Shown here in pieces: positions 1-64,000 of a stretch of DNA of 64,000 bases. Every line of letters begins with the position of its first letter. Position 1 is the stretch's first letter. The position numbers and the translations under genes were made by a program. The notes beneath the pieces were generated by a model. It was not told the origin of the DNA. It did not search any database and saw only the letters and a program-made list of their open reading frames with translations. Source of the stretch: an uncultured Gammaproteobacteria bacterium (lineage in GTDB: Bacteria > Pseudomonadota > Gammaproteobacteria > DRLM01); contig CAVSNY010000007.1 of assembly GCA_963729605.1 (NCBI GenBank), positions 1,342,518 through 1,406,517 on the forward strand. The letters run 5' to 3'.

Positions 1-876
1 GATCAGCGCATCGCGCGACACCACCACCGCGCGCCGGCCCGTCTCGAGCTCGAGACGGGCCTCCGCCGACATGCCCGGCGTCATCGGCACGCCGCCGTCG
101 GCGAGGCGCACGTGCAGCGTGAAGGTGCGCGCGGCCGGGTCGCTGACGGGCACGACCGCCGTGACGCGGCCGTCGTAGCGCCGTTCGGGGAGCGCATCGA
201 TCTGCACCGACACGGGCGTGCCTTTGGCGATGCGCGGGAAATAGGCCTGCGGCGCCTGAAAATCGAGGCGCAGGCCGTCGAGGGCGACGAGCTCCACCAC
301 CGGCGTGCCGGGCTCGATCCATTCGCCGGCCTCGGTGAGCTTGCGGCTCACCACCCCCGCGAACGGCGCCGGCAGGCGGTGGCGCTCGACGAGTTCGGCC
401 TGGTGCTGCCGTTCGGCCTCCAGCCGCGCCGCGGCCGCGGTCGCGACGCGCACCTCGGCCTCGCGCGACAAGAGCTCGGTCTGCGCGATGCTGTGGCCGC
501 CTTCGAGGCGCTTGACCTCGTCGAAGCGGCGGCGCGCATCGGCCAGCCGTTCGGCGGTCTCGCGCGCGGCGGCCTCGCTGCGGCGCAGCTCGAATTCCGC
601 GAGCGTGTCATCCAGCTCCAGCAGCGGCGCGCCCTTGGCGACGCGGTCGCCGGCATCGACGCCGATGGTCTCCACCAGGCCCGCGATCGCGGCCGACACC
701 TGCGCGACCCGCGGCGCGACCACGGTGCCGCTGAGCCGCACGGGATCGATGATGGCCGCGGTCCCGGCGGTCTCGGCCGCGACGAGGGTGGCCGTATCGG
801 GATCCGCCGCCCACGCCGTCACCGACATCCCGAGCGCGAACGCCGTACCGATCGCAGATAGTCTCTTTGCCATCAT
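1..876 (-). CDS. RND efflux periplasmic adaptor (membrane fusion protein), runs off the window start
   Basis: Not in the ORF track. Manual translation from ATG 876: MMAKRLSAIGTAFALG...VRLSGTVVAPRVAQVSAAIAGLVETIGVDAGDRVAKGAPLLELDD, i.e. signal peptide plus lipoyl-like MFP motif. Confidence 0.85.
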   Translation of the reverse strand, partial: MMAKRLSAIGTAFALGMSVTAWAADPDTATLVAAETAGTAAIIDPVRLSGTVVAPRVAQVSAAIAGLVETIGVDAGDRVAKGAPLLELDDTLAEFELRRSEAAARETAERLADARRRFDEVKRLEGGHSIAQTELLSREAEVRVATAAAARLEAERQHQAELVERHRLPAPFAGVVSRKLTEAGEWIEPGTPVVELVALDGLRLDFQAPQAYFPRIAKGTPVSVQIDALPERRYDGRVTAVVPVSDPAARTFTLHVRLADGGVPMTPGMSAEARLELETGRRAVVVSRDALI

Positions 877-1160
877 GAGCTGTAGCACGCCCGCTTGCGG
901 AATATAAACATGCTTGTCGAGACGACAAACGTGAGGCCGAGGATTAAGGGTAGCGATTCCCGCCATGGGTCACAACCACACGGTAATCAATGATTAGGTC
1001 GCGGGCGCGATGGTAGGCGGACATATCCAGTCAATCCGCGTTAATTCACCGATTGAATGACATGCGAGATGCGTTCAATTCCGCCACGGTTCACTGAAGA
1101 TCGATGACGCCAGGCGTCGCGGTACAACCGACAACATTCACATTCCAAGGAGCGCTCACC

Positions 1161-1289
1161 ATGCCCGCAGTGAAACAAGCAGCCCATGCCAAAGGCGATT
1201 TTTTCGTCGATTACGAAGAAAAGTTATTCGAGGACATCGAGGCCGAACCCGGTGAAAAGGCCTTGGTGACTTTTCACACCGTGGCCTTC
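1161..1289 (+). pseudogene. N-terminal fragment of an MSMEG_0572/Sll0783-family nitrogen-starvation protein
   Basis: AAGGAG RBS then [43 protein letters not shown]; similarity stops where the family continues EGSIG. Confidence 0.75.
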
Positions 1290-1347
1290 CCTCACCCTGA
1301 CGGCTGCGCCCCCTCGCCGCGCGCTCCCCTCTCGCGGGAGGGGGAGT
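1289..1347. repeat. REP-like palindromic element (CCCTCACCC...CCCCTCTCGCGGGAGGGGGAG)
   Basis: GC-rich hairpin of the same style as the elements at 2404-2437 and 49829-49859. Confidence 0.5.
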
Positions 1348-1505
1348 CGCTTCGAGGTTTTCGTACCGAATGGGCCGGCTGGGCTTACGCGCTTATTTAA
1401 CTTCCCAATGGAACGGGATTCTCAATGCAGAATGGTTCGCCCGAAATAATCCATCGTCAGGCAGCATCCCACTCGCCGAATTTAAAAATCGATTTTGAGA
1501 AAACC

Positions 1506-2378
1506 CTAAGCACGCTTGCCGATATGCCCCATCCGTCCGCTCTGATAATCGGTGATCGCCTGACGGATTTCGGCCTGGGTGTTCATGACGAAGGGTCCGT
1601 AACCCACCACCGGTTCATTAAGCGGCTGGCCGTTGAGGAAGAGCAGCGTGGTATCTTCCACGGCCTCGACCGCCAGGTGTTCACCTTCGCGTTCCAACAC
1701 CGCCAAATCGGCTTCGCCCGCTTCCTTGCCATCCGCTAAACGAATACGGCCCTTCAGTACGAACAACGCCGTGGTGTCGCCGTCGATCACTTTAAACTCG
1801 GCGCGGTGTCCCGCGTTCAAACGCACATCCCAGATATTCATGCGGGTAAAAGTGCGGGCGGGACCATTGACTCCGTCGTAAGTGCCCGCGATCACCCGAA
1901 TCGCCCCGGCCCCGTTGGGCAGATCCAGATGCGGAATCTGCGCCTGGGTGATGCCCTGATAGCCGGGCGCGGCCATTTTGTCCTTGGCGGGCAGATTCAC
2001 CCAGAGCTGAATCATCTCGAACGGTCCGCCCTGTTTGGCGTAGTTGGGGCCGTGAAACTCTTCGTGCACGATGCCGCCGGCCGCGGTCATCCACTGTACG
2101 TCGCCGGGGCCGATGATGCCGCCGCCGCCCGAGGAGTCGCGGTGTTCCACCTCACCCGAGTACACGATCGTCACCGTCTCGAAACCGCGATGCGGGTGTT
2201 CGCCGACGCCGCGCCGGTGCTGCGAAGGTGGAAACGTGGTCGGCCCCGCGTAATCCAATAGCAGAAACGGCGACATCTCCGCGCTGAGATCGTTGTAAGA
2301 GAAGATGCTGCGCACCGGAAAGCCATCGCCTACCCAATGGCGCTGGTCCTGGCTTTGGATGAAGGACGGTTTTTTCAT
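1506..2378 (-). CDS. Pirin family protein
   Basis: PFLLLD, HPHRGFETVT, QWMTAAGGIVHEE, GPFVMNT motifs; start moved to ATG 2378 (AAGGAG RBS). Confidence 0.95.
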   Translation of the reverse strand: MKKPSFIQSQDQRHWVGDGFPVRSIFSYNDLSAEMSPFLLLDYAGPTTFPPSQHRRGVGEHPHRGFETVTIVYSGEVEHRDSSGGGGIIGPGDVQWMTAAGGIVHEEFHGPNYAKQGGPFEMIQLWVNLPAKDKMAAPGYQGITQAQIPHLDLPNGAGAIRVIAGTYDGVNGPARTFTRMNIWDVRLNAGHRAEFKVIDGDTTALFVLKGRIRLADGKEAGEADLAVLEREGEHLAVEAVEDTTLLFLNGQPLNEPVVGYGPFVMNTQAEIRQAITDYQSGRMGHIGKRA

Positions 2379-2538
2379 TTCAATCTCCTTTGCAGGTGGG
2401 CGCTCAACCCGCCTCTTCCCGCGACGGGAGTGGAGGATGGAGCGTGTTTGCCAATGGTTAATAATGTACGCGCGGCGGAGATAAATTATTAGACGGCATG
2501 AAATGGAATTATTGTTCTGTATTCTGCATAATCCCGCG

Positions 2539-3429
2539 ATGGACCTCAATGAAATCCGGGTGTTTGTCAAAGTCGTTCAGGCCGGCAGTTTCAGTCAGGC
2601 GGCCAAACAGCTCGGCATGCCCAATTCCACGGTGAGCGCGCGGATCTCGGCTCTTGAACGGCGGCTGGGCGTCACGCTGCTGCAGCGCACCACCCGCAAA
2701 TTGCGCCTGACCGAGGCCGGCGAGGCCTATTTTCGTCAGGCTTCGCTCGGCCTCGAAGAAATACTCAAGGCCGAGGCGGAGGTCAGCTCGGCGCAGGGCG
2801 AACCGCAAGGTTTACTGCGCGTCACCGCGCCCATCGACATCGGCAACGACTGCCTGGCCGAATTGCTCTGTACCTTCAGAAAACGACATCCCAAGGTGAG
2901 TATCGAACTCATCTTCACCGACCGCTTGGTGGACTTGGTCGCCGAAGGCGTCGATCTCGCGATCCGCGCCGGCGAACTGCGCGACTCGGGGCTCATCGCC
3001 AAAAAGGTCGGCGCCGCCCATTGGGTGCCGTTCGCGAGTCCCGCCTATCTCGAAAAAGCGGGCACGCCCGTTCATCCGACAGAGCTGCGTCAGCATGCCT
3101 GTCTGCAATTCACGCCGCTGGGCAAAGAGAGTTGGCAACTGGTCGGCGGCAAGAACAAGATTGCCGTTTCTTTGACCAGTCAGGTGTTGGGTAATGATTT
3201 GAACTTGATCAAGGCGCTCGCCCTGGCCGGTCACGGCGTAGCGCTGCTGCCGACCTACGCCTGTCGCGCGGAAGTGAATAACGGTCGCTTGCTGCGCATC
3301 CTCCCCGAGTGGCGCGCCAAGGTCGATCCGATTCACTTGGTGTATCCCGGTCAAAAATTCGTGCCGCCGAAGTTGAGGGCGTTCATTGATACGGCGGTGG
3401 AGGTGTTCGCGCGGGTGTTTAAAGAGTGA
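2539..3429 (+). CDS. LysR-family transcriptional regulator, divergent from pirin
   Basis: MDLNEIRVFVKVVQAGSFSQAA...LLQRTTRKLRLTEAG HTH; substrate-binding domain with DLVAEGVDLAIR. Confidence 0.95.
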   Translation: MDLNEIRVFVKVVQAGSFSQAAKQLGMPNSTVSARISALERRLGVTLLQRTTRKLRLTEAGEAYFRQASLGLEEILKAEAEVSSAQGEPQGLLRVTAPIDIGNDCLAELLCTFRKRHPKVSIELIFTDRLVDLVAEGVDLAIRAGELRDSGLIAKKVGAAHWVPFASPAYLEKAGTPVHPTELRQHACLQFTPLGKESWQLVGGKNKIAVSLTSQVLGNDLNLIKALALAGHGVALLPTYACRAEVNNGRLLRILPEWRAKVDPIHLVYPGQKFVPPKLRAFIDTAVEVFARVFKE

Positions 3430-3445
3430 AGACGAAAGGTCCGGC

Positions 3446-4531
3446 CTATTCCTGGATGTTTTCTTTCGCCCCCTCCGCCTTCAGCGCCGGTTTGATCCAT
3501 TCCGAGAGCAGCGTATAGGCGACGGCGAGGATCACCGGGCCGATGAAGACGCCGATGAAACCGAAGGCCAGCACGCCGCCGAGTACGCCCATGAAGACCA
3601 GCAGCAACGGCAGCGTGCCGCCGCGGCTGATCAGATATGGCTTGACGATATTGTCCACGCCGCTGATCACCACCAGTCCGTAGAAGAACAGGAAGATCGC
3701 CCAACCGGTTTCCCCTTCGGAAAACAGCCACAGCGACGCGGGCACCCACACCAGCGGCGGTCCCACAGGAATGATCGAAAGAAAGAAGGTGAGCAGGCCG
3801 AGCAGCACGGCGCCGGGGATGCCTACGATCCAGAAACCGATCAGGGCGAGGACGGATTGCGCGAGCGCCGTGCCGAGTATGCCGTTGACCACGCGGGACA
3901 CGGTGCCGGCGGTGACTTCGAGCAGGTCCTTGGCCCGCTGTCCCGCCAGGCGTTCCATGACGGCGCGGACCCGCGCGGTGATGGCCGGCCCGTCGCGGTA
4001 AAAGAAAAAGCAGATGATGACGCTGAAGGCGATGAGCACCACGCCGTGCACCAGCGCGCCGCCAGCCTGAATCGCCACGTCTTTTAGCGGCAATTCGTTC
4101 ATGAACTGCCTGAGTTGCAACAGGAGGGTGCCTTGATCCCCTTGTACCACGGTCAGCCACCAGGTTTTTATATAGTCGCCGATCACCGGCAGCGATTCGA
4201 TCCAATCGGGCAGCGCAGGCAGCGGCTGTTCGATGGCGTTGCGCAGCGAGCGCACCATGGCCGTGGCGCTGTCGGCCAGGCTTACGGCCATGACGGCGAA
4301 CGGGGCGACGATGGCGAGCAGGAGCAATACCGTCATGGTGGCGGCGGCGGGGACGGAACGGCCTTTGAGTTCGCGGAGCAGCCATTCGTAGACGGGCCAG
4401 GTGGCGTAAGCCAGAATCGCCGCCCACAGCAGGGAGGCGATGAAAGGACGCAGTACCAGTACACTGCCGATGACCAGCAGGACCACTACGGTTATCCCGG
4501 CTATCATTTCTATACGATGAGCGAGCTGCAA
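3446..4531 (-). CDS. AI-2E family transporter
   Basis: Multi-TM 361 aa protein with DNIVKPYLISRG and GVLAFGFIGVFIGPVILA motifs. Confidence 0.9.
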   Translation of the reverse strand: MQLAHRIEMIAGITVVVLLVIGSVLVLRPFIASLLWAAILAYATWPVYEWLLRELKGRSVPAAATMTVLLLLAIVAPFAVMAVSLADSATAMVRSLRNAIEQPLPALPDWIESLPVIGDYIKTWWLTVVQGDQGTLLLQLRQFMNELPLKDVAIQAGGALVHGVVLIAFSVIICFFFYRDGPAITARVRAVMERLAGQRAKDLLEVTAGTVSRVVNGILGTALAQSVLALIGFWIVGIPGAVLLGLLTFFLSIIPVGPPLVWVPASLWLFSEGETGWAIFLFFYGLVVISGVDNIVKPYLISRGGTLPLLLVFMGVLGGVLAFGFIGVFIGPVILAVAYTLLSEWIKPALKAEGAKENIQE

Positions 4532-5022
4532 CGGTGAATTTCCATGGCGGGGGCTGTAGGAAAAAATTTGTTTTGCGTATTCGCGAGCACGCTACGCCTT
4601 GAGTCGTGTGCTCGTCAAGACTGGCGACGCTGGAATCGACGATTCGGAGCGGAGCCGGAGGCGCTGATGCCGATCATGAGGCAATCGGCCGGCGCGGCGG
4701 CGGGGTTGATCGTCATCGGTTTACCTGGGGCGGGATTGATTCCCCGTGCGTCCAAGCGGATGTGCCGCGCCGGCCTGGCTTGATGACCCGCGGCGGGATC
4801 GGCGGCCATCCGGCGCGGGGGTGGGATGAAAGCTGTTATACTTTTTCCGTAAGGCCAACGGCATGAGCGTGTTTGCCGCGTACCACTCGCCTTATTCGTG
4901 GGCCGCGCGTCATGAGCTTGTCGACCCGCCGCCGCAGCCCGGTCGGAGAACGATCCGGGCGACCCGTCTTTCATCCCGCAAGCAAAATTCGCCACGCCGC
5001 AAACCCCGAGAAAGTGTCCTCC

Positions 5023-5377
5023 ATGGCCGGCAATGATCAGAAAATCCGATTTTTTCGACGGCGCCTCCCGAGCTTCGAGTGCCTCCCCGGTTGTCACGAT
5101 TGCTGCGGACCGGTGACCACGTCCAGCGAGGAAATGTCGCGGCTTCCCGTCAAGAGCGACGCGGAACATGAGGCGGCGCTTGCCGGTCTCACTTGTCCGC
5201 ATCTGGGAGAAAAAGGTTGTCAAGTCTACGCGGAGCGGCCGCTGATCTGCCGCCTGTTCGGGACCATCGCCGCGGCTCGCCTGCCCGCAAGGCAGACGGC
5301 CCGCGGCGATGGTCGACCCGGATCTAGAACGGCAGATTCAAGCGTTTTTCGCGGCGACGCGCCAAGTCTTGGTTTAA
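5023..5377 (+). CDS. YkgJ-family cysteine-cluster (Zn/Fe-chelating) protein with one frameshift near 5266
   Basis: CLPGCHDCCG...CPHLGEKGCQVYAERPLICRLFG; removing one base gives SPRLACPQGRRP...ATRQVLV* ending at 5377. Confidence 0.75.
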
Positions 5378-5583
5378 AGCCGGCGTGCAGTAAAATGCGT
5401 CGTTTGGTCTGCCGGACATGGCCGTGCTCCGCGGGATGGCTAGCTTGATCTCCGCGACGGGTGATTTGCCAATCAGCTCTCATTCTTATTATGAGTTGTC
5501 CGCTACGGTTGGCTTTATAAATGGCGGCGGTGTCTCCATAGCCTGTGTGTCAGCCTGTATTCAATTGGAATTGAAGGGTCATA

Positions 5584-7221
5584 GTGAGTTCGCTACAGAG
5601 CATTAAGAGTCGGATATTGATTTTCACGGTCATGGCCACGCTGATTCCATCGGTGGGCCTGGGTCTGTTTTCGTTTCGGCAAAACGAGGCCTTGATCGCC
5701 GACAACGTGACTCATCAATTGCGTACCCTGGCGAGTGACGCTAGCCGCGAGTTGCGGCGCTGGACCGCCGAGCGCATGCAGGGGGTGCGCGCCTTGGCCG
5801 GTTCCGACGCGGTGCTCGACGGACTGTCCCATCGCGCCGCGCCGCGCTCGGATAGCGCCGCGGAAAACGCGCGGGTGTTGACCCATTATTTGAGCTCGGT
5901 ACAGGAAAAATTGGGTCCCTTGCTGGAACTGACGGTGTTGGATCCCGCCGGCCGGGTGATCGCCAGCAGCGCGCCCGCGCCCGCGCCGGTGAGACTCCCG
6001 GAGAGCTGGCCGTCCACCGCCGCCGGCGAAGGCATGATCATCGTTCCGCCGCATTGGGATGCGCGCCGCGCCGCCGCCACCCTCACCATCGCGGTGCCGG
6101 TATTATCGATCGACAATCAAATAGTGGGGGTGCTGACGGCGGTGCTCGACCTGCGTCCCGCGCAGCCGCTGCTCAAATATTCAACCGGCGCCATTCCCGG
6201 TAATGTCGTTCTACTCGATCGTACCGGCAGGCCGTTGTTGAGTACTTACCACCCCATTAATCCAGCGACGCCGTTGGATCCGCAACTGTTGCAAGAATTG
6301 CGCGAATCCGCGGGCAAGCCCAGCAGCTTTACGGGCTTCGGACGGCGCACGGTGCTCGGACTCATCGAGGCGCCGCGGGACTCGCCGTTTATCGTGCTGG
6401 TGGAAAGGGATTACGCCGAGGTGTATCGAGCATGGACGGTCTTCCGCGATCTGTTTCTGACCTTGGTGATAGGCCTGTCCTTGTTGGTGGGTTTGGTCGC
6501 TTGGCGGATAGGGCGTTCCATCGTCATGCCGTTAAAGCGTTTGACCGTCGCCGCCGACCGCATCGCCGCCGGCGATCTCACCGTAAAGCTGCCCGTGGCG
6601 CAAGAGGATGAAGTCGGTCGTTTGATCCAAGTGTTCAACCGCATGACCGACAACCTGCGCCAAAGCCACGAAGAGTTCGAGGCGGCCAGCCTGGCCTTGC
6701 AGAAACAGAACGCGCTGCTGGAAACCCTGTCGGTCACCGATAGCCTCACGGGATTATTCAATCGCAAGAAGCTCGATGATATTTTGGCCGATCAATTCGC
6801 GCGCTTCAAACGCAATCAGCGTCCCTTCACGGTGCTGATGCTCGACATCGATCACTTCAAGGCGCTCAATGACACCTACGGCCATCTCGCCGGCGATCAG
6901 GTCTTGACCAGCGTGGCGGCGATTCTCGCCAAATCGATACGCAGCGTGGATTACGCGGCGCGCTACGGCGGCGAAGAATTCGTGATCGTTTTGCCGGAGA
7001 CCACCAGCGCGGCCGCGCTGGAGATGGCCGAGCGCATCCGCACCCGGGTGGAGAACGCCGCTTATCCGTTCAATGGGCAAACCATCGCGGTCACCATCAG
7101 CATCGGCGTAGCGCACAGCCGCACCGGCGACGCCACGGCGGACGCGGTGGTCGCGCGCGCCGACCAGGAGTTGTATCAAGCCAAACACGCCGGCCGCAAC
7201 CGGGTGCACAGCGCGCCGTGA
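5584..7221 (+). CDS. Membrane diguanylate cyclase (Cache-like sensor, HAMP, GGDEF)
   Basis: Two TM segments, HAMP (DEVGRLIQVFNRM), DIDHFKALNDTYGH, RYGGEEF. Confidence 0.93.
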   Translation: MSSLQSIKSRILIFTVMATLIPSVGLGLFSFRQNEALIADNVTHQLRTLASDASRELRRWTAERMQGVRALAGSDAVLDGLSHRAAPRSDSAAENARVLTHYLSSVQEKLGPLLELTVLDPAGRVIASSAPAPAPVRLPESWPSTAAGEGMIIVPPHWDARRAAATLTIAVPVLSIDNQIVGVLTAVLDLRPAQPLLKYSTGAIPGNVVLLDRTGRPLLSTYHPINPATPLDPQLLQELRESAGKPSSFTGFGRRTVLGLIEAPRDSPFIVLVERDYAEVYRAWTVFRDLFLTLVIGLSLLVGLVAWRIGRSIVMPLKRLTVAADRIAAGDLTVKLPVAQEDEVGRLIQVFNRMTDNLRQSHEEFEAASLALQKQNALLETLSVTDSLTGLFNRKKLDDILADQFARFKRNQRPFTVLMLDIDHFKALNDTYGHLAGDQVLTSVAAILAKSIRSVDYAARYGGEEFVIVLPETTSAAALEMAERIRTRVENAAYPFNGQTIAVTISIGVAHSRTGDATADAVVARADQELYQAKHAGRNRVHSAP

Positions 7222-7374
7222 TGCGGGTATCGCTCCACGATTTGCGGGAGAGAATCGGGGGAGGGGAGTAAAGCGGGGGAGCCCGATGGAAATCTTCAGT
7301 TAATTCTTCTCTCTCGCTGTGACGTTCGACATCAAGACGCGGCTGTCACTAATGCGACGCACAGAGAACACTAT

Positions 7375-7520
7375 TTCCCTCCCCTTTTTAGGGGGGGCGA
7401 TAGCGCCTCCGAAAGAGACTGGATGGGTTAGGAGGAGGGCGGCGTTTACTTTACCGCTGGCAGGCGAGGCTGCGTGAGCATCCCCATCCCGGCCTTCCGC
7501 CTTCAAGGGGGAAGGAGAAA
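7375..7520. repeat. Inverted pair of REP-like elements between convergent genes
   Basis: TTCCCTCCCCTTTTTAGGGGGGGCG...GGATGGG faces CCCCATCCCGGCCTTCCGCCTTCAAGGGGGAAGGA. Confidence 0.5.
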
Positions 7521-7635
7521 AATTCTGCGGCCTGCAGGCGGTGCGCGGTGTTATGGGCCGCCTTTGAGGTCCCGCCGAATAAGCCCGCGTCGCCGGGGAG
7601 ATAACTTATTGCGGGACTCGCGCATGGACCGCGGC

Positions 7636-8418
7636 CTAGCGCGCCTCGACCAGACCGTTCAACACCCATCCCAAGCTGCCGTCTTCGGTTTGCACCTGCA
7701 ACCATTCGCCCTGGTAAGCGCGGGCGGTCACCGGTGCCGCCTTTTGCAGCACGCCGAGGACGGCGGCGTTGGCGCGCGGCTGGCGGCGCAGATTGCCGTC
7801 CACTTTCATGCGCAGGGCAATCGCGGCCTTGAAGGGTACCTCGGATGTCGCGCGTTTATCCGCGCCGGACCCGTTGCGAAGATCCGCCAGCATGTCGATG
7901 AATTGCCGGGCCTGGGTGGCGAGATCCACGCTGGCGTCGTACTCGCCTTTCGCGAAGGCGGCGGAGGCGCCGTCCAATATCCGCTGCGCCTCGCCCTGCT
8001 GCGCCGCGTCGCGTTCCGCGCCCGGCGTGGAGCGCAGCTTCGCCATGGCGACCTCCACCTGGGCGAGCAGCGACGCGGCGTCGGCCTCGGTGGCGAAACG
8101 GCGCAGTTTCACCTCGGCGCGCGCCGCCTGGCTGGTGGTTTCCTTCAACAGCTTGTCCTGTTCCTGCCGATGTGCGCGCAGATTGCTGATCTCCGCCTCC
8201 TTATCCGCCAAGAGTTGTTGCAAGCGGGCGATTTCGCGTTGCGGTTCTTCACAAGATACCGGCGAGGCGGCGGGTGCGGGGGCCACCGAGGGAATATCCG
8301 GCGCGGGTTGCCGGACGGCGCATCCGGCCAAGCTCAACGCACACAAGGCGAGCATCGCCCACCGCGTGCCATGCCGGCTGAATTTAAAATGTGACTCCGA
8401 CATCTTAATTAACGCCAC
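7636..8418 (-). CDS. Lipoprotein with coiled coil and C-terminal SH3b-like domain
   Basis: Lipobox LAGC; C-terminus NLRRQPRANAAVLGVL...GEWLQVQTEDGSLGWV. Confidence 0.75.
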   Translation of the reverse strand: MALIKMSESHFKFSRHGTRWAMLALCALSLAGCAVRQPAPDIPSVAPAPAASPVSCEEPQREIARLQQLLADKEAEISNLRAHRQEQDKLLKETTSQAARAEVKLRRFATEADAASLLAQVEVAMAKLRSTPGAERDAAQQGEAQRILDGASAAFAKGEYDASVDLATQARQFIDMLADLRNGSGADKRATSEVPFKAAIALRMKVDGNLRRQPRANAAVLGVLQKAAPVTARAYQGEWLQVQTEDGSLGWVLNGLVEAR

Positions 8419-8800
8419 CCGTTTGGGAATTCGCCGTATTCATGTTTAAACCGCCTGCTGTTGAGGATGACGATGGGACTCAGCCGTTTTCAAAAATCGA
8501 GGGGCTTGTTCGGGCGCGCGACGCGCGGGGGATGTATCGACCTTGATCGCATTCGCCACGCATCCGTGCGTTCTTACGCCCGCCTGTTGTGGCAGGCGGG
8601 GCATTGTAGCGCCTGCGACGGAGGCCAGCTAGAGGGCCGCGCGCGGTTGCGGCGCTTGCCGTGGTTGATGCGGCATTCTGACTCAAAGCGCCTAGTCACG
8701 CTAAAATTGCGGTATTGTTCTATCGCTGAATGCGACTACTCTTTGAAGTCAAGAGGACATAAACCCTGTTGGTGGCCCTGCTTGTTGCGGAGTTTGCATA

Positions 8801-9826
8801 ATGAAGATCGCGGTCTTCGATACACATCATTACGATCAGGCGGCGCTGACCGCCGCGAATGAGCGGTTTGGCCATCAACTCGTGTTCTTTGAGGCACGCC
8901 TCAACGACACCACGATGGGATTGGCCGCCGGTTTCGATGCCGTGTGCCCCTTTGTGAATTGCCGGCTCGGCGAAGCCGTGCTTGCGCGGCTGAAGACGCT
9001 GGGCGTCAAACTGGTGACTTTGCGCGCGGCCGGCTACAACGGCATTGATATCGCCGCCGCCGAACGCCTCGGCATCACGATCACGCGCGTGCCGGCCTAT
9101 TCACCTCATGCCGTCGCGGAACATGCCTTTGCCTTGCTGCTATGTCTATTGCGCAAAGTGCATCGCGCCCACGCGCGGGTGCGCGAGCTGAATTTTTCGC
9201 TCGATGGGTTGGAAGGTTTCGATCTATACGGCAAGACGTTTGGATGTGTCGGCGTCGGCCGAATAGGGGCCGCCGCGATCGGCATCGCGCGTGGCTTCGG
9301 TTGCCGCGTACTGGCGTACGATATGATCGAAGATCGGCAGCTCGCGGCACGCCTGGGATTCAGCTACACCTCGCTGGACGAACTGCTCACGCACGCGGAT
9401 GTCGTATCGCTGCACGTTCCATTGACGCCGCAAACTCATCACCTCATAGACTCCGCGGCGTTGGCGCGGATGAAGAGCGGAGCGATAATCATCAATACCA
9501 GCCGGGGCGCCGTGGTCGATACCGAAGCGTTGATCGGCGTCCTGAAATCACGTCACCTCGGCGGTGTCGGACTGGATGTGTATGAGATGGAGGAAAACGT
9601 GTTCTTCAAGGACCTCTCCAATGACGTGCTTTCCGACGACCTGCTCGCGCGGCTGTTGACCTTTCCCAACGTGCTTGTCACGTCACACCAGGGCTTCTTG
9701 ACACACGAGGCGCTCGCCGCCATCGCCGAGACCACTCTTGCGAACGCGCGTGCCTTTGAGCAGGGGCAGACTCTGGCGAATGAGGTGCGTTTGTCCGCTC
9801 CGAGCACGACACCGCCCGCGCCCTGA
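8801..9826 (+). CDS. ldhA: D-lactate dehydrogenase-like 2-hydroxyacid dehydrogenase
   Basis: RVPAYSPHAVAEH, GVGRIG, INTSRG, GLDVYEME, FPNVLVTSHQGFLT. Confidence 0.88.
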   Translation: MKIAVFDTHHYDQAALTAANERFGHQLVFFEARLNDTTMGLAAGFDAVCPFVNCRLGEAVLARLKTLGVKLVTLRAAGYNGIDIAAAERLGITITRVPAYSPHAVAEHAFALLLCLLRKVHRAHARVRELNFSLDGLEGFDLYGKTFGCVGVGRIGAAAIGIARGFGCRVLAYDMIEDRQLAARLGFSYTSLDELLTHADVVSLHVPLTPQTHHLIDSAALARMKSGAIIINTSRGAVVDTEALIGVLKSRHLGGVGLDVYEMEENVFFKDLSNDVLSDDLLARLLTFPNVLVTSHQGFLTHEALAAIAETTLANARAFEQGQTLANEVRLSAPSTTPPAP

Positions 9827-9935
9827 TTGAATCCGGGGCCAGCCGCGAGGCCGGGGTCAGCAGCGTTCCGCGGCCGATCACGCCCCATATCCCCCGTCTT
9901 CCCCCAACCGGCGGCAACAGCTATCACGTCGCCGG

Positions 9936-9963
9936 TTGACAACAAAATGTGTCTGTGTAAAAT
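9936..9963 (+). promoter_or_regulatory. Sigma70 promoter for the TonB receptor
   Basis: TTGACA(9936)-N16-TAAAAT(9958). Confidence 0.65.
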
Positions 9964-9980
9964 CGGCGGTCGTTACAAAT

Positions 9981-9999
9981 GATAATGATTCGCATTTTT
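9981..9999 (+). promoter_or_regulatory. Fur box
   Basis: GATAATGATTCGCATTTTT, 14/19 match to GATAATGATAATCATTATC, upstream of iron-uptake genes. Confidence 0.75.
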
Positions 10000-10179
10000 T
10001 TAAGCGTTTAGTTAAAACGGGGTGAATAGGTGTCCGCACCTTTTCCGCCAGGGGAATATATCTATTGAATTAATACCCCTGTCGTGACCGGAGTCCGGCG
10101 GCCGGCCATTCCGTCGCCGCGGCCCGTCACCCACCGAGTCGCAACCACAAAAACCTCTGATCTGTAAGGAACCGAAAGC

Positions 10180-12396
10180 ATGAATGCATACCCCGAACTT
10201 CGCCACCCGACGGCCAAATTACTCCCGCTCGTGCTCGCGATCGCCGCCTGCGGTCTTGCCGAACGTTCCGAGGCCCGCGAGGAGTCGACGCTCGACACCG
10301 TCAACGTCATCGATTTTCGCGGCGAGCAGATGGACAGTTTGAAGTACAGCCGCGACCTGCAGGACACCCCGCGCCTCATCACCGTGCTGCCGAAAGACCT
10401 GCTCGAAGAGCAGAACGCGACTTCGCTGAAAGACGTGCTGAAGAACATTCCCGGCATCAGCCTGCAGGCCGGCGAGGGCAACCCGCCCGGCGGCGACCAG
10501 CTCAAGATTCGCGGCTTCAACGCGCGCGACGACATCAACGTCAACGACACCCGCGACCTCGGCAACTACTTCCGCGACCCCTTCTACATCGATCAGATCG
10601 AGGTCGTCAAAGGACCGAATTCGGCGTATTCCGGGCGCGGCTCGGCGGGCGGCACGATCAACTTCGTGACCAAGAAGCCTTTCCAGGACGACTTCAATCG
10701 TGTCGAGGCGAGCATCGGCACCGACGACTACTACCGCCTGACATTCGACGCGAACCGACAGATCGACGACAACAGCGCGGTGCGCCTCAACCTGATGGGC
10801 CACGACGCCGGCATCCCCGGCCGTGACATCACCGAGGAGTCGCGTTACGGGCTTTATGCCGCGTACACCTGGGGCTTCAAAGGCCCGACCAAAATCACCG
10901 CCGACTACCTGCACCTGAGCCAGGACGACCTGCCCGACGCCGGCCTGCCCGCCGACCGCGGCGCGCCCGGCGCGCATGCCAACGGGACCGGCCGCATCCC
11001 GCCCGGACTCGACTTCAGCAATTTCTACGGCCACACCGACGACTATAAGAAGGTCGATGTCGACCAGATCGGCCTCGCGATACAGCACGCCTTCACGAAT
11101 GGCGTGGTGTTCAAGAACCAGTTGCGCCTGTCGCGCGTCTCCAACGACTCGATCACCTCGTCGCCGCGCCTGCGCAACGTCACGCCCGACTTCGTGGACT
11201 CCGAGGTCCGCGGCGAAACCAAGCCGCGCGATCAGGTCGATGACGGCATCAACAACCAGAGCGATCTGTTGTTCAACTTCAGTACCGGCGCCGTCGAACA
11301 CGACTTGGTCGTCGGCCTCGAACTCGCGCGCTACGAGTTCGAAAATCGCCGCCGGCTCGATCAGGCCGGCCCGCTCACCGACCTCTACAATCCGGTGCCG
11401 CGCTTGGGGCCCTCGCGCGCCTACGACGGTACGACCTACGCGCTCGAAACCGAGGAAGTCGGCGTCTACGTGCTCGACACGATGAGGCTCTCCGAGAAGT
11501 GGGACCTCAACGCCGGTCTGCGCTGGGATCGCGTCGAAGCGACCGCGACGCGTAGCGGCTTCACGGGCGGGAACGCGGGGCTCAACACCACCCACGAGCG
11601 CGAGGACAGTGAGATCAGCCACAACCTCGGCCTCGTCTACAAGCTGAAGCCCAACGCCTCGCTTTACGGCGCCTACGGCAACGCCTACGTGATGTCCGCC
11701 AGCTTCGACCGCAACAATGTCCAGCTCGCGGGCGGCTCGGCCACTCAGGCCATCGTCGGCGCGGGCTTCGACACCCCGCCCGAGCACGTCACCGCGTACG
11801 AGCTCGGCGCGAAATGGTCCGTGGCGGCGGCGCTCGACCTCGGCGCGGCGATCTTCCGCACCGAGACCAAGGAAGGCCGCTTCCCGGCGCAGGCACCGGG
11901 CGGCGTCACCACGCCCAACGTCAATTACACCATCGACGGCTTCGAGTTCCTCGCGGCGGGCAAGCTCACGGACGCATGGCGGCTGTACGCCGGTTACACC
12001 TTCCTGACGTCGGACATCACCGGTTCGCCGTCGTCGGGCGCCAACGAGCCTTATGTCGTCGCCCAGGAACTGGGCGGCACGCCCGAGCACTCGTTCAACA
12101 TCTTCACGACCTATGACGTGACGCCGTCGCTGTCGCTCGGCGGCGGGGTGCAGTACGTCGATGCGGTCACCAGCGGCGTCGATCCCGACCCGGCCGGCGA
12201 CCGCACTGTGAGCGTATCGGACTACACCGTGTACGACGCCTACGCCACCTACAAATTCACCAAGCAGACCCAGGTACGGCTGAACGTCTACAACGTCTTC
12301 GACGAGGAGTACATCTCGCAACTCGCCGAGGGCGGCGGGCAGGCGATCCCCGGCAAAGGACGCCAGGCGATCCTGACCGTCCGTCACGACTTCTGA
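10180..12396 (+). CDS. TonB-dependent siderophore receptor (Fiu/PiuA-like)
   Basis: Plug motifs IRGF and IEVVKGPNSAYSGRGSAGGTIN; NVFDEEY; C-terminal Phe. Confidence 0.92.
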   Translation: MNAYPELRHPTAKLLPLVLAIAACGLAERSEAREESTLDTVNVIDFRGEQMDSLKYSRDLQDTPRLITVLPKDLLEEQNATSLKDVLKNIPGISLQAGEGNPPGGDQLKIRGFNARDDINVNDTRDLGNYFRDPFYIDQIEVVKGPNSAYSGRGSAGGTINFVTKKPFQDDFNRVEASIGTDDYYRLTFDANRQIDDNSAVRLNLMGHDAGIPGRDITEESRYGLYAAYTWGFKGPTKITADYLHLSQDDLPDAGLPADRGAPGAHANGTGRIPPGLDFSNFYGHTDDYKKVDVDQIGLAIQHAFTNGVVFKNQLRLSRVSNDSITSSPRLRNVTPDFVDSEVRGETKPRDQVDDGINNQSDLLFNFSTGAVEHDLVVGLELARYEFENRRRLDQAGPLTDLYNPVPRLGPSRAYDGTTYALETEEVGVYVLDTMRLSEKWDLNAGLRWDRVEATATRSGFTGGNAGLNTTHEREDSEISHNLGLVYKLKPNASLYGAYGNAYVMSASFDRNNVQLAGGSATQAIVGAGFDTPPEHVTAYELGAKWSVAAALDLGAAIFRTETKEGRFPAQAPGGVTTPNVNYTIDGFEFLAAGKLTDAWRLYAGYTFLTSDITGSPSSGANEPYVVAQELGGTPEHSFNIFTTYDVTPSLSLGGGVQYVDAVTSGVDPDPAGDRTVSVSDYTVYDAYATYKFTKQTQVRLNVYNVFDEEYISQLAEGGGQAIPGKGRQAILTVRHDF

Positions 12397-12403
12397 AGCG
12401 GAT

Positions 12404-13084
12404 ATGGTCGTCGTCCTCGACACCATCCTCAACCCCGACGAGCTGGCGACGATCCGCCGCCAGCTCGCCGGGGCGTCGTGGGCAACGGGACTTTCCGCCG
12501 GCAGCCAGGCCACGCTGGTCAAGAATAACCAGCAGTTGCCCGAGGGCACGCCGTGCCTGCGCGACCTCCGGGTGCTCGTCCTGCGCGCGCTCAACCGCAG
12601 TCCGCTGCTGCTTTCCGCGGCGCTGCCGAACAAAATCCTTCCGCCCAACTTCAATCGTTATACGGGCGAAACCAATGCCTACGGCTGGCACGCCGACAAC
12701 ACCCTGCGCAACCTTCCCGACGGAAGCTGGCTGCGTACCGACGTGTCCGCCACCCTGTTCCTGTCCGACCCAGGCGAATATGACGGGGGCGAACTGCGCA
12801 TCGAGGACACCTATGGTGATCAGCGCATCAAACTCGCCGCGGGCAGCCTCGTGCTCTATCCCTCCGGCTCGATCCACGAGGTCGCGCCGGTCACGCGCGG
12901 CGAACGCCTCGCGTGCTATTTCTTCATGCAAAGCCTAGTCAAGGACGCCGGACGCCGGCGCCAGCTCTACGAAATGGACCTCGCGCTGATACGCCTGCGC
13001 GCCCGCCTCGGCGACGCCGACCCCGACCTCGTGCGCCTGACCGCGCAGTACAACAATCTGCTGCGCGAATGGACGGATTGCTGA
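12404..13084 (+). CDS. piuC: PKHD-type Fe(II)/2-oxoglutarate dioxygenase (PiuC/YbiX)
   Basis: FNRY, YGWHADN, RTDVSATLFLSDP.EYDGGEL, HEVAPVTRGER. Confidence 0.9.
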   Translation: MVVVLDTILNPDELATIRRQLAGASWATGLSAGSQATLVKNNQQLPEGTPCLRDLRVLVLRALNRSPLLLSAALPNKILPPNFNRYTGETNAYGWHADNTLRNLPDGSWLRTDVSATLFLSDPGEYDGGELRIEDTYGDQRIKLAAGSLVLYPSGSIHEVAPVTRGERLACYFFMQSLVKDAGRRRQLYEMDLALIRLRARLGDADPDLVRLTAQYNNLLREWTDC

Positions 13085-13104
13085 ATCGCGGCAGCATCAC
13101 TGAT

Positions 13105-13285
13105 TGAGATCGCCCTTGCGGGGAGGGGATCGACACCCGCTAGGTGAGCCGGCTGGTCAACCTGACCACGCTGGTGCCCGACACCGTCGCCGCCATCCTG
13201 GCCGGCCGCACTACCCAATCACATCACACTGTCCGATCTGGCGCGGTTGATCCGCCGGCGCTGGGCTGAGCAGCGAGCCGGGCTC
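13105..13285 (+). pseudogene. Degraded small HTH gene of the kind found beside serine recombinases at island ends
   Basis: Across a stop and frameshifts reads EGIDTR*VSRLVNLTTLVPDTVAAILAG/ALPNHITLSDLA/VDPPAL/EQRA. Confidence 0.55.
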
Positions 13286-13386
13286 GCTGCTCGATAGGTC
13301 TATCGCAAATGAACTCGCTATTGGATGTCTGACTTATTCGCTGATCCCATCGATTTCCACTCACGACTGACCTCACTGATCCTGGG

Positions 13387-14550
13387 TCATCGAATACTTG
13401 CCTGTATGGCATTCCATACCACATCCCAGCGTATCCGCTCCTGTTCGAGGCGGACTTGTTGACCGCAGGCATTTCCCTTGAGCGACTGATAGAGCTTTTG
13501 TTCGGTATTGGTGAGTAGTGGGAGTTCTGTGGAAGAGTGCTGGTCTTTCTCTTCAACCCATAAATCGCGATGACTCATCAGCGTTGACTCATCCATAAGC
13601 ACAGTCTTCAGGCTAGGGATGTATGTTCTGGCTCGATTAAGAATGGCAAAGCCATGCGTATCAATGTCACCCCAGTAGAAACATTGCGCCTGTTGTAGCC
13701 ATGGAAGCTGTCCCAAAACGTCAACCGCGTAACCCAGTCGCATGATCACAACCGCCCCTGGCAGATCATCAAAGGCAAGGCCAGTTTGAAGGTTCTCAAC
13801 AACGAAGACATTCTTTGGTCGTATACCAATGCTCGCGACCTCCTCACAGGGAGCAGAGATATCGCCAAGACCGCCAAAACGGACTCTTAGATCCGGGTCT
13901 AGAACGCGCATGCGCAATAACTGCGGCTGTGCCCTCAAGCCGCAGCGCCAGAAGAAGTCGCGCTCTCCTGTTGGGTCACTCTGGAGCGTTGCAATCAAGT
14001 CAGAGATGATGCCCTTTCGAGAATCCAGCCATTTGCTGTCGGCACCGGCAACCGGAATTTGTCGTGCGTAGAGATTCGATTTCGGATTGCGATTGATCCA
14101 ATCCAGCATCTCTGCCAGTCGACGGAAATCGGCATCGCTGTAGTCAGCGAGGACATCAAAATATCTCGGTAACTGCTGCGCAAGCACCGGCCAGCGAGCA
14201 GTGAGCGTCTGATACCGAGACAGGGCGCGAACCCACCGTGCGGATGCACCGATCCACAGGGCAACATCTTCAGGGCCTCGTAACGTCAGTTTCCCTGGCA
14301 GTCGCTGAACGCCAAGCGCTTTCCATCGCCGCTCACACCAGGATAGTGTGCCGACCCCTTGCCAGCCTTGCCATGCGCTCACCCAAGCACGAACGCCGTC
14401 GACTTGTCTCAGTGCAGCCTGCTCCGTCGGAATGCCGAGCGGAACTTCCAGCGGCCATTGGACCTCGCCCGGATCACCGATCAACCACTCGCGGTGCTTG
14501 CTTTGAAAGCGACGGGCAAGAAACTGCCGAACATCTTCAGGAAGCTTCAA
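13387..14550 (-). CDS. jetD: Wadjet JetD Toprim nuclease (DUF3322+DUF2220)
   Basis: VVENL, YWGDIDTHG, RLEQERI; last gene of a four-gene overlapping operon. Confidence 0.92.
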   Translation of the reverse strand: MKLPEDVRQFLARRFQSKHREWLIGDPGEVQWPLEVPLGIPTEQAALRQVDGVRAWVSAWQGWQGVGTLSWCERRWKALGVQRLPGKLTLRGPEDVALWIGASARWVRALSRYQTLTARWPVLAQQLPRYFDVLADYSDADFRRLAEMLDWINRNPKSNLYARQIPVAGADSKWLDSRKGIISDLIATLQSDPTGERDFFWRCGLRAQPQLLRMRVLDPDLRVRFGGLGDISAPCEEVASIGIRPKNVFVVENLQTGLAFDDLPGAVVIMRLGYAVDVLGQLPWLQQAQCFYWGDIDTHGFAILNRARTYIPSLKTVLMDESTLMSHRDLWVEEKDQHSSTELPLLTNTEQKLYQSLKGNACGQQVRLEQERIRWDVVWNAIQASIR

Positions 14551-17500
14551 CGCTAGCCTCCTCTCGAGCGTGCTCCGGCAGCTTCAACCGCTGACGGTCA
14601 CCGTCGTACTCGATCAGCAGGACGCCTGACACCCGCCGGTCGCTGATATCCACAAAGCAGGCGCCACCGATGAATGGTTCGAGGGTCATGACGGACTTCA
14701 GCGGCGTAGCGACCACCATTTGAAATCCGAAATTGGTAAAGATGTTCATTGCCAAAGCGGTGAACTCGTTGTCAGCCTTGTCGAATGCCTCATCAAGCAC
14801 GACGGGCGAATACATCGGCACGCCGTGGTCGTTCCCTCCCAGTTGATACCGTAGGGCTGCCGCCAAACACGTGGTGGCCAGCTTCTGCCGTTGGCCGCCT
14901 GATTTGCCAGCACCGCTGCGGTAAATCTCGACCTCGACGTCGCTTTCATCGATTTCCCGCCCGATGAACTCAACATGCTGTCGAACGTCGAGCACAGTCT
15001 CACGCCAGCGTTTCTGCTCGGGGTCCTGACTGGCGAGTCGATCAACAAGTCGCCGCAGGGCCAGAAACCGCGCCTCGGCGAACTCACGATCCTCCGTCCA
15101 CGCATGGCTAAGTGCCTGCTGGATCTCCTGTTTGAACTCCTTGACGTCGACAAGCTGCCGGTCACTGGCGTCGATGTGGAGATAGGTGCGTTGATTGGCG
15201 CTTTGGTTGAAGGGCACCTGGCCAAGACTGTCGTTGACCAGGTCCATCCGCTCTAGGATGGCTTTGCGCGCATCGTTCAGGTAGGTGGAAAGTGCCGCCA
15301 GATTCTGGTGGCTTTGGTTCTGCAGCAATTCGAAGAATCGCTGCTCATAGGCGGGCAGGCCATCAGTTTCCAGTCGAACCAGCTTGGCGAAAAAGTCTGG
15401 TGCGCTGGCGAGGCTCGTATCCATGTCGCCAGCGTCCATGGGCCACTGACGTTTGAAATCCGCGAAGCGCGCTTCTATTTCCTTCTCGCAGACGCCAATC
15501 CCACGATTGACATCTTCGATCTCCGAATTGAGTGCGCGTTCTACAGAAGTTGTCACCTTGTCGAGGTTGTCGAGCCGGACTGCATCTGACTGCTTAGCGA
15601 AGCGCTCGTTGAGGCCCGAGATCTGATGGGGCGTCAAGGGAACGATGGACGCGTCCTGCAGAAGGGATTCTAGTTTCTGTGTACTGGTCTTGATCTGGTC
15701 AAGAATCGAATCGTGCGCACGCGTTGCATGCCGAAGATGCTTGTCAGTATCATCGACGAGTTTCTTTTGCTTCTCGATCTGCTCACTGATTTGCAGCAGG
15801 GTGGTGTTGCCCTCGCGCGCTTCGCGGATCTGCCGCTCAATGGTGGAAATGCGATCCAGCAATGGGAGCAAATCTATTTCCTGCCACTGGAGATTCACCA
15901 GAGTCTGGCACTGCATGGCTCGGGTCGCACGATTCTTGTCCTGATCGGCGAGGCTGTCGATCTCTCCTCCGAGACGCGTAATCGTGGCAGCAAGCTCCTG
16001 CGCCTGGGCTTGAAAGAGCCCAAGCTTGTCGCGGTTATCGAGCCCAAGCACCCAGTTTCGTCGGTCGCCGACACTTCTACGGTCGTCTTTCTCATGCCGG
16101 GTTTTGCTGTGCTTGACCTGGCCCTCACGGGTGATGGCGCGATCAGCGCTCCTGAACGATTGAATGGAGTCGACGCACGCATAATCGAAGCGTTGCCGTA
16201 GCTCGGCCTGTAGCCAATCGGAATATGCACCCTCCTTGACGTTCAGCTTAAGGACGAGCGAATTGGCTCCGATGGGCTTGGCCTGCCAGGTCTCCGGGCG
16301 TCCGGTCCGGTAATACACCAGGCGCTGCCCAAGATGGGTGTTGTTGATGTAATTGGCCAGCGCTGAATACTGTCGTTCGTCCACCAGGAGTGAGAGTGCA
16401 AATCCGTGTAGTACGCGCTCAATGGCCCCCTGCCATTCCGCCTCGTCAGGCTTCACCTCAATGAGTTCGCCAACAAAGGGGAGAGCCGACTCCGAGATCC
16501 CGATGGCGGCGGCGATGTCTCGACGCATTTCCAGCATGTCGGCCGGAATGTTCGACGGCTGGCGCTGGAGTGCCTGCACCTCCTTCACCACTTGCGAAAA
16601 TGCCGTCTCAGCGTCTCTCTTTTGGCCTGCCAAGCGGAACTGTTCTTCGCGGCTTTCGTTGCTGCGCTGCTCCCAATTTTCGACCTCCTGCCGCGCGTTA
16701 CCCAACAGTTCAGCGAAGGCTTGAGGAGAATCGGGGAGGCTCCAGCCCAGCTTCTTGCACGCATCTTCAGCCTGGCCGCGTTTGCGCAGGCGATCCGTGC
16801 GCTGGGTCTCCAGGCTGGATTTCTCGGCCTCCCATTGCTCGATCTGATCACCGCCCGCTTCACGGTGCTGTCGCTCCAGATCGCGCAACGTTGTGGCGTG
16901 GTTACCCAGGATGCTCTGACGTCGACTAACTTCACCTTCCGAGCCGCTGGCTTGCACCTCCAGGGACTCGACATGCTGCTTGAGGAGTTCAATGCGGCGG
17001 GTTTCCTGGTAGCCATCAACGCCCAGCCGAAGCTCATCCAGACCATTGCGCTGCAGCATCAGCGAATCTCTGCGCTGATACTGCTCCCGCGCTGGCGCAA
17101 GTGTTTGAACCTGCTCGCGAGCTGTCACTACCGCCTGGTGGGCAGCATTGAGTTCGCCAAATTCGCTGACCAAGCGATCGGCCACCTCGAAGGTTTCTGG
17201 CTTGTCCAGCATGAAATCGCGCAGGAAGGTATTGAGGTCGCCGAGATTCTTGGCCGACTGGGTTTTGTGCAGCAAACGCAGCGCCATTTCGCTCTCGATA
17301 CCAAGCAGGCGGCAGAATCGTTCGCAATAGGGACGAAACTCGTCGCGGGCGAACGCTTCGGGGAAGGACTGCTTGAGCTTTCGGATATCGAAGTTGGATT
17401 GGCCGAAGTCCTCCAACTCGCGCAGGTCAAAGGCCCGCTCCAGGACAAGGTAGTAGCGTTTAACGTCGGTGGTTCCATTTGCATTGCCACGCAGCCAGAA

Positions 17501-17911
17501 CACCTGAACAAGTACCACAAACTGGCCCAATGCGTTCTGGTAGGTCAGTGCCAAGGCTGACCACGTTGTCCCCGAGCGCAAGTAACGGGTGGCGATCTCA
17601 CCCGACTCTCCATCCTTCTGTTCGGCCCATGCACCACGTACGTAGGAGACGAGGTTTCGGTCACGACCGCTGCGGTCAGTCTCGCGCGCGGCAGCGTTGA
17701 AGTCGATCCAGCGAGGGGGCACCAGCAACGCCGAAAAAGCGTCAAGAAGAGTCGATTTCCCAGCCCCTGATCGACCGACAAACAGAAAGCCTCGTTCGCT
17801 GATCGGTACGTCATGCAGGCCAGAAAAAGTGCCCCAGTTGTAAACCTGCAGGCGAGTCATTCGGAACTGTTCGCGGGCGAACAAGGAGGCGGTTTGGGGT
17901 TCCGAGATCAT
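14537..17911 (-). CDS. jetC: Wadjet JetC SMC-family ATPase
   Basis: 1124 aa; NWGTF, Walker A GRSGAGKS, long coiled coil, KSGGQRQKL, VVLDEAFDKAD. Confidence 0.93.
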   Translation of the reverse strand: MISEPQTASLFAREQFRMTRLQVYNWGTFSGLHDVPISERGFLFVGRSGAGKSTLLDAFSALLVPPRWIDFNAAARETDRSGRDRNLVSYVRGAWAEQKDGESGEIATRYLRSGTTWSALALTYQNALGQFVVLVQVFWLRGNANGTTDVKRYYLVLERAFDLRELEDFGQSNFDIRKLKQSFPEAFARDEFRPYCERFCRLLGIESEMALRLLHKTQSAKNLGDLNTFLRDFMLDKPETFEVADRLVSEFGELNAAHQAVVTAREQVQTLAPAREQYQRRDSLMLQRNGLDELRLGVDGYQETRRIELLKQHVESLEVQASGSEGEVSRRQSILGNHATTLRDLERQHREAGGDQIEQWEAEKSSLETQRTDRLRKRGQAEDACKKLGWSLPDSPQAFAELLGNARQEVENWEQRSNESREEQFRLAGQKRDAETAFSQVVKEVQALQRQPSNIPADMLEMRRDIAAAIGISESALPFVGELIEVKPDEAEWQGAIERVLHGFALSLLVDERQYSALANYINNTHLGQRLVYYRTGRPETWQAKPIGANSLVLKLNVKEGAYSDWLQAELRQRFDYACVDSIQSFRSADRAITREGQVKHSKTRHEKDDRRSVGDRRNWVLGLDNRDKLGLFQAQAQELAATITRLGGEIDSLADQDKNRATRAMQCQTLVNLQWQEIDLLPLLDRISTIERQIREAREGNTTLLQISEQIEKQKKLVDDTDKHLRHATRAHDSILDQIKTSTQKLESLLQDASIVPLTPHQISGLNERFAKQSDAVRLDNLDKVTTSVERALNSEIEDVNRGIGVCEKEIEARFADFKRQWPMDAGDMDTSLASAPDFFAKLVRLETDGLPAYEQRFFELLQNQSHQNLAALSTYLNDARKAILERMDLVNDSLGQVPFNQSANQRTYLHIDASDRQLVDVKEFKQEIQQALSHAWTEDREFAEARFLALRRLVDRLASQDPEQKRWRETVLDVRQHVEFIGREIDESDVEVEIYRSGAGKSGGQRQKLATTCLAAALRYQLGGNDHGVPMYSPVVLDEAFDKADNEFTALAMNIFTNFGFQMVVATPLKSVMTLEPFIGGACFVDISDRRVSGVLLIEYDGDRQRLKLPEHAREEASVEAS

Positions 17912-18615
17912 TGGTCGGCCTCCTCATCGGGTTCAGTCTGAGCCAGTTGCGCTGGCGTCTCTCCGGCAGCCATGCGCTGATACAAGTGGGTCAGAGCTTG
18001 TATTTCCTCTGCTGAGAAGAGGAGCTTCAACGTGGGTGAAATCTCGAAGCGATCCTCACTCGAGCGAATTTTCTGAAGGATGCTGTGCTTCTTGATCTTC
18101 TCGATGGATGCATGAACCCGTTTCGCGAATCCCGCGCGGTCGTTGTTGGATGCTCGCTCATAGAGGGTAAGAAATTCCATCATCTCGTCCGTCGATACCA
18201 CGGCACGATCGCCCTGCGAGTCCGCCTGGGTCAATCGCTGGCGAAGGTGGAGCAGCAGAATGGAGTCAATGAAGGTCAGCTGCGCGCGACGCAGCAGGAG
18301 TGGCACTTCGAGGTCGCCGGTATCTGCCTGGCGGGTGAAGGCAACTTGTACGTCCCGGTCGATGACCAGTTCGAGGAACAGTTCGACAAGGCGCCGACGT
18401 ATCACCGCTTCGTCTCGCACTAATATCGGCCAGAGTTTTGGATGTCGACGTCCGTCGAGCGAAGGTCCCGCAAGTAGCTGCACGAGGGCGCGCCGGGTAT
18501 CCAGCGCCAACTCGCCGCTGTCACCCATGAAAAGGGTGTTGGCAGATGCGTGCGCAGCATCTGGCGCTTGTTCTTTGGCGGGCATTGCCGCTTCGTCGTT
18601 CTCAGACCAGTTCAT
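17908..18615 (-). CDS. jetB: Wadjet JetB (DUF4194)
   Basis: ATG 18615 overlaps the jetA end; LTFIDSILLLHLRQ and RFEISPTLKLLF motifs. Confidence 0.88.
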   Translation of the reverse strand: MNWSENDEAAMPAKEQAPDAAHASANTLFMGDSGELALDTRRALVQLLAGPSLDGRRHPKLWPILVRDEAVIRRRLVELFLELVIDRDVQVAFTRQADTGDLEVPLLLRRAQLTFIDSILLLHLRQRLTQADSQGDRAVVSTDEMMEFLTLYERASNNDRAGFAKRVHASIEKIKKHSILQKIRSSEDRFEISPTLKLLFSAEEIQALTHLYQRMAAGETPAQLAQTEPDEEADQ

Positions 18616-20062
18616 TTGCCCGCTCCCGCAAAAAGAAAATCTTTGGAATTCGGGCGCTGCGACGCTGGTCGTCGCCTCCAACCCAGCCAACGGTTTCGCT
18701 ATGGTCGGCCTTGAAACCATGCCGACTGCCCAATGCAAGCAGGCCGACGACGCTGCCCAAACCCTGTGCAGCGGGGAACTGCTCCAGCACGTCAGCAATG
18801 GATGCCTGGGACCGTTGCTCCAGGACAGCCAGCACGTTGGCCTTCAATGTTCGGAAGTCGATCTCGGATTGGGCGACCAATTCGCTGACAGACTCCAGGT
18901 CGATTGGTGGGGCGTCACCTTCCGCCATTTGGCCGGGCAAAGCTTGTAGGGAGGGGTCGTACAGCGCCCATTGAGACAAGGAGCGCAAACGGCTGCTCGT
19001 GAGCTCAAGCGTGTACTGGAGGGTTTCTGTGGCCCTGACTTTGTCCTTCAGGGTGAGTGCTGCTCGCTGAGCGTCTTTCAGAAGGTGATTGAGTCGGCGT
19101 TGCTCGAGGTATTCACGACTCTGGACGAAATGCTTCAGGCTGCGGGCAAACGTCTGGAGCACTTCATGGACCATGCCGCCCTGCTCAAGAAGGGTTCGTG
19201 TCAGCCGAAGAAGGAATCGGCGCTCCTTGGCTTCAAGCTGACCCACAAACTCCCGCGACATGACGCTATCAAGCGCCTGATCAAGTGTGGCGGCCTGCTG
19301 TGGGTCCGTTAGCAATCGCCAGAAAGCAGAGAAAGTCCTTCCCGCGTCGCTTTCTGAAATCAGGTCGATTCCGGCAAACAGCGAATCCAGTACATCACCC
19401 CGATTGCCATCGTTGTCCATGATGCGTTCACGGAGATCTCGATTCAGCTGGTCGAACTGATCGCGGACGCGTCGGAAGTCGCCTGCAAGATCGTCGGCCA
19501 GCGTGATGATCTCCCTCGTGCGCTCCAGTGCCGTTGCCTGAGCCAGCACGCGCATTTGCCCCTTATGGATAGCGTCTATCTCCTTATCGATGCGGGCTTG
19601 CTCGGCCATGAGCCGGTCAATGCGGCGGAATTTGTCGGTATCGGTGTCCTCTGCAAGCCGGGCCAGCGCCTCGATAACGAGTGTCAGGCGGCTCTCAGTC
19701 GCGGCTGAGTGGGGCTGCGCCAGGCCAGAGACAAAACGAATGGCCTCCACGGCAGCCGTCGACAGTTCGTATTCCTCCTCTGAAGCCCCTGCCGGGAAAC
19801 GGCGCTCCAGATAACCATCGGCAAGCCAGCTGGCCACGTAAGCCTGCGCTGTTTGGGGGAAGTCTTCGCCTTGAGCGCGCAGCTCTTCTAAATCCCTCCC
19901 GATCCGTTCGTGAAGAATGGAGGCAGGAAGACTTCGCTCGCTCTCGTAAAGATGGGCTTGAAGCAGTCCAATGACGGTAGGCCCATTGTTCGACGCAAGC
20001 AGACGCCATAGGGGCTGCGCCCGTATGCGTCGGTAGGTCGTGATGGCTTTGTCTGCTTTCAC
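18602..20062 (-). CDS. jetA: Wadjet JetA (DUF3375)
   Basis: WRLLAS, ATESRL, SDAGRTFSAFWRLL; first gene of the operon. Confidence 0.9.
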   Translation of the reverse strand: MKADKAITTYRRIRAQPLWRLLASNNGPTVIGLLQAHLYESERSLPASILHERIGRDLEELRAQGEDFPQTAQAYVASWLADGYLERRFPAGASEEEYELSTAAVEAIRFVSGLAQPHSAATESRLTLVIEALARLAEDTDTDKFRRIDRLMAEQARIDKEIDAIHKGQMRVLAQATALERTREIITLADDLAGDFRRVRDQFDQLNRDLRERIMDNDGNRGDVLDSLFAGIDLISESDAGRTFSAFWRLLTDPQQAATLDQALDSVMSREFVGQLEAKERRFLLRLTRTLLEQGGMVHEVLQTFARSLKHFVQSREYLEQRRLNHLLKDAQRAALTLKDKVRATETLQYTLELTSSRLRSLSQWALYDPSLQALPGQMAEGDAPPIDLESVSELVAQSEIDFRTLKANVLAVLEQRSQASIADVLEQFPAAQGLGSVVGLLALGSRHGFKADHSETVGWVGGDDQRRSARIPKIFFLRERANELV

Positions 20063-20141
20063 TCCCGTGCTCCAAAGTGGCGGGTCCCGCCTGCTATTTG
20101 GTTATCACAATACGACGAATACATAAATCAAAATAGAGCCA

Positions 20142-20170
20142 TGGACAGATTTTAGGGCAGACCATATACT
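20142..20170 (+). promoter_or_regulatory. Sigma70 promoter of the WYL-led operon
   Basis: TGGACA-N17-TATACT in the AT-rich divergent spacer. Confidence 0.65.
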
Positions 20171-20220
20171 TTCCGCAATAACCCGTACAAGCATTCGCTA
20201 ATCCGAACGAGCCAGCCAGG

Positions 20221-21129
20221 ATGCCGAACGAACAGCTTACAGATCTAACCCAGCCACAGCGCGACCGGCTCGCGTTCGTGGAGTTGCGCGTGCGCTTCAT
20301 CGGGGAGATACGCCGCCAGGACTTGGTCACGCGGTTTGGCATCCAGTTCGCCGCTGCATCCAGAGATATTGCGCTGTACAAGGACTTGGCACCCGGCAAC
20401 ATTGACTACGACTCCAAAGGCAAGTCCTACGTCCTGGGGCCAGACTTCCGGCCCGTATTCGACTTCCCACCGGAGCGGGTGCTGTCGTGGCTGAGCCAGG
20501 GCTTTGGCGATGGTGAGCCGATGCGGCTCAAGGCGTGGGTGGCCAGCGAGAGCCCATCCCGGCTCACCCATCCGGATCTGGACGTCCTTGCGAGCGTGAC
20601 CCGTGCGATCCACCAGGAGTGTCCGCTTGGCATCGAGTACCACTCCATCTCCAGTGGCCGCAATGAGCGGGAGATCGTCCCGTTCGCGCTGATCGACAAC
20701 GGCCTCCGTTGGCACGTCCGTGCCTTCGACCGGAAGTCGCAGGAGTTCCGGGATTTCGTCATCACCCGGATCAAGCGCCCCGTGGTGCTCAAGCGGCAGC
20801 CAGTGGCGCCCCACGAGATGAGCGATCAAGACATTCAGTGGACCCGGATCGTCGAGCTGGAGTTGGTGCCGCACCCGGATCAACCCCGGCCGGAGATCAC
20901 CGAAATGGATTACGGCATGCGCGGCGGCGTGCTGCGGATGAAGCTGCGAGCCGCCACGGCCGGATACATCCTGCGCAAATGGAGTGTGGACTGCTCCCCA
21001 GACCACAGCCTCCGCGGCCATGAGTACCGGCTTTGGTTGAAAGACCACCTTGCCATTTACGGTGTGCGTAGCGCCGTTTTGGCGCCGGGCTTTGCGCAGC
21101 CGAATGCAAAAGCGTCGATAGATGACTGA
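20221..21129 (+). CDS. WYL-domain transcriptional regulator (BrxR/CapW-like)
   Basis: N-terminal wHTH (ASRDIALYK); WYL region RWHVRAFDRKSQEFRDFVITRI; ends LAPGF. Confidence 0.9.
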   Translation: MPNEQLTDLTQPQRDRLAFVELRVRFIGEIRRQDLVTRFGIQFAAASRDIALYKDLAPGNIDYDSKGKSYVLGPDFRPVFDFPPERVLSWLSQGFGDGEPMRLKAWVASESPSRLTHPDLDVLASVTRAIHQECPLGIEYHSISSGRNEREIVPFALIDNGLRWHVRAFDRKSQEFRDFVITRIKRPVVLKRQPVAPHEMSDQDIQWTRIVELELVPHPDQPRPEITEMDYGMRGGVLRMKLRAATAGYILRKWSVDCSPDHSLRGHEYRLWLKDHLAIYGVRSAVLAPGFAQPNAKASIDD

Positions 21130-21141
21130 ACGGGAGCGACC

Positions 21142-24100
21142 ATGAAGCTGATCCACAACACCGGCGCAGACCGAGTCATCGATCTGATCCGGCCGCATCT
21201 CAAACGTGGCAATCAGCTCGATTGCGTGACGCCCTCGTTTTCTCTCTATGCCTTCGCTGAAATGCGCGAAGCGCTGTCAGTCCTTGATCGGGTCCAACTG
21301 ATCTTGTCACCCGACGAAGAGGTGCTCGAGTTCCTCGGCGCGGAGGGCGACCGCGCCGCACGTAATCGCTTGCAGGCGCGTTGGTTGGCCAATCAATGTG
21401 CGAAGTGGATAGCTGGGAAGGTGGATCTTCGGCGGGCGCTGGGGCCGGTGCCACAAGGTGCTGTGGTTATGCGCAAGCCCGACGCTACGCCTGAGCAAGT
21501 GGTACTAGGATCGCTCGCGTTCAGCACTGCCGGCCTTGGGCTAACGCCGGGTAACCCATTGAGCCTGATTCAGGCATCTGAATCCGCCGACGAGGCAGTC
21601 CAACTCGCCCGGTGGTTCGATCAACAGTGGGCGAGCCTGCAAGGGCAGTCTGGGGAATCAACTAGCGGCCGCGACGCACTGATCAAAGCCTTGCAGGCCA
21701 TTGGCGAGCACCGCGATCCGTTCACCGTCTACACACTGATGTTGCATCACCTGTTTCGTGATCGCGGTGACGAAATGGACGAGGAGCGGATCGTCAAGTC
21801 GGCCACCGGCATCCGCAACACCGTGGTCTGGAAGAAGCTCTTCAAGTTCCAGCGCGACGGCGTGGTCGGCGCCATCGACAAGCTCGAACCGCTTCGGCGG
21901 CTGCATCATCGCCGACAGCGTCGGCCTCGGTAAGACCTTCGAGGCGCTGGCGATCATCAAGTACCACGAGCTGCGCAACGACCGCGTGCTCGTGCTGTGC
22001 CCAAGCGCCTGCGCGACAACTGGACGCTCTACAAGGCCAACGACCGCCGCAACATCCTCGCGCCCGACCGCTTCAACTACGACGTCCTGAACCACACCGA
22101 CCTGTCGCGCGACGGCGGCATGTCCGGCGACATCGACCTCGTCGCACGTCAACTGGGGCAACTACGACCTCGTCGTCATCGACGAGTCGCACAACTTCCG
22201 CAACAAGAAGACGCCGCAGGCGGGCAGCGAGACGCGCTACGACCGCCTGATGCGCAAGATCATCAAGGAAGGCGTCAAGACCCGCGTCCTGATGCTGTCG
22301 GCCACGCCGGTCAACAACCGCCTGGCCGACCTGCGCAACCAGATCGCCTTCGCCACCGAGGGCGACGACACCGCGCTTGCTCGAGCACGGCATCGCCAGC
22401 ATCGACAGCACCACGCGCCTCGCGCAGAAGCAGTTCAACCGCTGGCTCGACCTCGACGACGCCGAGCGCACGCCCGTCGCGGCTGATCGAGATGCTGGGC
22501 TTCGACTACTTCACGCTGCTCGACCTGCTCACCATCGCCCGCTCGCGCAAGCACATCGAGAAGTACTACGGCACCGCCGAGACCGGCCGCTTCCCGGACC
22601 GGCTGAAGCCGATCAACATCAAGGCCGACGTCGACCGCGCCGGCGAGTTCCGCGTCCATCCGCGACATCAACCACGAGATCCGCCGCCTCAACCTCGCCG
22701 CCTACGCGCCGCTGCGCTACGTGCTGCCGCACAAGCAGGCCGCCTACGACGCGAAGTACAGCACCGAGATTCGCGGCGGCGAGGGCTTCTTCCGCCAGGT
22801 GGACCGCGAGGAGAGCCTGATCCACCTGCTGCGCGTCAACGTGCTCAAGCGCATGGAAAGCGCGGTGCCGTCGTTCGCGCTCACCGTGCGAGCGCCAGCT
22901 CGCGCGACGTGGAGGCCACGCTGGCGCAGCATCGAAGCGCACGCCGAGGAGCTGTGAGGAGATCGACATCGAGGACGTGGACATCGACGATCCGGCCTTC
23001 GAGAGCCTGCTCGTCGGGCGCAAGGTCAAGGTGCTGCTGAAGGACGTCGACCTGATCCGCTGGAAGCAGGACCTGATCGAGGACCGCAACCGGCTGGCCA
23101 CACTGCTGGCGGCGGCGCGACAGGTGGATGCCGCCCGCGACGCCAAGCTCGCCGCGCTGCGCGAGATGATCGAGCGACAAGTGCCGCAACCCGATCAACC
23201 CCGGCAACCGCAAGGTCATCGTCTTCACCGCCTTCGCGGACACCGCCCGCTACCTCTACGACGCAGCTCGCCCCGTGGGCCAAGGCGACGCTCGGCATCG
23301 ACGCGGCGCTGGTCACCGGCACGGGCCGCAACCAGACCACGCTGCCCGGCCTGCGCAAAGACCTGGCATCGATCCTCACCGCGTTCGCGCCGCGCTCGAA
23401 GGAGCGCCCCGAGGACCTCGCCGGCGAGGGCGAGATCGATCTGCTCATCGCCACCGACTGCATCTCCGAGGGCCAGAACCTCCAGGACTGCGACTGGCTG
23501 ATCAACTACGACATCCACTGGAACCCGGTGCGCATCATCCAGCGCTTCGGCCGCATCGACCGCATCGGCTCGCCCAACGAGCGCATCCAGCTCGTCAACT
23601 TCTGGCCCAACATGGAGCTGGAGGAGTACATCAACCTGGAGCAGCGGGTCAGCGGCCGCATGGTGCTGCTCGACATCTCCGCCACCGGCGAGGAGAACCT
23701 GATCGAGCAGCAGTCCGGCAACCAGATGAACGACCTGGAGTACCGCCGCAAGCAGCTGCTCAAGCTCCAGGACGCGGTCATCGACCTGGAGGACCTTTCC
23801 ACCGGCGTCTCCATCGCCGACCTGACGCTCACCGACTTCCGCATCGACCTGGCGCAGTACCTCAAGGCGCACCCGGCGTGCTCGAGAGCCTGCCGCTCGG
23901 CACCTGCGCCGTCACCACCACGACCGAGGCCGACATTGCCGCCGGGCATCATCTTCTGCCTGCGCGCCGAGGGCGACGGCCGCCAAGCGCAGCGCCGAGA
24001 CCGGGCTATCCGCTTGGCGCCGCATTACCTCGTGCATGTCGGGCGACGACGGCGCGGTGCTGCTGCCCTACACGCAGGCCAAGCAGATCCTCGACCGCCT

Positions 24101-24370
24101 CAAGCGCCTCTGCGCTCGGGCGCGACCTGCCCGACGCCGGTGCCTGCGCCCGCTTCGACAAGGCGACCAGGCAGGGCGAGGACATGCGCGCACGCCCAGA
24201 AGCTGCTCGCCGCCGCCGTGGCCTCGGTCGTCGGCAAGAGCGAGGAGCGCGCCGTGGCCAGCCTGTTCACGCCCGGCGGCACCCACGCGATGAAGGGCGA
24301 GTTCGCGGGCATCAACGACTTCGAGGTGGTGGCGTTTCTGGTCATCCTGCCGGAGAGCGAGACGCCATGA
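21142..24370 (+). CDS. SNF2-family helicase, many frameshifts (probably sequence errors)
   Basis: Pieces in different frames: IADSVGLGKT, DESHNFRN, LMLSATPVNN, ATDCISEGQNLQD, IIQRFGRIDRIGS. Confidence 0.85.
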
Positions 24371-25204
24371 CGGCCATCCCCTCATCAACCCTTTCGGCGC
24401 AAACCCTAATCCACGCCTTGCGCTTGCCCGAGGGTTGCCGCGTGGATCAGCGCGTGCCCAAGAAGCTGCTGCTGGAGAATGGTGCGCCCACGGCGGCAGA
24501 TAAGCGCCTGATCAAGGATGGCATCGAAGAGCTGCAATGGGTGGCGGCACTCAAGCCCACCACCATCGGCGTGCCCGACTACCGCGACGACGCTGCGCGA
24601 GTACCTGGAGATCGCCGTGCTGGCAGTGACTTTGCGGGGTGTCGTTAAACCCGCAAGTCACTCGCGCCTCGCCGAGCTGGTGCACCGAGCCGTGCCCTAT
24701 CCGGTGCTGTTGCTGCTGATTGAGGGGCAAGCGCTGACCCTGTCGCTGGCCCACAAGCGCTGGGCACAGAACGAGGCTGGCAAAGTGGTGCTCGACGGCA
24801 GCTTAGTATCGGTGACAGTGTCGGCTTCGCTGTCCGAGATCAATGCGACGGATCCGTCGAACCCTGATCCCGCGGCAGTTGCTGAAGCCGATCGTTCCTT
24901 TATCCAGTCCCTGTCAGTCACGCGCCAACCCCAGGCCACGCTGCACGCACTCTATCAAGGCTGGATGGAGTGCGTGCAGTCCTTGCTGGCCGCCCGGCTG
25001 ACGGGAAGCTACCGAATCTCGTCAACGCCGGAACAGGCAGCGGCGCGCCGACAAGCCCTGGCCGATTGCGAACGGTGTGAGGCCGAGATCAACCGCCTGC
25101 GGGCGCAAGCAGCGAAAGAAAAACAATTGGCACGTCAGGTGGAACTGAACTTGATGCTCAAGCGGATGCAGGCCGAACTGGCTGTCGCGAGGGAAAAGCT
25201 GTGA
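24367..25204 (+). CDS. DUF4391 protein, frameshift near 24590
   Basis: ATGA overlap; VDQRVPKKLLLE, YLEIAVL, LVHRAVPYP, KEKQLARQVELN. Confidence 0.8.
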
Positions 25205-25242
25205 ACCGTTGGCGGCAACGTCATGTTCCTCCGTTGCCCGTC

Positions 25243-25271
25243 TTGTCGGGCTGCCAACAATTACCTATACT
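25243..25271 (+). promoter_or_regulatory. Internal sigma70 promoter for the RNA/Abi module
   Basis: TTGTCG-N17-TATACT. Confidence 0.55.
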
Positions 25272-25281
25272 AGCTTGCAAT

Positions 25282-25341
25282 ACACCCGCCAAGCCTATGG
25301 CTGCCTCGGCAGACACGCTCAAATCGTGCGGGTTTTTTATT
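25282..25341 (+). ncRNA. Putative abiF-motif structured RNA (antitoxin or leader)
   Basis: Outer stem ACCCGC(25284)/GCGGGT(25333) encloses internal hairpins and is followed by TTTTTT, immediately upstream of an Abi gene. Confidence 0.65.
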
Positions 25342-25364
25342 GCCTGCAGGAAGCGGGGGGTGGC

Positions 25365-26360
25365 ATGAAGCCATTCACCAAGCCCGCCATCACCGTCGCT
25401 GAACAAGTGGCACTCCTCAAGGCCCGTGGCCTGTCAATCCGCGATGAAGCACGAGCCGCACACTTTCTCGAAGCGGTCAGTTTCTTTCGGCTCACACCCT
25501 ACATGCGGCCCTTTCAGGTTGCTGGCAACGCCGACCACGTTTTTCTGTCCGGCACCGGCTTTCGCCAGCTCAGCCAGTTGTACGACTTCGATCGCCGTCT
25601 GCGGTTGCTGGTGATCGATGCCATAGAACGGGTAGAAGTAGCGGCGAGAGCCGCCATCTCCAACCATATGGGGCCAGCGCACGGCGCTCACTGGTATCTA
25701 CAGCGTAACTTGTTCAAAAACCGCTATAACCACGCTCGCTTGTTGAGCACTATCGAGAGCGCCCAACAGAAAGCCTTGCAGGATTACCAGCGCGAAGTGG
25801 CTCGCATCGACCGGCTTACACACGCCGACGAGGCGCGTAAAACCGCGTTAAGGCAGCGCCGTGCCCAAGAGAGCTATGCCCGCCACTATGCCCTGACCTA
25901 CAACCAGCCTGCTCTGATGCCCGGCTGGGCGATGCTGGAAGAGCTGACAATAGGTGAGTTGTCGCACCTGTACCGAGCCCTTGCCAAAGACAGTGACCGC
26001 AAAGCCATCGGCCAGCCGCTGGCCGCGCCGGCGCCCTTGCTGGATTCCTGGTTCCACACCTTAACGGTGGTGCGCAACATCTGCGCCCACCATGCCCGGC
26101 TGTGGAACCGCGAACTGGGTATCAAGCCCGAGCAGCCCAAACAGGCAAACTTTTCCTGGCCCGGCTACTTGCGCCGAAGCGACCAACACACCCGCATTGC
26201 CGTGGTGCTGGCGATGCTGCACCACCTGATGCAGCAGGTCAGCCCGCATACCCGCTGGCACCAGCGCCTGGCCGACTTGCTGAACGAATACCCCGAAATA
26301 CCCAAACCGGCGATGGGCTTGCCGGATAAGTGGCAATCAGACATTTTTTGGCAGAACTGA
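25365..26360 (+). CDS. AbiD/AbiF-family (Abi_2) HEPN RNase
   Basis: KPAIT.AEQ..LLKARGL, LYDFDRRLR..IERVEVA, HEPN motif RNICAHHARLWN. Confidence 0.88.
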   Translation: MKPFTKPAITVAEQVALLKARGLSIRDEARAAHFLEAVSFFRLTPYMRPFQVAGNADHVFLSGTGFRQLSQLYDFDRRLRLLVIDAIERVEVAARAAISNHMGPAHGAHWYLQRNLFKNRYNHARLLSTIESAQQKALQDYQREVARIDRLTHADEARKTALRQRRAQESYARHYALTYNQPALMPGWAMLEELTIGELSHLYRALAKDSDRKAIGQPLAAPAPLLDSWFHTLTVVRNICAHHARLWNRELGIKPEQPKQANFSWPGYLRRSDQHTRIAVVLAMLHHLMQQVSPHTRWHQRLADLLNEYPEIPKPAMGLPDKWQSDIFWQN

Positions 26361-26373
26361 CCAAGGATTCACC

Positions 26374-28290
26374 ATGAAGAAAATCGACATCCACAGCCCC
26401 GAGGCCCAGTCCGCCGATCTGGTGGCGGGCAACATCGACCAGCTCAAGGCCCTGTTCCCGGACCTCATTACTGAAGGCCCGAACGGCACGGCGGTGAACG
26501 TGGATGTGCTCAAGGCCCTGGTGGGTGACCAGACCGTCACCGATGCCGACGAGAAATACGGCCTCAACTGGCACGGCAAGCGCCGCGCGCGGCAATTGGC
26601 GCTGACACCGAGTACCGGCACTCTGCGGCCCTGCCCGGGCGAGAGCGTTGATTGGGAAACCACCCAGAACCTGATGATCGAGGGCGACAACCTCGAAGTC
26701 CTCAAGCTGTTGCAGAAAAGCTATGCCGGCGAGGTCAAGCTCATCTATATCGATCCGCCGTACAACACCGGCAAGGACTTTGTGTACCCGGACAACTTCC
26801 AGGACAACATCAAGAACTATCTGGAACTGACCGGGCAGGTGGAGGGCGGACAGAAGATCAGCAGCAATACCGAAGCCAGCGGTCGGTTTCATACGGACTG
26901 GTTGAACATGATGTATCCAAGGTTGAAGCTAGCGAGGAATCTTCTTCGGGATGACGGGGTTATCTTTGTTAGTATTGACGACAATGAAGTAACGAACTTG
27001 CGCAGTGTGCTTGATGATTTATTCGGGCCGGAAAACTTTGTTGCCAATGTCATCTGGCAGAAGAAATACAGCACGAAAGCAGATTCTAAGGATTTTTCGG
27101 AATCACATGACTTCTTGGTGTGCTATCGAAAAGGCGGCACTGCCCAGATTCAAGGTTTGCCCCGAAGTGATGCTCAAGAGGCCACATATAAAAACCCAGA
27201 CAATGATCCTCGCGGTCCCTGGGCATCTGACAATCTATTGCGTACTGAGGTTAGAGAGTACGCAATCTTCGGTGTTATGGCACCGAATGGACAAGAACAC
27301 TGGCCACCTGAGGGAAGTAGTTGGCGCTTTAACAAGGAGAGAATGGCAGAACTCATTACTGACAATCGCATCTGGTTTGGCGAAGCGGGAAATAGCAAAC
27401 CCCGGCTGAAGCGATTTCGCTCTGAAGTCCGAGATTCGATTCCACCACAGACAATTTGGACATTCGATCAAGTAGGCCATACTGACGAGGGCACTAAACA
27501 GCTGGCAGAGTTGTTTGGCAGTACGCGTTCTCCGTTTCCTAATCCGAAACCAACTCGGCTGCTTCAGCGTGTCGTTCAAATAGGTTCAAACAATAGTGAT
27601 ATTGTTTTGGACTTTTTTGCTGGTAGTGGAACGACCGGACAGGCTGTATGGGCGCAAAACGTTGCCGATGGTGCAAGCCGGCGTTTCCTAGCGGTACAGC
27701 TACCGGAGCCGTTGAGCGATGGAAATAAAGAAGATCAGTCGGTCATTCACTATTGTGACCAACTTGGCAAACCCCGCACCATTGCCGAACTTACCAAAGA
27801 ACGTCTACGCCGCGCCGCCGCCAAGGTCAAGGCCGACAATCCGCTGTTTGCCGGCGACACCGGCTTCCGCGTCTTCAAGCTCGACCACTCCAATATCCGC
27901 GCCTGGAATCCCAACCCGGCGGATCTGGAAGCTTCGCTGTTCGACCACCAGGATCATTTGCTCGCAGGCCGCTCTGAGGCTGACGTGCTCTACGAGCTGT
28001 TGCTCAAGCTCGGCCTTGACCTGTGCGTGCTCATCGAGCAGCGCACCGTCGCGGGCAGTGACGTGCATGCCGTGGGTGGCGGCGTGCTGATGGCCTGCCT
28101 AGCCGAGCAGATTACCCGCGAGCAGGTGGAGCCGCTGGCCCAAGGTATTATCGACTGGCACCAGGAACTGGCGCCCGCCGGTGACACCACTTGCGTGTTC
28201 CGCGATAGCGCCTTCGCTGACGACGTCGCCAAGACCAACCTCGCCGCCACTCTGGAGCAACACGGCATCCAGAACGTGAGAAGCTTGTAG
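26374..28290 (+). CDS. mod: Type III restriction-modification Mod (N6A methyltransferase)
   Basis: IEGDNLEVLK, YIDPPYNTG, PKP, LDFFAGSGTTGQA. Confidence 0.93.
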   Translation: MKKIDIHSPEAQSADLVAGNIDQLKALFPDLITEGPNGTAVNVDVLKALVGDQTVTDADEKYGLNWHGKRRARQLALTPSTGTLRPCPGESVDWETTQNLMIEGDNLEVLKLLQKSYAGEVKLIYIDPPYNTGKDFVYPDNFQDNIKNYLELTGQVEGGQKISSNTEASGRFHTDWLNMMYPRLKLARNLLRDDGVIFVSIDDNEVTNLRSVLDDLFGPENFVANVIWQKKYSTKADSKDFSESHDFLVCYRKGGTAQIQGLPRSDAQEATYKNPDNDPRGPWASDNLLRTEVREYAIFGVMAPNGQEHWPPEGSSWRFNKERMAELITDNRIWFGEAGNSKPRLKRFRSEVRDSIPPQTIWTFDQVGHTDEGTKQLAELFGSTRSPFPNPKPTRLLQRVVQIGSNNSDIVLDFFAGSGTTGQAVWAQNVADGASRRFLAVQLPEPLSDGNKEDQSVIHYCDQLGKPRTIAELTKERLRRAAAKVKADNPLFAGDTGFRVFKLDHSNIRAWNPNPADLEASLFDHQDHLLAGRSEADVLYELLLKLGLDLCVLIEQRTVAGSDVHAVGGGVLMACLAEQITREQVEPLAQGIIDWHQELAPAGDTTCVFRDSAFADDVAKTNLAATLEQHGIQNVRSL

Positions 28291-28292
28291 TG

Positions 28293-30026
28293 ATGGATCA
28301 AGCTGCGCTCATTGCCAAGGTGGATCAGTTGCGTAGTCAAGGGCGCGAAGCCAATACGATTGAGTTCAAGTCCAACTGGAACCAACCCCAGGAAATTGGC
28401 GAGTACCTGTCGGCCATGGCTAATGCGGCGGTATTGGCTCGGCATGATCAAGCGTGGATGCTATGGGGCATCGACGACTCGACACATAGAGTCAATGGCA
28501 CGACATTCGATCCTTTCAAACAAAAGGCTGAAGGCAATCAATCGCTGATTATGTGGCTCACGCAGAAAACCTCGCCCAAGCCGGATTTTGATTTTTATGA
28601 GGTTTCGCATCCTGAGGGGCGCGTAGTTCTGCTGGAAATAAAAGCCCCGCGCACAGCGCCTTTGGCATTTTCAGGTGAGCGCTATATTCGCATTGATAGC
28701 CATAAAACCAGGTTGAATCAACATTCGGATAAAGAGCAACGCATCTGGGAATTGCTGGGGCAAAAGACTGATTGGTCTGGAGAGGTCGTTGCAGAGGCCG
28801 TGATAGACGATCTCGACTCGCTGGCAATCGATGCTGCGCGCAAGCGGTTTACCGAATACCTGTTGAAAGCCCAACCTGATAGTGCCAGGCATGAGCAAAT
28901 TCGTGCAGAGGCCAATGCTTGGGATATTGTGACGCTGTTAAACAAAGCTCGGATCACCAAAGCCGGGAAAATCACGCGATCTGCTTTGTTGCTGTTAGGC
29001 AAGGATGAGTCAGCTCATTACCTGTCACCCATAGATGCAAAATTGAGCTGGATCTTGCGGGATACCTCCAATAACACAAAGTCATCGCACCATTTCGGCA
29101 TGCCATTGCTGCTGTCTACCGAGAAGGTCTTTGCCAGCATTCGCAATCTGTCGATAGAACATATGCCCGATGGCACGCTGTTCCCGACGGCAATCCAATC
29201 CTATGACCCCTGGGTGATCCGAGAAGCGCTACATAACTGCGTAGCGCATCAGGATTACCGACTCGGCGGCAAGGTGAACATAGTCGAACATCCCGACAAG
29301 CTGGTGTTTACCAATCTGGGGCAGTTCATTCCTCCCAGCGTTGAGTGGATGCTCGAACATCAGTCGCCCCCGGAGCATTACCGCAACCAATGGTTGATTG
29401 AGGGCATGATTCGCCTGCGCATGATTGACCAGGTCGGCAGCGGTATTCGCCGCATGTTCCAGACACAGCGTGACCGCTTTTTTCCCTTACCTGATTTTGT
29501 TTTCGACAACGCTGAAGCGGGGCACCCGCGCGTTGAAGTCATCATTCCTGGGCAGATTCTGGACGTGAAGTACACCCAGATGCTGATCAAACGGTCTGAT
29601 CTTACGTTGCGTCAGGTCTTGCTGCTTGATCGGGTTCAGAAGAAAAGACCTTTGTCTGCTGGCGAGGCGCGCGAGCTTAAATCACTTAAGTTGATTGAAG
29701 GGCGCTCACCGAACTTCTTTGTTTCTTCCAGGGTTGCTGAGTGGACAGGCCAGAAAGCCAGTTATATCCGTAATCGTGGACTGGACAGTGGTTTCTACCG
29801 GGAGCTGGTCGTTGACTACCTCAGGAAATATCAAAAGGCCACTCGCAAGGAGCTGGACGATTTGCTGCTGGGCAAGCTTCCCGAGGTGCTGGATGCCGAG
29901 CAGAAGGCCCATAAGGTTCGCAACCTGTTACAAGCCATGCGCCGGGATGGGCTGATTCACCGGATTGGCCCCAAGGCAACGGGGGCCTGGGGTTTAGGCC
30001 CTGACCCTGGGGACGATCAAAGCTAG
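28293..30026 (+). CDS. AlbA_2 (Schlafen-like) + HATPase_c_4 + wHTH protein
   Basis: IEFKSN...YLSAMAN...LWGIDD; IREALHNCVAHQDY; RN...MIDQVGSGIRRM. Confidence 0.8.
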   Translation: MDQAALIAKVDQLRSQGREANTIEFKSNWNQPQEIGEYLSAMANAAVLARHDQAWMLWGIDDSTHRVNGTTFDPFKQKAEGNQSLIMWLTQKTSPKPDFDFYEVSHPEGRVVLLEIKAPRTAPLAFSGERYIRIDSHKTRLNQHSDKEQRIWELLGQKTDWSGEVVAEAVIDDLDSLAIDAARKRFTEYLLKAQPDSARHEQIRAEANAWDIVTLLNKARITKAGKITRSALLLLGKDESAHYLSPIDAKLSWILRDTSNNTKSSHHFGMPLLLSTEKVFASIRNLSIEHMPDGTLFPTAIQSYDPWVIREALHNCVAHQDYRLGGKVNIVEHPDKLVFTNLGQFIPPSVEWMLEHQSPPEHYRNQWLIEGMIRLRMIDQVGSGIRRMFQTQRDRFFPLPDFVFDNAEAGHPRVEVIIPGQILDVKYTQMLIKRSDLTLRQVLLLDRVQKKRPLSAGEARELKSLKLIEGRSPNFFVSSRVAEWTGQKASYIRNRGLDSGFYRELVVDYLRKYQKATRKELDDLLLGKLPEVLDAEQKAHKVRNLLQAMRRDGLIHRIGPKATGAWGLGPDPGDDQS

Positions 30027-30130
30027 GAGCGAAGGAATTAGCATTCAACTAGCAAAGGAAAGACAATAACTTTTTGAATGTATTCATTAATTTTTGTTAG
30101 CTAACGCTAAATTCTAGATATGGATCAGCT

Positions 30131-33100
30131 ATGAAACTGCATTTTGAACCCAACCTCGACTATCAGTTGCAGGCCATCGAAGCGGTCTGCGACCTATTCC
30201 GTGGCCAGGAGGTTTGCCGCACCGAGTTCACGGTGACGATGAAGGCGCCGACGCCGCCGGGTACGGACCTGTTTCCCGGTACACAGCCTGAGCAAATGAC
30301 GCTGGGCATGGCCGAGTCCGATTTAGGGGTCGGCAACCGTCTGACCCTGCTGGATGATGAGCTGCACAAGAATCTGGCGGAGATCCAGCTGCGCGGCGGC
30401 CTTCCGCCCTCCGGCGCGCTGGCGTCTGGCGATTTCACCGTGGAGATGGAAACCGGGACGGGCAAGACCTACGTCTACCTGCGCACAATCTTTGAGCTGA
30501 ACAAGCGCTATGGCTTCAGTAAGTTCGTGATTGTGGTGCCTTCCGTGGCGATCAAGGAGGGCGTCTACAAGACCCTGCAGATCACCGAGGATCACTTCAA
30601 GGGGCTCTACGCGGGAGTTCCTTTCGACTACTTCCTGTACGACTCCAACAAGCTCGGGCAGGTGCGCAACTTTGCCACCAGCTCGAACATCCAGATCATG
30701 GTGGTGACGGTCGGCGCCATCAACAAGAAGGACGTGAACAACCTCTATAAGGACAGCGAGAAGACCGGCGGAGAAAAGCCTATTGATCTGATCAAGGCGA
30801 CCCGGCCCATCGTCATCGTGGACGAACCCCAGAGTGTGGATGGTGGCCTCGAGGGGCGCGGCAAAGAGGCTCTGGATGCGATGAATCCACTCTGCACGCT
30901 GCGCTATTCCGCGACCCACGTAAACAAGCATCACATGGTGTTTCGCCTCGACGCAGTCGATGCCTACGAGCGCAAGCTGGTGAAGCAGATCGAGGTGGCC
31001 TCGGCTATGGTGGAGGATGCGCACAACAAGCCTTTTGTGCGCTTTGTGGCCCCGATTACGCGAGGAAAAAGTGTAGTAGGTGCAAGGGTCGAGCTTGATG
31101 TGCTTGAAAGTGGGAAAGTAAAACGCACTATCAAAGAGGTGCAGCCCTACGATTTACTGGAGCAACTGACCAAGCGGGACATCTATAAGGATTACATGAT
31201 CGGTGTCGAGATCATCGCCAAAAAAGGTGAAGAGCTGATGGAGCTACGTTACCCCGGTGGTGAAGTTTTCTTGAAGCCGGGTCAAGCCCACGGTGATGTG
31301 GATGCGCTGGCCGTGCAGCGTGAAATGATCCGTCGCACGATTCGCGAACATCTGGACAAGGAAAAGCGCCTGCGACCGTTGGGCATCAAGGTTCTGTCGC
31401 TATTTTTCATCGATGCGGTGGACAGGTACCGCCAGTACGATGCGGACGGCAATCCGGTCAAAGGTGACTACGCGCGCATCTTTGAAGAGGAGTATCGGCG
31501 TGCCGCCAAGCTGCCGGCCTACCAGAGCCTCTTCGCCGAGATCGACCTGGACTCCGCCGCAGTGGAAGTGCACAACGGCTATTTTTCCATCGACAAGAAG
31601 GGGGGGTGGACAGACACCGCCGAGAACAATGCGGGTAACCGCGAGAATGCCGAGCGCGCCTACAACCTGATCATGAAGGAGAAGGAAAAGCTACTGTCCT
31701 TCGACACGTCGCTCAAGTTCATCTTCTCCCACTCGGCCCTCAAGGAGGGCTGGGACAACCCGAATGTGTTCCAGATATGCACCCTGCGAGACATCCAGAC
31801 CGAGCGCGAGCGTCGTCAGACCATCGGCCGCGGATTGCGTTTGTGCGTGAATCAGCACGGTGAGCGGGTACGGGGCTTCGAGGTCAACACCCTGACCGTA
31901 GTGGCTACGGAGAACTACGAGCAATTCGCCGAAAACCTGCAGAAAGAGATCGAGGCGGATACCGGCATACGTTTTGGCATTGTCGAGCATCACCAGTTTG
32001 CCGCAATTGCCGTGACGGCTCCGGACGGAAAGACCGTGCCCTTGGGCGTCGAGCAATCCAAGGCGTTGTGGGAGCATCTGAAGGCCGCCGGCCACATTGA
32101 CGCCAAGGGCAAGGTGCAGGATTCGCTGAAAAAAGCGCTCAAGGAAGGCACCCTGGTGCTGCCTGCCGAGTTTGATGCCCAGAAGGGCCAGATTGCCGAG
32201 GTGCTGCGCAAGGTATCGGGCCGCCTGGAAATCAAGAATGCCGATGAGCGCAAACAGGTTCCTCTGCGCAAAGGCGAGGATGGCAAGGCGATATACCTGA
32301 GTGACGAGTTCAAGGCGCTGTGGGATCGCATCAAACATCAAACCACCTATCGCGTTCAATTTGACAACCCCAAGCTGATCTCTGATTGCATCAGCGCCTT
32401 GCAAAAGGCACCTGCGATTGCCAAAGCGCGCCTGCAATGGCGAAAGGCCGATATCGCCATTGGCAAGGCGGGCGTTCAAGCGACCGAGAAAGCGGGTGCA
32501 GCGACGGTGGTGCTGGATGAAACGGATATTGAGCTGCCGGACTTGCTGACGGACCTGCAGGATCGAACCCATCTAACCCGCCGCACCATCACCAGTATCC
32601 TGACCGGAAGTGGTCGCCTGGACGACTTCAAGCGTAACCCGCAGCAGTTCATCGAGCTGGCCGCCGAGACCATCAACCGCTGCAAACGGATGGCCCTGGT
32701 CGACGGCATTAAGTACCAGAAGTTGGGCGACCAGCACGTCTACGCGCAGGAGCTGTTCGAGAAGGAAGAACTCACCGGCTATCTCAAGAACATGCTGATG
32801 GACACCCACAAATCGATCTACGAGCACGTGGTGTACGACTCGACCACGGAGCGAGATTTTGCGGATGCGCTGGAGAAGAATGATGCAATCAATCTGTATG
32901 CCAAGCTGCCAAGTTGGTTCAAGGTTCCAACCCCACTAGGTAGCTACAACCCCGACTGGGCCGTGCTGGTGGAGGAAGACGGCACGCAGCGTCTTTACTT
33001 CGTGGTGGAAACCAAGAGCAGTCTGTTTACCGATGACCTGCGGGACAAGGAGAGCGCCAAGATCGAATGCGGCAAAGCGCATTTCCACGCATTGGCGGTT

Positions 33101-33172
33101 GGTGAGAATCCGGCACGTTACGTAGTCGCGCGTTCAGTTGGCGACCTGTTGACGGAAGCGGTCAAGGGATAA
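30131..33172 (+). CDS. res: Type III restriction enzyme Res subunit
   Basis: VEMETGTGKT, IVDEPQ, EGWDNPNVFQ, QTIGRGLR, nuclease motif YNPDW...VETK. Confidence 0.93.
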   Translation: MKLHFEPNLDYQLQAIEAVCDLFRGQEVCRTEFTVTMKAPTPPGTDLFPGTQPEQMTLGMAESDLGVGNRLTLLDDELHKNLAEIQLRGGLPPSGALASGDFTVEMETGTGKTYVYLRTIFELNKRYGFSKFVIVVPSVAIKEGVYKTLQITEDHFKGLYAGVPFDYFLYDSNKLGQVRNFATSSNIQIMVVTVGAINKKDVNNLYKDSEKTGGEKPIDLIKATRPIVIVDEPQSVDGGLEGRGKEALDAMNPLCTLRYSATHVNKHHMVFRLDAVDAYERKLVKQIEVASAMVEDAHNKPFVRFVAPITRGKSVVGARVELDVLESGKVKRTIKEVQPYDLLEQLTKRDIYKDYMIGVEIIAKKGEELMELRYPGGEVFLKPGQAHGDVDALAVQREMIRRTIREHLDKEKRLRPLGIKVLSLFFIDAVDRYRQYDADGNPVKGDYARIFEEEYRRAAKLPAYQSLFAEIDLDSAAVEVHNGYFSIDKKGGWTDTAENNAGNRENAERAYNLIMKEKEKLLSFDTSLKFIFSHSALKEGWDNPNVFQICTLRDIQTERERRQTIGRGLRLCVNQHGERVRGFEVNTLTVVATENYEQFAENLQKEIEADTGIRFGIVEHHQFAAIAVTAPDGKTVPLGVEQSKALWEHLKAAGHIDAKGKVQDSLKKALKEGTLVLPAEFDAQKGQIAEVLRKVSGRLEIKNADERKQVPLRKGEDGKAIYLSDEFKALWDRIKHQTTYRVQFDNPKLISDCISALQKAPAIAKARLQWRKADIAIGKAGVQATEKAGAATVVLDETDIELPDLLTDLQDRTHLTRRTITSILTGSGRLDDFKRNPQQFIELAAETINRCKRMALVDGIKYQKLGDQHVYAQELFEKEELTGYLKNMLMDTHKSIYEHVVYDSTTERDFADALEKNDAINLYAKLPSWFKVPTPLGSYNPDWAVLVEEDGTQRLYFVVETKSSLFTDDLRDKESAKIECGKAHFHALAVGENPARYVVARSVGDLLTEAVKG

Positions 33173-33186
33173 GCGGGAGGAAGAGC

Positions 33187-34134
33187 ATGGCGTTAAATTT
33201 AAGACAGGCAGTGGTCGGCTTCCTCAAGGATCGTGCGGAGCAGAAGTTCACTGCGCGGCAGATTGCGGAGTGGCTATTCGAAACATTCCCCGAGGAGTGT
33301 CATGAAAAACGGGCCAACAGCCGGGGCGACTACATCAAGTCCGATGCTGATCTGGTGCAGCAGCTTGTCGCGGAAATCAGCTCGCAGCGCCCGCGCTTGC
33401 AGAAGAAGCATCCAGAGCTCAAGACGACCGAGGGCCGCCCACGGAAGTACTACTACTCCGAAAAGTCAGACGGTGCCGAGGTGGCGGCGGCAGAGAGCGC
33501 AGTCGTCGTGCCTACGGCCGACATGAACGATACCAAGCTCGGCGAGCGCGCGATGTACCCTCTGCTGTCGCTGTATCTGTGGGAAGAGTTTGGGGTGTAC
33601 TCGAAACGCATCGACGAGAAGCGTTCATCGAACAAGCGCGGCCCGAACGGCAACCGCTGGCTCTACCCGGATCTGGTCGGCATGGAGGACCTAGGCGCGG
33701 ACTGGCACCAAGAGGTGCGGGACTGCGTGAATCAGTACTCCGACAAACGCACCAAGCTGTGGTCGTTCGAGGCCAAGCTGTTGATCAACCGGTCGAACGT
33801 GCGTGAATGCTTTTTTCAGGCGGTTTCCAACTCGTCGTGGGCAAGCTTCGGCTACCTGGTCGCAGCGGAGATCGAGGGCCAGGACACGCTCAAGGAATTG
33901 CGGATGCTGTTCGCTGCGCACGGCATCGGCCTGATCAAACTGGATGCTGACAACCCGGCAGAAAGTCAGGTCTTGATTCCGGCCCGTGAAAGAGATGAGA
34001 TCGATTGGGACATGGCCAACCGGCTGGCAACCGAGAACCGGGATTTTCTCGACTACGTTAAGTTGGTGAAGCAGTTCTACCAGACCGGCGAAGCACGGCT
34101 GGCCGAGTGGGATGTGCCGAAAGAGACCGAGTAG
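33187..34134 (+). CDS. HrgA-like HTH + PD-(D/E)xK nuclease protein
   Basis: NRWLYPDLVG...WSFEAK, FFQAVSNSSWA.FGYLVA. Confidence 0.8.
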   Translation: MALNLRQAVVGFLKDRAEQKFTARQIAEWLFETFPEECHEKRANSRGDYIKSDADLVQQLVAEISSQRPRLQKKHPELKTTEGRPRKYYYSEKSDGAEVAAAESAVVVPTADMNDTKLGERAMYPLLSLYLWEEFGVYSKRIDEKRSSNKRGPNGNRWLYPDLVGMEDLGADWHQEVRDCVNQYSDKRTKLWSFEAKLLINRSNVRECFFQAVSNSSWASFGYLVAAEIEGQDTLKELRMLFAAHGIGLIKLDADNPAESQVLIPARERDEIDWDMANRLATENRDFLDYVKLVKQFYQTGEARLAEWDVPKETE

Positions 34135-34387
34135 CGCCAGGCTATTCGAGGAAAGCGATCACTGTGAGTTGCTGTTCGCTCTGCTGAACTGGCCTTGCCA
34201 GACGTTCCGGTCGCCAATGCGCAGACGCTGTAGCGTCAACTGAAAGCCCTCACAGTTGCGCTCTTTCGCCGTCGCAAAGTCGCCCGTGTCGAATCTGGCC
34301 TCACGAGCCAGTTTGGTCGCGATGGACTTCATGGCGTGCTCGAACAGATCGAGCAGATTGGATTGTTCGTCCTCGTCGATGCCAAAC

Positions 34388-34901
34388 GTTAGCCTTACAC
34401 CCATTCCGACACTCACACCCGGAGGACCGAACGATGACGAAGTACCTTATCTCCTTCCCCGCATCGGCGATGGACAGCTCCGACGAAAACCTGGCTGCCG
34501 TCGGCGAAGCGGCACGCGCGGTCATACGGGAGGCGAAGGATGCCGGCGTCTATGTGTTCGGCGGTGGTATCAACGGGGACGTCGCGCCTCTGATGGTCGC
34601 CGCCGACGGCACTGTTACGAACGAGACCTACCCGCAGACCAAGGAGTTCGACGGCGGCTTCTGTGTCCTGGAACTCCCGTCGCGCGAAGCCGCCGTCCAA
34701 TGGGCCGCGAAGATCGCCAAAGCCTGCCGCTGCTCACAGGAACTCCGCGAGTTCGGTTACGACCCCGAGAGCTGACAGGCGAGGTCGCAGCCGATGCGAA
34801 CGAGGAGGTCTTTCTGCATCTACATACTTCATTGCCATGAACTTCGGACAGGTAACACGCCCCAGCGCCTCGGCACATCCTGTACCGGTCGGGAGCCTAA
34901 C
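34388..34901 (+). mobile_element. Integron gene cassette (YciI), copy 1, attC interior missing
   Basis: Starts GTTAGCC and ends GCCTAAC; near-identical to the cassette at 38569-39144. Confidence 0.7.
34434..34775 (+). CDS. YciI/DGPF-family protein, copy 1
   Basis: GGAGG RBS; AGVYVFGGG, YPQTKEFDGGFCVLELPSREAA..WA. Confidence 0.8.
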   Translation: MTKYLISFPASAMDSSDENLAAVGEAARAVIREAKDAGVYVFGGGINGDVAPLMVAADGTVTNETYPQTKEFDGGFCVLELPSREAAVQWAAKIAKACRCSQELREFGYDPES

Positions 34902-35042
34902 ACTGAACACAAGAATGGAGCAAAGGTGCTATTGGACTGGAAGATGAAATCGCGACTACTACAACTCATTCATGCAGAGGCCTCTGCCGGCGTTGTGGGA
35001 TGAACAGCGGGCGAGGATTGCTGGCTCAACGCCAGCGTGAGG

Positions 35043-36047
35043 TCACTGATTGATTGTCGTTTCCAGCGCGCGCAGGCGATCGACGATGGCATCGAAGGCG
35101 GGAGGCTCGTCGATGAACATACCGGCACCGATCATGCGCTGGAAGTCATCGCGCAGCGTGGCCAGTGCGGCATCTTCCGGAATGAGTCTGAGCTGCCCGG
35201 CCAAGCATGCGTCGTAGTTGGCGTAGCTCGCGTTGTAGAAGACCTTCTTGTGCTTGACGACATCGGCGAGCAAAGCGCGATCGGCCACAGCGGCTTGCCC
35301 ATGGGCAAGATCGGCCAGCATGGCCAGATCGTACCAGTGGCGTGACAGGCGTTCGGCGCCTGTGCGGAACTCGTCGCGCTGACACTCGACGTGCATCAGC
35401 GTCGCCTTTTCCCAGAAGGTACGTGCCGGGGACAGCACACTGACCGTCGACCGAGGAAAATCGAGTGCAGCGACATGCTCCGCGATATCGGGCCGTACCT
35501 CATGCTCTTCGTTCGGCTCGGTGATGTTTCGGCCGCCAAACTCGATCAGGACGCTGCTGCCAACGTAGTTCCCCGGCGATTCCAGAGCCGTCGCGTAGTG
35601 CACCCGCAACTTCTCGCCATCATCGCTAACTTCAAGCTGGAATGCGTTGGTATCAAACTCGGCGGCCAGCGTCCTTTGGAAGTGCGGTAACACGACACCG
35701 TGGGCATGCTCGCGCACGAACGACTTGAGATCCTCGCTGAATTTCTTCAGCCGATTGCGCGAGACGCCTTCGGCAAACGGATCGAAGGAACCGTCCAAGC
35801 CACGATAGTCGAGCGTGATGTCCACGTCCTCGGAGAAGCGAGCAATGGCGCCGAACACCTTGGAGAGTGATGTGCCGCCCTTGAAGGCCATTGGCAGTCG
35901 GTCGGGCATGGTGAACAGGGTCTGCAGCACCCAGCAGACCCAGACATCCTTTTCCAGTACGACGGGCGAGCGCGCAAGCTGCGGAGCCAGTGCCCGATAG
36001 ATTTGGGACTGCTCTTGAGCTTTCAGGTGCAGGAAGGACTCAGGCAT
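35043..36047 (-). CDS. AbiEii-family nucleotidyltransferase toxin (type IV TA)
   Basis: EKDVW, FKGGTSLSK, RFSEDVD, RTFWEK, SRHWYD. Confidence 0.9.
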   Translation of the reverse strand: MPESFLHLKAQEQSQIYRALAPQLARSPVVLEKDVWVCWVLQTLFTMPDRLPMAFKGGTSLSKVFGAIARFSEDVDITLDYRGLDGSFDPFAEGVSRNRLKKFSEDLKSFVREHAHGVVLPHFQRTLAAEFDTNAFQLEVSDDGEKLRVHYATALESPGNYVGSSVLIEFGGRNITEPNEEHEVRPDIAEHVAALDFPRSTVSVLSPARTFWEKATLMHVECQRDEFRTGAERLSRHWYDLAMLADLAHGQAAVADRALLADVVKHKKVFYNASYANYDACLAGQLRLIPEDAALATLRDDFQRMIGAGMFIDEPPAFDAIVDRLRALETTINQ

Positions 36048-36660
36048 GAACGGCAGTCCGCTCGCTCCGGAAGATGGCGTCGCTCATCCACGCGGGCATT
36101 GAGCTGGTGGCTGATTTCAGCACCTCGAATTCGCTCGATCCCAGCTTGCGCCGAATCTTCTCGACGAGAGCCGGCGTTACTTCCGTCTTGCCGAGGTACC
36201 ACATCGCCGCAAGCGCGAGTCCGGCGGGTCGACCCGCCAGGGCCAACTTGCGTTGGCAGACGTGTTGCAGACGGATCTCCATCTTGCCCACGCGGATGCG
36301 CTTCGACGGGCCGGATGTCACGAATACAGGCTGGGTCGGGACCTGCGTGGTCAGTTCGAGCCGACGCGCCGCTTCGGCACCGTGAACCTGGACGACGGCA
36401 CCCGTGATCTTGGCGATGGTCTCGGCCACCTTAAGCGGCTCGGGCATCACCTTGCCGACGAAACGGCTGACCTCTGGACGCACAAAGATGCCGCGCGTCA
36501 CGCGCTCGATCGACCCTGCTTTGACGAGGCGGGAGAGGGTCTGATCGACGGACGCACGCGTGCCGGACTCCAGGAATGCCGTCGGGGTGAAAGGCTCCCC
36601 GATCGGCATCGCCTCGATGCGCTGGCGAATCAGCTCGGCAGTCTTGGTCGTCGTGTTCAT
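36040..36660 (-). CDS. DUF6088/AbiEi-like antitoxin
   Basis: wHTH VDQTLSRLVKAG.IERVTRGIF; LELTTQVP; overlaps the toxin start. Confidence 0.85.
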   Translation of the reverse strand: MNTTTKTAELIRQRIEAMPIGEPFTPTAFLESGTRASVDQTLSRLVKAGSIERVTRGIFVRPEVSRFVGKVMPEPLKVAETIAKITGAVVQVHGAEAARRLELTTQVPTQPVFVTSGPSKRIRVGKMEIRLQHVCQRKLALAGRPAGLALAAMWYLGKTEVTPALVEKIRRKLGSSEFEVLKSATSSMPAWMSDAIFRSERTAVHA

Positions 36661-36972
36661 GTATGAAAATATATGCGAGTTTCTGACAAACTGCAAGTGC
36701 GATGACTCGCGGGGGAGATGGCTCGTGTTCCCTCCGGTAGCCAATGCGGTAATCCAACCGTTTGATTGGTCAGAGCGTAACTATTTGATCTGTATTGGGA
36801 TGACTTGTGGCCTTTGCGGACTTCGGCCAGTTTCAGGGAGCGAGGTCAGAGCGAGGAATGGCCAGGAGAGAGTGGAATGTGGCCCGGAACCTGTCGTGCG
36901 GCCGACGGCCGAAGTCCGCAGGCTTCCGCTGGAACCCCCGCGAACACGCGGGAACCGGCGCGAGCAGGCAAG

Positions 36973-37000
36973 AAAAAGCCCCAACTGATAACAGTTGGGG
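36973..37000 (-). terminator. Rho-independent terminator near the probable island end
   Basis: CCCCAACTG-ATAA-CAGTTGGGG hairpin with a T-tract on the minus strand. Confidence 0.6.
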
Positions 37001-37183
37001 TCTTCAATGTGGCGGCGTCTACCTAATAGACAACATAAATATTGAAATTATTTAAAAGTTGTTTTCAAAAATTAACGAGTTGCCCCCATCACTTGTTTGT
37101 AGAAGTTTTTCCTAACCTCAATGTGCTTGCACCATAACCCCTGACCCCCAACGTTGCGGTAATGGACCCAGACCATGTCATTG

Positions 37184-38501
37184 TGAACCGCCCCGTGTTT
37201 TGCGGAGGCTGTTTGGTTTAAGTCATGCTGCAATCGCGGCATGACGGCGGTATTGCCTGTAGTAGTTTGCCTCAGCTTCTGCTGGAGGGATATACCCCAG
37301 AGGCTCTAATAGCCGGTGGTGGTTAAACCACGAGACCCATTCCAGGGTCGCCAGCTCCACGGATTCCCGGGTTTTCCAGGGTCCCCGACGATGGATCAGC
37401 TCGGCCTTGTACAGCCCGTTGATCGTCTCGGCCAATGCGTTATCGTAGCTGTCGCCCTTGCTGCCGACCGAAGGCTCGATGCCGGCCTCGGCCAGTCGCT
37501 CGGTGTAGCGGATCGAGACGTATTGCGAGCCCCTGTCGCTGTGATGGATCAGGGCATCCTCTGGTTCGGGCTGCCGGGCGTACAGAGCTTGCTCCAGTGC
37601 GTCGAGCACGAAGTCCGTGGCCATGGTGCGGCTGACCCGCCAACCGACGATGCGCCGGGCGAAGACATCAATGACGAAGGCCACATACAGCCAGCCCTGC
37701 CAGGTCGACACATACGTGAAATCCGACACCCAGAGCTGGTTGGGCCTGTCCGCCTTGAACTGTCGATTGACCCGGTCCAGCGGGCGTGGCGCCGAGTGGT
37801 CAGGCACGGTGGTGCGAACCGCCTTGCCACGGCGCACACCCTGCAGGCCCAGGCGCTTCATCAGACGCTCGACCGTACAACGGGCCACCTCGATGCCCTC
37901 GCGGTTCAGCTGCCGCCAGACTTTGTCGGCGCCGTACACCTGCAGGTGGGTGTGCCAGACACGCTGAATATGCGACATCAATACCTCATCGCGCTTGGCC
38001 CGGGCGCTGCGCAGATCCGGATCGCGCCGCCGGGCCGCATGGCGCCGGTAGGCCGATGGGGCAACCTGCAACACCTTGCAGATCGGCTCGACCCCATAAG
38101 CATCCCGGTGCTGGTCGATGTAGGTATTTACGACTTCAGTTTGCGGTCGAGCTCCGCCTGTGCGAAAAAAGCGCTGGCGGTACGCAGTATCTCATTGGCG
38201 CGCCGCAACTCCTTGTTCTCGCGCTCCAGCTCCTTGATGCGCTGTGTCTCGGACGTGGTCGTGCCAGGACGCGCTCCGGCATCGGCCTCCGTACGCTTAA
38301 CCCACTCCAGCAGCGTCCCGGGTACACAGCCAATCTTCGGGGCGATCGACTCCACGGCCATCCACAACGACGGGTATTCCCCGCGATGCTCCTGCACCAT
38401 TCGAACCGCACGTTCACGGACTTCAGGTGAAAACTTGTTCGACTTTTTCATGGCTCCATTCTCTCAAATGTTGGAGCCTCCTCAAAACCAGGGGCGGTTC
38501 A
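37184..38501 (-). mobile_element. IS3-family element (IS51-group-like), copy 1, 1318 bp
   Basis: Terminal IRs TGAACCGCCCC/GGGGCGGTTCA; 3-bp TSD TTG; orfA plus orfB. Confidence 0.95.
37223..38451 (-). CDS. IS3 transposase OrfA (38128-38451) and OrfB (DDE), programmed -1 frameshift
   Basis: [27 protein letters not shown]; TTTTTTC slippery site at 38164-38170. Confidence 0.93.
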
Positions 38502-38553
38502 TTGTTCTTGTAGACTCAGAGTCTGAGAGGGCCGTGTGATTTCCCGTAATGTG

Positions 38554-38577
38554 AGGCCTAACTCAAACGTTAGGCCT
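38554..38577 (+). other. Collapsed (internally deleted) attC site
   Basis: AGGCCTAAC-TCAAAC-GTTAGGCCT: R'' fused directly to the spacer and R'. Confidence 0.65.
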
Positions 38578-38614
38578 TACACCCATTCCGACCTCACACC
38601 CGGAGGACCGAACG

Positions 38615-38956
38615 ATGACGAAGTACCTTATCTCCTTTCCCGCATCGGCGATGGACAGCTCCGACGAAAACCTGGCTGCCGTCGGCGAAGCGGCACGCGT
38701 GGTCATACGCAAGGCGAAGGATGCCGGCGTCTATGTGTTCGGCGGTGGTATCAACGAGGACGTCGCGCCTCTGATGGTCGCCGCCGACGGCACTGTTACG
38801 AACGAGACCTATCCGCAGACCAAGGAGTTCAACGGCGGCTTCTGTGTACTGGAACTCCCGTCGCGCGAAGCCGCCGTCCAATGGGCCGCGAAGATCGCCA
38901 AAGCCTGCCGCTGCTCACAGGAACTCCGCGAGTTCGGTTACGACCCCGAGAGCTGA
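38615..38956 (+). CDS. YciI/DGPF-family protein, copy 2 (cassette gene)
   Basis: Differs from copy 1 at only a few residues. Confidence 0.8.
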   Translation: MTKYLISFPASAMDSSDENLAAVGEAARVVIRKAKDAGVYVFGGGINEDVAPLMVAADGTVTNETYPQTKEFNGGFCVLELPSREAAVQWAAKIAKACRCSQELREFGYDPES

Positions 38957-39066
38957 CCGGCGAGGTCGCAGCCGATGTGAACGAGGAAGTCCTTCTGCAT
39001 CTACATACTTCATAGCCATGAACTTCGGACAGGTAACACGCCCCAGTGCCTCGCTACATCCGGGAG

Positions 39067-39144
39067 GCCTAACCCTTCGTTGCACCCGACTCGCTACAGC
39101 GGGATTCGCCCGCTTCCGCGAGCAGGTGAACTCAAACGTTATGC
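39067..39144 (+). other. Integron attC site (78 bp)
   Basis: R'' GCCTAAC, L'' GTTGCACC (extrahelical G), central hairpin, L' GGTGAAC, R' GTTATGC. Confidence 0.85.
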
Positions 39145-39149
39145 CCCAT

Positions 39150-39320
39150 ATGTGTAGCCGCCCCATTGTCACTTTATGCATTTTGGTAGCCGCCGTCGGC
39201 TGCACCGCGCACGATTCAACATCGTCCGCAATTGACAAGCCGCTGAAAGTAAAAATAAAGGCAGATCTGTTGGTCTCACCGCTGCCGTGCCTGGCGCGTG
39301 AGAAAAGATTGGTTTCCTAA
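39150..39320 (+). pseudogene. Start of the next cassette gene (lipoprotein-like signal), apparently truncated
   Basis: ATG just after R'; MCSRPIVTLCILVAAVGC; no downstream attC seen. Confidence 0.4.
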
Positions 39321-39460
39321 GCCCATATTCAAACAACGACGCCGCGAAATAAACATTGGGTTTGAAGGAACGCTAAAGCCAACCTCCATTCAAACCAACG
39401 AGCGCCTACAATATGACGATGGGCAAACAAGCCCTCAAGGAAGACTTGGAGGAGATCAAA

Positions 39461-40702
39461 ATGCATCAACACACAATGTTCAGGGTTTCAGCTTGGGTCA
39501 TTGCCGTGGCACTGCTACTCGGCAGTGTTGCGGTTAGTGCTGCAAGCCAGTCGCCGATATCCGGTTCCGCAGAATCGGCCGAAGCACCGAAGCTCGCTCG
39601 CGCAGTCGTCATGACCGGCTTGCAGCAACCGTGGGATATCGCCTTCACGCCCGATGGCGTGATGCTTTTCACCGAGAAGTGTCGCGGCGTGTCGGCACGC
39701 CTCGCCGACGGAAAGACGGTTCGGCTGTTCGGCACCAGCGGATCGGCGCTCGTGGCGCCGGATCTGTTCTGCCAGGGCCAGAGCGGCGTGCATGGCATCG
39801 CGGTCGATCCCGATTTCGCGAAGGGCACTCGCAACATCTATGTGTTCATGGCATCCAACCTGCGGAAGCCGGCCACCAATCGGGTCGTTCGCCTGACGGT
39901 CAACGCCGACTGCACGAGCGTCGGCAATCGCACCGACATCATCGAGGACATCGCCTACAAGCATGCGGCCAATGGCGCCGGCAGCGCGGGCGCCCACAGC
40001 GGCGGGCGCATTCGTTTCGGGCCCGACGGCTTCCTTTACGTCACCACCGGCGACAATCACAACGCAACGCTGCCACAAGACTTGAAGCGTCTCGGCGGCA
40101 AAGTGCTGCGGGTGAATCGCGACGGCACGGCGGCGCCGGGCAACAACACGCCGGCCGGCGGCGATCCGCGCATCTTCACTTACGGTCACCGCAACGTGCA
40201 GGGCATCACCTTCAGGCCGGCGGGTCAGCCAAACGCCGGCCAACCCTTTACCGCCGAGCACGGCCCGAATCACAGCGATGAAGTCACTGCGTTGGTGGCG
40301 GGCGGAAACGCCGGGTGGGATCCGCAGAATCGGCCGGGACTACGCTGCCCCGACAACTATTGCGGCTACGCCGGCGATCCGACCACGATGCCGATGACCG
40401 ACACGAAACGCTTCCCTAACGCGATGCCCCCAAGCTGGGTCCACAACGGCAACGGCCGCGGCATGGGCCCGGCGCTATTTCTCGACGGCAAACAATGGAG
40501 AGGGTGGGACGGCCGCTTACTGGTGAGCTTGATGCGCGGCCAAAGAATTGTCGCGCTGCAACTGGATGCGCGCGGCATGGCGACCCATGATGCGACCGTC
40601 GAGCTGCCTGCAACACGCACGCGGACGTTGGTGCAAGGCCCCGACGGCAATCTATACACCACCAATGACGACGGAGAGATCTGGCGAGTGGTTCCGGGCT
40701 AG
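39461..40702 (+). CDS. PQQ-dependent sugar dehydrogenase (GSDH family)
   Basis: Signal peptide; GLQQPWDIAF, HSGGRIRFGPDG.LYVTTGD, YGHRNVQG, EHGP. Confidence 0.9.
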   Translation: MHQHTMFRVSAWVIAVALLLGSVAVSAASQSPISGSAESAEAPKLARAVVMTGLQQPWDIAFTPDGVMLFTEKCRGVSARLADGKTVRLFGTSGSALVAPDLFCQGQSGVHGIAVDPDFAKGTRNIYVFMASNLRKPATNRVVRLTVNADCTSVGNRTDIIEDIAYKHAANGAGSAGAHSGGRIRFGPDGFLYVTTGDNHNATLPQDLKRLGGKVLRVNRDGTAAPGNNTPAGGDPRIFTYGHRNVQGITFRPAGQPNAGQPFTAEHGPNHSDEVTALVAGGNAGWDPQNRPGLRCPDNYCGYAGDPTTMPMTDTKRFPNAMPPSWVHNGNGRGMGPALFLDGKQWRGWDGRLLVSLMRGQRIVALQLDARGMATHDATVELPATRTRTLVQGPDGNLYTTNDDGEIWRVVPG

Positions 40703-40914
40703 TTCGGAGATGACGATTGCCGGCGGGATCACCAGAGCGCCTGCGAGACGGCGTGCGGCCGTATTTATGGCCCTACCTGATAGCCCATGCCAGCCGCGCC
40801 TACTAATCATGTCTCATCGCTGCGGGTACAGTGGTACGAGGCAACATACAAGCCCTGAAATAGGGCTTCTAATCCTCGAAAATGCCGCATCTGCTACGCG
40901 CAGGGCGGCGTACC

Positions 40915-41053
40915 TCCCCCGAATCCCTCCTTAGAGAGGACGGGGGAAAAAATCCCCTCCTTTTTTAAAGGAGGGGTGGACGCGAAGAGGACGGGGGAAA
41001 AAATCCCCTCCTTTTTTTGAAGGAGGGGTGGACGCGAAGCGGACGGGGTGGTT
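40915..41053. repeat. Tandem 51-52 bp REP-like repeat (2 full units plus partials)
   Basis: Unit GAGGACGGGGGAAAAAATCCCCTCCTTTTTTAAAGGAGGGGTGGACGCGAA at 40936 and 40987. Confidence 0.8.
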
Positions 41054-41087
41054 GATGACGAACCGCTTCGCTTATGACGAAGCATCA

Positions 41088-43310
41088 TCAATTAACCGCC
41101 ACGAGCTTCCTGCCGCTGCCTTGGAAGCTTTCTCCATAAGACTGGCTGCTCACTGACGTGCTCAACGTGGTGTTCACCAGCCACGGGATGAGTGTGTAGT
41201 TGGGGGCACGCACCGTCCAGGTCGCCGTGGCCGAGCCGCCGTCGATGATCCTGCCGACGTTCTGCGTGAGCGCGCCCGACACCAGCGTATAGCCCGCAGG
41301 CAGGGTGAGCTTCACGTTGACGTTGTGCGCGTCGAGATCGCCGCCGTTGGTGACTCTTGCGCTCACGAGGAAGGTGGCGTTGCTGAGCACGACGCCCGGC
41401 GCGGTCCATGCCACGGTAAACTTCGGTCCCGTCGCGGCCGTGAAGTTTTCTTCGGTGGCGAGCGCGAAGGACTCGGAGCTTGCGCCGTCGAAAGAGCTGC
41501 TGTAGGCGTAGACCTTCACCACCGACGCACCATCGACATTGGCGGCGACCTGGTGCACGTTGTCGGCGATGCTGATGTCGTTGTCCATCAGCCCGTTCGT
41601 CGTCTCGCGGTACATCGCGAGGTCGATGTCGCTCAGATTGCGATAGCTCGTCGGCGTCGCCGCGTTCTTGTAATCGACGTCGCGTTCCCACACCAGCGTC
41701 GCCTTGTCGCCGGTGTACGCGTAACCCTTGTACAGCTTGTAGTCGCCGGCCTGGCCGTTGGGTTTCACGGTTGAGCGGAAATAATCGTTGCGGTGGAAGT
41801 GTGCGTGCCACAGGTCGAGGTGGCCCCAGCCGTAGCTCTTGTTCCACTTCTTGCCGTTCACCGCCACGTCGTCCGCAGTGGATTCGGTGCCCTTGTCGTC
41901 TATCGCGTCAGCGGTGTTGATGAGCACGGCCTTGATCGCCATCGGGCTCCAGTTGCCGGCGTCGTTGAGCAGCAGCGTCGCCGCGCCGACCTTGGGTGCC
42001 GCGGAGCTGGTGCCGCCGAGCGTGGTCCAGCCGCTGCCCGTATCGCAGGTGGTGGTCTGATGCCCCGGCGCGGCGAGGTCGGGCTTCTTGCGGCCGTTCT
42101 TGGTCGGGCCGCGGCTGCTGCTGGTCCACACGCGGTCATCGCCGCGGCTCAGCGTGTTCTGGTCAAAAATGTTAGCGACCGTAAGGCCGTTGTAGTTGTT
42201 GGCCGGCACGGTGATCGTCGTCGTGCCCCAGCCTTCGTTGCCCGCCGATTTCGCCCACGACGTGCCGTAGTCGCGCACGATGGCATCGACGAAGCGCGAG
42301 AACGAATGCCAGTCCTGATCCGAGGCGCTGCCGTTGCCCCAGCTGTAGTTGATGACTTCCGGATCGTCGCCCGCCGAGCGCACCATCCAGTCCGCGCCCG
42401 CCATGGATGTGCCGGTATCGCCCGCGTTGTCGATGAGGATGGAATCGAGGCCGAAAGCGAGTCCGCGATTCGTCGCGTTGGTGCTCGCGTACATGCACGC
42501 GACGCCCGTGCCGTGCGAACCGTTGCCGGCGAAGTTTTCATACGTGGTGTGGCCGCTCAGCGCAGGATGCGTCTGCGCCACGCCCGAGTCCAGCACGCCC
42601 ACGTCCCACACGCCGCCGTCGAAGCCGGACGCCCACCACGTGTCGGCGCCCAGCGAATCGGCCTGTACGTCGAGTTCGGGCTTGCCGGGGCGGTCGTAGA
42701 CGATTTCCGCGATGACACCGCCGTCCTGCGCGAGCAGGTCCAGCGCGCTGGAGGGTATGGTCGCGGCGATGGAATTGACCACGACCATGCGCTCGCGGAT
42801 TTTGCCGCCGGCGCGCTCGATCAGCGCCGCGGCCTTCGCTTGGCTGTCCGCCACGGCCTCGCCGGAGAGGCGCGCGATCTCGCCGCGCATCTGGCGCGTC
42901 AGCGCCTCGCGTTGCTTGTTGAGCTCATCGACGCGCGACTTCACGTCGGCGGGAATCTGCGCCGACACCATTTTCGCGTGAGCGAGCTCCTCGTCTTTGC
43001 TGCGCATCGACACCGTCGGCGCGTATTGCGCGTAAAGCGCGCGCACCTGATCGGCGAGCTCGTCGATCTTGGGCTCGTACTGCGCACGCACGCGCTTTGC
43101 CATCTCGTGCTGCGGCTGTGCCGTGAGCGAGATGACGACGGGCAGCGACGCCTGCTGCGCCGCCAGTTCCTTGAGCATGGGCTCGATGCGCTGCAGCGTA
43201 TCAGCGGCGGGCGCGATGGGTTTTACCGTTTCCAGCGCTTGCAGCGGACCTGCGGCGAGACAGGTGAATGCGCAGGCGGCGACGATGGGTTTGAGGCGTA
43301 GCGTGGTCAT
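41088..43310 (-). CDS. Secreted S8 (subtilase) serine peptidase with C-terminal Ig-like/CARDB domain
   Basis: Signal peptide from ATG 43310; triad VLDSG, HGT, GTSSAAP; SAGN oxyanion Asn. Confidence 0.88.
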   Translation of the reverse strand: MTTLRLKPIVAACAFTCLAAGPLQALETVKPIAPAADTLQRIEPMLKELAAQQASLPVVISLTAQPQHEMAKRVRAQYEPKIDELADQVRALYAQYAPTVSMRSKDEELAHAKMVSAQIPADVKSRVDELNKQREALTRQMRGEIARLSGEAVADSQAKAAALIERAGGKIRERMVVVNSIAATIPSSALDLLAQDGGVIAEIVYDRPGKPELDVQADSLGADTWWASGFDGGVWDVGVLDSGVAQTHPALSGHTTYENFAGNGSHGTGVACMYASTNATNRGLAFGLDSILIDNAGDTGTSMAGADWMVRSAGDDPEVINYSWGNGSASDQDWHSFSRFVDAIVRDYGTSWAKSAGNEGWGTTTITVPANNYNGLTVANIFDQNTLSRGDDRVWTSSSRGPTKNGRKKPDLAAPGHQTTTCDTGSGWTTLGGTSSAAPKVGAATLLLNDAGNWSPMAIKAVLINTADAIDDKGTESTADDVAVNGKKWNKSYGWGHLDLWHAHFHRNDYFRSTVKPNGQAGDYKLYKGYAYTGDKATLVWERDVDYKNAATPTSYRNLSDIDLAMYRETTNGLMDNDISIADNVHQVAANVDGASVVKVYAYSSSFDGASSESFALATEENFTAATGPKFTVAWTAPGVVLSNATFLVSARVTNGGDLDAHNVNVKLTLPAGYTLVSGALTQNVGRIIDGGSATATWTVRAPNYTLIPWLVNTTLSTSVSSQSYGESFQGSGRKLVAVN

Positions 43311-43525
43311 GGGGCGTCTCCCGGGTTGGAATGGGTGACGTCCATGATCGGGCACAGGCTATGCCACCGCAGTGGCAAAGTACTGACGGGGAGTGTGAAA
43401 AATTCACGCGAGGGCAGATTTCCAAATACAGCCCGCGCTCATCGGGGCAACTCACTACGGCGGTGGCTGGGATCCCCCTATACTTGCCCCAGCTGCCTCC
43501 GGATGTTTAAGTGGAAATCACCTTA

Positions 43526-44245
43526 ATGCATTTCCCAGGAGAAATGTCTGACGATGAGGTATACCTCATCACTCAAGCCATTTTTATCAACGGCGAAAAT
43601 CTCGCGCCCGACCGCCCCATCGATCTGCGTCAGCTGGCAAAAAGCTGCCAGTTGGGTGGCGAGTTCTTCATCGTGACCTGCGGGTGCGGTTTTCCTGAAA
43701 CAGACGATAGTATACCCGTTACTCACCAGTCTGATCGAATTGTCTGGCAGATGCCGGAGCTCGAATTATTTAGAGAGGAAGAGCAAGACGCTCACAATCG
43801 TATTTATCGCACATACGTCTTTCGTCCCGAGCAGTATCTCGAGGCTGTGCAAGGAGGTCTATGCGATGCCAAGTCGTTTCTGTTCAGCGAATGCCAGCCA
43901 ATAGAGTGTTCACCCTATGGGTTTGAGCAAGAGGATTTACTCACTCTCGATCCAGTCGTAATCAGTGAGCGCGGTGCGCCGCTCGGCTGTCAGCTCTTAG
44001 CGCGCCACATTGAAGTCGAGAGCGGCCTTCGCTTAGTGACCATGAACGGTATTCCCTATCGGTTAAGTGAACTGCCGATCCCGGATACCATTAAGGCACT
44101 CGGTGACTGCAGCGAGAGGGAGCCAAAAGCAGTAGATGGCGGTTTTGTCTACGGCAGTTCGGCAGCGCAAAGCGAGGAGGTCAGGCGGCGTACTCGCATT
44201 GTCACGGAGTACCTCGTGTCCATACAATCTTCAGTGAAACAGTGA
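43526..44245 (+). CDS. Hypothetical protein
   Basis: About 240 aa ORF in a lower-GC block with a TCGCG motif; start uncertain. Confidence 0.5.
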   Translation: MHFPGEMSDDEVYLITQAIFINGENLAPDRPIDLRQLAKSCQLGGEFFIVTCGCGFPETDDSIPVTHQSDRIVWQMPELELFREEEQDAHNRIYRTYVFRPEQYLEAVQGGLCDAKSFLFSECQPIECSPYGFEQEDLLTLDPVVISERGAPLGCQLLARHIEVESGLRLVTMNGIPYRLSELPIPDTIKALGDCSEREPKAVDGGFVYGSSAAQSEEVRRRTRIVTEYLVSIQSSVKQ

Positions 44246-44335
44246 CTATCGCACTTCGTTGATGAAGAGCACAGCTGCTTCGCCGGAAAATCCGTGCCGA
44301 CGTTATTCCAACCGCATGAGCTGAAGGATGCTTAT

Positions 44336-44773
44336 ATGAGCCCACATGACACGAGGACCATTTATACGATTAGGCCTGAATTCGGCGGTGCCTACGGATG
44401 GATAAAGCAAAATGGGCACCTAGCGGGAAGCAGCCAACTCGGCCCAAATCATGCTGATGCCACTGCGTGGTGTGGAGATCACCCAATCTCCGATGAACTT
44501 CAGCGCGAGTTTGCTCGATGGCAAACGCGCTTTGAGATCGAAATTCCCGTGAACACTGACGTCTGTTATACATTTGATTGGGCGGCCTTCCATCAAGAAG
44601 GAATTACACTCGCAAAGCGCTTGAAGTGCGAACTCGGGGAGGCCGCAAGGGTGTTCTACCGTAAACCTTCTGAAGACCCATCTGAGATAAGGACGCAAGA
44701 GTGGGAAATAATGAGTGATGGAAATATGGTAGAACTTAGTTGTCGGTTAGAGACGGCTGATATGGTTAAATAA
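44336..44773 (+). CDS. Hypothetical protein
   Basis: AAGGA RBS; FDWAAFHQEGITLAKRLK.ELG. Confidence 0.55.
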   Translation: MSPHDTRTIYTIRPEFGGAYGWIKQNGHLAGSSQLGPNHADATAWCGDHPISDELQREFARWQTRFEIEIPVNTDVCYTFDWAAFHQEGITLAKRLKCELGEAARVFYRKPSEDPSEIRTQEWEIMSDGNMVELSCRLETADMVK

Positions 44774-45259
44774 AAAAACTCCTTGCCGTAATTCATCCTC
44801 ATGAAAAAACGTGGGTGGAAGTCAAAGGATCAGTGAGGTGGCCTGGCTGATGGTCACCCCGCCAAGGTGGCCGCAACAAGCCCGCACTGTACGCCGTTAC
44901 GTTCCAAGCCATCGGCGAGTGCAAGCGCAGGCGGACGTGAAGCCTACAACCACCGCTCCCGGCGGTTGGAAGATCCCGCTTCCGAAGTTAAAGCGGTGTC
45001 CCAAATACGGCTCCGACCATAACATTTCATAACACCGAATGCGTCGCGGTGTATGTCCACCATGCCGATGACGTACCCCTTGCAATAGTACGGGAAGGTG
45101 GAAAGCAGTAAGAACGATTAACAATCCGTTGGTTAATGGATATGATCGCTTAGGGCTGTGGGCATTTAAAATACCCATAGAGAAGGGAAGGTTAATAGCG
45201 CTTTCATTACCCATATTACTAAATATGGATTAACTGCCTGCGCGTGAGAAAAACTAATA

Positions 45260-48200
45260 ATGGAAAATCGCTTTTTCGAAAAACCCATTCTCAATTCGCC
45301 TTATCACTACCCGGCACGTCACTGGGAACTGGACCTCAGCGGCCAGCCGACCCAAAAAATCATCGAAGCCCGCCGCCGCGCTGAATTCATCACGCCGATC
45401 CCGAAGCCCAAGAAGCGCAAGGGCGCGGCGTGACCAGGCATCGATTGTTCTTCGACGAAGGCAAAGGGCTTTCCAGCGCAGGATCAGCAATACGACCCCA
45501 CAGCCATCATCAACGCCGTTCGCCAGCAAGTGGATCAGTGGCGGCGCCTGCCGAATCCCAACGACTGGCAAGTCACGCCGGAAACGGCGCGCCTGCTCCA
45601 GCACTGGCGGCATCACAATTTCAGCAGCATCCGGCCCTTCTTCTGCCAGGTCGAAGCGGTCGAGACCGCCATCTGGCTGACCGAGGTCGCGCCGCAGCTG
45701 GGGAAGGCCGGCGAACGTTTCCTCGAGCACCTGGCCAATGCCAACAACGACGCCAACCCCGAACTCATGCGCCTCGCGCTGAAGCTGGCCACCGGCGCGG
45801 GCAAGACCACCGTCATGGCCATGCTGATCGCCTGGCAGACCGTCAATGCCGTGCGGCGGCCCGAACAGCAAGAAGTTCACCCGCGGCTTCCTGATCGTCG
45901 CGCCCGGCCTCACCATCCGCGACCGCCTGCGCGTGCTCCAGCCGAACGACCCGGACAGCTACTACGCCAGCCGCGAGCTGGTCCCGAGCGACATGCTGGA
46001 CGATCTGAAGCGCGCCAAGATCGTCATCACCAACTACCACGCCTTCAAGCTGCGCGAGCGGATGGAGCTGTCCAAGGGCGGCCGCTCGCTGCTGCAGGGC
46101 CGCGGGCGACGGCGCTGCAACACGCTCGAGACCGAGGGCCAGATGCTCCAGCGCGTGATGCCCGAGCTGATGGGCCTGAAGAACATCCTCGTCCTCAACG
46201 ACGAGGCGCACCACTGCTACCGCGAGAAGCCCGAGCGACGACGACGAAGACGACCTGAAGGGCGACGACAAGAAAGAGGCCGAGAAGAACAACGAGGCCG
46301 CCCGCCTCTGGATCTCCGGCCTGGAGGCCGTGAAGCGCAAGCTCGGCGTCAGCGCGCGTGATCGACCTGTCCGCCACGCCGTTCTTCCTGCGCGGCTCCG
46401 GCTACGCCGAGGGCACGCTGTTCCCCTGGACGATGAGCGACTTCTCGCTGATGGACGCCATCGAGTGCGGCATCGTCAAGCTGCCGCGCGTGCCGGTCGC
46501 CGACAACATCCCGGGCGGCGAGATGCCGAAGTTCCGCAACCTGTGGGAGCACATCCGCACGCAGCATGCCGAAGAAGGGCCGCGGCAAGGCGCAAGACCT
46601 CGACCCGCTCAGCCTGCCCGTCGCAGCTGCAGACCGCGCTCGAGGCGCTCTACGGCCACTACGAGAAGACCTTCGAGCTCTGGGAGGAGGCGGGCATCCG
46701 CGTGCCGCCCTGCTTCATCGTCGTCTGCAACAACACCTCGACCTCCAAGCTGGTCTACGACTACATCTCCGGCTTCCAGCGCGAGAACGACGACGGCATC
46801 GACCACGCTGGAGAACGGCCGCCTCGCGCTGTTCCGCAACTTCGACGAGCACGGCAATCCGCTCGGCCGGCCCACACACCCTGCTGATCGACAGCGAGCA
46901 GCTCGAATCCGGCGAGGCGCTGGACGACAACTTCCGCGACATGGCGGCCGACGAGATCGAGCGCTTCCGCCGCGAGATCATCGAGCGCACCGGCGACCCG
47001 CGCGCAGGCCGAGAACATCACCGACCAGGACCTGCTGCGCGAGGTGATGAACACCGTCGGCAAGCAGGGCCGGCTGGGCGAGTCGATCCGCTGCGTCGTC
47101 TCGGTGTCGATGCTGACCGAGGGCTGGGACGCCAACACCGTCACCCACGTGCTCGGCGTGCGCGCCTTCGGCACCCAGCTCCTGTGCGAGCAGGTCATCG
47201 GCCGCGCGCTGCGCCGCCAGTCGTACGACCTGAACGAAGAGGGCCTGTTCAACGTCGAATATGCCGACGTGCTCGGCATTCCCTTCGACTTCACCGCCAA
47301 GCCGGTCGTCGCGCCGCCGCAGCCGCCGCGCGAGACCATCCAGGTCAAGGCCGTGCGCCCCGAGCGCGATGCGCTGGAAATCCGCTTCCCGCGCGTTGCA
47401 GGGCTACCGCGTCGAACTGCCCGAGGAGCGGCTCACCGCCGAGTTCAACGACGACTCCGTGCTGGAGCTGACGCCCGACCTGGTCGGGCCCTCGATCACC
47501 AGAAACGCGGGCATCATCGGCGAGGACGTCGACCTGAGCCTCGAGCACCTCGGCGACATGCGCCGCTCCACGCTGCTCTTCCACCTCACCCAGCGCCTGC
47601 TCTACACCAAGTGGCGCGACCCGGGCGAAGAGCCCAAGCTGCACCTGTTCGGCCAGCTCAAGCGCATCACCAAGCAGTGGCTCGACACCTGCCTGGTCTG
47701 CAAGGGCGGCACCTATCCCGGCCCAGCTCATGTACCAGGAGCTGGCCGACATGGCCTGCGAGCGCATCACCGCCGGCATCACCCGCGCGCTTCGTCGGCG
47801 AGCGGCCCATCAAGGCCGTGCTCGACCCCTACAACCCGACCGGCTCCACCGCCCACGTCAACTTCAACACGTCGAAGACCGACCGCTGGGAGACCGATCG
47901 CGCGCCGCTGCCACGTCAACTGGGTCATCCTCGACAGCGACTGGGAGGCCGAGTTCTGCCGCGTCGCCGAGGCGCACCCGCGCGTGCAGGCCTACGTCAA
48001 GAACCACAACCTCGGCCTCGAAGTGCCCTACCGCTACGGCTCCGAGACGCGCAAGTACCTCCCGGACTTCATCGTGCTGGTGGACGACGGCCACGGCGAC
48101 GACGACCTGCTGCACCTCGATCGTCGAGATCAAGGGCTACCGCCGCGAGGACGCCAAGGAGAAGAAGGCCACGATGGACACCTACTGGGTGCCCGGCGTG

Positions 48201-48347
48201 AACAACCTCGGCACGTACGGCCGCTGGGCCTTCGCCGAATTCACCGAGGTTTACCAGATCGAGGCCGACTTCGCAAAAAAGGTGGAGGCGGAGTTCGACC
48301 GCATGATAGCCGCCTGTACCACGCCGGATGCCGTTCATGCTGGCTAA
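45260..48347 (+). CDS. BPTD_3080-type type III Res/DEAD-box restriction helicase, many frameshifts
   Basis: MENRFFEKPILNSPY; KLATGAGKT; NDEAHHCY; MLTEGWDA; EQVIGRALRR; YLPDF...EIKG. Confidence 0.85.
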
Positions 48348-48350
48348 TAG

Positions 48351-48420
48351 GTATAGAGAACCCCATTGTCCTATACACATGTCTGGTGATATGTATAGAA
48401 AACTCCATTTTCCTATACAT
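48351..48420. promoter_or_regulatory. Two tandem palindromic operator-like boxes upstream of fic
   Basis: GTATAG-N14-CTATAC at 48351 and 48393. Confidence 0.55.
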
Positions 48421-48443
48421 GTTGGTCGGCCAGGATGGGTATC

Positions 48444-49532
48444 ATGAATACAATCTTGCCTTTAGAGCACCTGCCGTCCCGGCGTTTCGAGACACCGGCC
48501 ATCTTAAAGAAAATGGCCATGGCTGGCCGCAAACTCGCCGAACTCAAGGGCGTAGCCGCCTCCATACCGAACCAGGGCATCCTCATCAACACCTTGGGTA
48601 TGCAGGAGGCCAAAGACAGCTCGGCCATAGAGAATATCGTCACCACCCACGATGAACTATTCGAGGATGACCTCTTTCCCGAGAATCCCGTCAGCCCCGC
48701 GGCGAAAGAAGTGCTGCGTTACCGCCAGGCGTTGCGGGTGGGATTCGAACAGGTGCGCGAAAGCGGCCTGCTCACCGCCAACCATATCATTCGCATTCAG
48801 GCCGAGCTGGAGCAGAACAACGCCGGCTTCCGCAAATTGCCCGGAACCGCGCTCAAAGACGCTGCCGGCCTGACCGTCTACACCCCGCCGCAAGACCCGG
48901 AAACCATAGTCGCGCTGATGCGAGACCTCGAGCGATTCATTAACGACAGCCAGTTATTCGATGCAGATCCGCTTATCAAAATGGCGCTTATTCATCATCA
49001 ATTCGAAAGCATCCATCCGTTTTACGATGGCAATGGCCGCACCGGACGCATCATCAACGTGCTCTACCTCGTCAAAGAAGGGCTGCTCGACATCCCCGTG
49101 CTCTATCTCAGCCGTCATATCGTGCGCACCAAGTCGGACTATTACCGCCTGCTGCAAGCCGTGCGTGACAACGACGCCTGGGAAGAATGGGTGCTCTACA
49201 TGCTCACGGCCATCGAATCGACCGCCGGCGACACTATCGAAACCATCGATGCCATCAAGCTGGCGCTGATGGACACCAAGCATCGCATTCGTGCCCAATA
49301 CAAATTCTACAGCCAGGACTTGATCAACAACCTGTTTACCCATCCGTACACCAAGATAGAGTTCGTCGAGCGCGACCTGAAAGTGTCGCGCATCACCGCC
49401 ACCAAATATCTCGATGACCTGACGCAAGGCGGTTTTCTAAGAAAGATCAAAAAAGGCCGCAGCAATTACTACGTCAATCTCGCGTTGAACGCGATTCTGA
49501 CCCGCGAATCCATGAAGGAAGTCAGTCGATAA
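48444..49532 (+). CDS. Fic-family adenylyltransferase with C-terminal HTH
   Basis: HPFYDGNGRTGR; N-terminal inhibitory motif SSAIEN. Confidence 0.92.
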   Translation: MNTILPLEHLPSRRFETPAILKKMAMAGRKLAELKGVAASIPNQGILINTLGMQEAKDSSAIENIVTTHDELFEDDLFPENPVSPAAKEVLRYRQALRVGFEQVRESGLLTANHIIRIQAELEQNNAGFRKLPGTALKDAAGLTVYTPPQDPETIVALMRDLERFINDSQLFDADPLIKMALIHHQFESIHPFYDGNGRTGRIINVLYLVKEGLLDIPVLYLSRHIVRTKSDYYRLLQAVRDNDAWEEWVLYMLTAIESTAGDTIETIDAIKLALMDTKHRIRAQYKFYSQDLINNLFTHPYTKIEFVERDLKVSRITATKYLDDLTQGGFLRKIKKGRSNYYVNLALNAILTRESMKEVSR

Positions 49533-49533
49533 C

Positions 49534-51783
49534 ATGGCTAAAAAAACCAAATCCAAACTCACCGTCGAAACCCTCACGCACGACGGCGCCACGCGCAAGA
49601 ACATCCCAACGGCGGAGCTGCAATCCGTGATGTCGATGCATGACTTAGGGAAAAAATCAGCTTCGTTTCAGCGCTGTTTAGATCGCAATCGCGACCTCGA
49701 CCCGCAGCTGGTCTGGCGCGGCAAGGACGAGCAGGACTGGTCCGACCTCGTTGTCCACGCGCCGCCGCTCTATATTCAGGAGAAGGTCCACCCCAAGGTG
49801 CTGATCGACGACTTGCGCCGCCATTGCACTCCCGCAAGCGAGAGGGGCGGGGTGAGGGCGCCGGGGGAGCAGACCAGATCGACCTCTTCGCCGACTTCAA
49901 CGGCCTGCCCGACGACGACGCCAAGACCGAGTTCTACCAGCACGACGCCCATTGGGCCAACCGCATGATCCTCGGCGACAGCTGCAAGTCATGGCCAGCC
50001 TCGCCGAGCGCGAAGGGCTGCGCGGCCAGGTGCAGTGCATCTACTTCGATCCGCCCTACGGCATCAAATTCAACAGCAACTTCCAGTGGTCCACCACCAG
50101 CCGCGATGTGAAGGACGGCAACACCGACCACATCACCCGCGAGCCGGAGCAGGTGAAAGCGTTCCGGGATACCTGGCGCGATGGAATTCACTCCTACCTC
50201 ACCTATTTGCGTGATCGATTGACTGTGGCGCGGGATTTGTTGACAGAGTCGGGATCAATCTTTGTGCAGATCAGTGATGAAAACGTGCACCGGGTCAGGG
50301 CAGTGATGGACGAGGTGTTTGGAGAGCCCAATTTTGTAAACACGATCGTTTTCAAAAAGAAGAGTGCGACCTACTCAACCGAAACAGTATTCGATTACCT
50401 AATTTGGTATTGCCGAAACAGAGAGCAGATTAAGGTCCGTGACCTTTACGACGCGCGTTCCGCGCCAGAGGAAGAAACGAAGTTCAATACAATTGTCACG
50501 CCCGACCTCGTTTTTCATAACGTATCGAAGCTTTCCGATATAGGGGTTGAGGAATTGCTTGGGCACGGAGGAAAGTGGGCGCGGGTGAATTACCCCATCG
50601 TAAGCCAACATCCTAGTGATACCCGCAGCGTTGATTTTGTGTTTCGTGGGAAGAGAAAAGTGTGCGGCGCTAATAAGCAGTGGCGATTTGGCCCGGATGA
50701 CGGTATGCGCAAGCTGGAAAAAGCGGACCGTCTGTTTGATGGCGGAGGAGCCTCATTGGGCGGCGTGGTCTTTTGGAACGACTGGAATCAAGTTGCCCAA
50801 TCCAATATCTGGGCAGACATGCATGGTGAGAAATTTCCAACCTATGTTGTCCAAACAACCACTGTGGCAATTCAACGCTGCCTCCTTATGACCACCGACC
50901 CCGGTGACCTCGTCCTCGACCCCACCTGCGGCTCCGGCACCACCGCCTACGTCGCCGAGCAATGGGGCCGCCGCTGGATCACTATTGACACCTCCCGTGT
51001 CGCTCTTGCTTTGGCCCGCGCCCGCATCATGGGCGCGCGTTATCCCTACTACCTGCTCGCCGACAGCCGCGAAGGCCAGATCAAGGAAGCCGAAGTCACC
51101 CGCACCGTGCCGTCCAGCCAGCCCACGCGCGGCAACATCCGCCAGGGCTTCGTCTACGAGCGCGTGCCGCACATCACTCTTAAATCCATCGCCAATAACA
51201 CCGAGATCGACGTCATCTGGGACAAGTGGCAGCAGACGTTGGAACCGTTGCGCGCACAACTCAACGAAATCCTATGTAGGGTGGGCTCCGCCCACCAAGG
51301 TGCGCGAAGCGCACCCTACGAAGAATGGGAAATCCCGCGCGACACCGATCCCAAATGGCCGGATGCCGCCAAGAAATTGCACGCCGATTGGTGGCAGGCC
51401 CGCATCGCTCGCCAAAAGGAAATCGACGCCTCCATCGCCGCCAAGGCCGAGCACGAATACCTCTACGACAAGCCCTACGAAGATAAGAAGAAGGTCCGTG
51501 TCGCCGGCCCGTTCACCGTCGAGAGCCTGTCACCGCACCGTGTGCTCGGCGTGGACGAGAACGATGAACTGATCGACAGCATTGGCGAACCGAAAAGCGG
51601 CTATGGCGAGGAACGCGATTTCGTCCAGATGATTCTGGAAAATCTCAAGACCGCCGGGGTGCAGCAGGCCCACAAGGAAGACAAGATCAACTTCACCTCG
51701 CTCACGCCTTGGCCCGGCGAGTTGGTCTGCGCCGAAGGCCGCTACATCGAAAGCGGCACGGAAACCGGCGCCGAGAAACGCGC
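49534..51783 (+). pseudogene. Mod-type DNA methyltransferase, frameshifted and truncated by IS3
   Basis: DPQLVWRGK, YFDPPYGI, LDPTCGSGTT; reading frame runs into the IS at 51784. Confidence 0.85.
51276..51319. repeat. GTAG-family REP doublet inside the MTase reading frame
   Basis: GTAGGGTGGGCTCCGCCCACCAAGGTGCGCGAAGCGCACCCTAC. Confidence 0.75.
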
Positions 51784-53101
51784 TGAACCGCCCCGTGTTT
51801 TGCGGAGGCTGTTTGGTTTAAGTCATGCTGCAATCGCAGCATGACGGCGGTATTGCCTGTAGTAGTTTGCCTCAGCTTCTGCTGGAGGGATATACCCCAG
51901 AGGCTCTAATAGCCGGTGGTGGTTAAACCACGAGACCCATTCCAGGGTCGCCAGCTCCACGGATTCCCGGGTTTTCCAGGGTCCCCGACGATGGATCAGC
52001 TCGGCCTTGTACAGCCCGTTGATCGTCTCGGCCAATGCGTTATCGTAGCTGTCGCCCTTGCTGCCGACCGAAGGCTCGATGCCGGCCTCGGCCAGTCGCT
52101 CGGTGTAGCGGATCGAGACGTATTGCGAGCCCCTGTCGCTGTGATGGATCAGGGCATCCTCTGGTTCGGGCTGCCGGGCGTACAGAGCTTGCTCCAGTGC
52201 GTCGAGCACGAAGTCCGTGGCCATGGTGCGGCTGACCCGCCAACCGACGATGCGCCGGGCGAAGACATCAATGACGAAGGCCACATACAGCCAGCCCTGC
52301 CAGGTCGACACATACGTGAAATCCGACACCCAGAGCTGGTTGGGCCTGTCCGCCTTGAACTGTCGATTGACCCGGTCCAGCGGGCGTGGCGCCGAGTGGT
52401 CAGGCACGGTGGTGCGAACCGCCTTGCCACGGCGCACACCCTGCAGGCCCAGGCGCTTCATCAGACGCTCGACCGTACAACGGGCCACCTCGATGCCCTC
52501 GCGGTTCAGCTGCCGCCAGACTTTGTCGGCGCCGTACACCTGCAGGTGGGTGTGCCAGACACGCTGAATATGCGACATCAATACCTCATCGCGCTTGGCC
52601 CGGGCGCTGCGCAGATCCGGATCGCGCCGCCGGGCCGCATGGCGCCGGTAGGCCGATGGGGCAACCTGCAACACCTTGCAGATCGGCTCGACCCCATAAG
52701 CATCCCGGTGCTGGTCGATGTAGGTATTTACGACTTCAGTTTGCGGTCGAGCTCCGCCTGTGCGAAAAAAGCGCTGGCGGTACGCAGTATCTCATTGGCG
52801 CGCCGCAACTCCTTGTTCTCGCGCTCCAGCTCCTTGATGCGCTGTGTCTCGGACGTGGTCGTGCCAGGACGCGCTCCGGCATCGGCCTCCGTACGCTTAA
52901 CCCACTCCAGCAGCGTCCCGGGTACACAGCCAATCTTCGGGGCGATCGACTCCACGGCCATCCACAACGACGGGTATTCCCCGCGATGCTCCTGCACCAT
53001 TCGAACCGCACGTTCACGGACTTCAGGTGAAAACTTGTTCGACTTTTTCATGGCTCCATTCTCTCAAATGTTGGAGCCTCCTCAAAACCAGGGGCGGTTC
53101 A
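51784..53101 (-). mobile_element. IS3-family element, copy 2, no TSD
   Basis: Same length and ORFs as copy 1 (one difference seen at 51838); flanks CGC and ATA. Confidence 0.95.
51823..53051 (-). CDS. IS3 transposase OrfA/OrfB, copy 2
   Basis: Protein sequences identical to copy 1 in the ORF track. Confidence 0.93.
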
Positions 53102-53258
53102 ATATGATGCTTCTGCCCCATTTACCCTGAGTGACCTCCACGCGTTTGTTCACCAGCAGTCGGATTTGCCAGGAGCGAGAGATATTTGGCAGTTCTGGCT
53201 TCGCACAGAGCCGCTTTTCCGAATGATGCTCGAACAAGATATCTCGGTAGGTAAATAA
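53102..53258 (+). pseudogene. C-terminal remnant of a gene coupled to the Dam-like MTase
   Basis: Open frame YDASAPFTLSDLHAFVHQQSD...DISVGK* ends in a TAATG overlap. Confidence 0.55.
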
Positions 53259-54114
53259 TGAGAACTAGCAGCCCACTCAGATATCCGGGTGGAAAGTCCG
53301 TCATGGCCGGATTGCTACGGCAAATAAGAAAGTTAAACGGTTTGGGTTCAAGGGAAATTGCTGAGCCCTTCGCAGGAGGGGGGGGGCTTCGCTAACGCTA
53401 CTCTATCTTGAGGAGACTCAGAGAATTCACCTGAATGACGCTGATCCGGCAATATTCGACTTTTGGTGGACTCTTACCAAGAGGCCGAAACCCTTCATAG
53501 ATATGCTTGATAATGTCAAATTAGATATGGATGAATGGCATCAGCAGCGCGCTATTTATCGGGCAAAGGCGCGTATATCTAGGGTACGCCGCGGATTCTC
53601 GGCCTTCTACCTGAATCGGTGCAACCGTTCGGGAATCATTATGAATGGTGGTCCGATTGGCGGCGTCGAGCAAAAAGGGAAATGGAAGCTTGATGCAAGA
53701 TTTAATATATCAGCCTTAAGAGAGAGATGTGAAAAGGTTGCGGAGTATAGAGATCGGATTCAAGTTTCAGGCTCGGATGGAATTAAGTTCATCGAAAGCC
53801 TAGATTCAGAATCAATCCTATTCTTCATTGATCCTCCGTATTTTGTAAAAGGCAGTACGCTATATTTGAACCTGTTAACCGAGGACTACCATAGGACATT
53901 GGCAAGGCGGCTTAAATCCATGGCAAAGGCGGCTTGGGTCCTGACTTATGACGACTGTCCAGAAATTCGCAATCTGTATGAAGGTTGGGCGACAATTCGT
54001 CCGTTTACTTTGCAATATGCTGCAGCCGAACGACGTAATGGACGGGAAATTCTCATAGCGCCTAAATGGATGACACTTCCAGATGATCAAGGCTCGGCAG
54101 CGATTACTTGGTGA
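53258..54114 (+). CDS. Dam-like (D12-class) DNA adenine methylase, frameshift in a G9 run
   Basis: SPLRYPGGKS, EPFAGG, NRCNRSGI, FIDPPY. Confidence 0.85.
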
Positions 54115-54152
54115 TAGACGTTAGTTGAAAAACTCTTCTGAACGGCATAATA

Positions 54153-54230
54153 ATGAACTTCCGTATCGCCGACACCTTCACCGATAGCCTTTCCAAACTT
54201 ACAGGCGAAGAACAGAAAGCCGTCCAAGAC
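54153..54230 (+). repeat. Diverged duplicate of the first ~25 codons of the helicase at 55838
   Basis: MNFRIADTFTDSLSKLTGEEQKAV versus MDFRIADTFTDSLAKLTGEEQKAV. Confidence 0.85.
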
Positions 54231-54248
54231 CACAGACAAGATGAACAC

Positions 54249-54423
54249 ATGAGCGAATCTCAGCAATTCCTAATCTACCAAAGCGAAGACGACCCCTCCC
54301 GCATCGACGTGATGCTGGAGGCAAAAATGCTTTAGCTTAACCAGAAGCCGTTAACCGCTATTCGGCAAGGCCAAGGGCACCATCAGCGAGCACATCAAGC
54401 ACATCTTCGAGCGTGGCGGTTGA
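54249..54423 (+). pseudogene. RhuM/virulence-family N-terminal remnant
   Basis: MSESQQFLIYQSEDD..RIDVML...*LNQK/LFGKAKGTISEHIKHIFE. Confidence 0.65.
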
Positions 54424-54590
54424 AATCCAGTTGTTCTGTTTTTCCGAGCAGTTCCATCAGGCCTGCCCGCCCCGGCGACTTTGGTTGCTGACATTGCCCA
54501 TGCCGGCTTCCCATAAACCGCCCGCAATCCTTTCATTTGGCCGATGCAGAACCTTTCAATTGGCCGCGCCCTAATTTACACTTGGCCGCT

Positions 54591-55838
54591 ATGGCCGACC
54601 CCGCTTTTCACCCGCGTTTCGTATTTCCGCGCCTGACCGAGGCGCTGGAAGATACGCCGATTGTGCTGATTCACGGTCCGCGTCAATGCGGCAAGACCAC
54701 GCTTGCCCGCGTCGTGGGCGATGCGGCGGGCTATGCCTATATCAGTTTCGACGACGATGTGCTGCGGGCGTCGGCCCAAACCGATCCGGTGGGTTTTGTG
54801 GCCGATCTGCCGGACAAGGCGGTGCTGGACGAGGTGCAGCGGGTTCCGGAATTGTTCACCACGCTGAAAGCGGCGGTGGATCGCGACCGGCGGCCCGGGC
54901 GGTTCATTCTTACCGGCTCGGCGAACGTGCTGTTGCTGCCGCGGTTGGCGGACTCGCTGGCCGGGCGCATGGAAATTCTGCGTTTGCATCCGCTCGCGCA
55001 GGCGGAACTGGCGGGGCGGCAGCCCGATTTTCTTGAGGCGTTGTTTGGGGATGGATTCAAGGCGGGGCAGCAGGTGCGTTTAGGCAAGGAACTGGCCGAA
55101 CGGGTCGCCGCCGGCGGTTATCCCGCCGCGCTGGCGCGGTCGTCGCCGCGTCGCCGCGCGACATGGTACCGCGACTATCTTGAAACGCTGGTGCAGCGCG
55201 ACGTGCGCGATCTGGCGCGCATCAGCGCACTGGATGTTCTGCCGCGTCTGCTCACGCTGGCGGCTGGACAGACGGCGCACCTGCTCAATGTGGCCGATCT
55301 GGCGTCGCCATTTCAGTTGAGCCGGCCGACGATTCGGGATTACGTTACGCTGCTGGCGCGGGTGTTTCTGCTGGAGGAGCTGCCGCCCTGGCACAGCAAC
55401 CGTGTGAGCCGTCTCATCAAGACGCCCAAGTTGCATCTGGGCGACACGGGACTTGCCTGTGCCCTGCTTGGCGTGGATGGCGCGGCGCTATGGGCCGATC
55501 GCGCGCTGCTGGGGCAACTGCTGGAGACCTTCGTTTTCCAGGAACTGCGGCGTCAGGCAAGCTGGCGGGAAGAACCGATTGCCTTCCATCACTTCCGCGA
55601 CAAGGACGGCGTGGAGGTGGATATCGTGCTGGAAAGCAGCGGGCAACGCGTGGCCGGCGTCGAGATCAAAGCCGCTGCCACGGTAGCGGCGGGTGACTTC
55701 CGTGGGTTGCGCAAGTTGAAGGAGATTTCCGGAAAACGCTTTACGGCGGGTGTAGTACTGTACGACGGCGAAGCGACCGTGCCGTTTGGCGAGCGGCTGT
55801 TCGCCGTTCCGATTCGCAGCCTTTGGGAGGCAGCCTGA
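54591..55838 (+). CDS. AAA_14 ATPase + DUF4143 protein
   Basis: GPRQCGKTT, LDEVQR, LTGS, SLAGR, C-terminal EVD...EIK. Confidence 0.9.
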   Translation: MADPAFHPRFVFPRLTEALEDTPIVLIHGPRQCGKTTLARVVGDAAGYAYISFDDDVLRASAQTDPVGFVADLPDKAVLDEVQRVPELFTTLKAAVDRDRRPGRFILTGSANVLLLPRLADSLAGRMEILRLHPLAQAELAGRQPDFLEALFGDGFKAGQQVRLGKELAERVAAGGYPAALARSSPRRRATWYRDYLETLVQRDVRDLARISALDVLPRLLTLAAGQTAHLLNVADLASPFQLSRPTIRDYVTLLARVFLLEELPPWHSNRVSRLIKTPKLHLGDTGLACALLGVDGAALWADRALLGQLLETFVFQELRRQASWREEPIAFHHFRDKDGVEVDIVLESSGQRVAGVEIKAAATVAAGDFRGLRKLKEISGKRFTAGVVLYDGEATVPFGERLFAVPIRSLWEAA

Positions 55839-57926
55839 TGGACTTCCGCATCGCCGACACCTTCACCGATAGCCTTGCCAAACTTACCGGCGAAGAACAG
55901 AAGGCTGTCAAGACGACGGCCTTCGATCTGCAAATGAATCCGGTTAATCCCGGTATGAGCTTCCATAAGCTCGATCAGGCCAGGGATAAGAACTTTTGGT
56001 CGGTGCGGGTGAGCAGCGATATCCGGCTCATCGTGCACAAGACGGCGGGGAGTCTGCTGCTGTGTTATGTCGATCATCACGACAAGGCCTATCAGTGGGC
56101 GGAGCGGCGCAAGCTGGAAGTGCATCCCAAAACCGGCGCGGCTCAATTGGTCGAGATACGCGAGCGGGTCGAGGAGATCGCCGTCCCGAAATATGTCGCG
56201 GTCGCGAAGGCGGCGCCGGCCAAGGCCGTTGCTGTTCGCTCATCTGTCCGATGACGTGTTGCTGAGCTACGGTGTGCCCGCCGAGTGGCTGGATGATGTA
56301 CGCCGCGCGGACGAAGACAGCATTCTGGAGCTGGCCGGGCATTTGCCGGGCGAGGCGGCCGAGGCGCTGTTGGATGTAGCCACAGGCGTGGCTCCGCGAA
56401 TTACTCAGCCTGTGGGCACGGGCATTGATCCGTTCGCACATCCTGATGCGCAGCGCCGCTTCCGGGTGATGAATGATGTGGAAGAGCTAGCGCTCGCGCT
56501 CGATTACCCTTGGGAGAAATGGACTGTCTTCCTCCATCCCGCGCAGCGGCAGTTCGTCGAGCGGGACTACACGGGACCGGCGCGGGTTTCGGGATCGGCG
56601 GGCACGGGCAAGACCATCGTCGCCTTGCATCGGGCGGTGTTTCTCGCGCGATCCCATCCTGAGGCCCGCGTGTTGCTCACCACTTTTTCGGACACGCTGG
56701 CCAACGCCTTGCGCACGAAGCTGAAGCGGCTCATCAGCAATTCGCCCAGCCTGGCTGAACGTTTGGAAGTTCATTCCATGAATGCGATTGGCCGGCGTCT
56801 CTACCAATCGAACATCGGTAAGATCGATCTCGCTTCGCGAGATGTAATGCGTGAAGTTATCAAAGAGGCTGTAAGCCGAGTTAGTGGTCATACATTCAGC
56901 CCGCAATTCTTGCTCTCTGAATGGGAAGAGGTGGTTGATGCCTGGCAGTTGGATAGTTGGGAGGCCTATCGCGATGTCAGACGGTTGGGCCGAAAGACAC
57001 GCCTGCCGGAGCCGCAGCGCGCCGCGCTTTGGTCCATCTTTGAGTCAGTGCGCGCTGCGCTAACTGCGCGCGGACTGATGACACCCGCCGCCATGTTCAG
57101 CCAACTCGCGGCGCAGTTGTCAGACCGGAAGCATCCGCCCTTCGATTTTGCCGTTATCGACGAAGCACAGGATGTTACTGTCGCCCAGTTGCGTTTTCTC
57201 GCCGCGCTGGGCGGCGATCGGGTCAATAGTTTGTTTTTCGCCGGCGATTTGGGCCAACGGATTTTCCAACAGCCGTTCTCATGGAAGGCACTGGGTGTCG
57301 ATATTCGCGGACGCTCGCGCACGCTGCATATCAATTACCGGACCTCGCATCAGATCCGAATGCAGGCCGATCGTTTGCTGGGACCGGAAGTGTCCGATGT
57401 GGATGGCAATACGGAAGAACGGCGGGGCACTGTGTCGGTCTTCAACGGGCCGCCACCGGTGATACGTGTTTCGGAGAATGTTGAAGAAGAAAACAAGGCG
57501 GTGGCTGCCTGGTTGGCGGATCGGTGCGAAGAGGGCGTGGCGCCCCACGAAATTGGCGTGTTCGTCCGTTCTGCTGCGCAACTGAAGCGGGCTCGTGCGG
57601 CCGTCGAGAAGGCCGGTGTGCGGTACAAGGTGCTCGACGAGCATGTCGAAACGACCAACGGCTATCTCTCGATCAGCACCATGCACCTCGCGAAGGGTCT
57701 AGAGTTCCGCGCCGTTGTGGTGATGGCCTGCGATGATGAAGTGATACCACTTCAGGAGCGGATCGAAACCGTGGCCGACGATGCGGATTTGGAAGAGGTG
57801 TACAACACCGAGCGCCACCTGCTTTATGTGGCGTGTACCCGGGCACGGGACCATCTGTTGGTATCAGGCGTTAACCCTGCCTCAGAGTTCCTTGAAGATA
57901 TACAGCTGAGCCGCCCTGGATTTTGA
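55838..57926 (+). CDS. UvrD/REP-family helicase with RelE/ParE-like N-terminus, frameshift near 56225
   Basis: GSAGTGKT, IDEAQD, NYRT, TMHLAKGLEF, LYVACTRAR. Confidence 0.85.
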
Positions 57927-58094
57927 ATCGAGCAATTTCCTGCGATTCAAGAAACCTAATAGTATCGGGAAGATCGACAAGAAGAAGCAGTTGGAGTCGA
58001 CGCCAAAACTGCAAGTGACATTGGGGTAATCTATGACGTTCGATATTGAACAACCGTCGTTATTTCAATGGAAGTGCGGGGGTAGGAATCGCTG

Positions 58095-59399
58095 ATGTCG
58101 TTTGATCCGAGCCGTCTCATTGCCGCGCTCGCGCGTGACCAGATCACTCTGGATTTGAAAACGCTCGACCTGTGTTTCCTTGCAGGGCTTTACCTGCGGG
58201 CCGATCGGGCGTCGCTTGCATCTTTCGAAGAGGACGTGCTTATCGACATGTTCGAGCAGATATGCGACGTGGTCGACCCGAGCGCGGAGCGACCGCGCAA
58301 GCGGGCGACGCACACCATCCAACGGCTCCGGGACCAACGCATGCTAGCCCGGGTGGACGGGGCGGGCATCGTCCGGTCCGGCGAGTACACGCTGACGCGA
58401 CTGGCCGCCGCAGTCGTCGAGTATTTCCTCGCGGACGAAGCACTCACACGCGAGAGCTTGACCCTGCTAACGGGCACGCTGCGGGCTCAGCTCGCCGAGA
58501 TCCTTGGGGCAGCCAAGCGCGCTGACACCGAGGTGGCTTGGCGGGAGCGTGTCGTGGCTCCGCTGCGGGTAACCGTTGGCGATCTTGTTAGCGGCATCGA
58601 GCGCCGGCAGCGCGGGCTCGATTCTCAGCAGGAAGAGGTGCAAGCGGAGATCTCCAAACTTTTGCAGGTCGATTGGTTCGGCGCGGTCGAACGATGCCAG
58701 TCTTTGCTCGACACGACCACCGATACACTGCGAGAACTCAACGAGGTCCTTCTTCGCGATACTCATCACTTCGTCGCACTGCTGCAAGAGATTCAGGTCT
58801 TAGCTTCTGACGCGGGACAGGCAGAGTCCGAAGGGGCCGTGCAACGCGTCATCGAGCATGTCGACCGCATCGCCGCCTGGGGCGGCGCAAGGCAGCGAGC
58901 GTGGTCGGACTACTATCAGTACGTTCATCGTTATCTTCGGGATGTCGTGCGCCTCGACCCGGACCGAGCCTTGAGTCAGCGGCTACGCGACCAGGTCGCG
59001 AGCTGGCCATCGACACAGTTCCGTTTGGTAGTGGCTGCTGAGCGGTCGATCCAACTGCTCCGTCCTCTCGAGTCGAGGGTCGAGCGGCCGGTTGTAACCA
59101 GACCACGCACGGATCGGGAGGCATCACCCGATCTTGTCGATCCTGAAGATACTGGCATGGATATCGAGACTCTCGTCGAAGGAGCCCTAGCCGCGGGCGC
59201 TCGATCGCTGGCCGAGGTTACAGCGTGGGTATTGCCCCAATTCCCTGCTCATCTGCACTACGCCGTCACAGGCCGTGTGGCCGACGTGCTCGCTCGCATC
59301 ACCCAAACGCGGAGCGCTTACGAACGCCCGTGGCGAACCGTTGTGGCAAACCTGGAACTGGAGGATTGGGACCTGCCGAGAAAGGGGGAGCTGCGGTGA
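58095..59399 (+). CDS. mukF: MukF-like kleisin
   Basis: 434 aa, collinear with MukF as recalled: W.E.VVAPL..V, Q..V...I..LL..DW..A...C..LL..T..TLREL, DRI..WG, QRLR. Confidence 0.85.
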   Translation: MSFDPSRLIAALARDQITLDLKTLDLCFLAGLYLRADRASLASFEEDVLIDMFEQICDVVDPSAERPRKRATHTIQRLRDQRMLARVDGAGIVRSGEYTLTRLAAAVVEYFLADEALTRESLTLLTGTLRAQLAEILGAAKRADTEVAWRERVVAPLRVTVGDLVSGIERRQRGLDSQQEEVQAEISKLLQVDWFGAVERCQSLLDTTTDTLRELNEVLLRDTHHFVALLQEIQVLASDAGQAESEGAVQRVIEHVDRIAAWGGARQRAWSDYYQYVHRYLRDVVRLDPDRALSQRLRDQVASWPSTQFRLVVAAERSIQLLRPLESRVERPVVTRPRTDREASPDLVDPEDTGMDIETLVEGALAAGARSLAEVTAWVLPQFPAHLHYAVTGRVADVLARITQTRSAYERPWRTVVANLELEDWDLPRKGELR

Positions 59400-60088
59400 C
59401 AAGCTCCGGCTTTCAGTCCCTCCAAGAAGCCATTACCGATGAGCACTTCCCCGAGGTGGACCTCGCACTACGTCGCGGGCGACACGTCGGACGAGATGAC
59501 GGTACTGCCTACGACTACCTCGTCGATGCCCTCGATCATCTCGAGCCCTTCTACCGGCGATTCGGCTGCGAGCTGGTACAACGGGCCGACGGGTACTTTT
59601 ACCTGCTCCCCTCAGGGGACCGCCTCGGGCGGCGCCAACTATCCACTGGCGAGATGCTCGTCGGGCAGACGCTGGCATTGATGTACCTGGATCCCGCCAC
59701 CCTGCAGCATGGCGGCACCGTCCAGCGCGAAGCGCTTCTGCACCGACTTTCGGGTCTGTTGGGGGCCGAGACGCTTGTCCGCACCCTCAATCCACGGCGT
59801 AAGAAGTTCGACGAACGGATTGCGGCGGAGACCGTCCGTACCAAGGTCGCAGAGGCCCTTCGACGACTCGCGGACCTGGGGTTCATCGATATGGTAGACG
59901 ACGCGATGCTTCGCCTACGCCCCGCGTTGATGCGATTTGCTGAACCGGTCCGTGACCCGAGCAACCAGCAAGCCGCATTGGAGCGGCTGGTTAAGAGCGG
60001 TGAGATTGTCCTTGGCGATGCTGAAGAGGACGCGAACGAAGATGGTAATGGAACCGAGGCGGACGACGAGGAGGAGGTGGACAGATGA
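59396..60088 (+). CDS. mukE: MukE-like KITE subunit
   Basis: GTGA overlap; FP.VD.ALR.GRHVG, LE.FY, G.FYL, M.VG..L..MYL.P. Confidence 0.88.
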   Translation: MTSSGFQSLQEAITDEHFPEVDLALRRGRHVGRDDGTAYDYLVDALDHLEPFYRRFGCELVQRADGYFYLLPSGDRLGRRQLSTGEMLVGQTLALMYLDPATLQHGGTVQREALLHRLSGLLGAETLVRTLNPRRKKFDERIAAETVRTKVAEALRRLADLGFIDMVDDAMLRLRPALMRFAEPVRDPSNQQAALERLVKSGEIVLGDAEEDANEDGNGTEADDEEEVDR

Positions 60089-60682
60089 GCCGTACGCATG
60101 CTCAGGCACTTGCGCTCGTCAACTGGAAGGGCGTCTTCTATGAGCGATATCTCATCGACCGGCACGTGACTGCCCTCGAAGGGGCCAATGGCGCTGGCAA
60201 GACAACGGTGATGATCGCGGCCTATGTTCGTGCTTCTGCCGGACATGTCACGGCTGCGTTTCACGAATCTCGGAGAAACCGGTGCGACCGGCGGGGACAA
60301 AGGCATCTGGGGACGCCTCGGAGAAACTGGCCGCCCCGCCTATTCCGCCATCGACTTCGCCCTCGCACTCGATCATCGGCTCATTGCGGGCGTGCATCTG
60401 GAGAGGAAGGGCGAACCATCTGTCGAGCCCACGCCTTTCATCATCTCGGGTCTTGACGCAGATGTTCGCCTGCAAGACGTGCTCTTGCTATCTCAAGGTG
60501 ACCACGACGTGGTTCCCGAACTGAATGAGCTCCGCGAGAACGCCGCGCGCCTCGGTGGACGGATGCAGGTCTTCGGCACCGCGCGTGATTACTTCGCTGC
60601 TCTTTTCGATCATGGTGTCACGCCGCTGCGTCTGGCGACGGACGAAGAGCGCAACAAGCTCAATGAGATGCTGCGTACCAGT
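60085..60682 (+). CDS. mukB: MukB N-terminal head fragment (1-nt frameshift near 60227, truncated at the junction)
   Basis: LVNWKG, VTALEGANGAGKTT, LLPDMSRLRFTN..ETGATGGDKGIWGRL. Confidence 0.85.
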
Positions 60683-61214
60683 TCTCGGTGACCGGCTCGT
60701 CGGCCGTGGTGGTGCCCCGACGAGTCCCGACGCCATCACCGGGCTGCGGCTCGACGAGCTGACGGCGCTGGGTCAGACCGGCGGCTCGATGTCCCTGGCT
60801 CTCCGCGACGGCGTCGATACCCGGACCGCCGCTGCCGGCCGCATTCCGCCTCACCGACGACGGCGTCGTCGTCCCGCGTGACACCCGCCGTCGGCGAAGG
60901 CGGGCCCGGGCGCAGGCGGCGGCCGAGGCACGGGGCCCGGTGCACCTCGGCACGGACGTTGCCCCGCCCGGGCGACGTGCTCGTCGTGCGCACGCTCGAT
61001 CCCGGCTGGCGGCGCTACTGCCGGGCCTCGGCGGACTCGTCGCCGAGACGGGCAGCGTGCTGTCGCACCTGGCGATCCTCGCCCGCGAGTACGGGGTGCC
61101 ACGTCGTCGGCCTGCCCGGCGCGACGGAGCGCTTCGCCGCCGGCACGTGGGTGCGTCGTCGACGGCGCCACCGGCGAGGTGTCCGCCGTGGCCGACGCGG
61201 GCGGTGCGGCATGA
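60683..61214 (+). CDS. C-terminal part of a PEP-utilising enzyme (swivel His domain), frameshifted
   Basis: GDVLVVRTLDP, LVAETGSVLSHLAILAREYGVP, DGATGEV. Confidence 0.7.
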
Positions 61215-62064
61215 GCACCGCCCGCCGGCGGGCTGCCGCGTCGGTCGTGATGGCCGCCGCCGGCTGCGACGTCTTCGTCTACCTGTACCGCTGGGAGTGG
61301 AACCGGGCCATCGTCGCCGGGCGTCATCTTCCTCGCCGCCGAGGTCGCCCTCCTCGGCTGGCCCTCATCCCCGACCGCGACCTCAGCGACCCTCGACGGG
61401 ACCGCTCGACCGCCCCGCGGCGGACCACGACGAGCGCGTGCTGCGCCGGTCCGGGACCACGCCCCGGAGCCGGCGCACCCTTCGCCTGGCTCGGGGGCAA
61501 GCAGATCGAACGTGTTTGTACCGGTGCTGCTCGGCGCCGGCGTCGTGCTCTCGGGGCTGGCCTGGCTGTTCGACCGCGTGGCCCGGCTACAGCCGTCCCT
61601 TCGATGGAGGCGGCCGGCCCGCCGGCGCGGCACACCGCAGCCGCCCGGCGGCGTCCTCGGGGCGAGCCGATCGACCCGTTCCGGCCGCGATGACGCGGCG
61701 CCGTCGCCGTGGCCGTCGCGGCGGCGCTGGCCTCACTCGTCGGCGAGCTGGGTGACCTGACCCAGAGCCGCCGGACGCGCCCGCCATGACGCCGCCACGT
61801 GAGATCGTCGTCGACGTCGACCAAGACCGCTTCGCCCCCGGCCGACGCGGGGGCGACCGCCGGGAGCGGTGTGCTCGGCCAGACGAGCTCCCGCGCGAGC
61901 GACGACGGAGCCTTGGCGCCGGCCGCCGGCGGCCGCTACCGGGTGGCGCTCCGACCGGCGGTCGGCGAGCACGAGCGGCGCAAGCTCGTCGGCTGCCTCG
62001 AGGACCTCACGGTCGACCGCGTGTCGGCGAGGCGACCTTCCGGACTCGGTCCGCGGCCGGCTGA
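61211..62064 (+). CDS. Two hypothetical membrane-associated genes, frameshifted
   Basis: Hydrophobic pieces VFVYLYRWEWNRAI and VFVPVLLGAGVVLSGLAW; boundaries approximate. Confidence 0.35.
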
Positions 62065-62074
62065 CGCGGCCCGA

Positions 62075-62882
<808 letters not shown>

Positions 62883-62886
<4 letters not shown>

Positions 62887-63208
62887 CGATGCCCCCCACC
62901 TCGGCGGTGACCGGACGTGCCGTCGACCACCCCGCCTCGTACACCGGCACCGGCTGCGTGGCCGGCGAGCGTGACCGGTTCACCGGTGTCAGGCTGAAGG
63001 TGCTGCCGTGCTTCCGGCACTCGATCTCCCGCTCGTCGCACCACACCTCGCCCTCCGACAGCGACACGTCGGCGTGGCTGCACGTGTCGCCGATGGCGTA
63101 CACGTCGTCGCCGATGCGCACCAGGGCGACCGGACGCCGCCGACTCGACACGGCGAGCGGTGCCGGGTGGTCGAGCTCGTCGATCGCGAACGACGCGCTG
63201 TCGGCCAT
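62883..63208 (-). CDS. Rieske-type ferredoxin, frameshifted
   Basis: CSH...IECRKHGSTF. Confidence 0.8.
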
Positions 63209-63225
63209 CCCGCCCGCCCACCCCG

Positions 63226-64000
63226 TCAGCGTGCGGGCGAGGTCGAGCTTGTCGCCACCGCGCGGCGCAGATCGGCGGCAAAGGGCCGACCGGCAACTGG
63301 TCGAGCACCTCGTCGAAGAAGCCGAGCACGACGAGCCGCTCGGCGATCTCCGGCGGGATGCCCCGGCTCTCGAGGTAGAACCGCTGCTCGGGGTCGATCG
63401 GGCCGACCGTCGAGGCGTGGCTGCACTTCACGTCGTTGGTCTCGATCTCCAGGTTCGGCACGCTCTCCGCCCACGCCCCCTCGCTGAGCGTCAGGTTGCG
63501 GTTGGTCTGGAACGCCACCGAGCCCTTGGCCTGCGGCGCATCTTGATCAGTCCGGTGTAGACGCTGCGCGCGTGGTCCTGCACCGCGCCCTTGAACAGCA
63601 GGTCGCTGGTGGTGTTCGGGGCGGCGTGGTCCTGCATCGTGCGGAAGTCGTGCATCTGGTTGCCGTCGGCGAAGTACAGGGCGACCTGGCGGGTGGTGCC
63701 ACCTGGCCGACGACCTGTGCGTCGGTGCGCACCGGGCGTAGTCGCCGCCGAGGGCGACGGTGGCCAGCTGTGGTCGAGTCGCGCCCGCCGATGGCCCGCT
63801 GGTGGGCGATCTGCCACGCCGCGTTGTCGAGCTTGTTGACGCCGAGGTAGCGGACACGGGCGGCCTGACCGGCGCGCACGTAGAGGCCGGGGACGACGAG
63901 CACGGGTCGCCCTCGGCCGAGAGGAAGCGCTCGACGACGGTGACCTCGCTGTCGGCGCCTGCCTCGATGACGAGGCGGGGGAACGCCGCGATGCCGTCGC
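63226..64000 (-). CDS. sufD: SufD-family Fe-S assembly protein, partial and frameshifted
   Basis: SDLLFKGAV, QTNRNL.LS, SVPNLEIETNDVKCSHASTVG, FYLESRGI. Confidence 0.85.

Follow-up and report, generated by a model that had tools for sequence, protein, structure and literature searches.

Within a stretch of 64,000 nt from an uncultured gammaproteobacterium (here called the window), a 513-bp segment that we term copy A is probably a stranded, attC-less relic of an integron cassette of the YciI family, lying in a decaying cassette cluster within a defense island and not inserted into the gene that it adjoins. The identity of the cassette, the loss of its attC recombination site, the truncation of the neighboring gene, the lack of an intact integron integrase gene (intI), and the support for both junctions are direct observations. 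A first-pass annotation of the same DNA had already recognized positions 34389-34901 as an integron cassette, which is borne out by the 5' core, the compact ORF, the mobile relatives, and a sister copy that retains an attC; it had also read the letters of both junctions correctly (gccaaacG-TTAGCC at 34382-34394 and GCCTAAC-actgaac at 34895-34908), pointed to a near-identical cassette with a full attC 4.2 kb away (copy B), and placed copy A beside a broken non-integron gene. The mechanism that it proposed, in which the integrase IntI put a circular cassette into an uninterrupted ORF at G/TTAAC (the slash marks the crossover point) and the attC was later deleted by slippage between TAAC copies, did not survive comparison with homologous loci.

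RESULTS

Integron cassettes begin at a core site with the consensus G/TTRRRY, and the R' (GTTAG.C) and R'' (G.CTAAC) boxes are reverse complements by design. The 5' core of copy A (GTTAGCC) is one purine position off this consensus and that of copy B is GTTAGGC, so that the 5' boundary of a cassette is present (Table 1). A single ORF occupies copy A, with GGAGGA 7 nt 5' of the ATG, and a consensus scan of 34100-35100 found no sigma-70-like promoter; copy A thus has the compact, promoterless ORF of integron cassettes. The encoded proteins of both copies exceed the PF03795 gathering cutoff of 24 (31.0 bits for copy A and 29.6 bits for copy B). At the 3' end, where a cassette should carry R'' and R' boxes around an imperfect hairpin, copy B has this structure and copy A does not: the similarity between the two copies ends right after the R'' box GCCTAAC, and no hairpin follows copy A on either strand (folding z scores of +1.2 and +1.1). 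A candidate residual 3' attC half to the right of copy A, in which TGAAC.CAA resembles the L' end of the copy B attC, was rejected as not significant, since 583 of 2,000 shuffles gave a local match as good. With only R'' left of its attC, copy A is a relic and no longer a functional cassette, and because the site is cut directly after R'', excision by any integron integrase is impossible.

Table 1. Positions and descriptions of the features in and around the cassette relic (window coordinates)
Feature	Coordinates	Strand	Description
HrgA-like / COG2958-type gene, 315 aa	33187..34134	+	Last gene of the type III R-M block (mod 26374-28290, res 30131-33172)
Remnant of a conserved 96-aa gene, 3' part from codon 17 onward	34159..34383	-	First 16 codons and promoter missing
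AAACG	34384..34388	+	Read as the tail of the preceding attC (spacer plus G of R'), not gene sequence, from its match to other attC ends
Cassette relic, copy A	34389..34901	+	513 bp; 5' core TTAGCC, RBS, YciI ORF, conserved 3' untranslated part, R'' GCCTAAC end
YciI-family ORF of copy A	34434..34775	+	Intact, 113 aa; PF03795
R'' box of copy A, GCCTAAC	34895-34901	+	Remainder of attC absent
Orphan spacer, 147 bp	34902..35048		No match found
AbiEii (35043-36047) and AbiEi (36040-36744)	35043..36744	-	Toxin-antitoxin / abortive-infection pair; Pfam, PADLOC
IS3-family insertion sequence, 1,318 bp	37184..38501	-	3-bp TTG target duplication; rve and HTH domains
Collapsed attC stub	38556..38569	+	R'' GCCTAAC, TCAAAC, and G of R'; inner 54 hairpin nt missing relative to attC 39067-39144
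Complete cassette, copy B	38570..39138	+	YciI ORF 38615-38956 and attC 39067-39144 (whose final 6 nt are part of the following unit)

Copy B lies to the right of copy A and is 96.4 to 96.5% identical to it over 489 to 499 nt; the two ORFs differ by 4 synonymous and 4 nonsynonymous codons, and both are intact. The attC of copy B, 78 nt long, folds as a hairpin on the bottom strand (-24.1 kcal/mol, z score of -4.4, with 0 of 200 shuffles as good), and the collapsed stub that precedes copy B folds as a 9-bp hairpin (z score of -4.3). Three states of attC decay are therefore found within 5 kb, namely, a full site (39067-39144), a collapsed R''-TCAAAC-R' site (38556-38575), and a site reduced to R'' (34895-34901). 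A third variant of the cassette is present in Logan contigs of X1 and X4, with 18 to 32 differences over approximately 465 to 485 nt (aligned to 34396-34880), and is preceded by ...AAGGCATAACTCAAACGTTAGCC, an attC stub before a GTTAGCC core like that of copy A.

To the left, copy A abuts the remainder of a gene whose homology to intact loci ends at codon 17. The minus-strand piece at 34162-34389 recovered 79 proteins at an E value of ≤0.01, including the window's own and thus 78 others, which are typically 96 aa long with 61 to 90% identity. Their N termini are of the type MTNRYKKAVIED..SH, followed by GIDEDE; MTNR is found in 56 of the 78 and close variants (MSSRF, MTKRY, MSNRY, etc.) in about 12 more, the rest being fragments or differing. 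The DNA of one such locus, L010, aligns to the window with 90.2% identity over 4,271 nt (res, the HrgA-like gene, and the 96-aa gene), and at base level this alignment stops at 34383, 5 nt before G/TT. The missing 5' 48 nt of the gene are absent from the whole genome: blastn searches with the upstream DNA of L010, L011, and L013 and a tblastn search with the N-terminal peptide recovered chance matches only. Upstream of the intact gene, the DNA is conserved with L010 in 16 of 18 other genome loci, and the genes in this part of L010 encode a tail protein (PHROGs, 1.2e-164), a tail-fiber-like protein, and an endolysin (3.1e-44), which marks the late end of a prophage. No counterpart of this phage region was found in the genome under study, where all 8 tblastx matches scored below 39 bits. 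Because prophage tail and endolysin genes lie upstream in relatives and none lie here, the 96-aa gene is, judged from these alignments, truncated by a large loss or replacement and not split by 508 bp. A search of the Atlas with the 96-aa protein gave no usable match.

Where the 96-aa gene is intact, as at L010 (3010-6291) and in 16 other loci, it directly follows the phage tail, tail-fiber, and endolysin genes and stands tail-to-tail with the HrgA-like/type III R-M block, which in other bacteria may be carried at the end of a prophage.

At the left junction, the homology to the gene stops short of the cassette. Exactly three sites in the window match AAACGTTAKSC, and (T)CAAACG also precedes G/TT at 38563-38569 (before copy B) and at 39132-39138 (the end of the copy B attC). 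Since the same letters stand before G/TT at these sites and in the third variant, we assign AAACG to the end of an attC that stood before the cassette, and the best reading of the junction is that the 5' boundary of copy A would be intact and that the break lies 5 to 6 nt further left. A competing origin for these letters is suggested by L010, where the intact gene itself reads AAACG 5 nt past the point at which homology stops (...GATGCC GTGAG AAACG/GTG on the strand corresponding to the plus strand of the window). The cassette could then have been joined by a crossover between attC and a secondary (attG-type) site, or by imprecise excision, at G/GT near codon 14, with 5 nt and the remainder of the gene being lost afterward; the available portions of a preprint on such events (10.1101/2022.09.11.507474) report excision that uses genomic sites close by and alters the chromosome. 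We consider this route unlikely: it requires the extra 5-nt deletion, the valine codon that provides AAACG occurs in L010 alone of five aligned loci, CAAACG stands before G/TT at two other window sites and in the X1/X4 variant, where it is attC derived, and the genome has no intact intI.

The argument for an insertion into an intact gene had rested on what appears when 34390-34897 (508 bp) is removed. As computed, this deletion does create GTTAAC and a 100-codon stop-free minus-strand frame beginning with M, but it does not restore an interrupted gene, as the proposed N terminus is found in 0 of 78 homologues. Neither CSVL nor FLCS occurs in any of these 78, nor does the join of CSVL to TFGIDE on which the first-pass annotation had staked its model. 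The 24-residue N-terminal piece matches homologue N termini no better than shuffled sequences do (200 of 500 reach its score), and random 24-codon frames from this genome are free of stops in 12,122 of 20,000 cases (61%), so that the openness of the rejoined frame is not beyond chance. This 24-codon frame (34898-34969, minus strand) lies mostly within the orphan spacer, with its last codon inside copy A; the spacer matches nothing in the genome, in 19 genome loci, or in 80 metagenome loci, and contains nothing belonging to the 96-aa gene.

The apparent target site has an equally simple origin, as all bases of GTTAAC come from the cassette: G and T from the 5' core (R') and TAAC from R''. Because R' and R'' are complementary, the G and T of a left core plus the TAAC of R'' must yield GTTAAC. 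Excising any cassette that ends at R'' will therefore appear to restore this palindrome, and at a genomic G+C content of 61% a short frame spanning the join should be expected to be open, which is a caution for similar analyses. IntI is known from the older literature to use secondary sites of the classical GWT type. Here, with the homology ending at 34383 and the right flank unrelated, a simple insertion at a GTTAAC site did not take place, and slippage would have had no target copy of TAAC to act on. Thus, the idea that the cassette was locked in by loss of its attC holds as far as the loss is concerned, given the absence of a hairpin or remnant, and fails as to TAAC slippage. Genuine junction letters, an open frame of 100 codons, and integrase-mediated insertion outside att sites, which the available portions of the preprint document (10.1101/2022.09.11.507474), speak for insertion at G/TTAAC followed by slippage; the missing N-terminal match, the frequency of open frames, the 5-nt gap between gene homology and G/TT, a right flank unrelated to the gene or to its upstream DNA, and the cassette origin of GTTAAC together render it highly improbable.

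Logan contigs assembled independently from one public run, X1, span each of the two junctions and extend more than 31 nt to either side. The left junction lies within record 1 (4,622 nt), which shows 0 differences over 33600-34425, and the right junction within record 6 (429 nt), which shows 1 difference over 34836-35264, and so the read-level check that the first-pass annotation had proposed for both junctions came out in their favor. X1 contains 73% of sampled words and may be the genome's own sample, so this support is not fully independent, but it does rule out a misjoin by the genome's assembler. Two near-identical copies 4.2 kb apart in a genome of 7 contigs and 94.5% completeness, possibly a metagenome bin, do invite the thought of a chimera produced by misjoining 96%-identical repeats. 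Such an artifact is scarcely credible given the separately built bridging contigs and the position of both breakpoints in unique sequence beside the repeat and not within it. Runs X2, X4, and X5 cover the stretch partially, at 90 to 99% likeness.

The genome-wide search for an integrase, also suggested in the first-pass annotation, recovered no intact intI in the 94.5%-complete genome; six matches to TIGR02249 were found, the best at 76 bits against a cutoff of 265. One of the six is a fragment of approximately 250 bp at C7:412215-412467 (approximately 1484-1760 of locus L005), on the same contig as the window and about 965 kb from it. Its N-terminal IntI-like reading contains a TAA in frame, has a gap inside, and is truncated; integron integrase models are its sole NCBIfam matches. 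A past or plasmid-borne integrase is possible. We also scanned the genome for attC sites by pattern and folding, a noisy method that gives less than IntegronFinder would, and besides the copy B site it returned one convincing site at C7:1062808-1062913. This attC-like hairpin of 106 nt (GCCTAAC...GTTAGGC), with a folding energy of -30 kcal/mol as DNA, lies about 2.6 kb from one of the other IS copies and is possibly another stranded cassette.

Genes of defense and mobility surround copy A. To its left are DUF4391, AbiD, type III mod, an AlbA_2/HATPase_c_4 gene, res, and the HrgA-like gene, the last two with 90% DNA identity to L010. The HrgA-like gene has no match in Pfam, NCBIfam, or PADLOC, and the nearest Atlas clusters of its product are automatically named "HrgA protein" or "COG2958 family protein" (score of 0.99). 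To the right, the AbiE pair was identified by PF08843 (1.5e-40) and DUF6088/AbiEi_4, with PADLOC assigning AbiEii (3.8e-100) and AbiEi (3.1e-64). The homology of this module to genome G252 (90%) begins only at 35049 and ends at the abiEii stop. An inverted cassette was considered for the AbiE segment and rejected, there being no hairpin in 34888-34978 on either strand and the G252 homology ending at that stop codon. The IS3-family element is present in 7 genome copies and contains an ALIL frameshift pseudoknot at 38057-38173 (109 bits). Between 22000 and 41999, almost no DNA match was found in five same-genus or same-family genomes, except for the IS and part of the R-M block, which identifies this region as a variable island.

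Several other elements of this region are recorded here in their own right. Direct copies of the IS3-family element at 37184-38501 and 51784-53101 bracket approximately 13 kb that includes copy B. Upstream of abiEi lies a conserved noncoding stretch of about 270 nt (36736-37006), with a terminator-like hairpin near 36975-37010 and no match to Rfam, tRNA, or tmRNA models; its DNA is matched at two places in L012 and next to the AbiE genes of G252 (L115). At 40925-41054, a tandem repeat of approximately 58 nt has a palindromic core (GGGGGAAAAAATCCCCTCC...GGAGGGG), and short elements like it are repeated at six places in the same-genus genome G002.

The YciI protein has 5,400 relatives at an E value of ≤1e-5, and many at about 88% identity come from records named Nitrospira, Ramlibacter, Planctomycetaceae, and a cyanobacterium, a spread that fits a horizontally traveling gene. 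Among 80 metagenome loci encoding the protein, we inspected the flanks of 39, where the conserved DNA typically starts at G/TTAGGCC and the upstream DNA is unrelated, often being the end of another attC. Four loci (L036, L038, L041, and L061) carry an attC nearly identical to that of copy B, with different DNA after each, and further loci carry the YciI gene with another type of attC or with none. In these same four loci, the roughly 115 nt from the YciI stop to the attC (34776-34894 and 38957-39066 in the window) are strongly conserved, which is unusual for the untranslated tail of a cassette. A rough motif count over the 65 metagenome loci with two flanks, whose patterns overlook some true sites, found both core and attC in 9, a core alone in 12, an attC alone in 6, and neither in 38, suggesting that attC-less copies of the YciI gene are common. 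Copy B DNA had a match in 0 of 11 same-family genomes, and both the cassette and the 96-aa gene are absent from the same-genus and same-family genomes searched.

DISCUSSION

In this study, we characterized a locus that is an ordinary and well-supported case of cassette decay, and the mechanism put forward in the first-pass annotation is refuted. Because no close relative has the region, the order of events, like the deletion mechanism, is something that we infer. Copies A and B would descend from one small cluster of sister YciI cassettes that lost its integrase long ago and has been eroding since, through deletions or illegitimate joins that end at attC hairpins and delete them partly or wholly. 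Other mobile DNA, namely, the AbiE pair and the IS3-family element, may have entered the cluster as well. One such deletion or illegitimate join would have brought codon 17 of the 96-aa gene up against the attC tail that precedes copy A, presumably where a former prophage and R-M block ended, and this erosion would have locked copy A in place. An ancestral cassette array was not found among the genome and metagenome loci compared.

One observation runs against decay by random deletion, which does not explain the exact fit of the copy A ends to the loop of the collapsed stub. Copy A is exactly one unit between two stub loops, as it starts with (T)CAAACG and ends with GCCTAAC, and this coincidence keeps alive a small chance that the stubs act as breakage points. 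A collapsed attC (an 8- to 9-bp R''/R' hairpin with the loop TCAAAC) would then be a reusable point of breakage or recombination and not only a scar, and copy A would have been released as a unit by cuts in two hairpin loops, or by an integrase cleaving the top strand at R'', and then joined into a break where the degraded prophage ends. We regard this as quite unlikely; if true, it would provide a relocation route for cassettes that have no canonical attC.

Comparison with described systems helps to place the stranded relic. Isolated cassettes (SALINs), their insertion at attG sites, and their imprecise excision are described in the available portions of the preprint (10.1101/2022.09.11.507474), and clusters of attC sites without an integrase (CALINs) in those of two articles (PMC4889954 and PMC9024848). 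Both terms denote attC sites with no integron integrase nearby, a CALIN requiring at least 2 attC, and the one full attC in the window satisfies the definition of a SALIN and not that of a CALIN. The definition of a SALIN in the available text of the preprint (10.1101/2022.09.11.507474) applies to copy B, which has one full attC and is cassette DNA far from an integrase. Copy A differs from both categories in having no attC at all, and the cluster shows graded attC decay instead of intact sites. The locus also resembles the attC-by-attG insertions of the same preprint (10.1101/2022.09.11.507474), as far as its available portions describe them, in that a cassette lies outside an integron beside a disrupted chromosomal gene. 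Here, however, taking out the cassette does not yield a continuous target, the join is displaced from G/TT by 5 nt, and the 3' junction lacks an attC. Thus, none of the marks of secondary-site insertion, which are a continuous target, a crossover at G/TT with a whole attC, and an available integrase, was found.

The loss of attC has a familiar parallel. In class 1 integrons, cassettes become fixed by loss or fusion of attC, and loss of the site makes the cassette permanent. The relic described here shares this passage from attC loss to permanent residence, but it has no integron platform or Pc promoter, and its cargo is a YciI-family gene and not a resistance gene. As copy A carries no attC, finders that depend on this site would miss such relics. 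With one cassette family in three attC states within 5 kb and an integrase reduced to a fragment, this locus offers a tidy natural example of cassettes turning permanent.

What the first reader, a model, noticed from the sequence alone, without database searches (positions are those of the whole stretch)
58095..60682. A true MukFEB-type SMC operon inside a defence island (candidate new system)
Seen: mukF-mukE-mukB with overlapping stop/start codons, recognisably Muk-like rather than Jet-like, directly after RM, Fic, AAA and helicase genes, without the upstream smtA/cmoM gene of the enterobacterial locus. An imperfect ATTGAA...TTCAAT palindrome lies upstream (58045-58069). Known: MukBEF is a chromosome condensin of some gammaproteobacteria and is related to Wadjet. 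Inference: a mobile Muk-derived anti-plasmid or anti-phage system, possibly with a nuclease after mukB, coexisting with a canonical Wadjet 40 kb away. The downstream genes are lost at the junction, so no effector is visible.
Basis: partly seen in the sequence, partly recalled or inferred. Interest (0 to 1): 0.82.

Follow-up and report, generated by a model that had tools for sequence, protein, structure and literature searches.

The report
Truncated Muk-type Wadjet defence operon
The window holds the first 2.6 kb of a horizontally spread, MukBEF-like SMC operon that in relatives ends with a JetD/MksG-type nuclease gene, so it is most likely a plasmid-restriction (Wadjet-group) system cut short here by an assembly artefact, not a chromosome condensin.

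Summary
Observation confirmed. mukF (58095-59399), mukE (59396-60088) and the first 199 codons of mukB (60085-60681) lie in one operon with 4-nt stop/start overlaps. They match MukF/E/B and not JetA/B/C, and sit at the end of a real defence island. mukB carries one extra base at 60227. It stops at 60681, where a 74% GC foreign tail runs to the contig end.

Contigs from four public runs lack the extra base. Three of them run on into normal mukB, so both defects are probably assembly artefacts.

In 44 of 47 related loci that include the mukB 3' end, a ~330-aa gene follows directly. It has the JetD/MksG Toprim fold, and the catalytic E and DxD are invariant. The full system is therefore MukF-MukE-MukB-nuclease.

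It was not found in 60 relatives of the host. Its tree scrambles phyla. The host also has SMC-ScpAB and a type I Wadjet.

On a MukB tree it is a separate clade next to housekeeping MukBEF. PADLOC's JetA/JetB models do not detect it. A Sorangium member is already listed as an 'FEBG' operon in a 2025 supplement.

Verdict: a Muk-type variant of Wadjet, incomplete in this assembly; function inferred, not tested.

The parts
58095..59399 (+). mukF-like kleisin gene (434 aa), complete
   Evidence: Pfam MukF_M, KicB and a weak MukF_C match. NCBIfam MukF equivalog 374.7 bits, below its cut-off of 407. The only solved-structure matches by sequence are MukF chains, best 1.3e-34. 28% identity to E. coli MukF. 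72-90% identity to the best 120 database proteins listed.
59396..60088 (+). mukE-like KITE gene (230 aa), complete; GTG start overlaps the mukF stop by 4 nt
   Evidence: Pfam MukE 124.6 bits and MksE 125.4 bits. NCBIfam MukE 119.5 bits (cut-off 250) and condensinMksE 28.7 bits (cut-off 400). Of 6 solved-structure sequences at E up to 1, the five significant ones are MukE chains.
60085..60681 (+). 5' fragment (199 codons) of a mukB-like SMC gene with the Walker A region; ATG overlaps the mukE stop by 4 nt
   Evidence: Pfam MukB_N positions 2-48 and 49-203 in two frames. 96% amino-acid identity to residues 1-199 of the 1473-aa MukB of L011. Homology to all relatives stops at 60681.
60227..60227 (+). 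single extra base that shifts the mukB frame
   Evidence: Alignment with four relatives shows a 1-nt insertion. Contigs of all 4 public runs laid lack this base (table 4).
60682..64000 (.). foreign high-GC tail to the end of contig C7 (PEP-utilizer fragment, sufC-like, Rieske and sufD-like frames, several broken); not part of the system
   Evidence: 74% GC against a genome mean of 61%; a tetranucleotide outlier, with 5 of 350 genome windows as far or farther from the genome mean. Pfam PEP-utilizers and Rieske. The window ends at the contig end. No listed contig of 4 runs bridges 60681/60682.
58045..58069 (.). 6-nt-arm inverted repeat in the 168-nt gap before mukF; probably chance
   Evidence: Present, but outside the block conserved with relatives. 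No promoter or terminator consensus nearby.
13387..20062 (-). context: complete type I Wadjet jetA-jetB-jetC-jetD, about 38 kb upstream
   Evidence: Pfam DUF3375, DUF4194, AAA_29 with SbcC_Walker_B, and DUF3322 with JetD_C. PADLOC JetA1 683 bits, JetC1 1508 bits, JetD1 461 bits.

Best explanation
The finding is the promoter-proximal 2.6 kb of a four-gene Muk-type Wadjet operon: mukF-like kleisin, mukE-like KITE, mukB-like SMC ATPase (about 1474 aa in relatives) and a roughly 330-aa JetD/MksG-like Toprim nuclease.

By analogy with characterised Wadjet/MksBEFG systems, the MukBEF-like core would load on DNA and extrude loops using ATP. When it has fully extruded a small circular molecule, the Toprim nuclease would cut it, so that plasmids are restricted and the chromosome is spared.

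Shown here: the gene identities, the operon architecture in relatives, conserved ATPase and Toprim catalytic motifs, the JetD/MksG fold, patchy horizontal distribution, and a host that has its own SMC-ScpAB.

Inferred: loop extrusion, nuclease recruitment, and the target being circular plasmid DNA.

In this assembly the operon is cut after codon 199 of mukB and carries one extra base. Both are most likely assembly errors at a chimeric contig end, so the living organism probably has the whole operon.
For: Identity:
- Pfam, NCBIfam and solved-structure sequence searches match only Muk proteins.
- The full-length MukB of relative L011 aligns over residues 7-1467 with solved MukB (E 5.5e-101) and scores 1074 bits against the NCBIfam MukB model (cut-off 699).

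Fourth gene:
- Of 62 related loci, 47 include the mukB 3' end. 44 of these 47 have the extra gene after mukB, 39 of them starting within 20 nt of where the mukB match ends and 5 others 46-257 nt on.
- 10 of 10 tested copies pass the Pfam JetD_C cut-off (32-41 bits against 22).
- E197, D241 and D243 are invariant in 38 of 38 sequences.
- The AlphaFold model (pLDDT 83) best matches MksG 8b7f (E 5e-8), JetD 7til (2e-6) and topoisomerase VI-A. A profile search of PDB sequences finds MksG at E 0.0011.

ATPase motifs in 36 MukB sequences from operons with the fourth gene (35 loci plus the Burkholderia plasmid L075): Walker A 36 of 36, signature 35 of 36, Walker B 36 of 36.

Accessory and mobile:
- 0 of 60 relatives have it (3 same genus, 8 same family, 49 same class).
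- In a phylum sample, MukB_N occurs in 26 of 400 other genomes, all within four families (9/9, 9/13, 1/1, 7/7).
- In the MukB tree, Gammaproteobacteria, Myxococcota, Binatia, Spirochaetota, Planctomycetota and Actinomycetota rows are intermixed.
- Flanks differ between loci and often carry RM, AbiE, Schlafen, ABC-3C, HNH or toxin-antitoxin domains.
- One copy lies on an 880-kb Burkholderia pyrrocinia plasmid beside CBASS-like genes and an IS21 element.

Host: it has SMC, ScpA and ScpB.

Artefact reading:
- Contigs in 4 runs from 3 studies lack the base at 60227.
- In X1, X3 and X4 the contig runs on past 60678 with the same letters, and these match the relatives' mukB.
- X1's 3603-nt contig also shares the window-specific upstream flank 58000-58080.
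Against: - No member of this clade has been tested, so defence is inferred from homology only.
- The window and the whole assembly (94.5% complete) contain neither the rest of mukB nor a second JetD_C gene. For this genome the nuclease is not observed, and a real truncation cannot be excluded.
- The public contigs differ from the window at 24-32 positions, so they come from close relatives and need not be the same cells.
- 3 of 47 loci (L044, L064, L072) have MukFEB without a detectable nuclease gene. Some lineages may therefore work as plain condensins.
- The system was not found on phage or viral contigs, and on only 1 true plasmid among 72,556 records. The vehicle of transfer is unknown.
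- The flank survey had no control set.
Confidence: 0.78

Rival explanations
1. It is a second chromosome condensin of the nuclease-free MksBEF/MukBEF kind that helps organise or segregate the host chromosome, and its place in a defence island is incidental.
For: All three proteins are Muk-like in sequence. No nuclease gene is seen in this assembly. 3 of 47 related loci lack the fourth gene. Nuclease-free Wadjet-group members are known (passages of PMC7617805).
Against: 44 of 47 related loci carry a JetD/MksG-like gene right after mukB with intact Toprim residues. The closest relatives, with 84-92% MukF identity, have it wherever the locus reaches that far. The host already has SMC-ScpAB. 0 of 60 relatives carry the operon. 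NCBIfam condensinMksE scores 28.7 bits against a cut-off of 400.
Confidence: 0.08
2. It is a genuine dead remnant. In this organism the operon was broken by a frameshift and a rearrangement or deletion at 60681, so nothing functional is left.
For: The assembly as deposited shows both lesions. The rest of mukB is nowhere in the 7 contigs. Decay does occur in this family: L043 keeps only short remnants of mukB before an intact nuclease gene.
Against: The tail is a compositional outlier and sits exactly at a contig end. Its own frames are broken. Contigs from four runs lack the extra base, and in three of them the contig continues into normal mukB, one with the same upstream flank as the window. 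mukF and mukE are intact and 90% identical to full operons.
Confidence: 0.12
3. It is a Muk-type SMC-nuclease system whose target is not plasmids, for example phage DNA or another mobile element, or whose Toprim protein acts as a topoisomerase-like partner and not as a restriction nuclease.
For: The SMC core is far from tested JetABC in sequence and has MukB-length arms (1473 aa against 1124 aa for the window's JetC). The nuclease is about 60 aa shorter than the window's JetD1 and only 25% identical over 71 residues. Topoisomerase VI-A and Spo11 are among its structural matches.
Against: The best structural matches are MksG and JetD over both domains, and the operon order is that of MksFEBG. 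No catalytic tyrosine analysis was done, so a topoisomerase role has no positive support.
Confidence: 0.1

Closest known systems
Wadjet / MksBEFG (JetABCD type I of E. coli GF4-3 and P. aeruginosa; MksBEFG of Corynebacterium glutamicum)
   Same: Same four-gene order: kleisin, KITE, SMC, Toprim nuclease. The nuclease has the MksG/JetD fold with conserved E and DxD. Accessory, patchy distribution and location in defence islands.
   Different: Kleisin and KITE are not detected by any PADLOC JetA or JetB model. The SMC matches JetC1 only at the P-loop (38.8 bits), and the nuclease scores 29.6 bits or less on JetD models. The window's own type I proteins score 461-1508 bits. MukB here is about 1474 aa against 1124 aa. 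The nuclease is about 330 aa against 387 aa. No experimental data exist for this clade.
Housekeeping MukBEF of Enterobacterales, Vibrionales, Pasteurellales and kin
   Same: The only family matched by sequence in Pfam, NCBIfam and PDB. Collinear over the full MukB length, hinge included. Same mukF-mukE-mukB order with overlapping genes.
   Different: Only 26-31% identical. A separate clade on the MukB tree (SH-aLRT 100 and 98). Followed by a nuclease gene. No cmoM upstream. Not vertically inherited. The host keeps SMC-ScpAB. MukF and MukE score below the NCBIfam equivalog cut-offs.
'FEBG' operon 169 of Sorangium cellulosum So ce56 in Data S1 of Burmann et al. 2025 (PMC7617805)
   Same: Same clade. 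The coordinates of that entry coincide with my locus L034, whose MukF is 72% identical to the window's and whose fourth gene passes JetD_C.
   Different: It is only a row in a supplementary table and alignment. The passages I retrieved by term search do not single it out. The supplementary figure PDF (Figure S1A) could not be read.
MksBEF of Pseudomonas aeruginosa (nuclease-free Muk-like condensin)
   Same: An accessory Muk-like SMC complex that coexists with SMC-ScpAB (recalled from Petrushenko et al. 2011; the paper is not held).
   Different: NCBIfam condensinMksE scores 28.7 bits against a cut-off of 400. This clade carries a nuclease gene.

Membership tests
Wadjet / MksBEFG group (broad sense) | SMC ATPase of the MukB/JetC kind with Walker A, signature and Walker B motifs | tested here: met
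   Relatives: 36/36, 35/36 and 36/36 (motif patterns recalled). The window holds only the first 199 codons, including Walker A.
Wadjet / MksBEFG group (broad sense) | Kleisin (MukF/JetA-like) and KITE (MukE/JetB-like) genes upstream of the SMC gene in one operon | tested here: met
   4-nt overlaps between the genes.
Wadjet / MksBEFG group (broad sense) | JetD/MksG Toprim nuclease gene in the operon | tested here: inconclusive
   Absent from the window and from the whole assembly, because the locus is cut at 60681. Present in 44 of 47 related loci, with the MksG/JetD fold and E and DxD invariant in 38/38.
Wadjet / MksBEFG group (broad sense) | Restriction of circular plasmid DNA by ATP-dependent cleavage | not testable with these tools
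   Needs transformation or conjugation assays and in vitro cleavage.
Wadjet types I-III as modelled in PADLOC-DB v2.0.0 | Matches to JetA, JetB, JetC and JetD models | tested here: not met
   JetA and JetB: no match at E up to 1. JetC1: 38.8 bits, P-loop only. JetD1: 22.5-29.6 bits, partial. Positive control: the window's own type I genes score 461-1508 bits.
Housekeeping MukBEF | Equivalog-level sequence match of all three subunits | tested here: not met
   MukB of L011 scores 1074 bits, above the cut-off of 699. MukF scores 374.7, below 407. MukE scores 119.5, below 250.
Housekeeping MukBEF | Vertically inherited, replaces SMC-ScpAB, conserved cmoM-mukFEB locus, no nuclease | tested here: not met
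   0 of 60 relatives have it. SMC, ScpA and ScpB are present. The upstream gene is a UvrD-like helicase, against cmoM in E. coli. The nuclease follows in 44 of 47 relatives. It forms a separate clade.
MksBEF condensin (P. aeruginosa type) | NCBIfam condensinMksE equivalog | tested here: not met
   28.7 bits against a cut-off of 400. No Mks-specific model matched the MukF-like or MukB-like proteins in that scan.

The most novel reading that the evidence does not exclude
This clade is an experimentally untouched fourth Wadjet lineage. It would also be the living, nuclease-bearing sister of housekeeping MukBEF. That would make it the closest extant model of the immunity system from which the E. 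coli chromosome condensin was domesticated by loss of JetD. With MukB-length arms and Muk-type kleisin geometry, it could measure or select DNA differently from types I-III. Standard defence annotation misses it although it has spread across many phyla at 70-90% protein identity.
Probability: 0.4. Interest if true: 0.75.

Novelty: new variant of a known kind. Interest (0 to 1): 0.55.

Why it matters
Three reasons.

1. Genome annotation calls these genes 'chromosome partition protein MukF/E/B' (source names; RefSeq annotation). PADLOC's Wadjet kleisin and KITE models miss them. A widespread probable plasmid-restriction system is therefore being read as a condensin.

2. Liu et al. 2022 (preprint passages) proposed that MukBEF arose from a JetABCD-like immunity system. 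A Muk-type operon that still carries the nuclease and branches beside housekeeping MukB makes that idea testable. The two can be compared in structure, in loading and unloading, and in what changes when the nuclease is removed.

3. For this window the practical message is a caution. The truncation and the frameshift are most likely assembly artefacts at a chimeric contig end. They should not be read as gene decay or as a biological junction.

Tried and rejected
- The rest of mukB or the nuclease gene elsewhere in the genome: tblastn with L011 MukB and the fourth protein found only the window fragment. JetD_C found only the type I jetD.
- Phage carriage: no relative in IMG/VR viral contigs (17 pattern matches, 0 confirmed) and none in 50,697 phage records.
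- Plasmids: 17 records matched. 16 are 27-28% identical housekeeping mukF on chromosome-like or mislabelled records. Only 1 is a true relative.
- Upstream palindrome as an operator: it is not conserved with relatives, and no promoter or terminator consensus was found. Rejected as a feature of the system.
- First MukB tree with 48 rows and the mixture model did not finish in 288 s. I reran it with 33 of the 48 rows, dropping 15 rows from operons with the fourth gene, and with LG+G4.
- Literature: no paper holds 'Wadjet IV', 'type IV Wadjet' or similar. None holds MukBEF + MksG + Myxococc*. MukB + DUF2220 gives three known Wadjet/MksG papers. Petrushenko et al. 2011 is not held.
- Sequencing runs: no run held more than 0.38 of the sampled words of 59700-61700. 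No listed contig bridged the junction (271 pieces were not listed). I take sparse cover of the tail as no evidence either way.
- No complex prediction was run; nuclease-to-core binding is inferred only.
Full report
**1. What is in the window**

The window is the last 64 kb of contig C7 of a 3.48-Mb, 7-contig, 61% GC assembly.

Three genes lie on the plus strand at the reported coordinates:
- a 434-aa gene at 58095-59399;
- a 230-aa gene from a GTG at 59396 to 60088;
- an ATG at 60085 that opens a third gene.

The stop and start codons overlap by 4 nt at both joints.

Pfam assigns the three genes as follows:
- first gene: MukF_M (86 bits), KicB (38 bits) and, below threshold, MukF_C;
- second gene: MukE (125 bits) and MksE (125 bits);
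- third gene: MukB_N, split over two frames (profile positions 2-48 and 49-203).

PADLOC has no JetA or JetB match for the first two genes. Identity to E. coli K-12 MukF, MukE and MukB is 28%, 31% and 26%. BLASTP finds nothing significant against the window's own JetA or JetC. A sequence search of all PDB chains returns only MukF and MukB chains for those two proteins. For the MukE-like protein it returns five MukE chains plus one non-significant phage portal row at E 0.96. No JetA/B/C or Mks chain appears. 'Muk-like and not Jet-like' is therefore correct.

**2. The surroundings**

The island is a real defence island. Pfam and PADLOC give:
- a complete type I Wadjet, jetABCD, at 13387-20062 on the minus strand;
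- AbiD;
- a type III restriction-modification pair;
- AbiEi/AbiEii;
- SoFic;
- a second type III methylase;
- a PD-Lambda-5_B-like methylase fragment;
- a PDC-S01 AAA protein;
- a UvrD/GajB-like helicase that ends 168 nt before mukF.

The host also encodes SMC (an 1180-codon frame), ScpA and ScpB on contig C3. The Muk-type genes are thus not its only condensin.

**3. The two defects**

Aligned with four relatives, the window has one extra base at 60227. Homology to every related locus ends at 60681.

From 60682 to the contig end the DNA is 74% GC. It is a tetranucleotide outlier: 5 of 350 genome windows are as far or farther from the genome mean. It carries broken frames for a PEP-utilizer fragment, a sufC-like gene, a Rieske protein and a sufD-like gene.

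The rest of mukB is nowhere in the assembly.

I laid contigs of four public runs from three studies on 58000-64000:
- All four lack the base at 60227.
- In X1, X3 and X4 the contig that covers the operon runs on beyond 60678 with the same letters. These match the relatives' mukB (compare).
- X2's 1017-nt contig ends its match at 60681, and its other 819 letters do not lie on the window.
- No listed piece bridges into the tail (271 pieces were not listed).
- X1's 3603-nt contig also covers 58000-58080. That flank is specific to this genome's context and is not shared with the 62 related loci.

These contigs differ from the window at 24-32 positions, so they come from close relatives and not necessarily the same cells. 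I conclude, at roughly 4 to 1, that the frameshift and the junction are assembly artefacts at a chimeric contig end.

**4. What the complete system looks like**

The MukF-like protein has 1660 database relatives at E of 1e-3 or better among 7999 candidates scored. The best 120 are 72-90% identical, and the few that carry a source name are labelled Chromatiaceae, Myxococcales, Krumholzibacteria, Kofleriaceae, Byssovorax or Myxococcota.

A scan of one genome per species gave 62 loci:
- 47 include the 3' end of a roughly 1474-aa mukB.
- In 44 of these 47 a gene of about 323-340 aa follows. In 39 of them its match starts within 20 nt of where the mukB match ends; in 5 others it starts 46-257 nt on.
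- L044, L064 and L072 lack it.
- 15 loci end before that point.

Evidence on the fourth gene:
- All 10 copies tested pass the Pfam JetD_C cut-off (32-41 bits against 22).
- In an alignment of 38 copies, the Toprim glutamate (E197 in an ENLG motif) and the DxD (D241, D243) are invariant.
- An AlphaFold model built from that alignment (mean pLDDT 83) is most like C. glutamicum MksG (8b7f, E 5e-8), P. aeruginosa JetD (7til, 2e-6) and topoisomerase VI-A.
- A profile search of PDB sequences finds MksG at E 0.0011.

MukB of these operons keeps Walker A (36/36), the signature motif (35/36) and Walker B (36/36). The system is therefore MukF-MukE-MukB plus a JetD/MksG-type nuclease, which is the Wadjet/MksBEFG architecture on a Muk-type core.

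**5. Mobility**

- The MukF-like gene was not found in 60 relatives of the host (3 same genus, 8 same family, 49 same class; 53 of the 61 genomes searched, G000 included, are at least 90% complete).
- In 400 other genomes sampled from the phylum, MukB_N occurs in 26. All 26 fall in four families where it is near-universal (9/9, 9/13, 1/1, 7/7). This is the housekeeping pattern.
- On a MukB tree, 9 housekeeping sequences form one clade (SH-aLRT 100). The 21 sequences from operons with the fourth gene, plus two nuclease-less ones, form another (SH-aLRT 98). Inside the second clade, rows labelled Gammaproteobacteria, Myxococcota, Binatia, Spirochaetota, Planctomycetota, Actinomycetota, Alphaproteobacteria and a Burkholderia plasmid are intermixed.
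- Tree caveats: 33 rows, LG+G4, short search, the window's JetC as the only outgroup on a very long branch, and compositional heterogeneity flagged. MAG labels can be wrong. The isolates in the clade are Sorangium (5 genomes), Pseudomonas lini, Thioalkalivibrio sp. HK1 and B. pyrrocinia.
- Flanking genes were scanned in 20 of the loci (118 ORFs, no control set). They differ from locus to locus and often include type I RM, AbiE, Schlafen/AlbA_2, ABC-3C, HNH, KAP NTPase, ParE, PIN or transposase domains.
- The AbiEii gene abuts mukF in L011, L021, L028 and L069.
- The B. pyrrocinia copy sits beside SAVED, nucleotidyltransferase, ThiF and JAB genes and an IS21 element.
- No copy was found on phage or viral contigs.

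**6. Relation to what is known**

PADLOC v2 recognises the window's type I Wadjet with 461-1508 bits. Against a complete Muk-type operon it gives:
- nothing for the kleisin and the KITE;
- 38.8 bits on the P-loop for the SMC;
- 29.6 bits or less for the nuclease.

RefSeq annotation of the plasmid copy reads 'hypothetical protein', 'MukE', 'MukB' and 'DUF2220 domain-containing protein'.

The class is not unknown. Data S1 of Burmann et al. 2025 (PMC7617805; I read main-text passages, the supplement's operon table rows and part of its alignment) lists the Sorangium cellulosum So ce56 operon as 'FEBG'. Its coordinates coincide with my locus L034. The passages I retrieved say only that MukBEF belongs to the Wadjet group and lacks MksG. 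I could not read the supplementary figure PDF, and it may already show this clade.

Liu et al. [quoted passage not shown] My tree fits that view: both the outgroup and the sister clade have the nuclease. It does not prove it, because types II and III and nuclease-free MksBEF were not sampled.

A FastTree of MukF used 76 of the 150 listed 50%-identity representatives plus 17 locus-derived rows; L072 was dropped for a stop codon. It shows housekeeping MukF as one tight clade among many deep lineages of unknown operon context.

**7. Verdict**

The thing is a Muk-type variant of the Wadjet group and not a new kind of system. In this assembly only its first 2.6 kb survive, most likely through misassembly. 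Function as a plasmid-restriction system is inferred from architecture, fold and conserved catalytic residues. No member has been tested.

Noticed in passing
L011 9126-10001, L021 5567-6442, L028 9126-10001, L069 9126-10001: In four close relatives an AbiEi/AbiEii pair lies directly upstream, and the AbiEii gene ends exactly at the mukF start. This recurrent AbiE plus Muk-type Wadjet linkage is absent at this position in the window, which has its own AbiE pair at 35043-36744.
   Followed up: partly
run X3, 28,571-nt contig laid on window 58081-60678: The same cassette, with 32 differences over about 2.6 kb, sits in a different upstream context: a loose end begins exactly at 58081, the left edge of the block shared with all relatives. 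This suggests recent transfer of a discrete cassette.
   Followed up: no
L043 6248-7703: A Myxococcales MAG keeps only short N- and C-terminal remnants of mukB (about 480 nt) followed by an intact JetD-like gene. This looks like an internal deletion of the SMC gene.
   Followed up: no
L044, L064, L072: Three loci have MukFEB but no detectable JetD-like gene downstream. L044 has a LysR regulator there and L064 an NAD-binding protein. These may be nuclease-free derivatives.
   Followed up: partly
window 49534-49968 and 49952-51844: A type III methylase matches one PADLOC model in two consecutive ORFs (model positions 60-123 and 170-760). This is probably another single-base assembly error or a frameshift.
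   Followed up: no
G000:C7 about 1310518-1326518, 16-32 kb before the window: A stretch of 35-51% GC in a 61% GC genome, presumably another foreign island.
   Followed up: no
window 57923-57950 and 1052-1079: An 8-nt perfect inverted repeat, TTGAATCG/CGATTCAA, overlaps the helicase stop codon. A second ATTGAA...TTCAAT pair lies at 1052-1079. Both share the core of the palindrome named in the finding.
   Followed up: no
proteins P0179-P0266: The MukF family holds many deep lineages, 24-36% identical to the query, that are neither the housekeeping clade nor this clade. Their operon context is unknown.
   Followed up: partly
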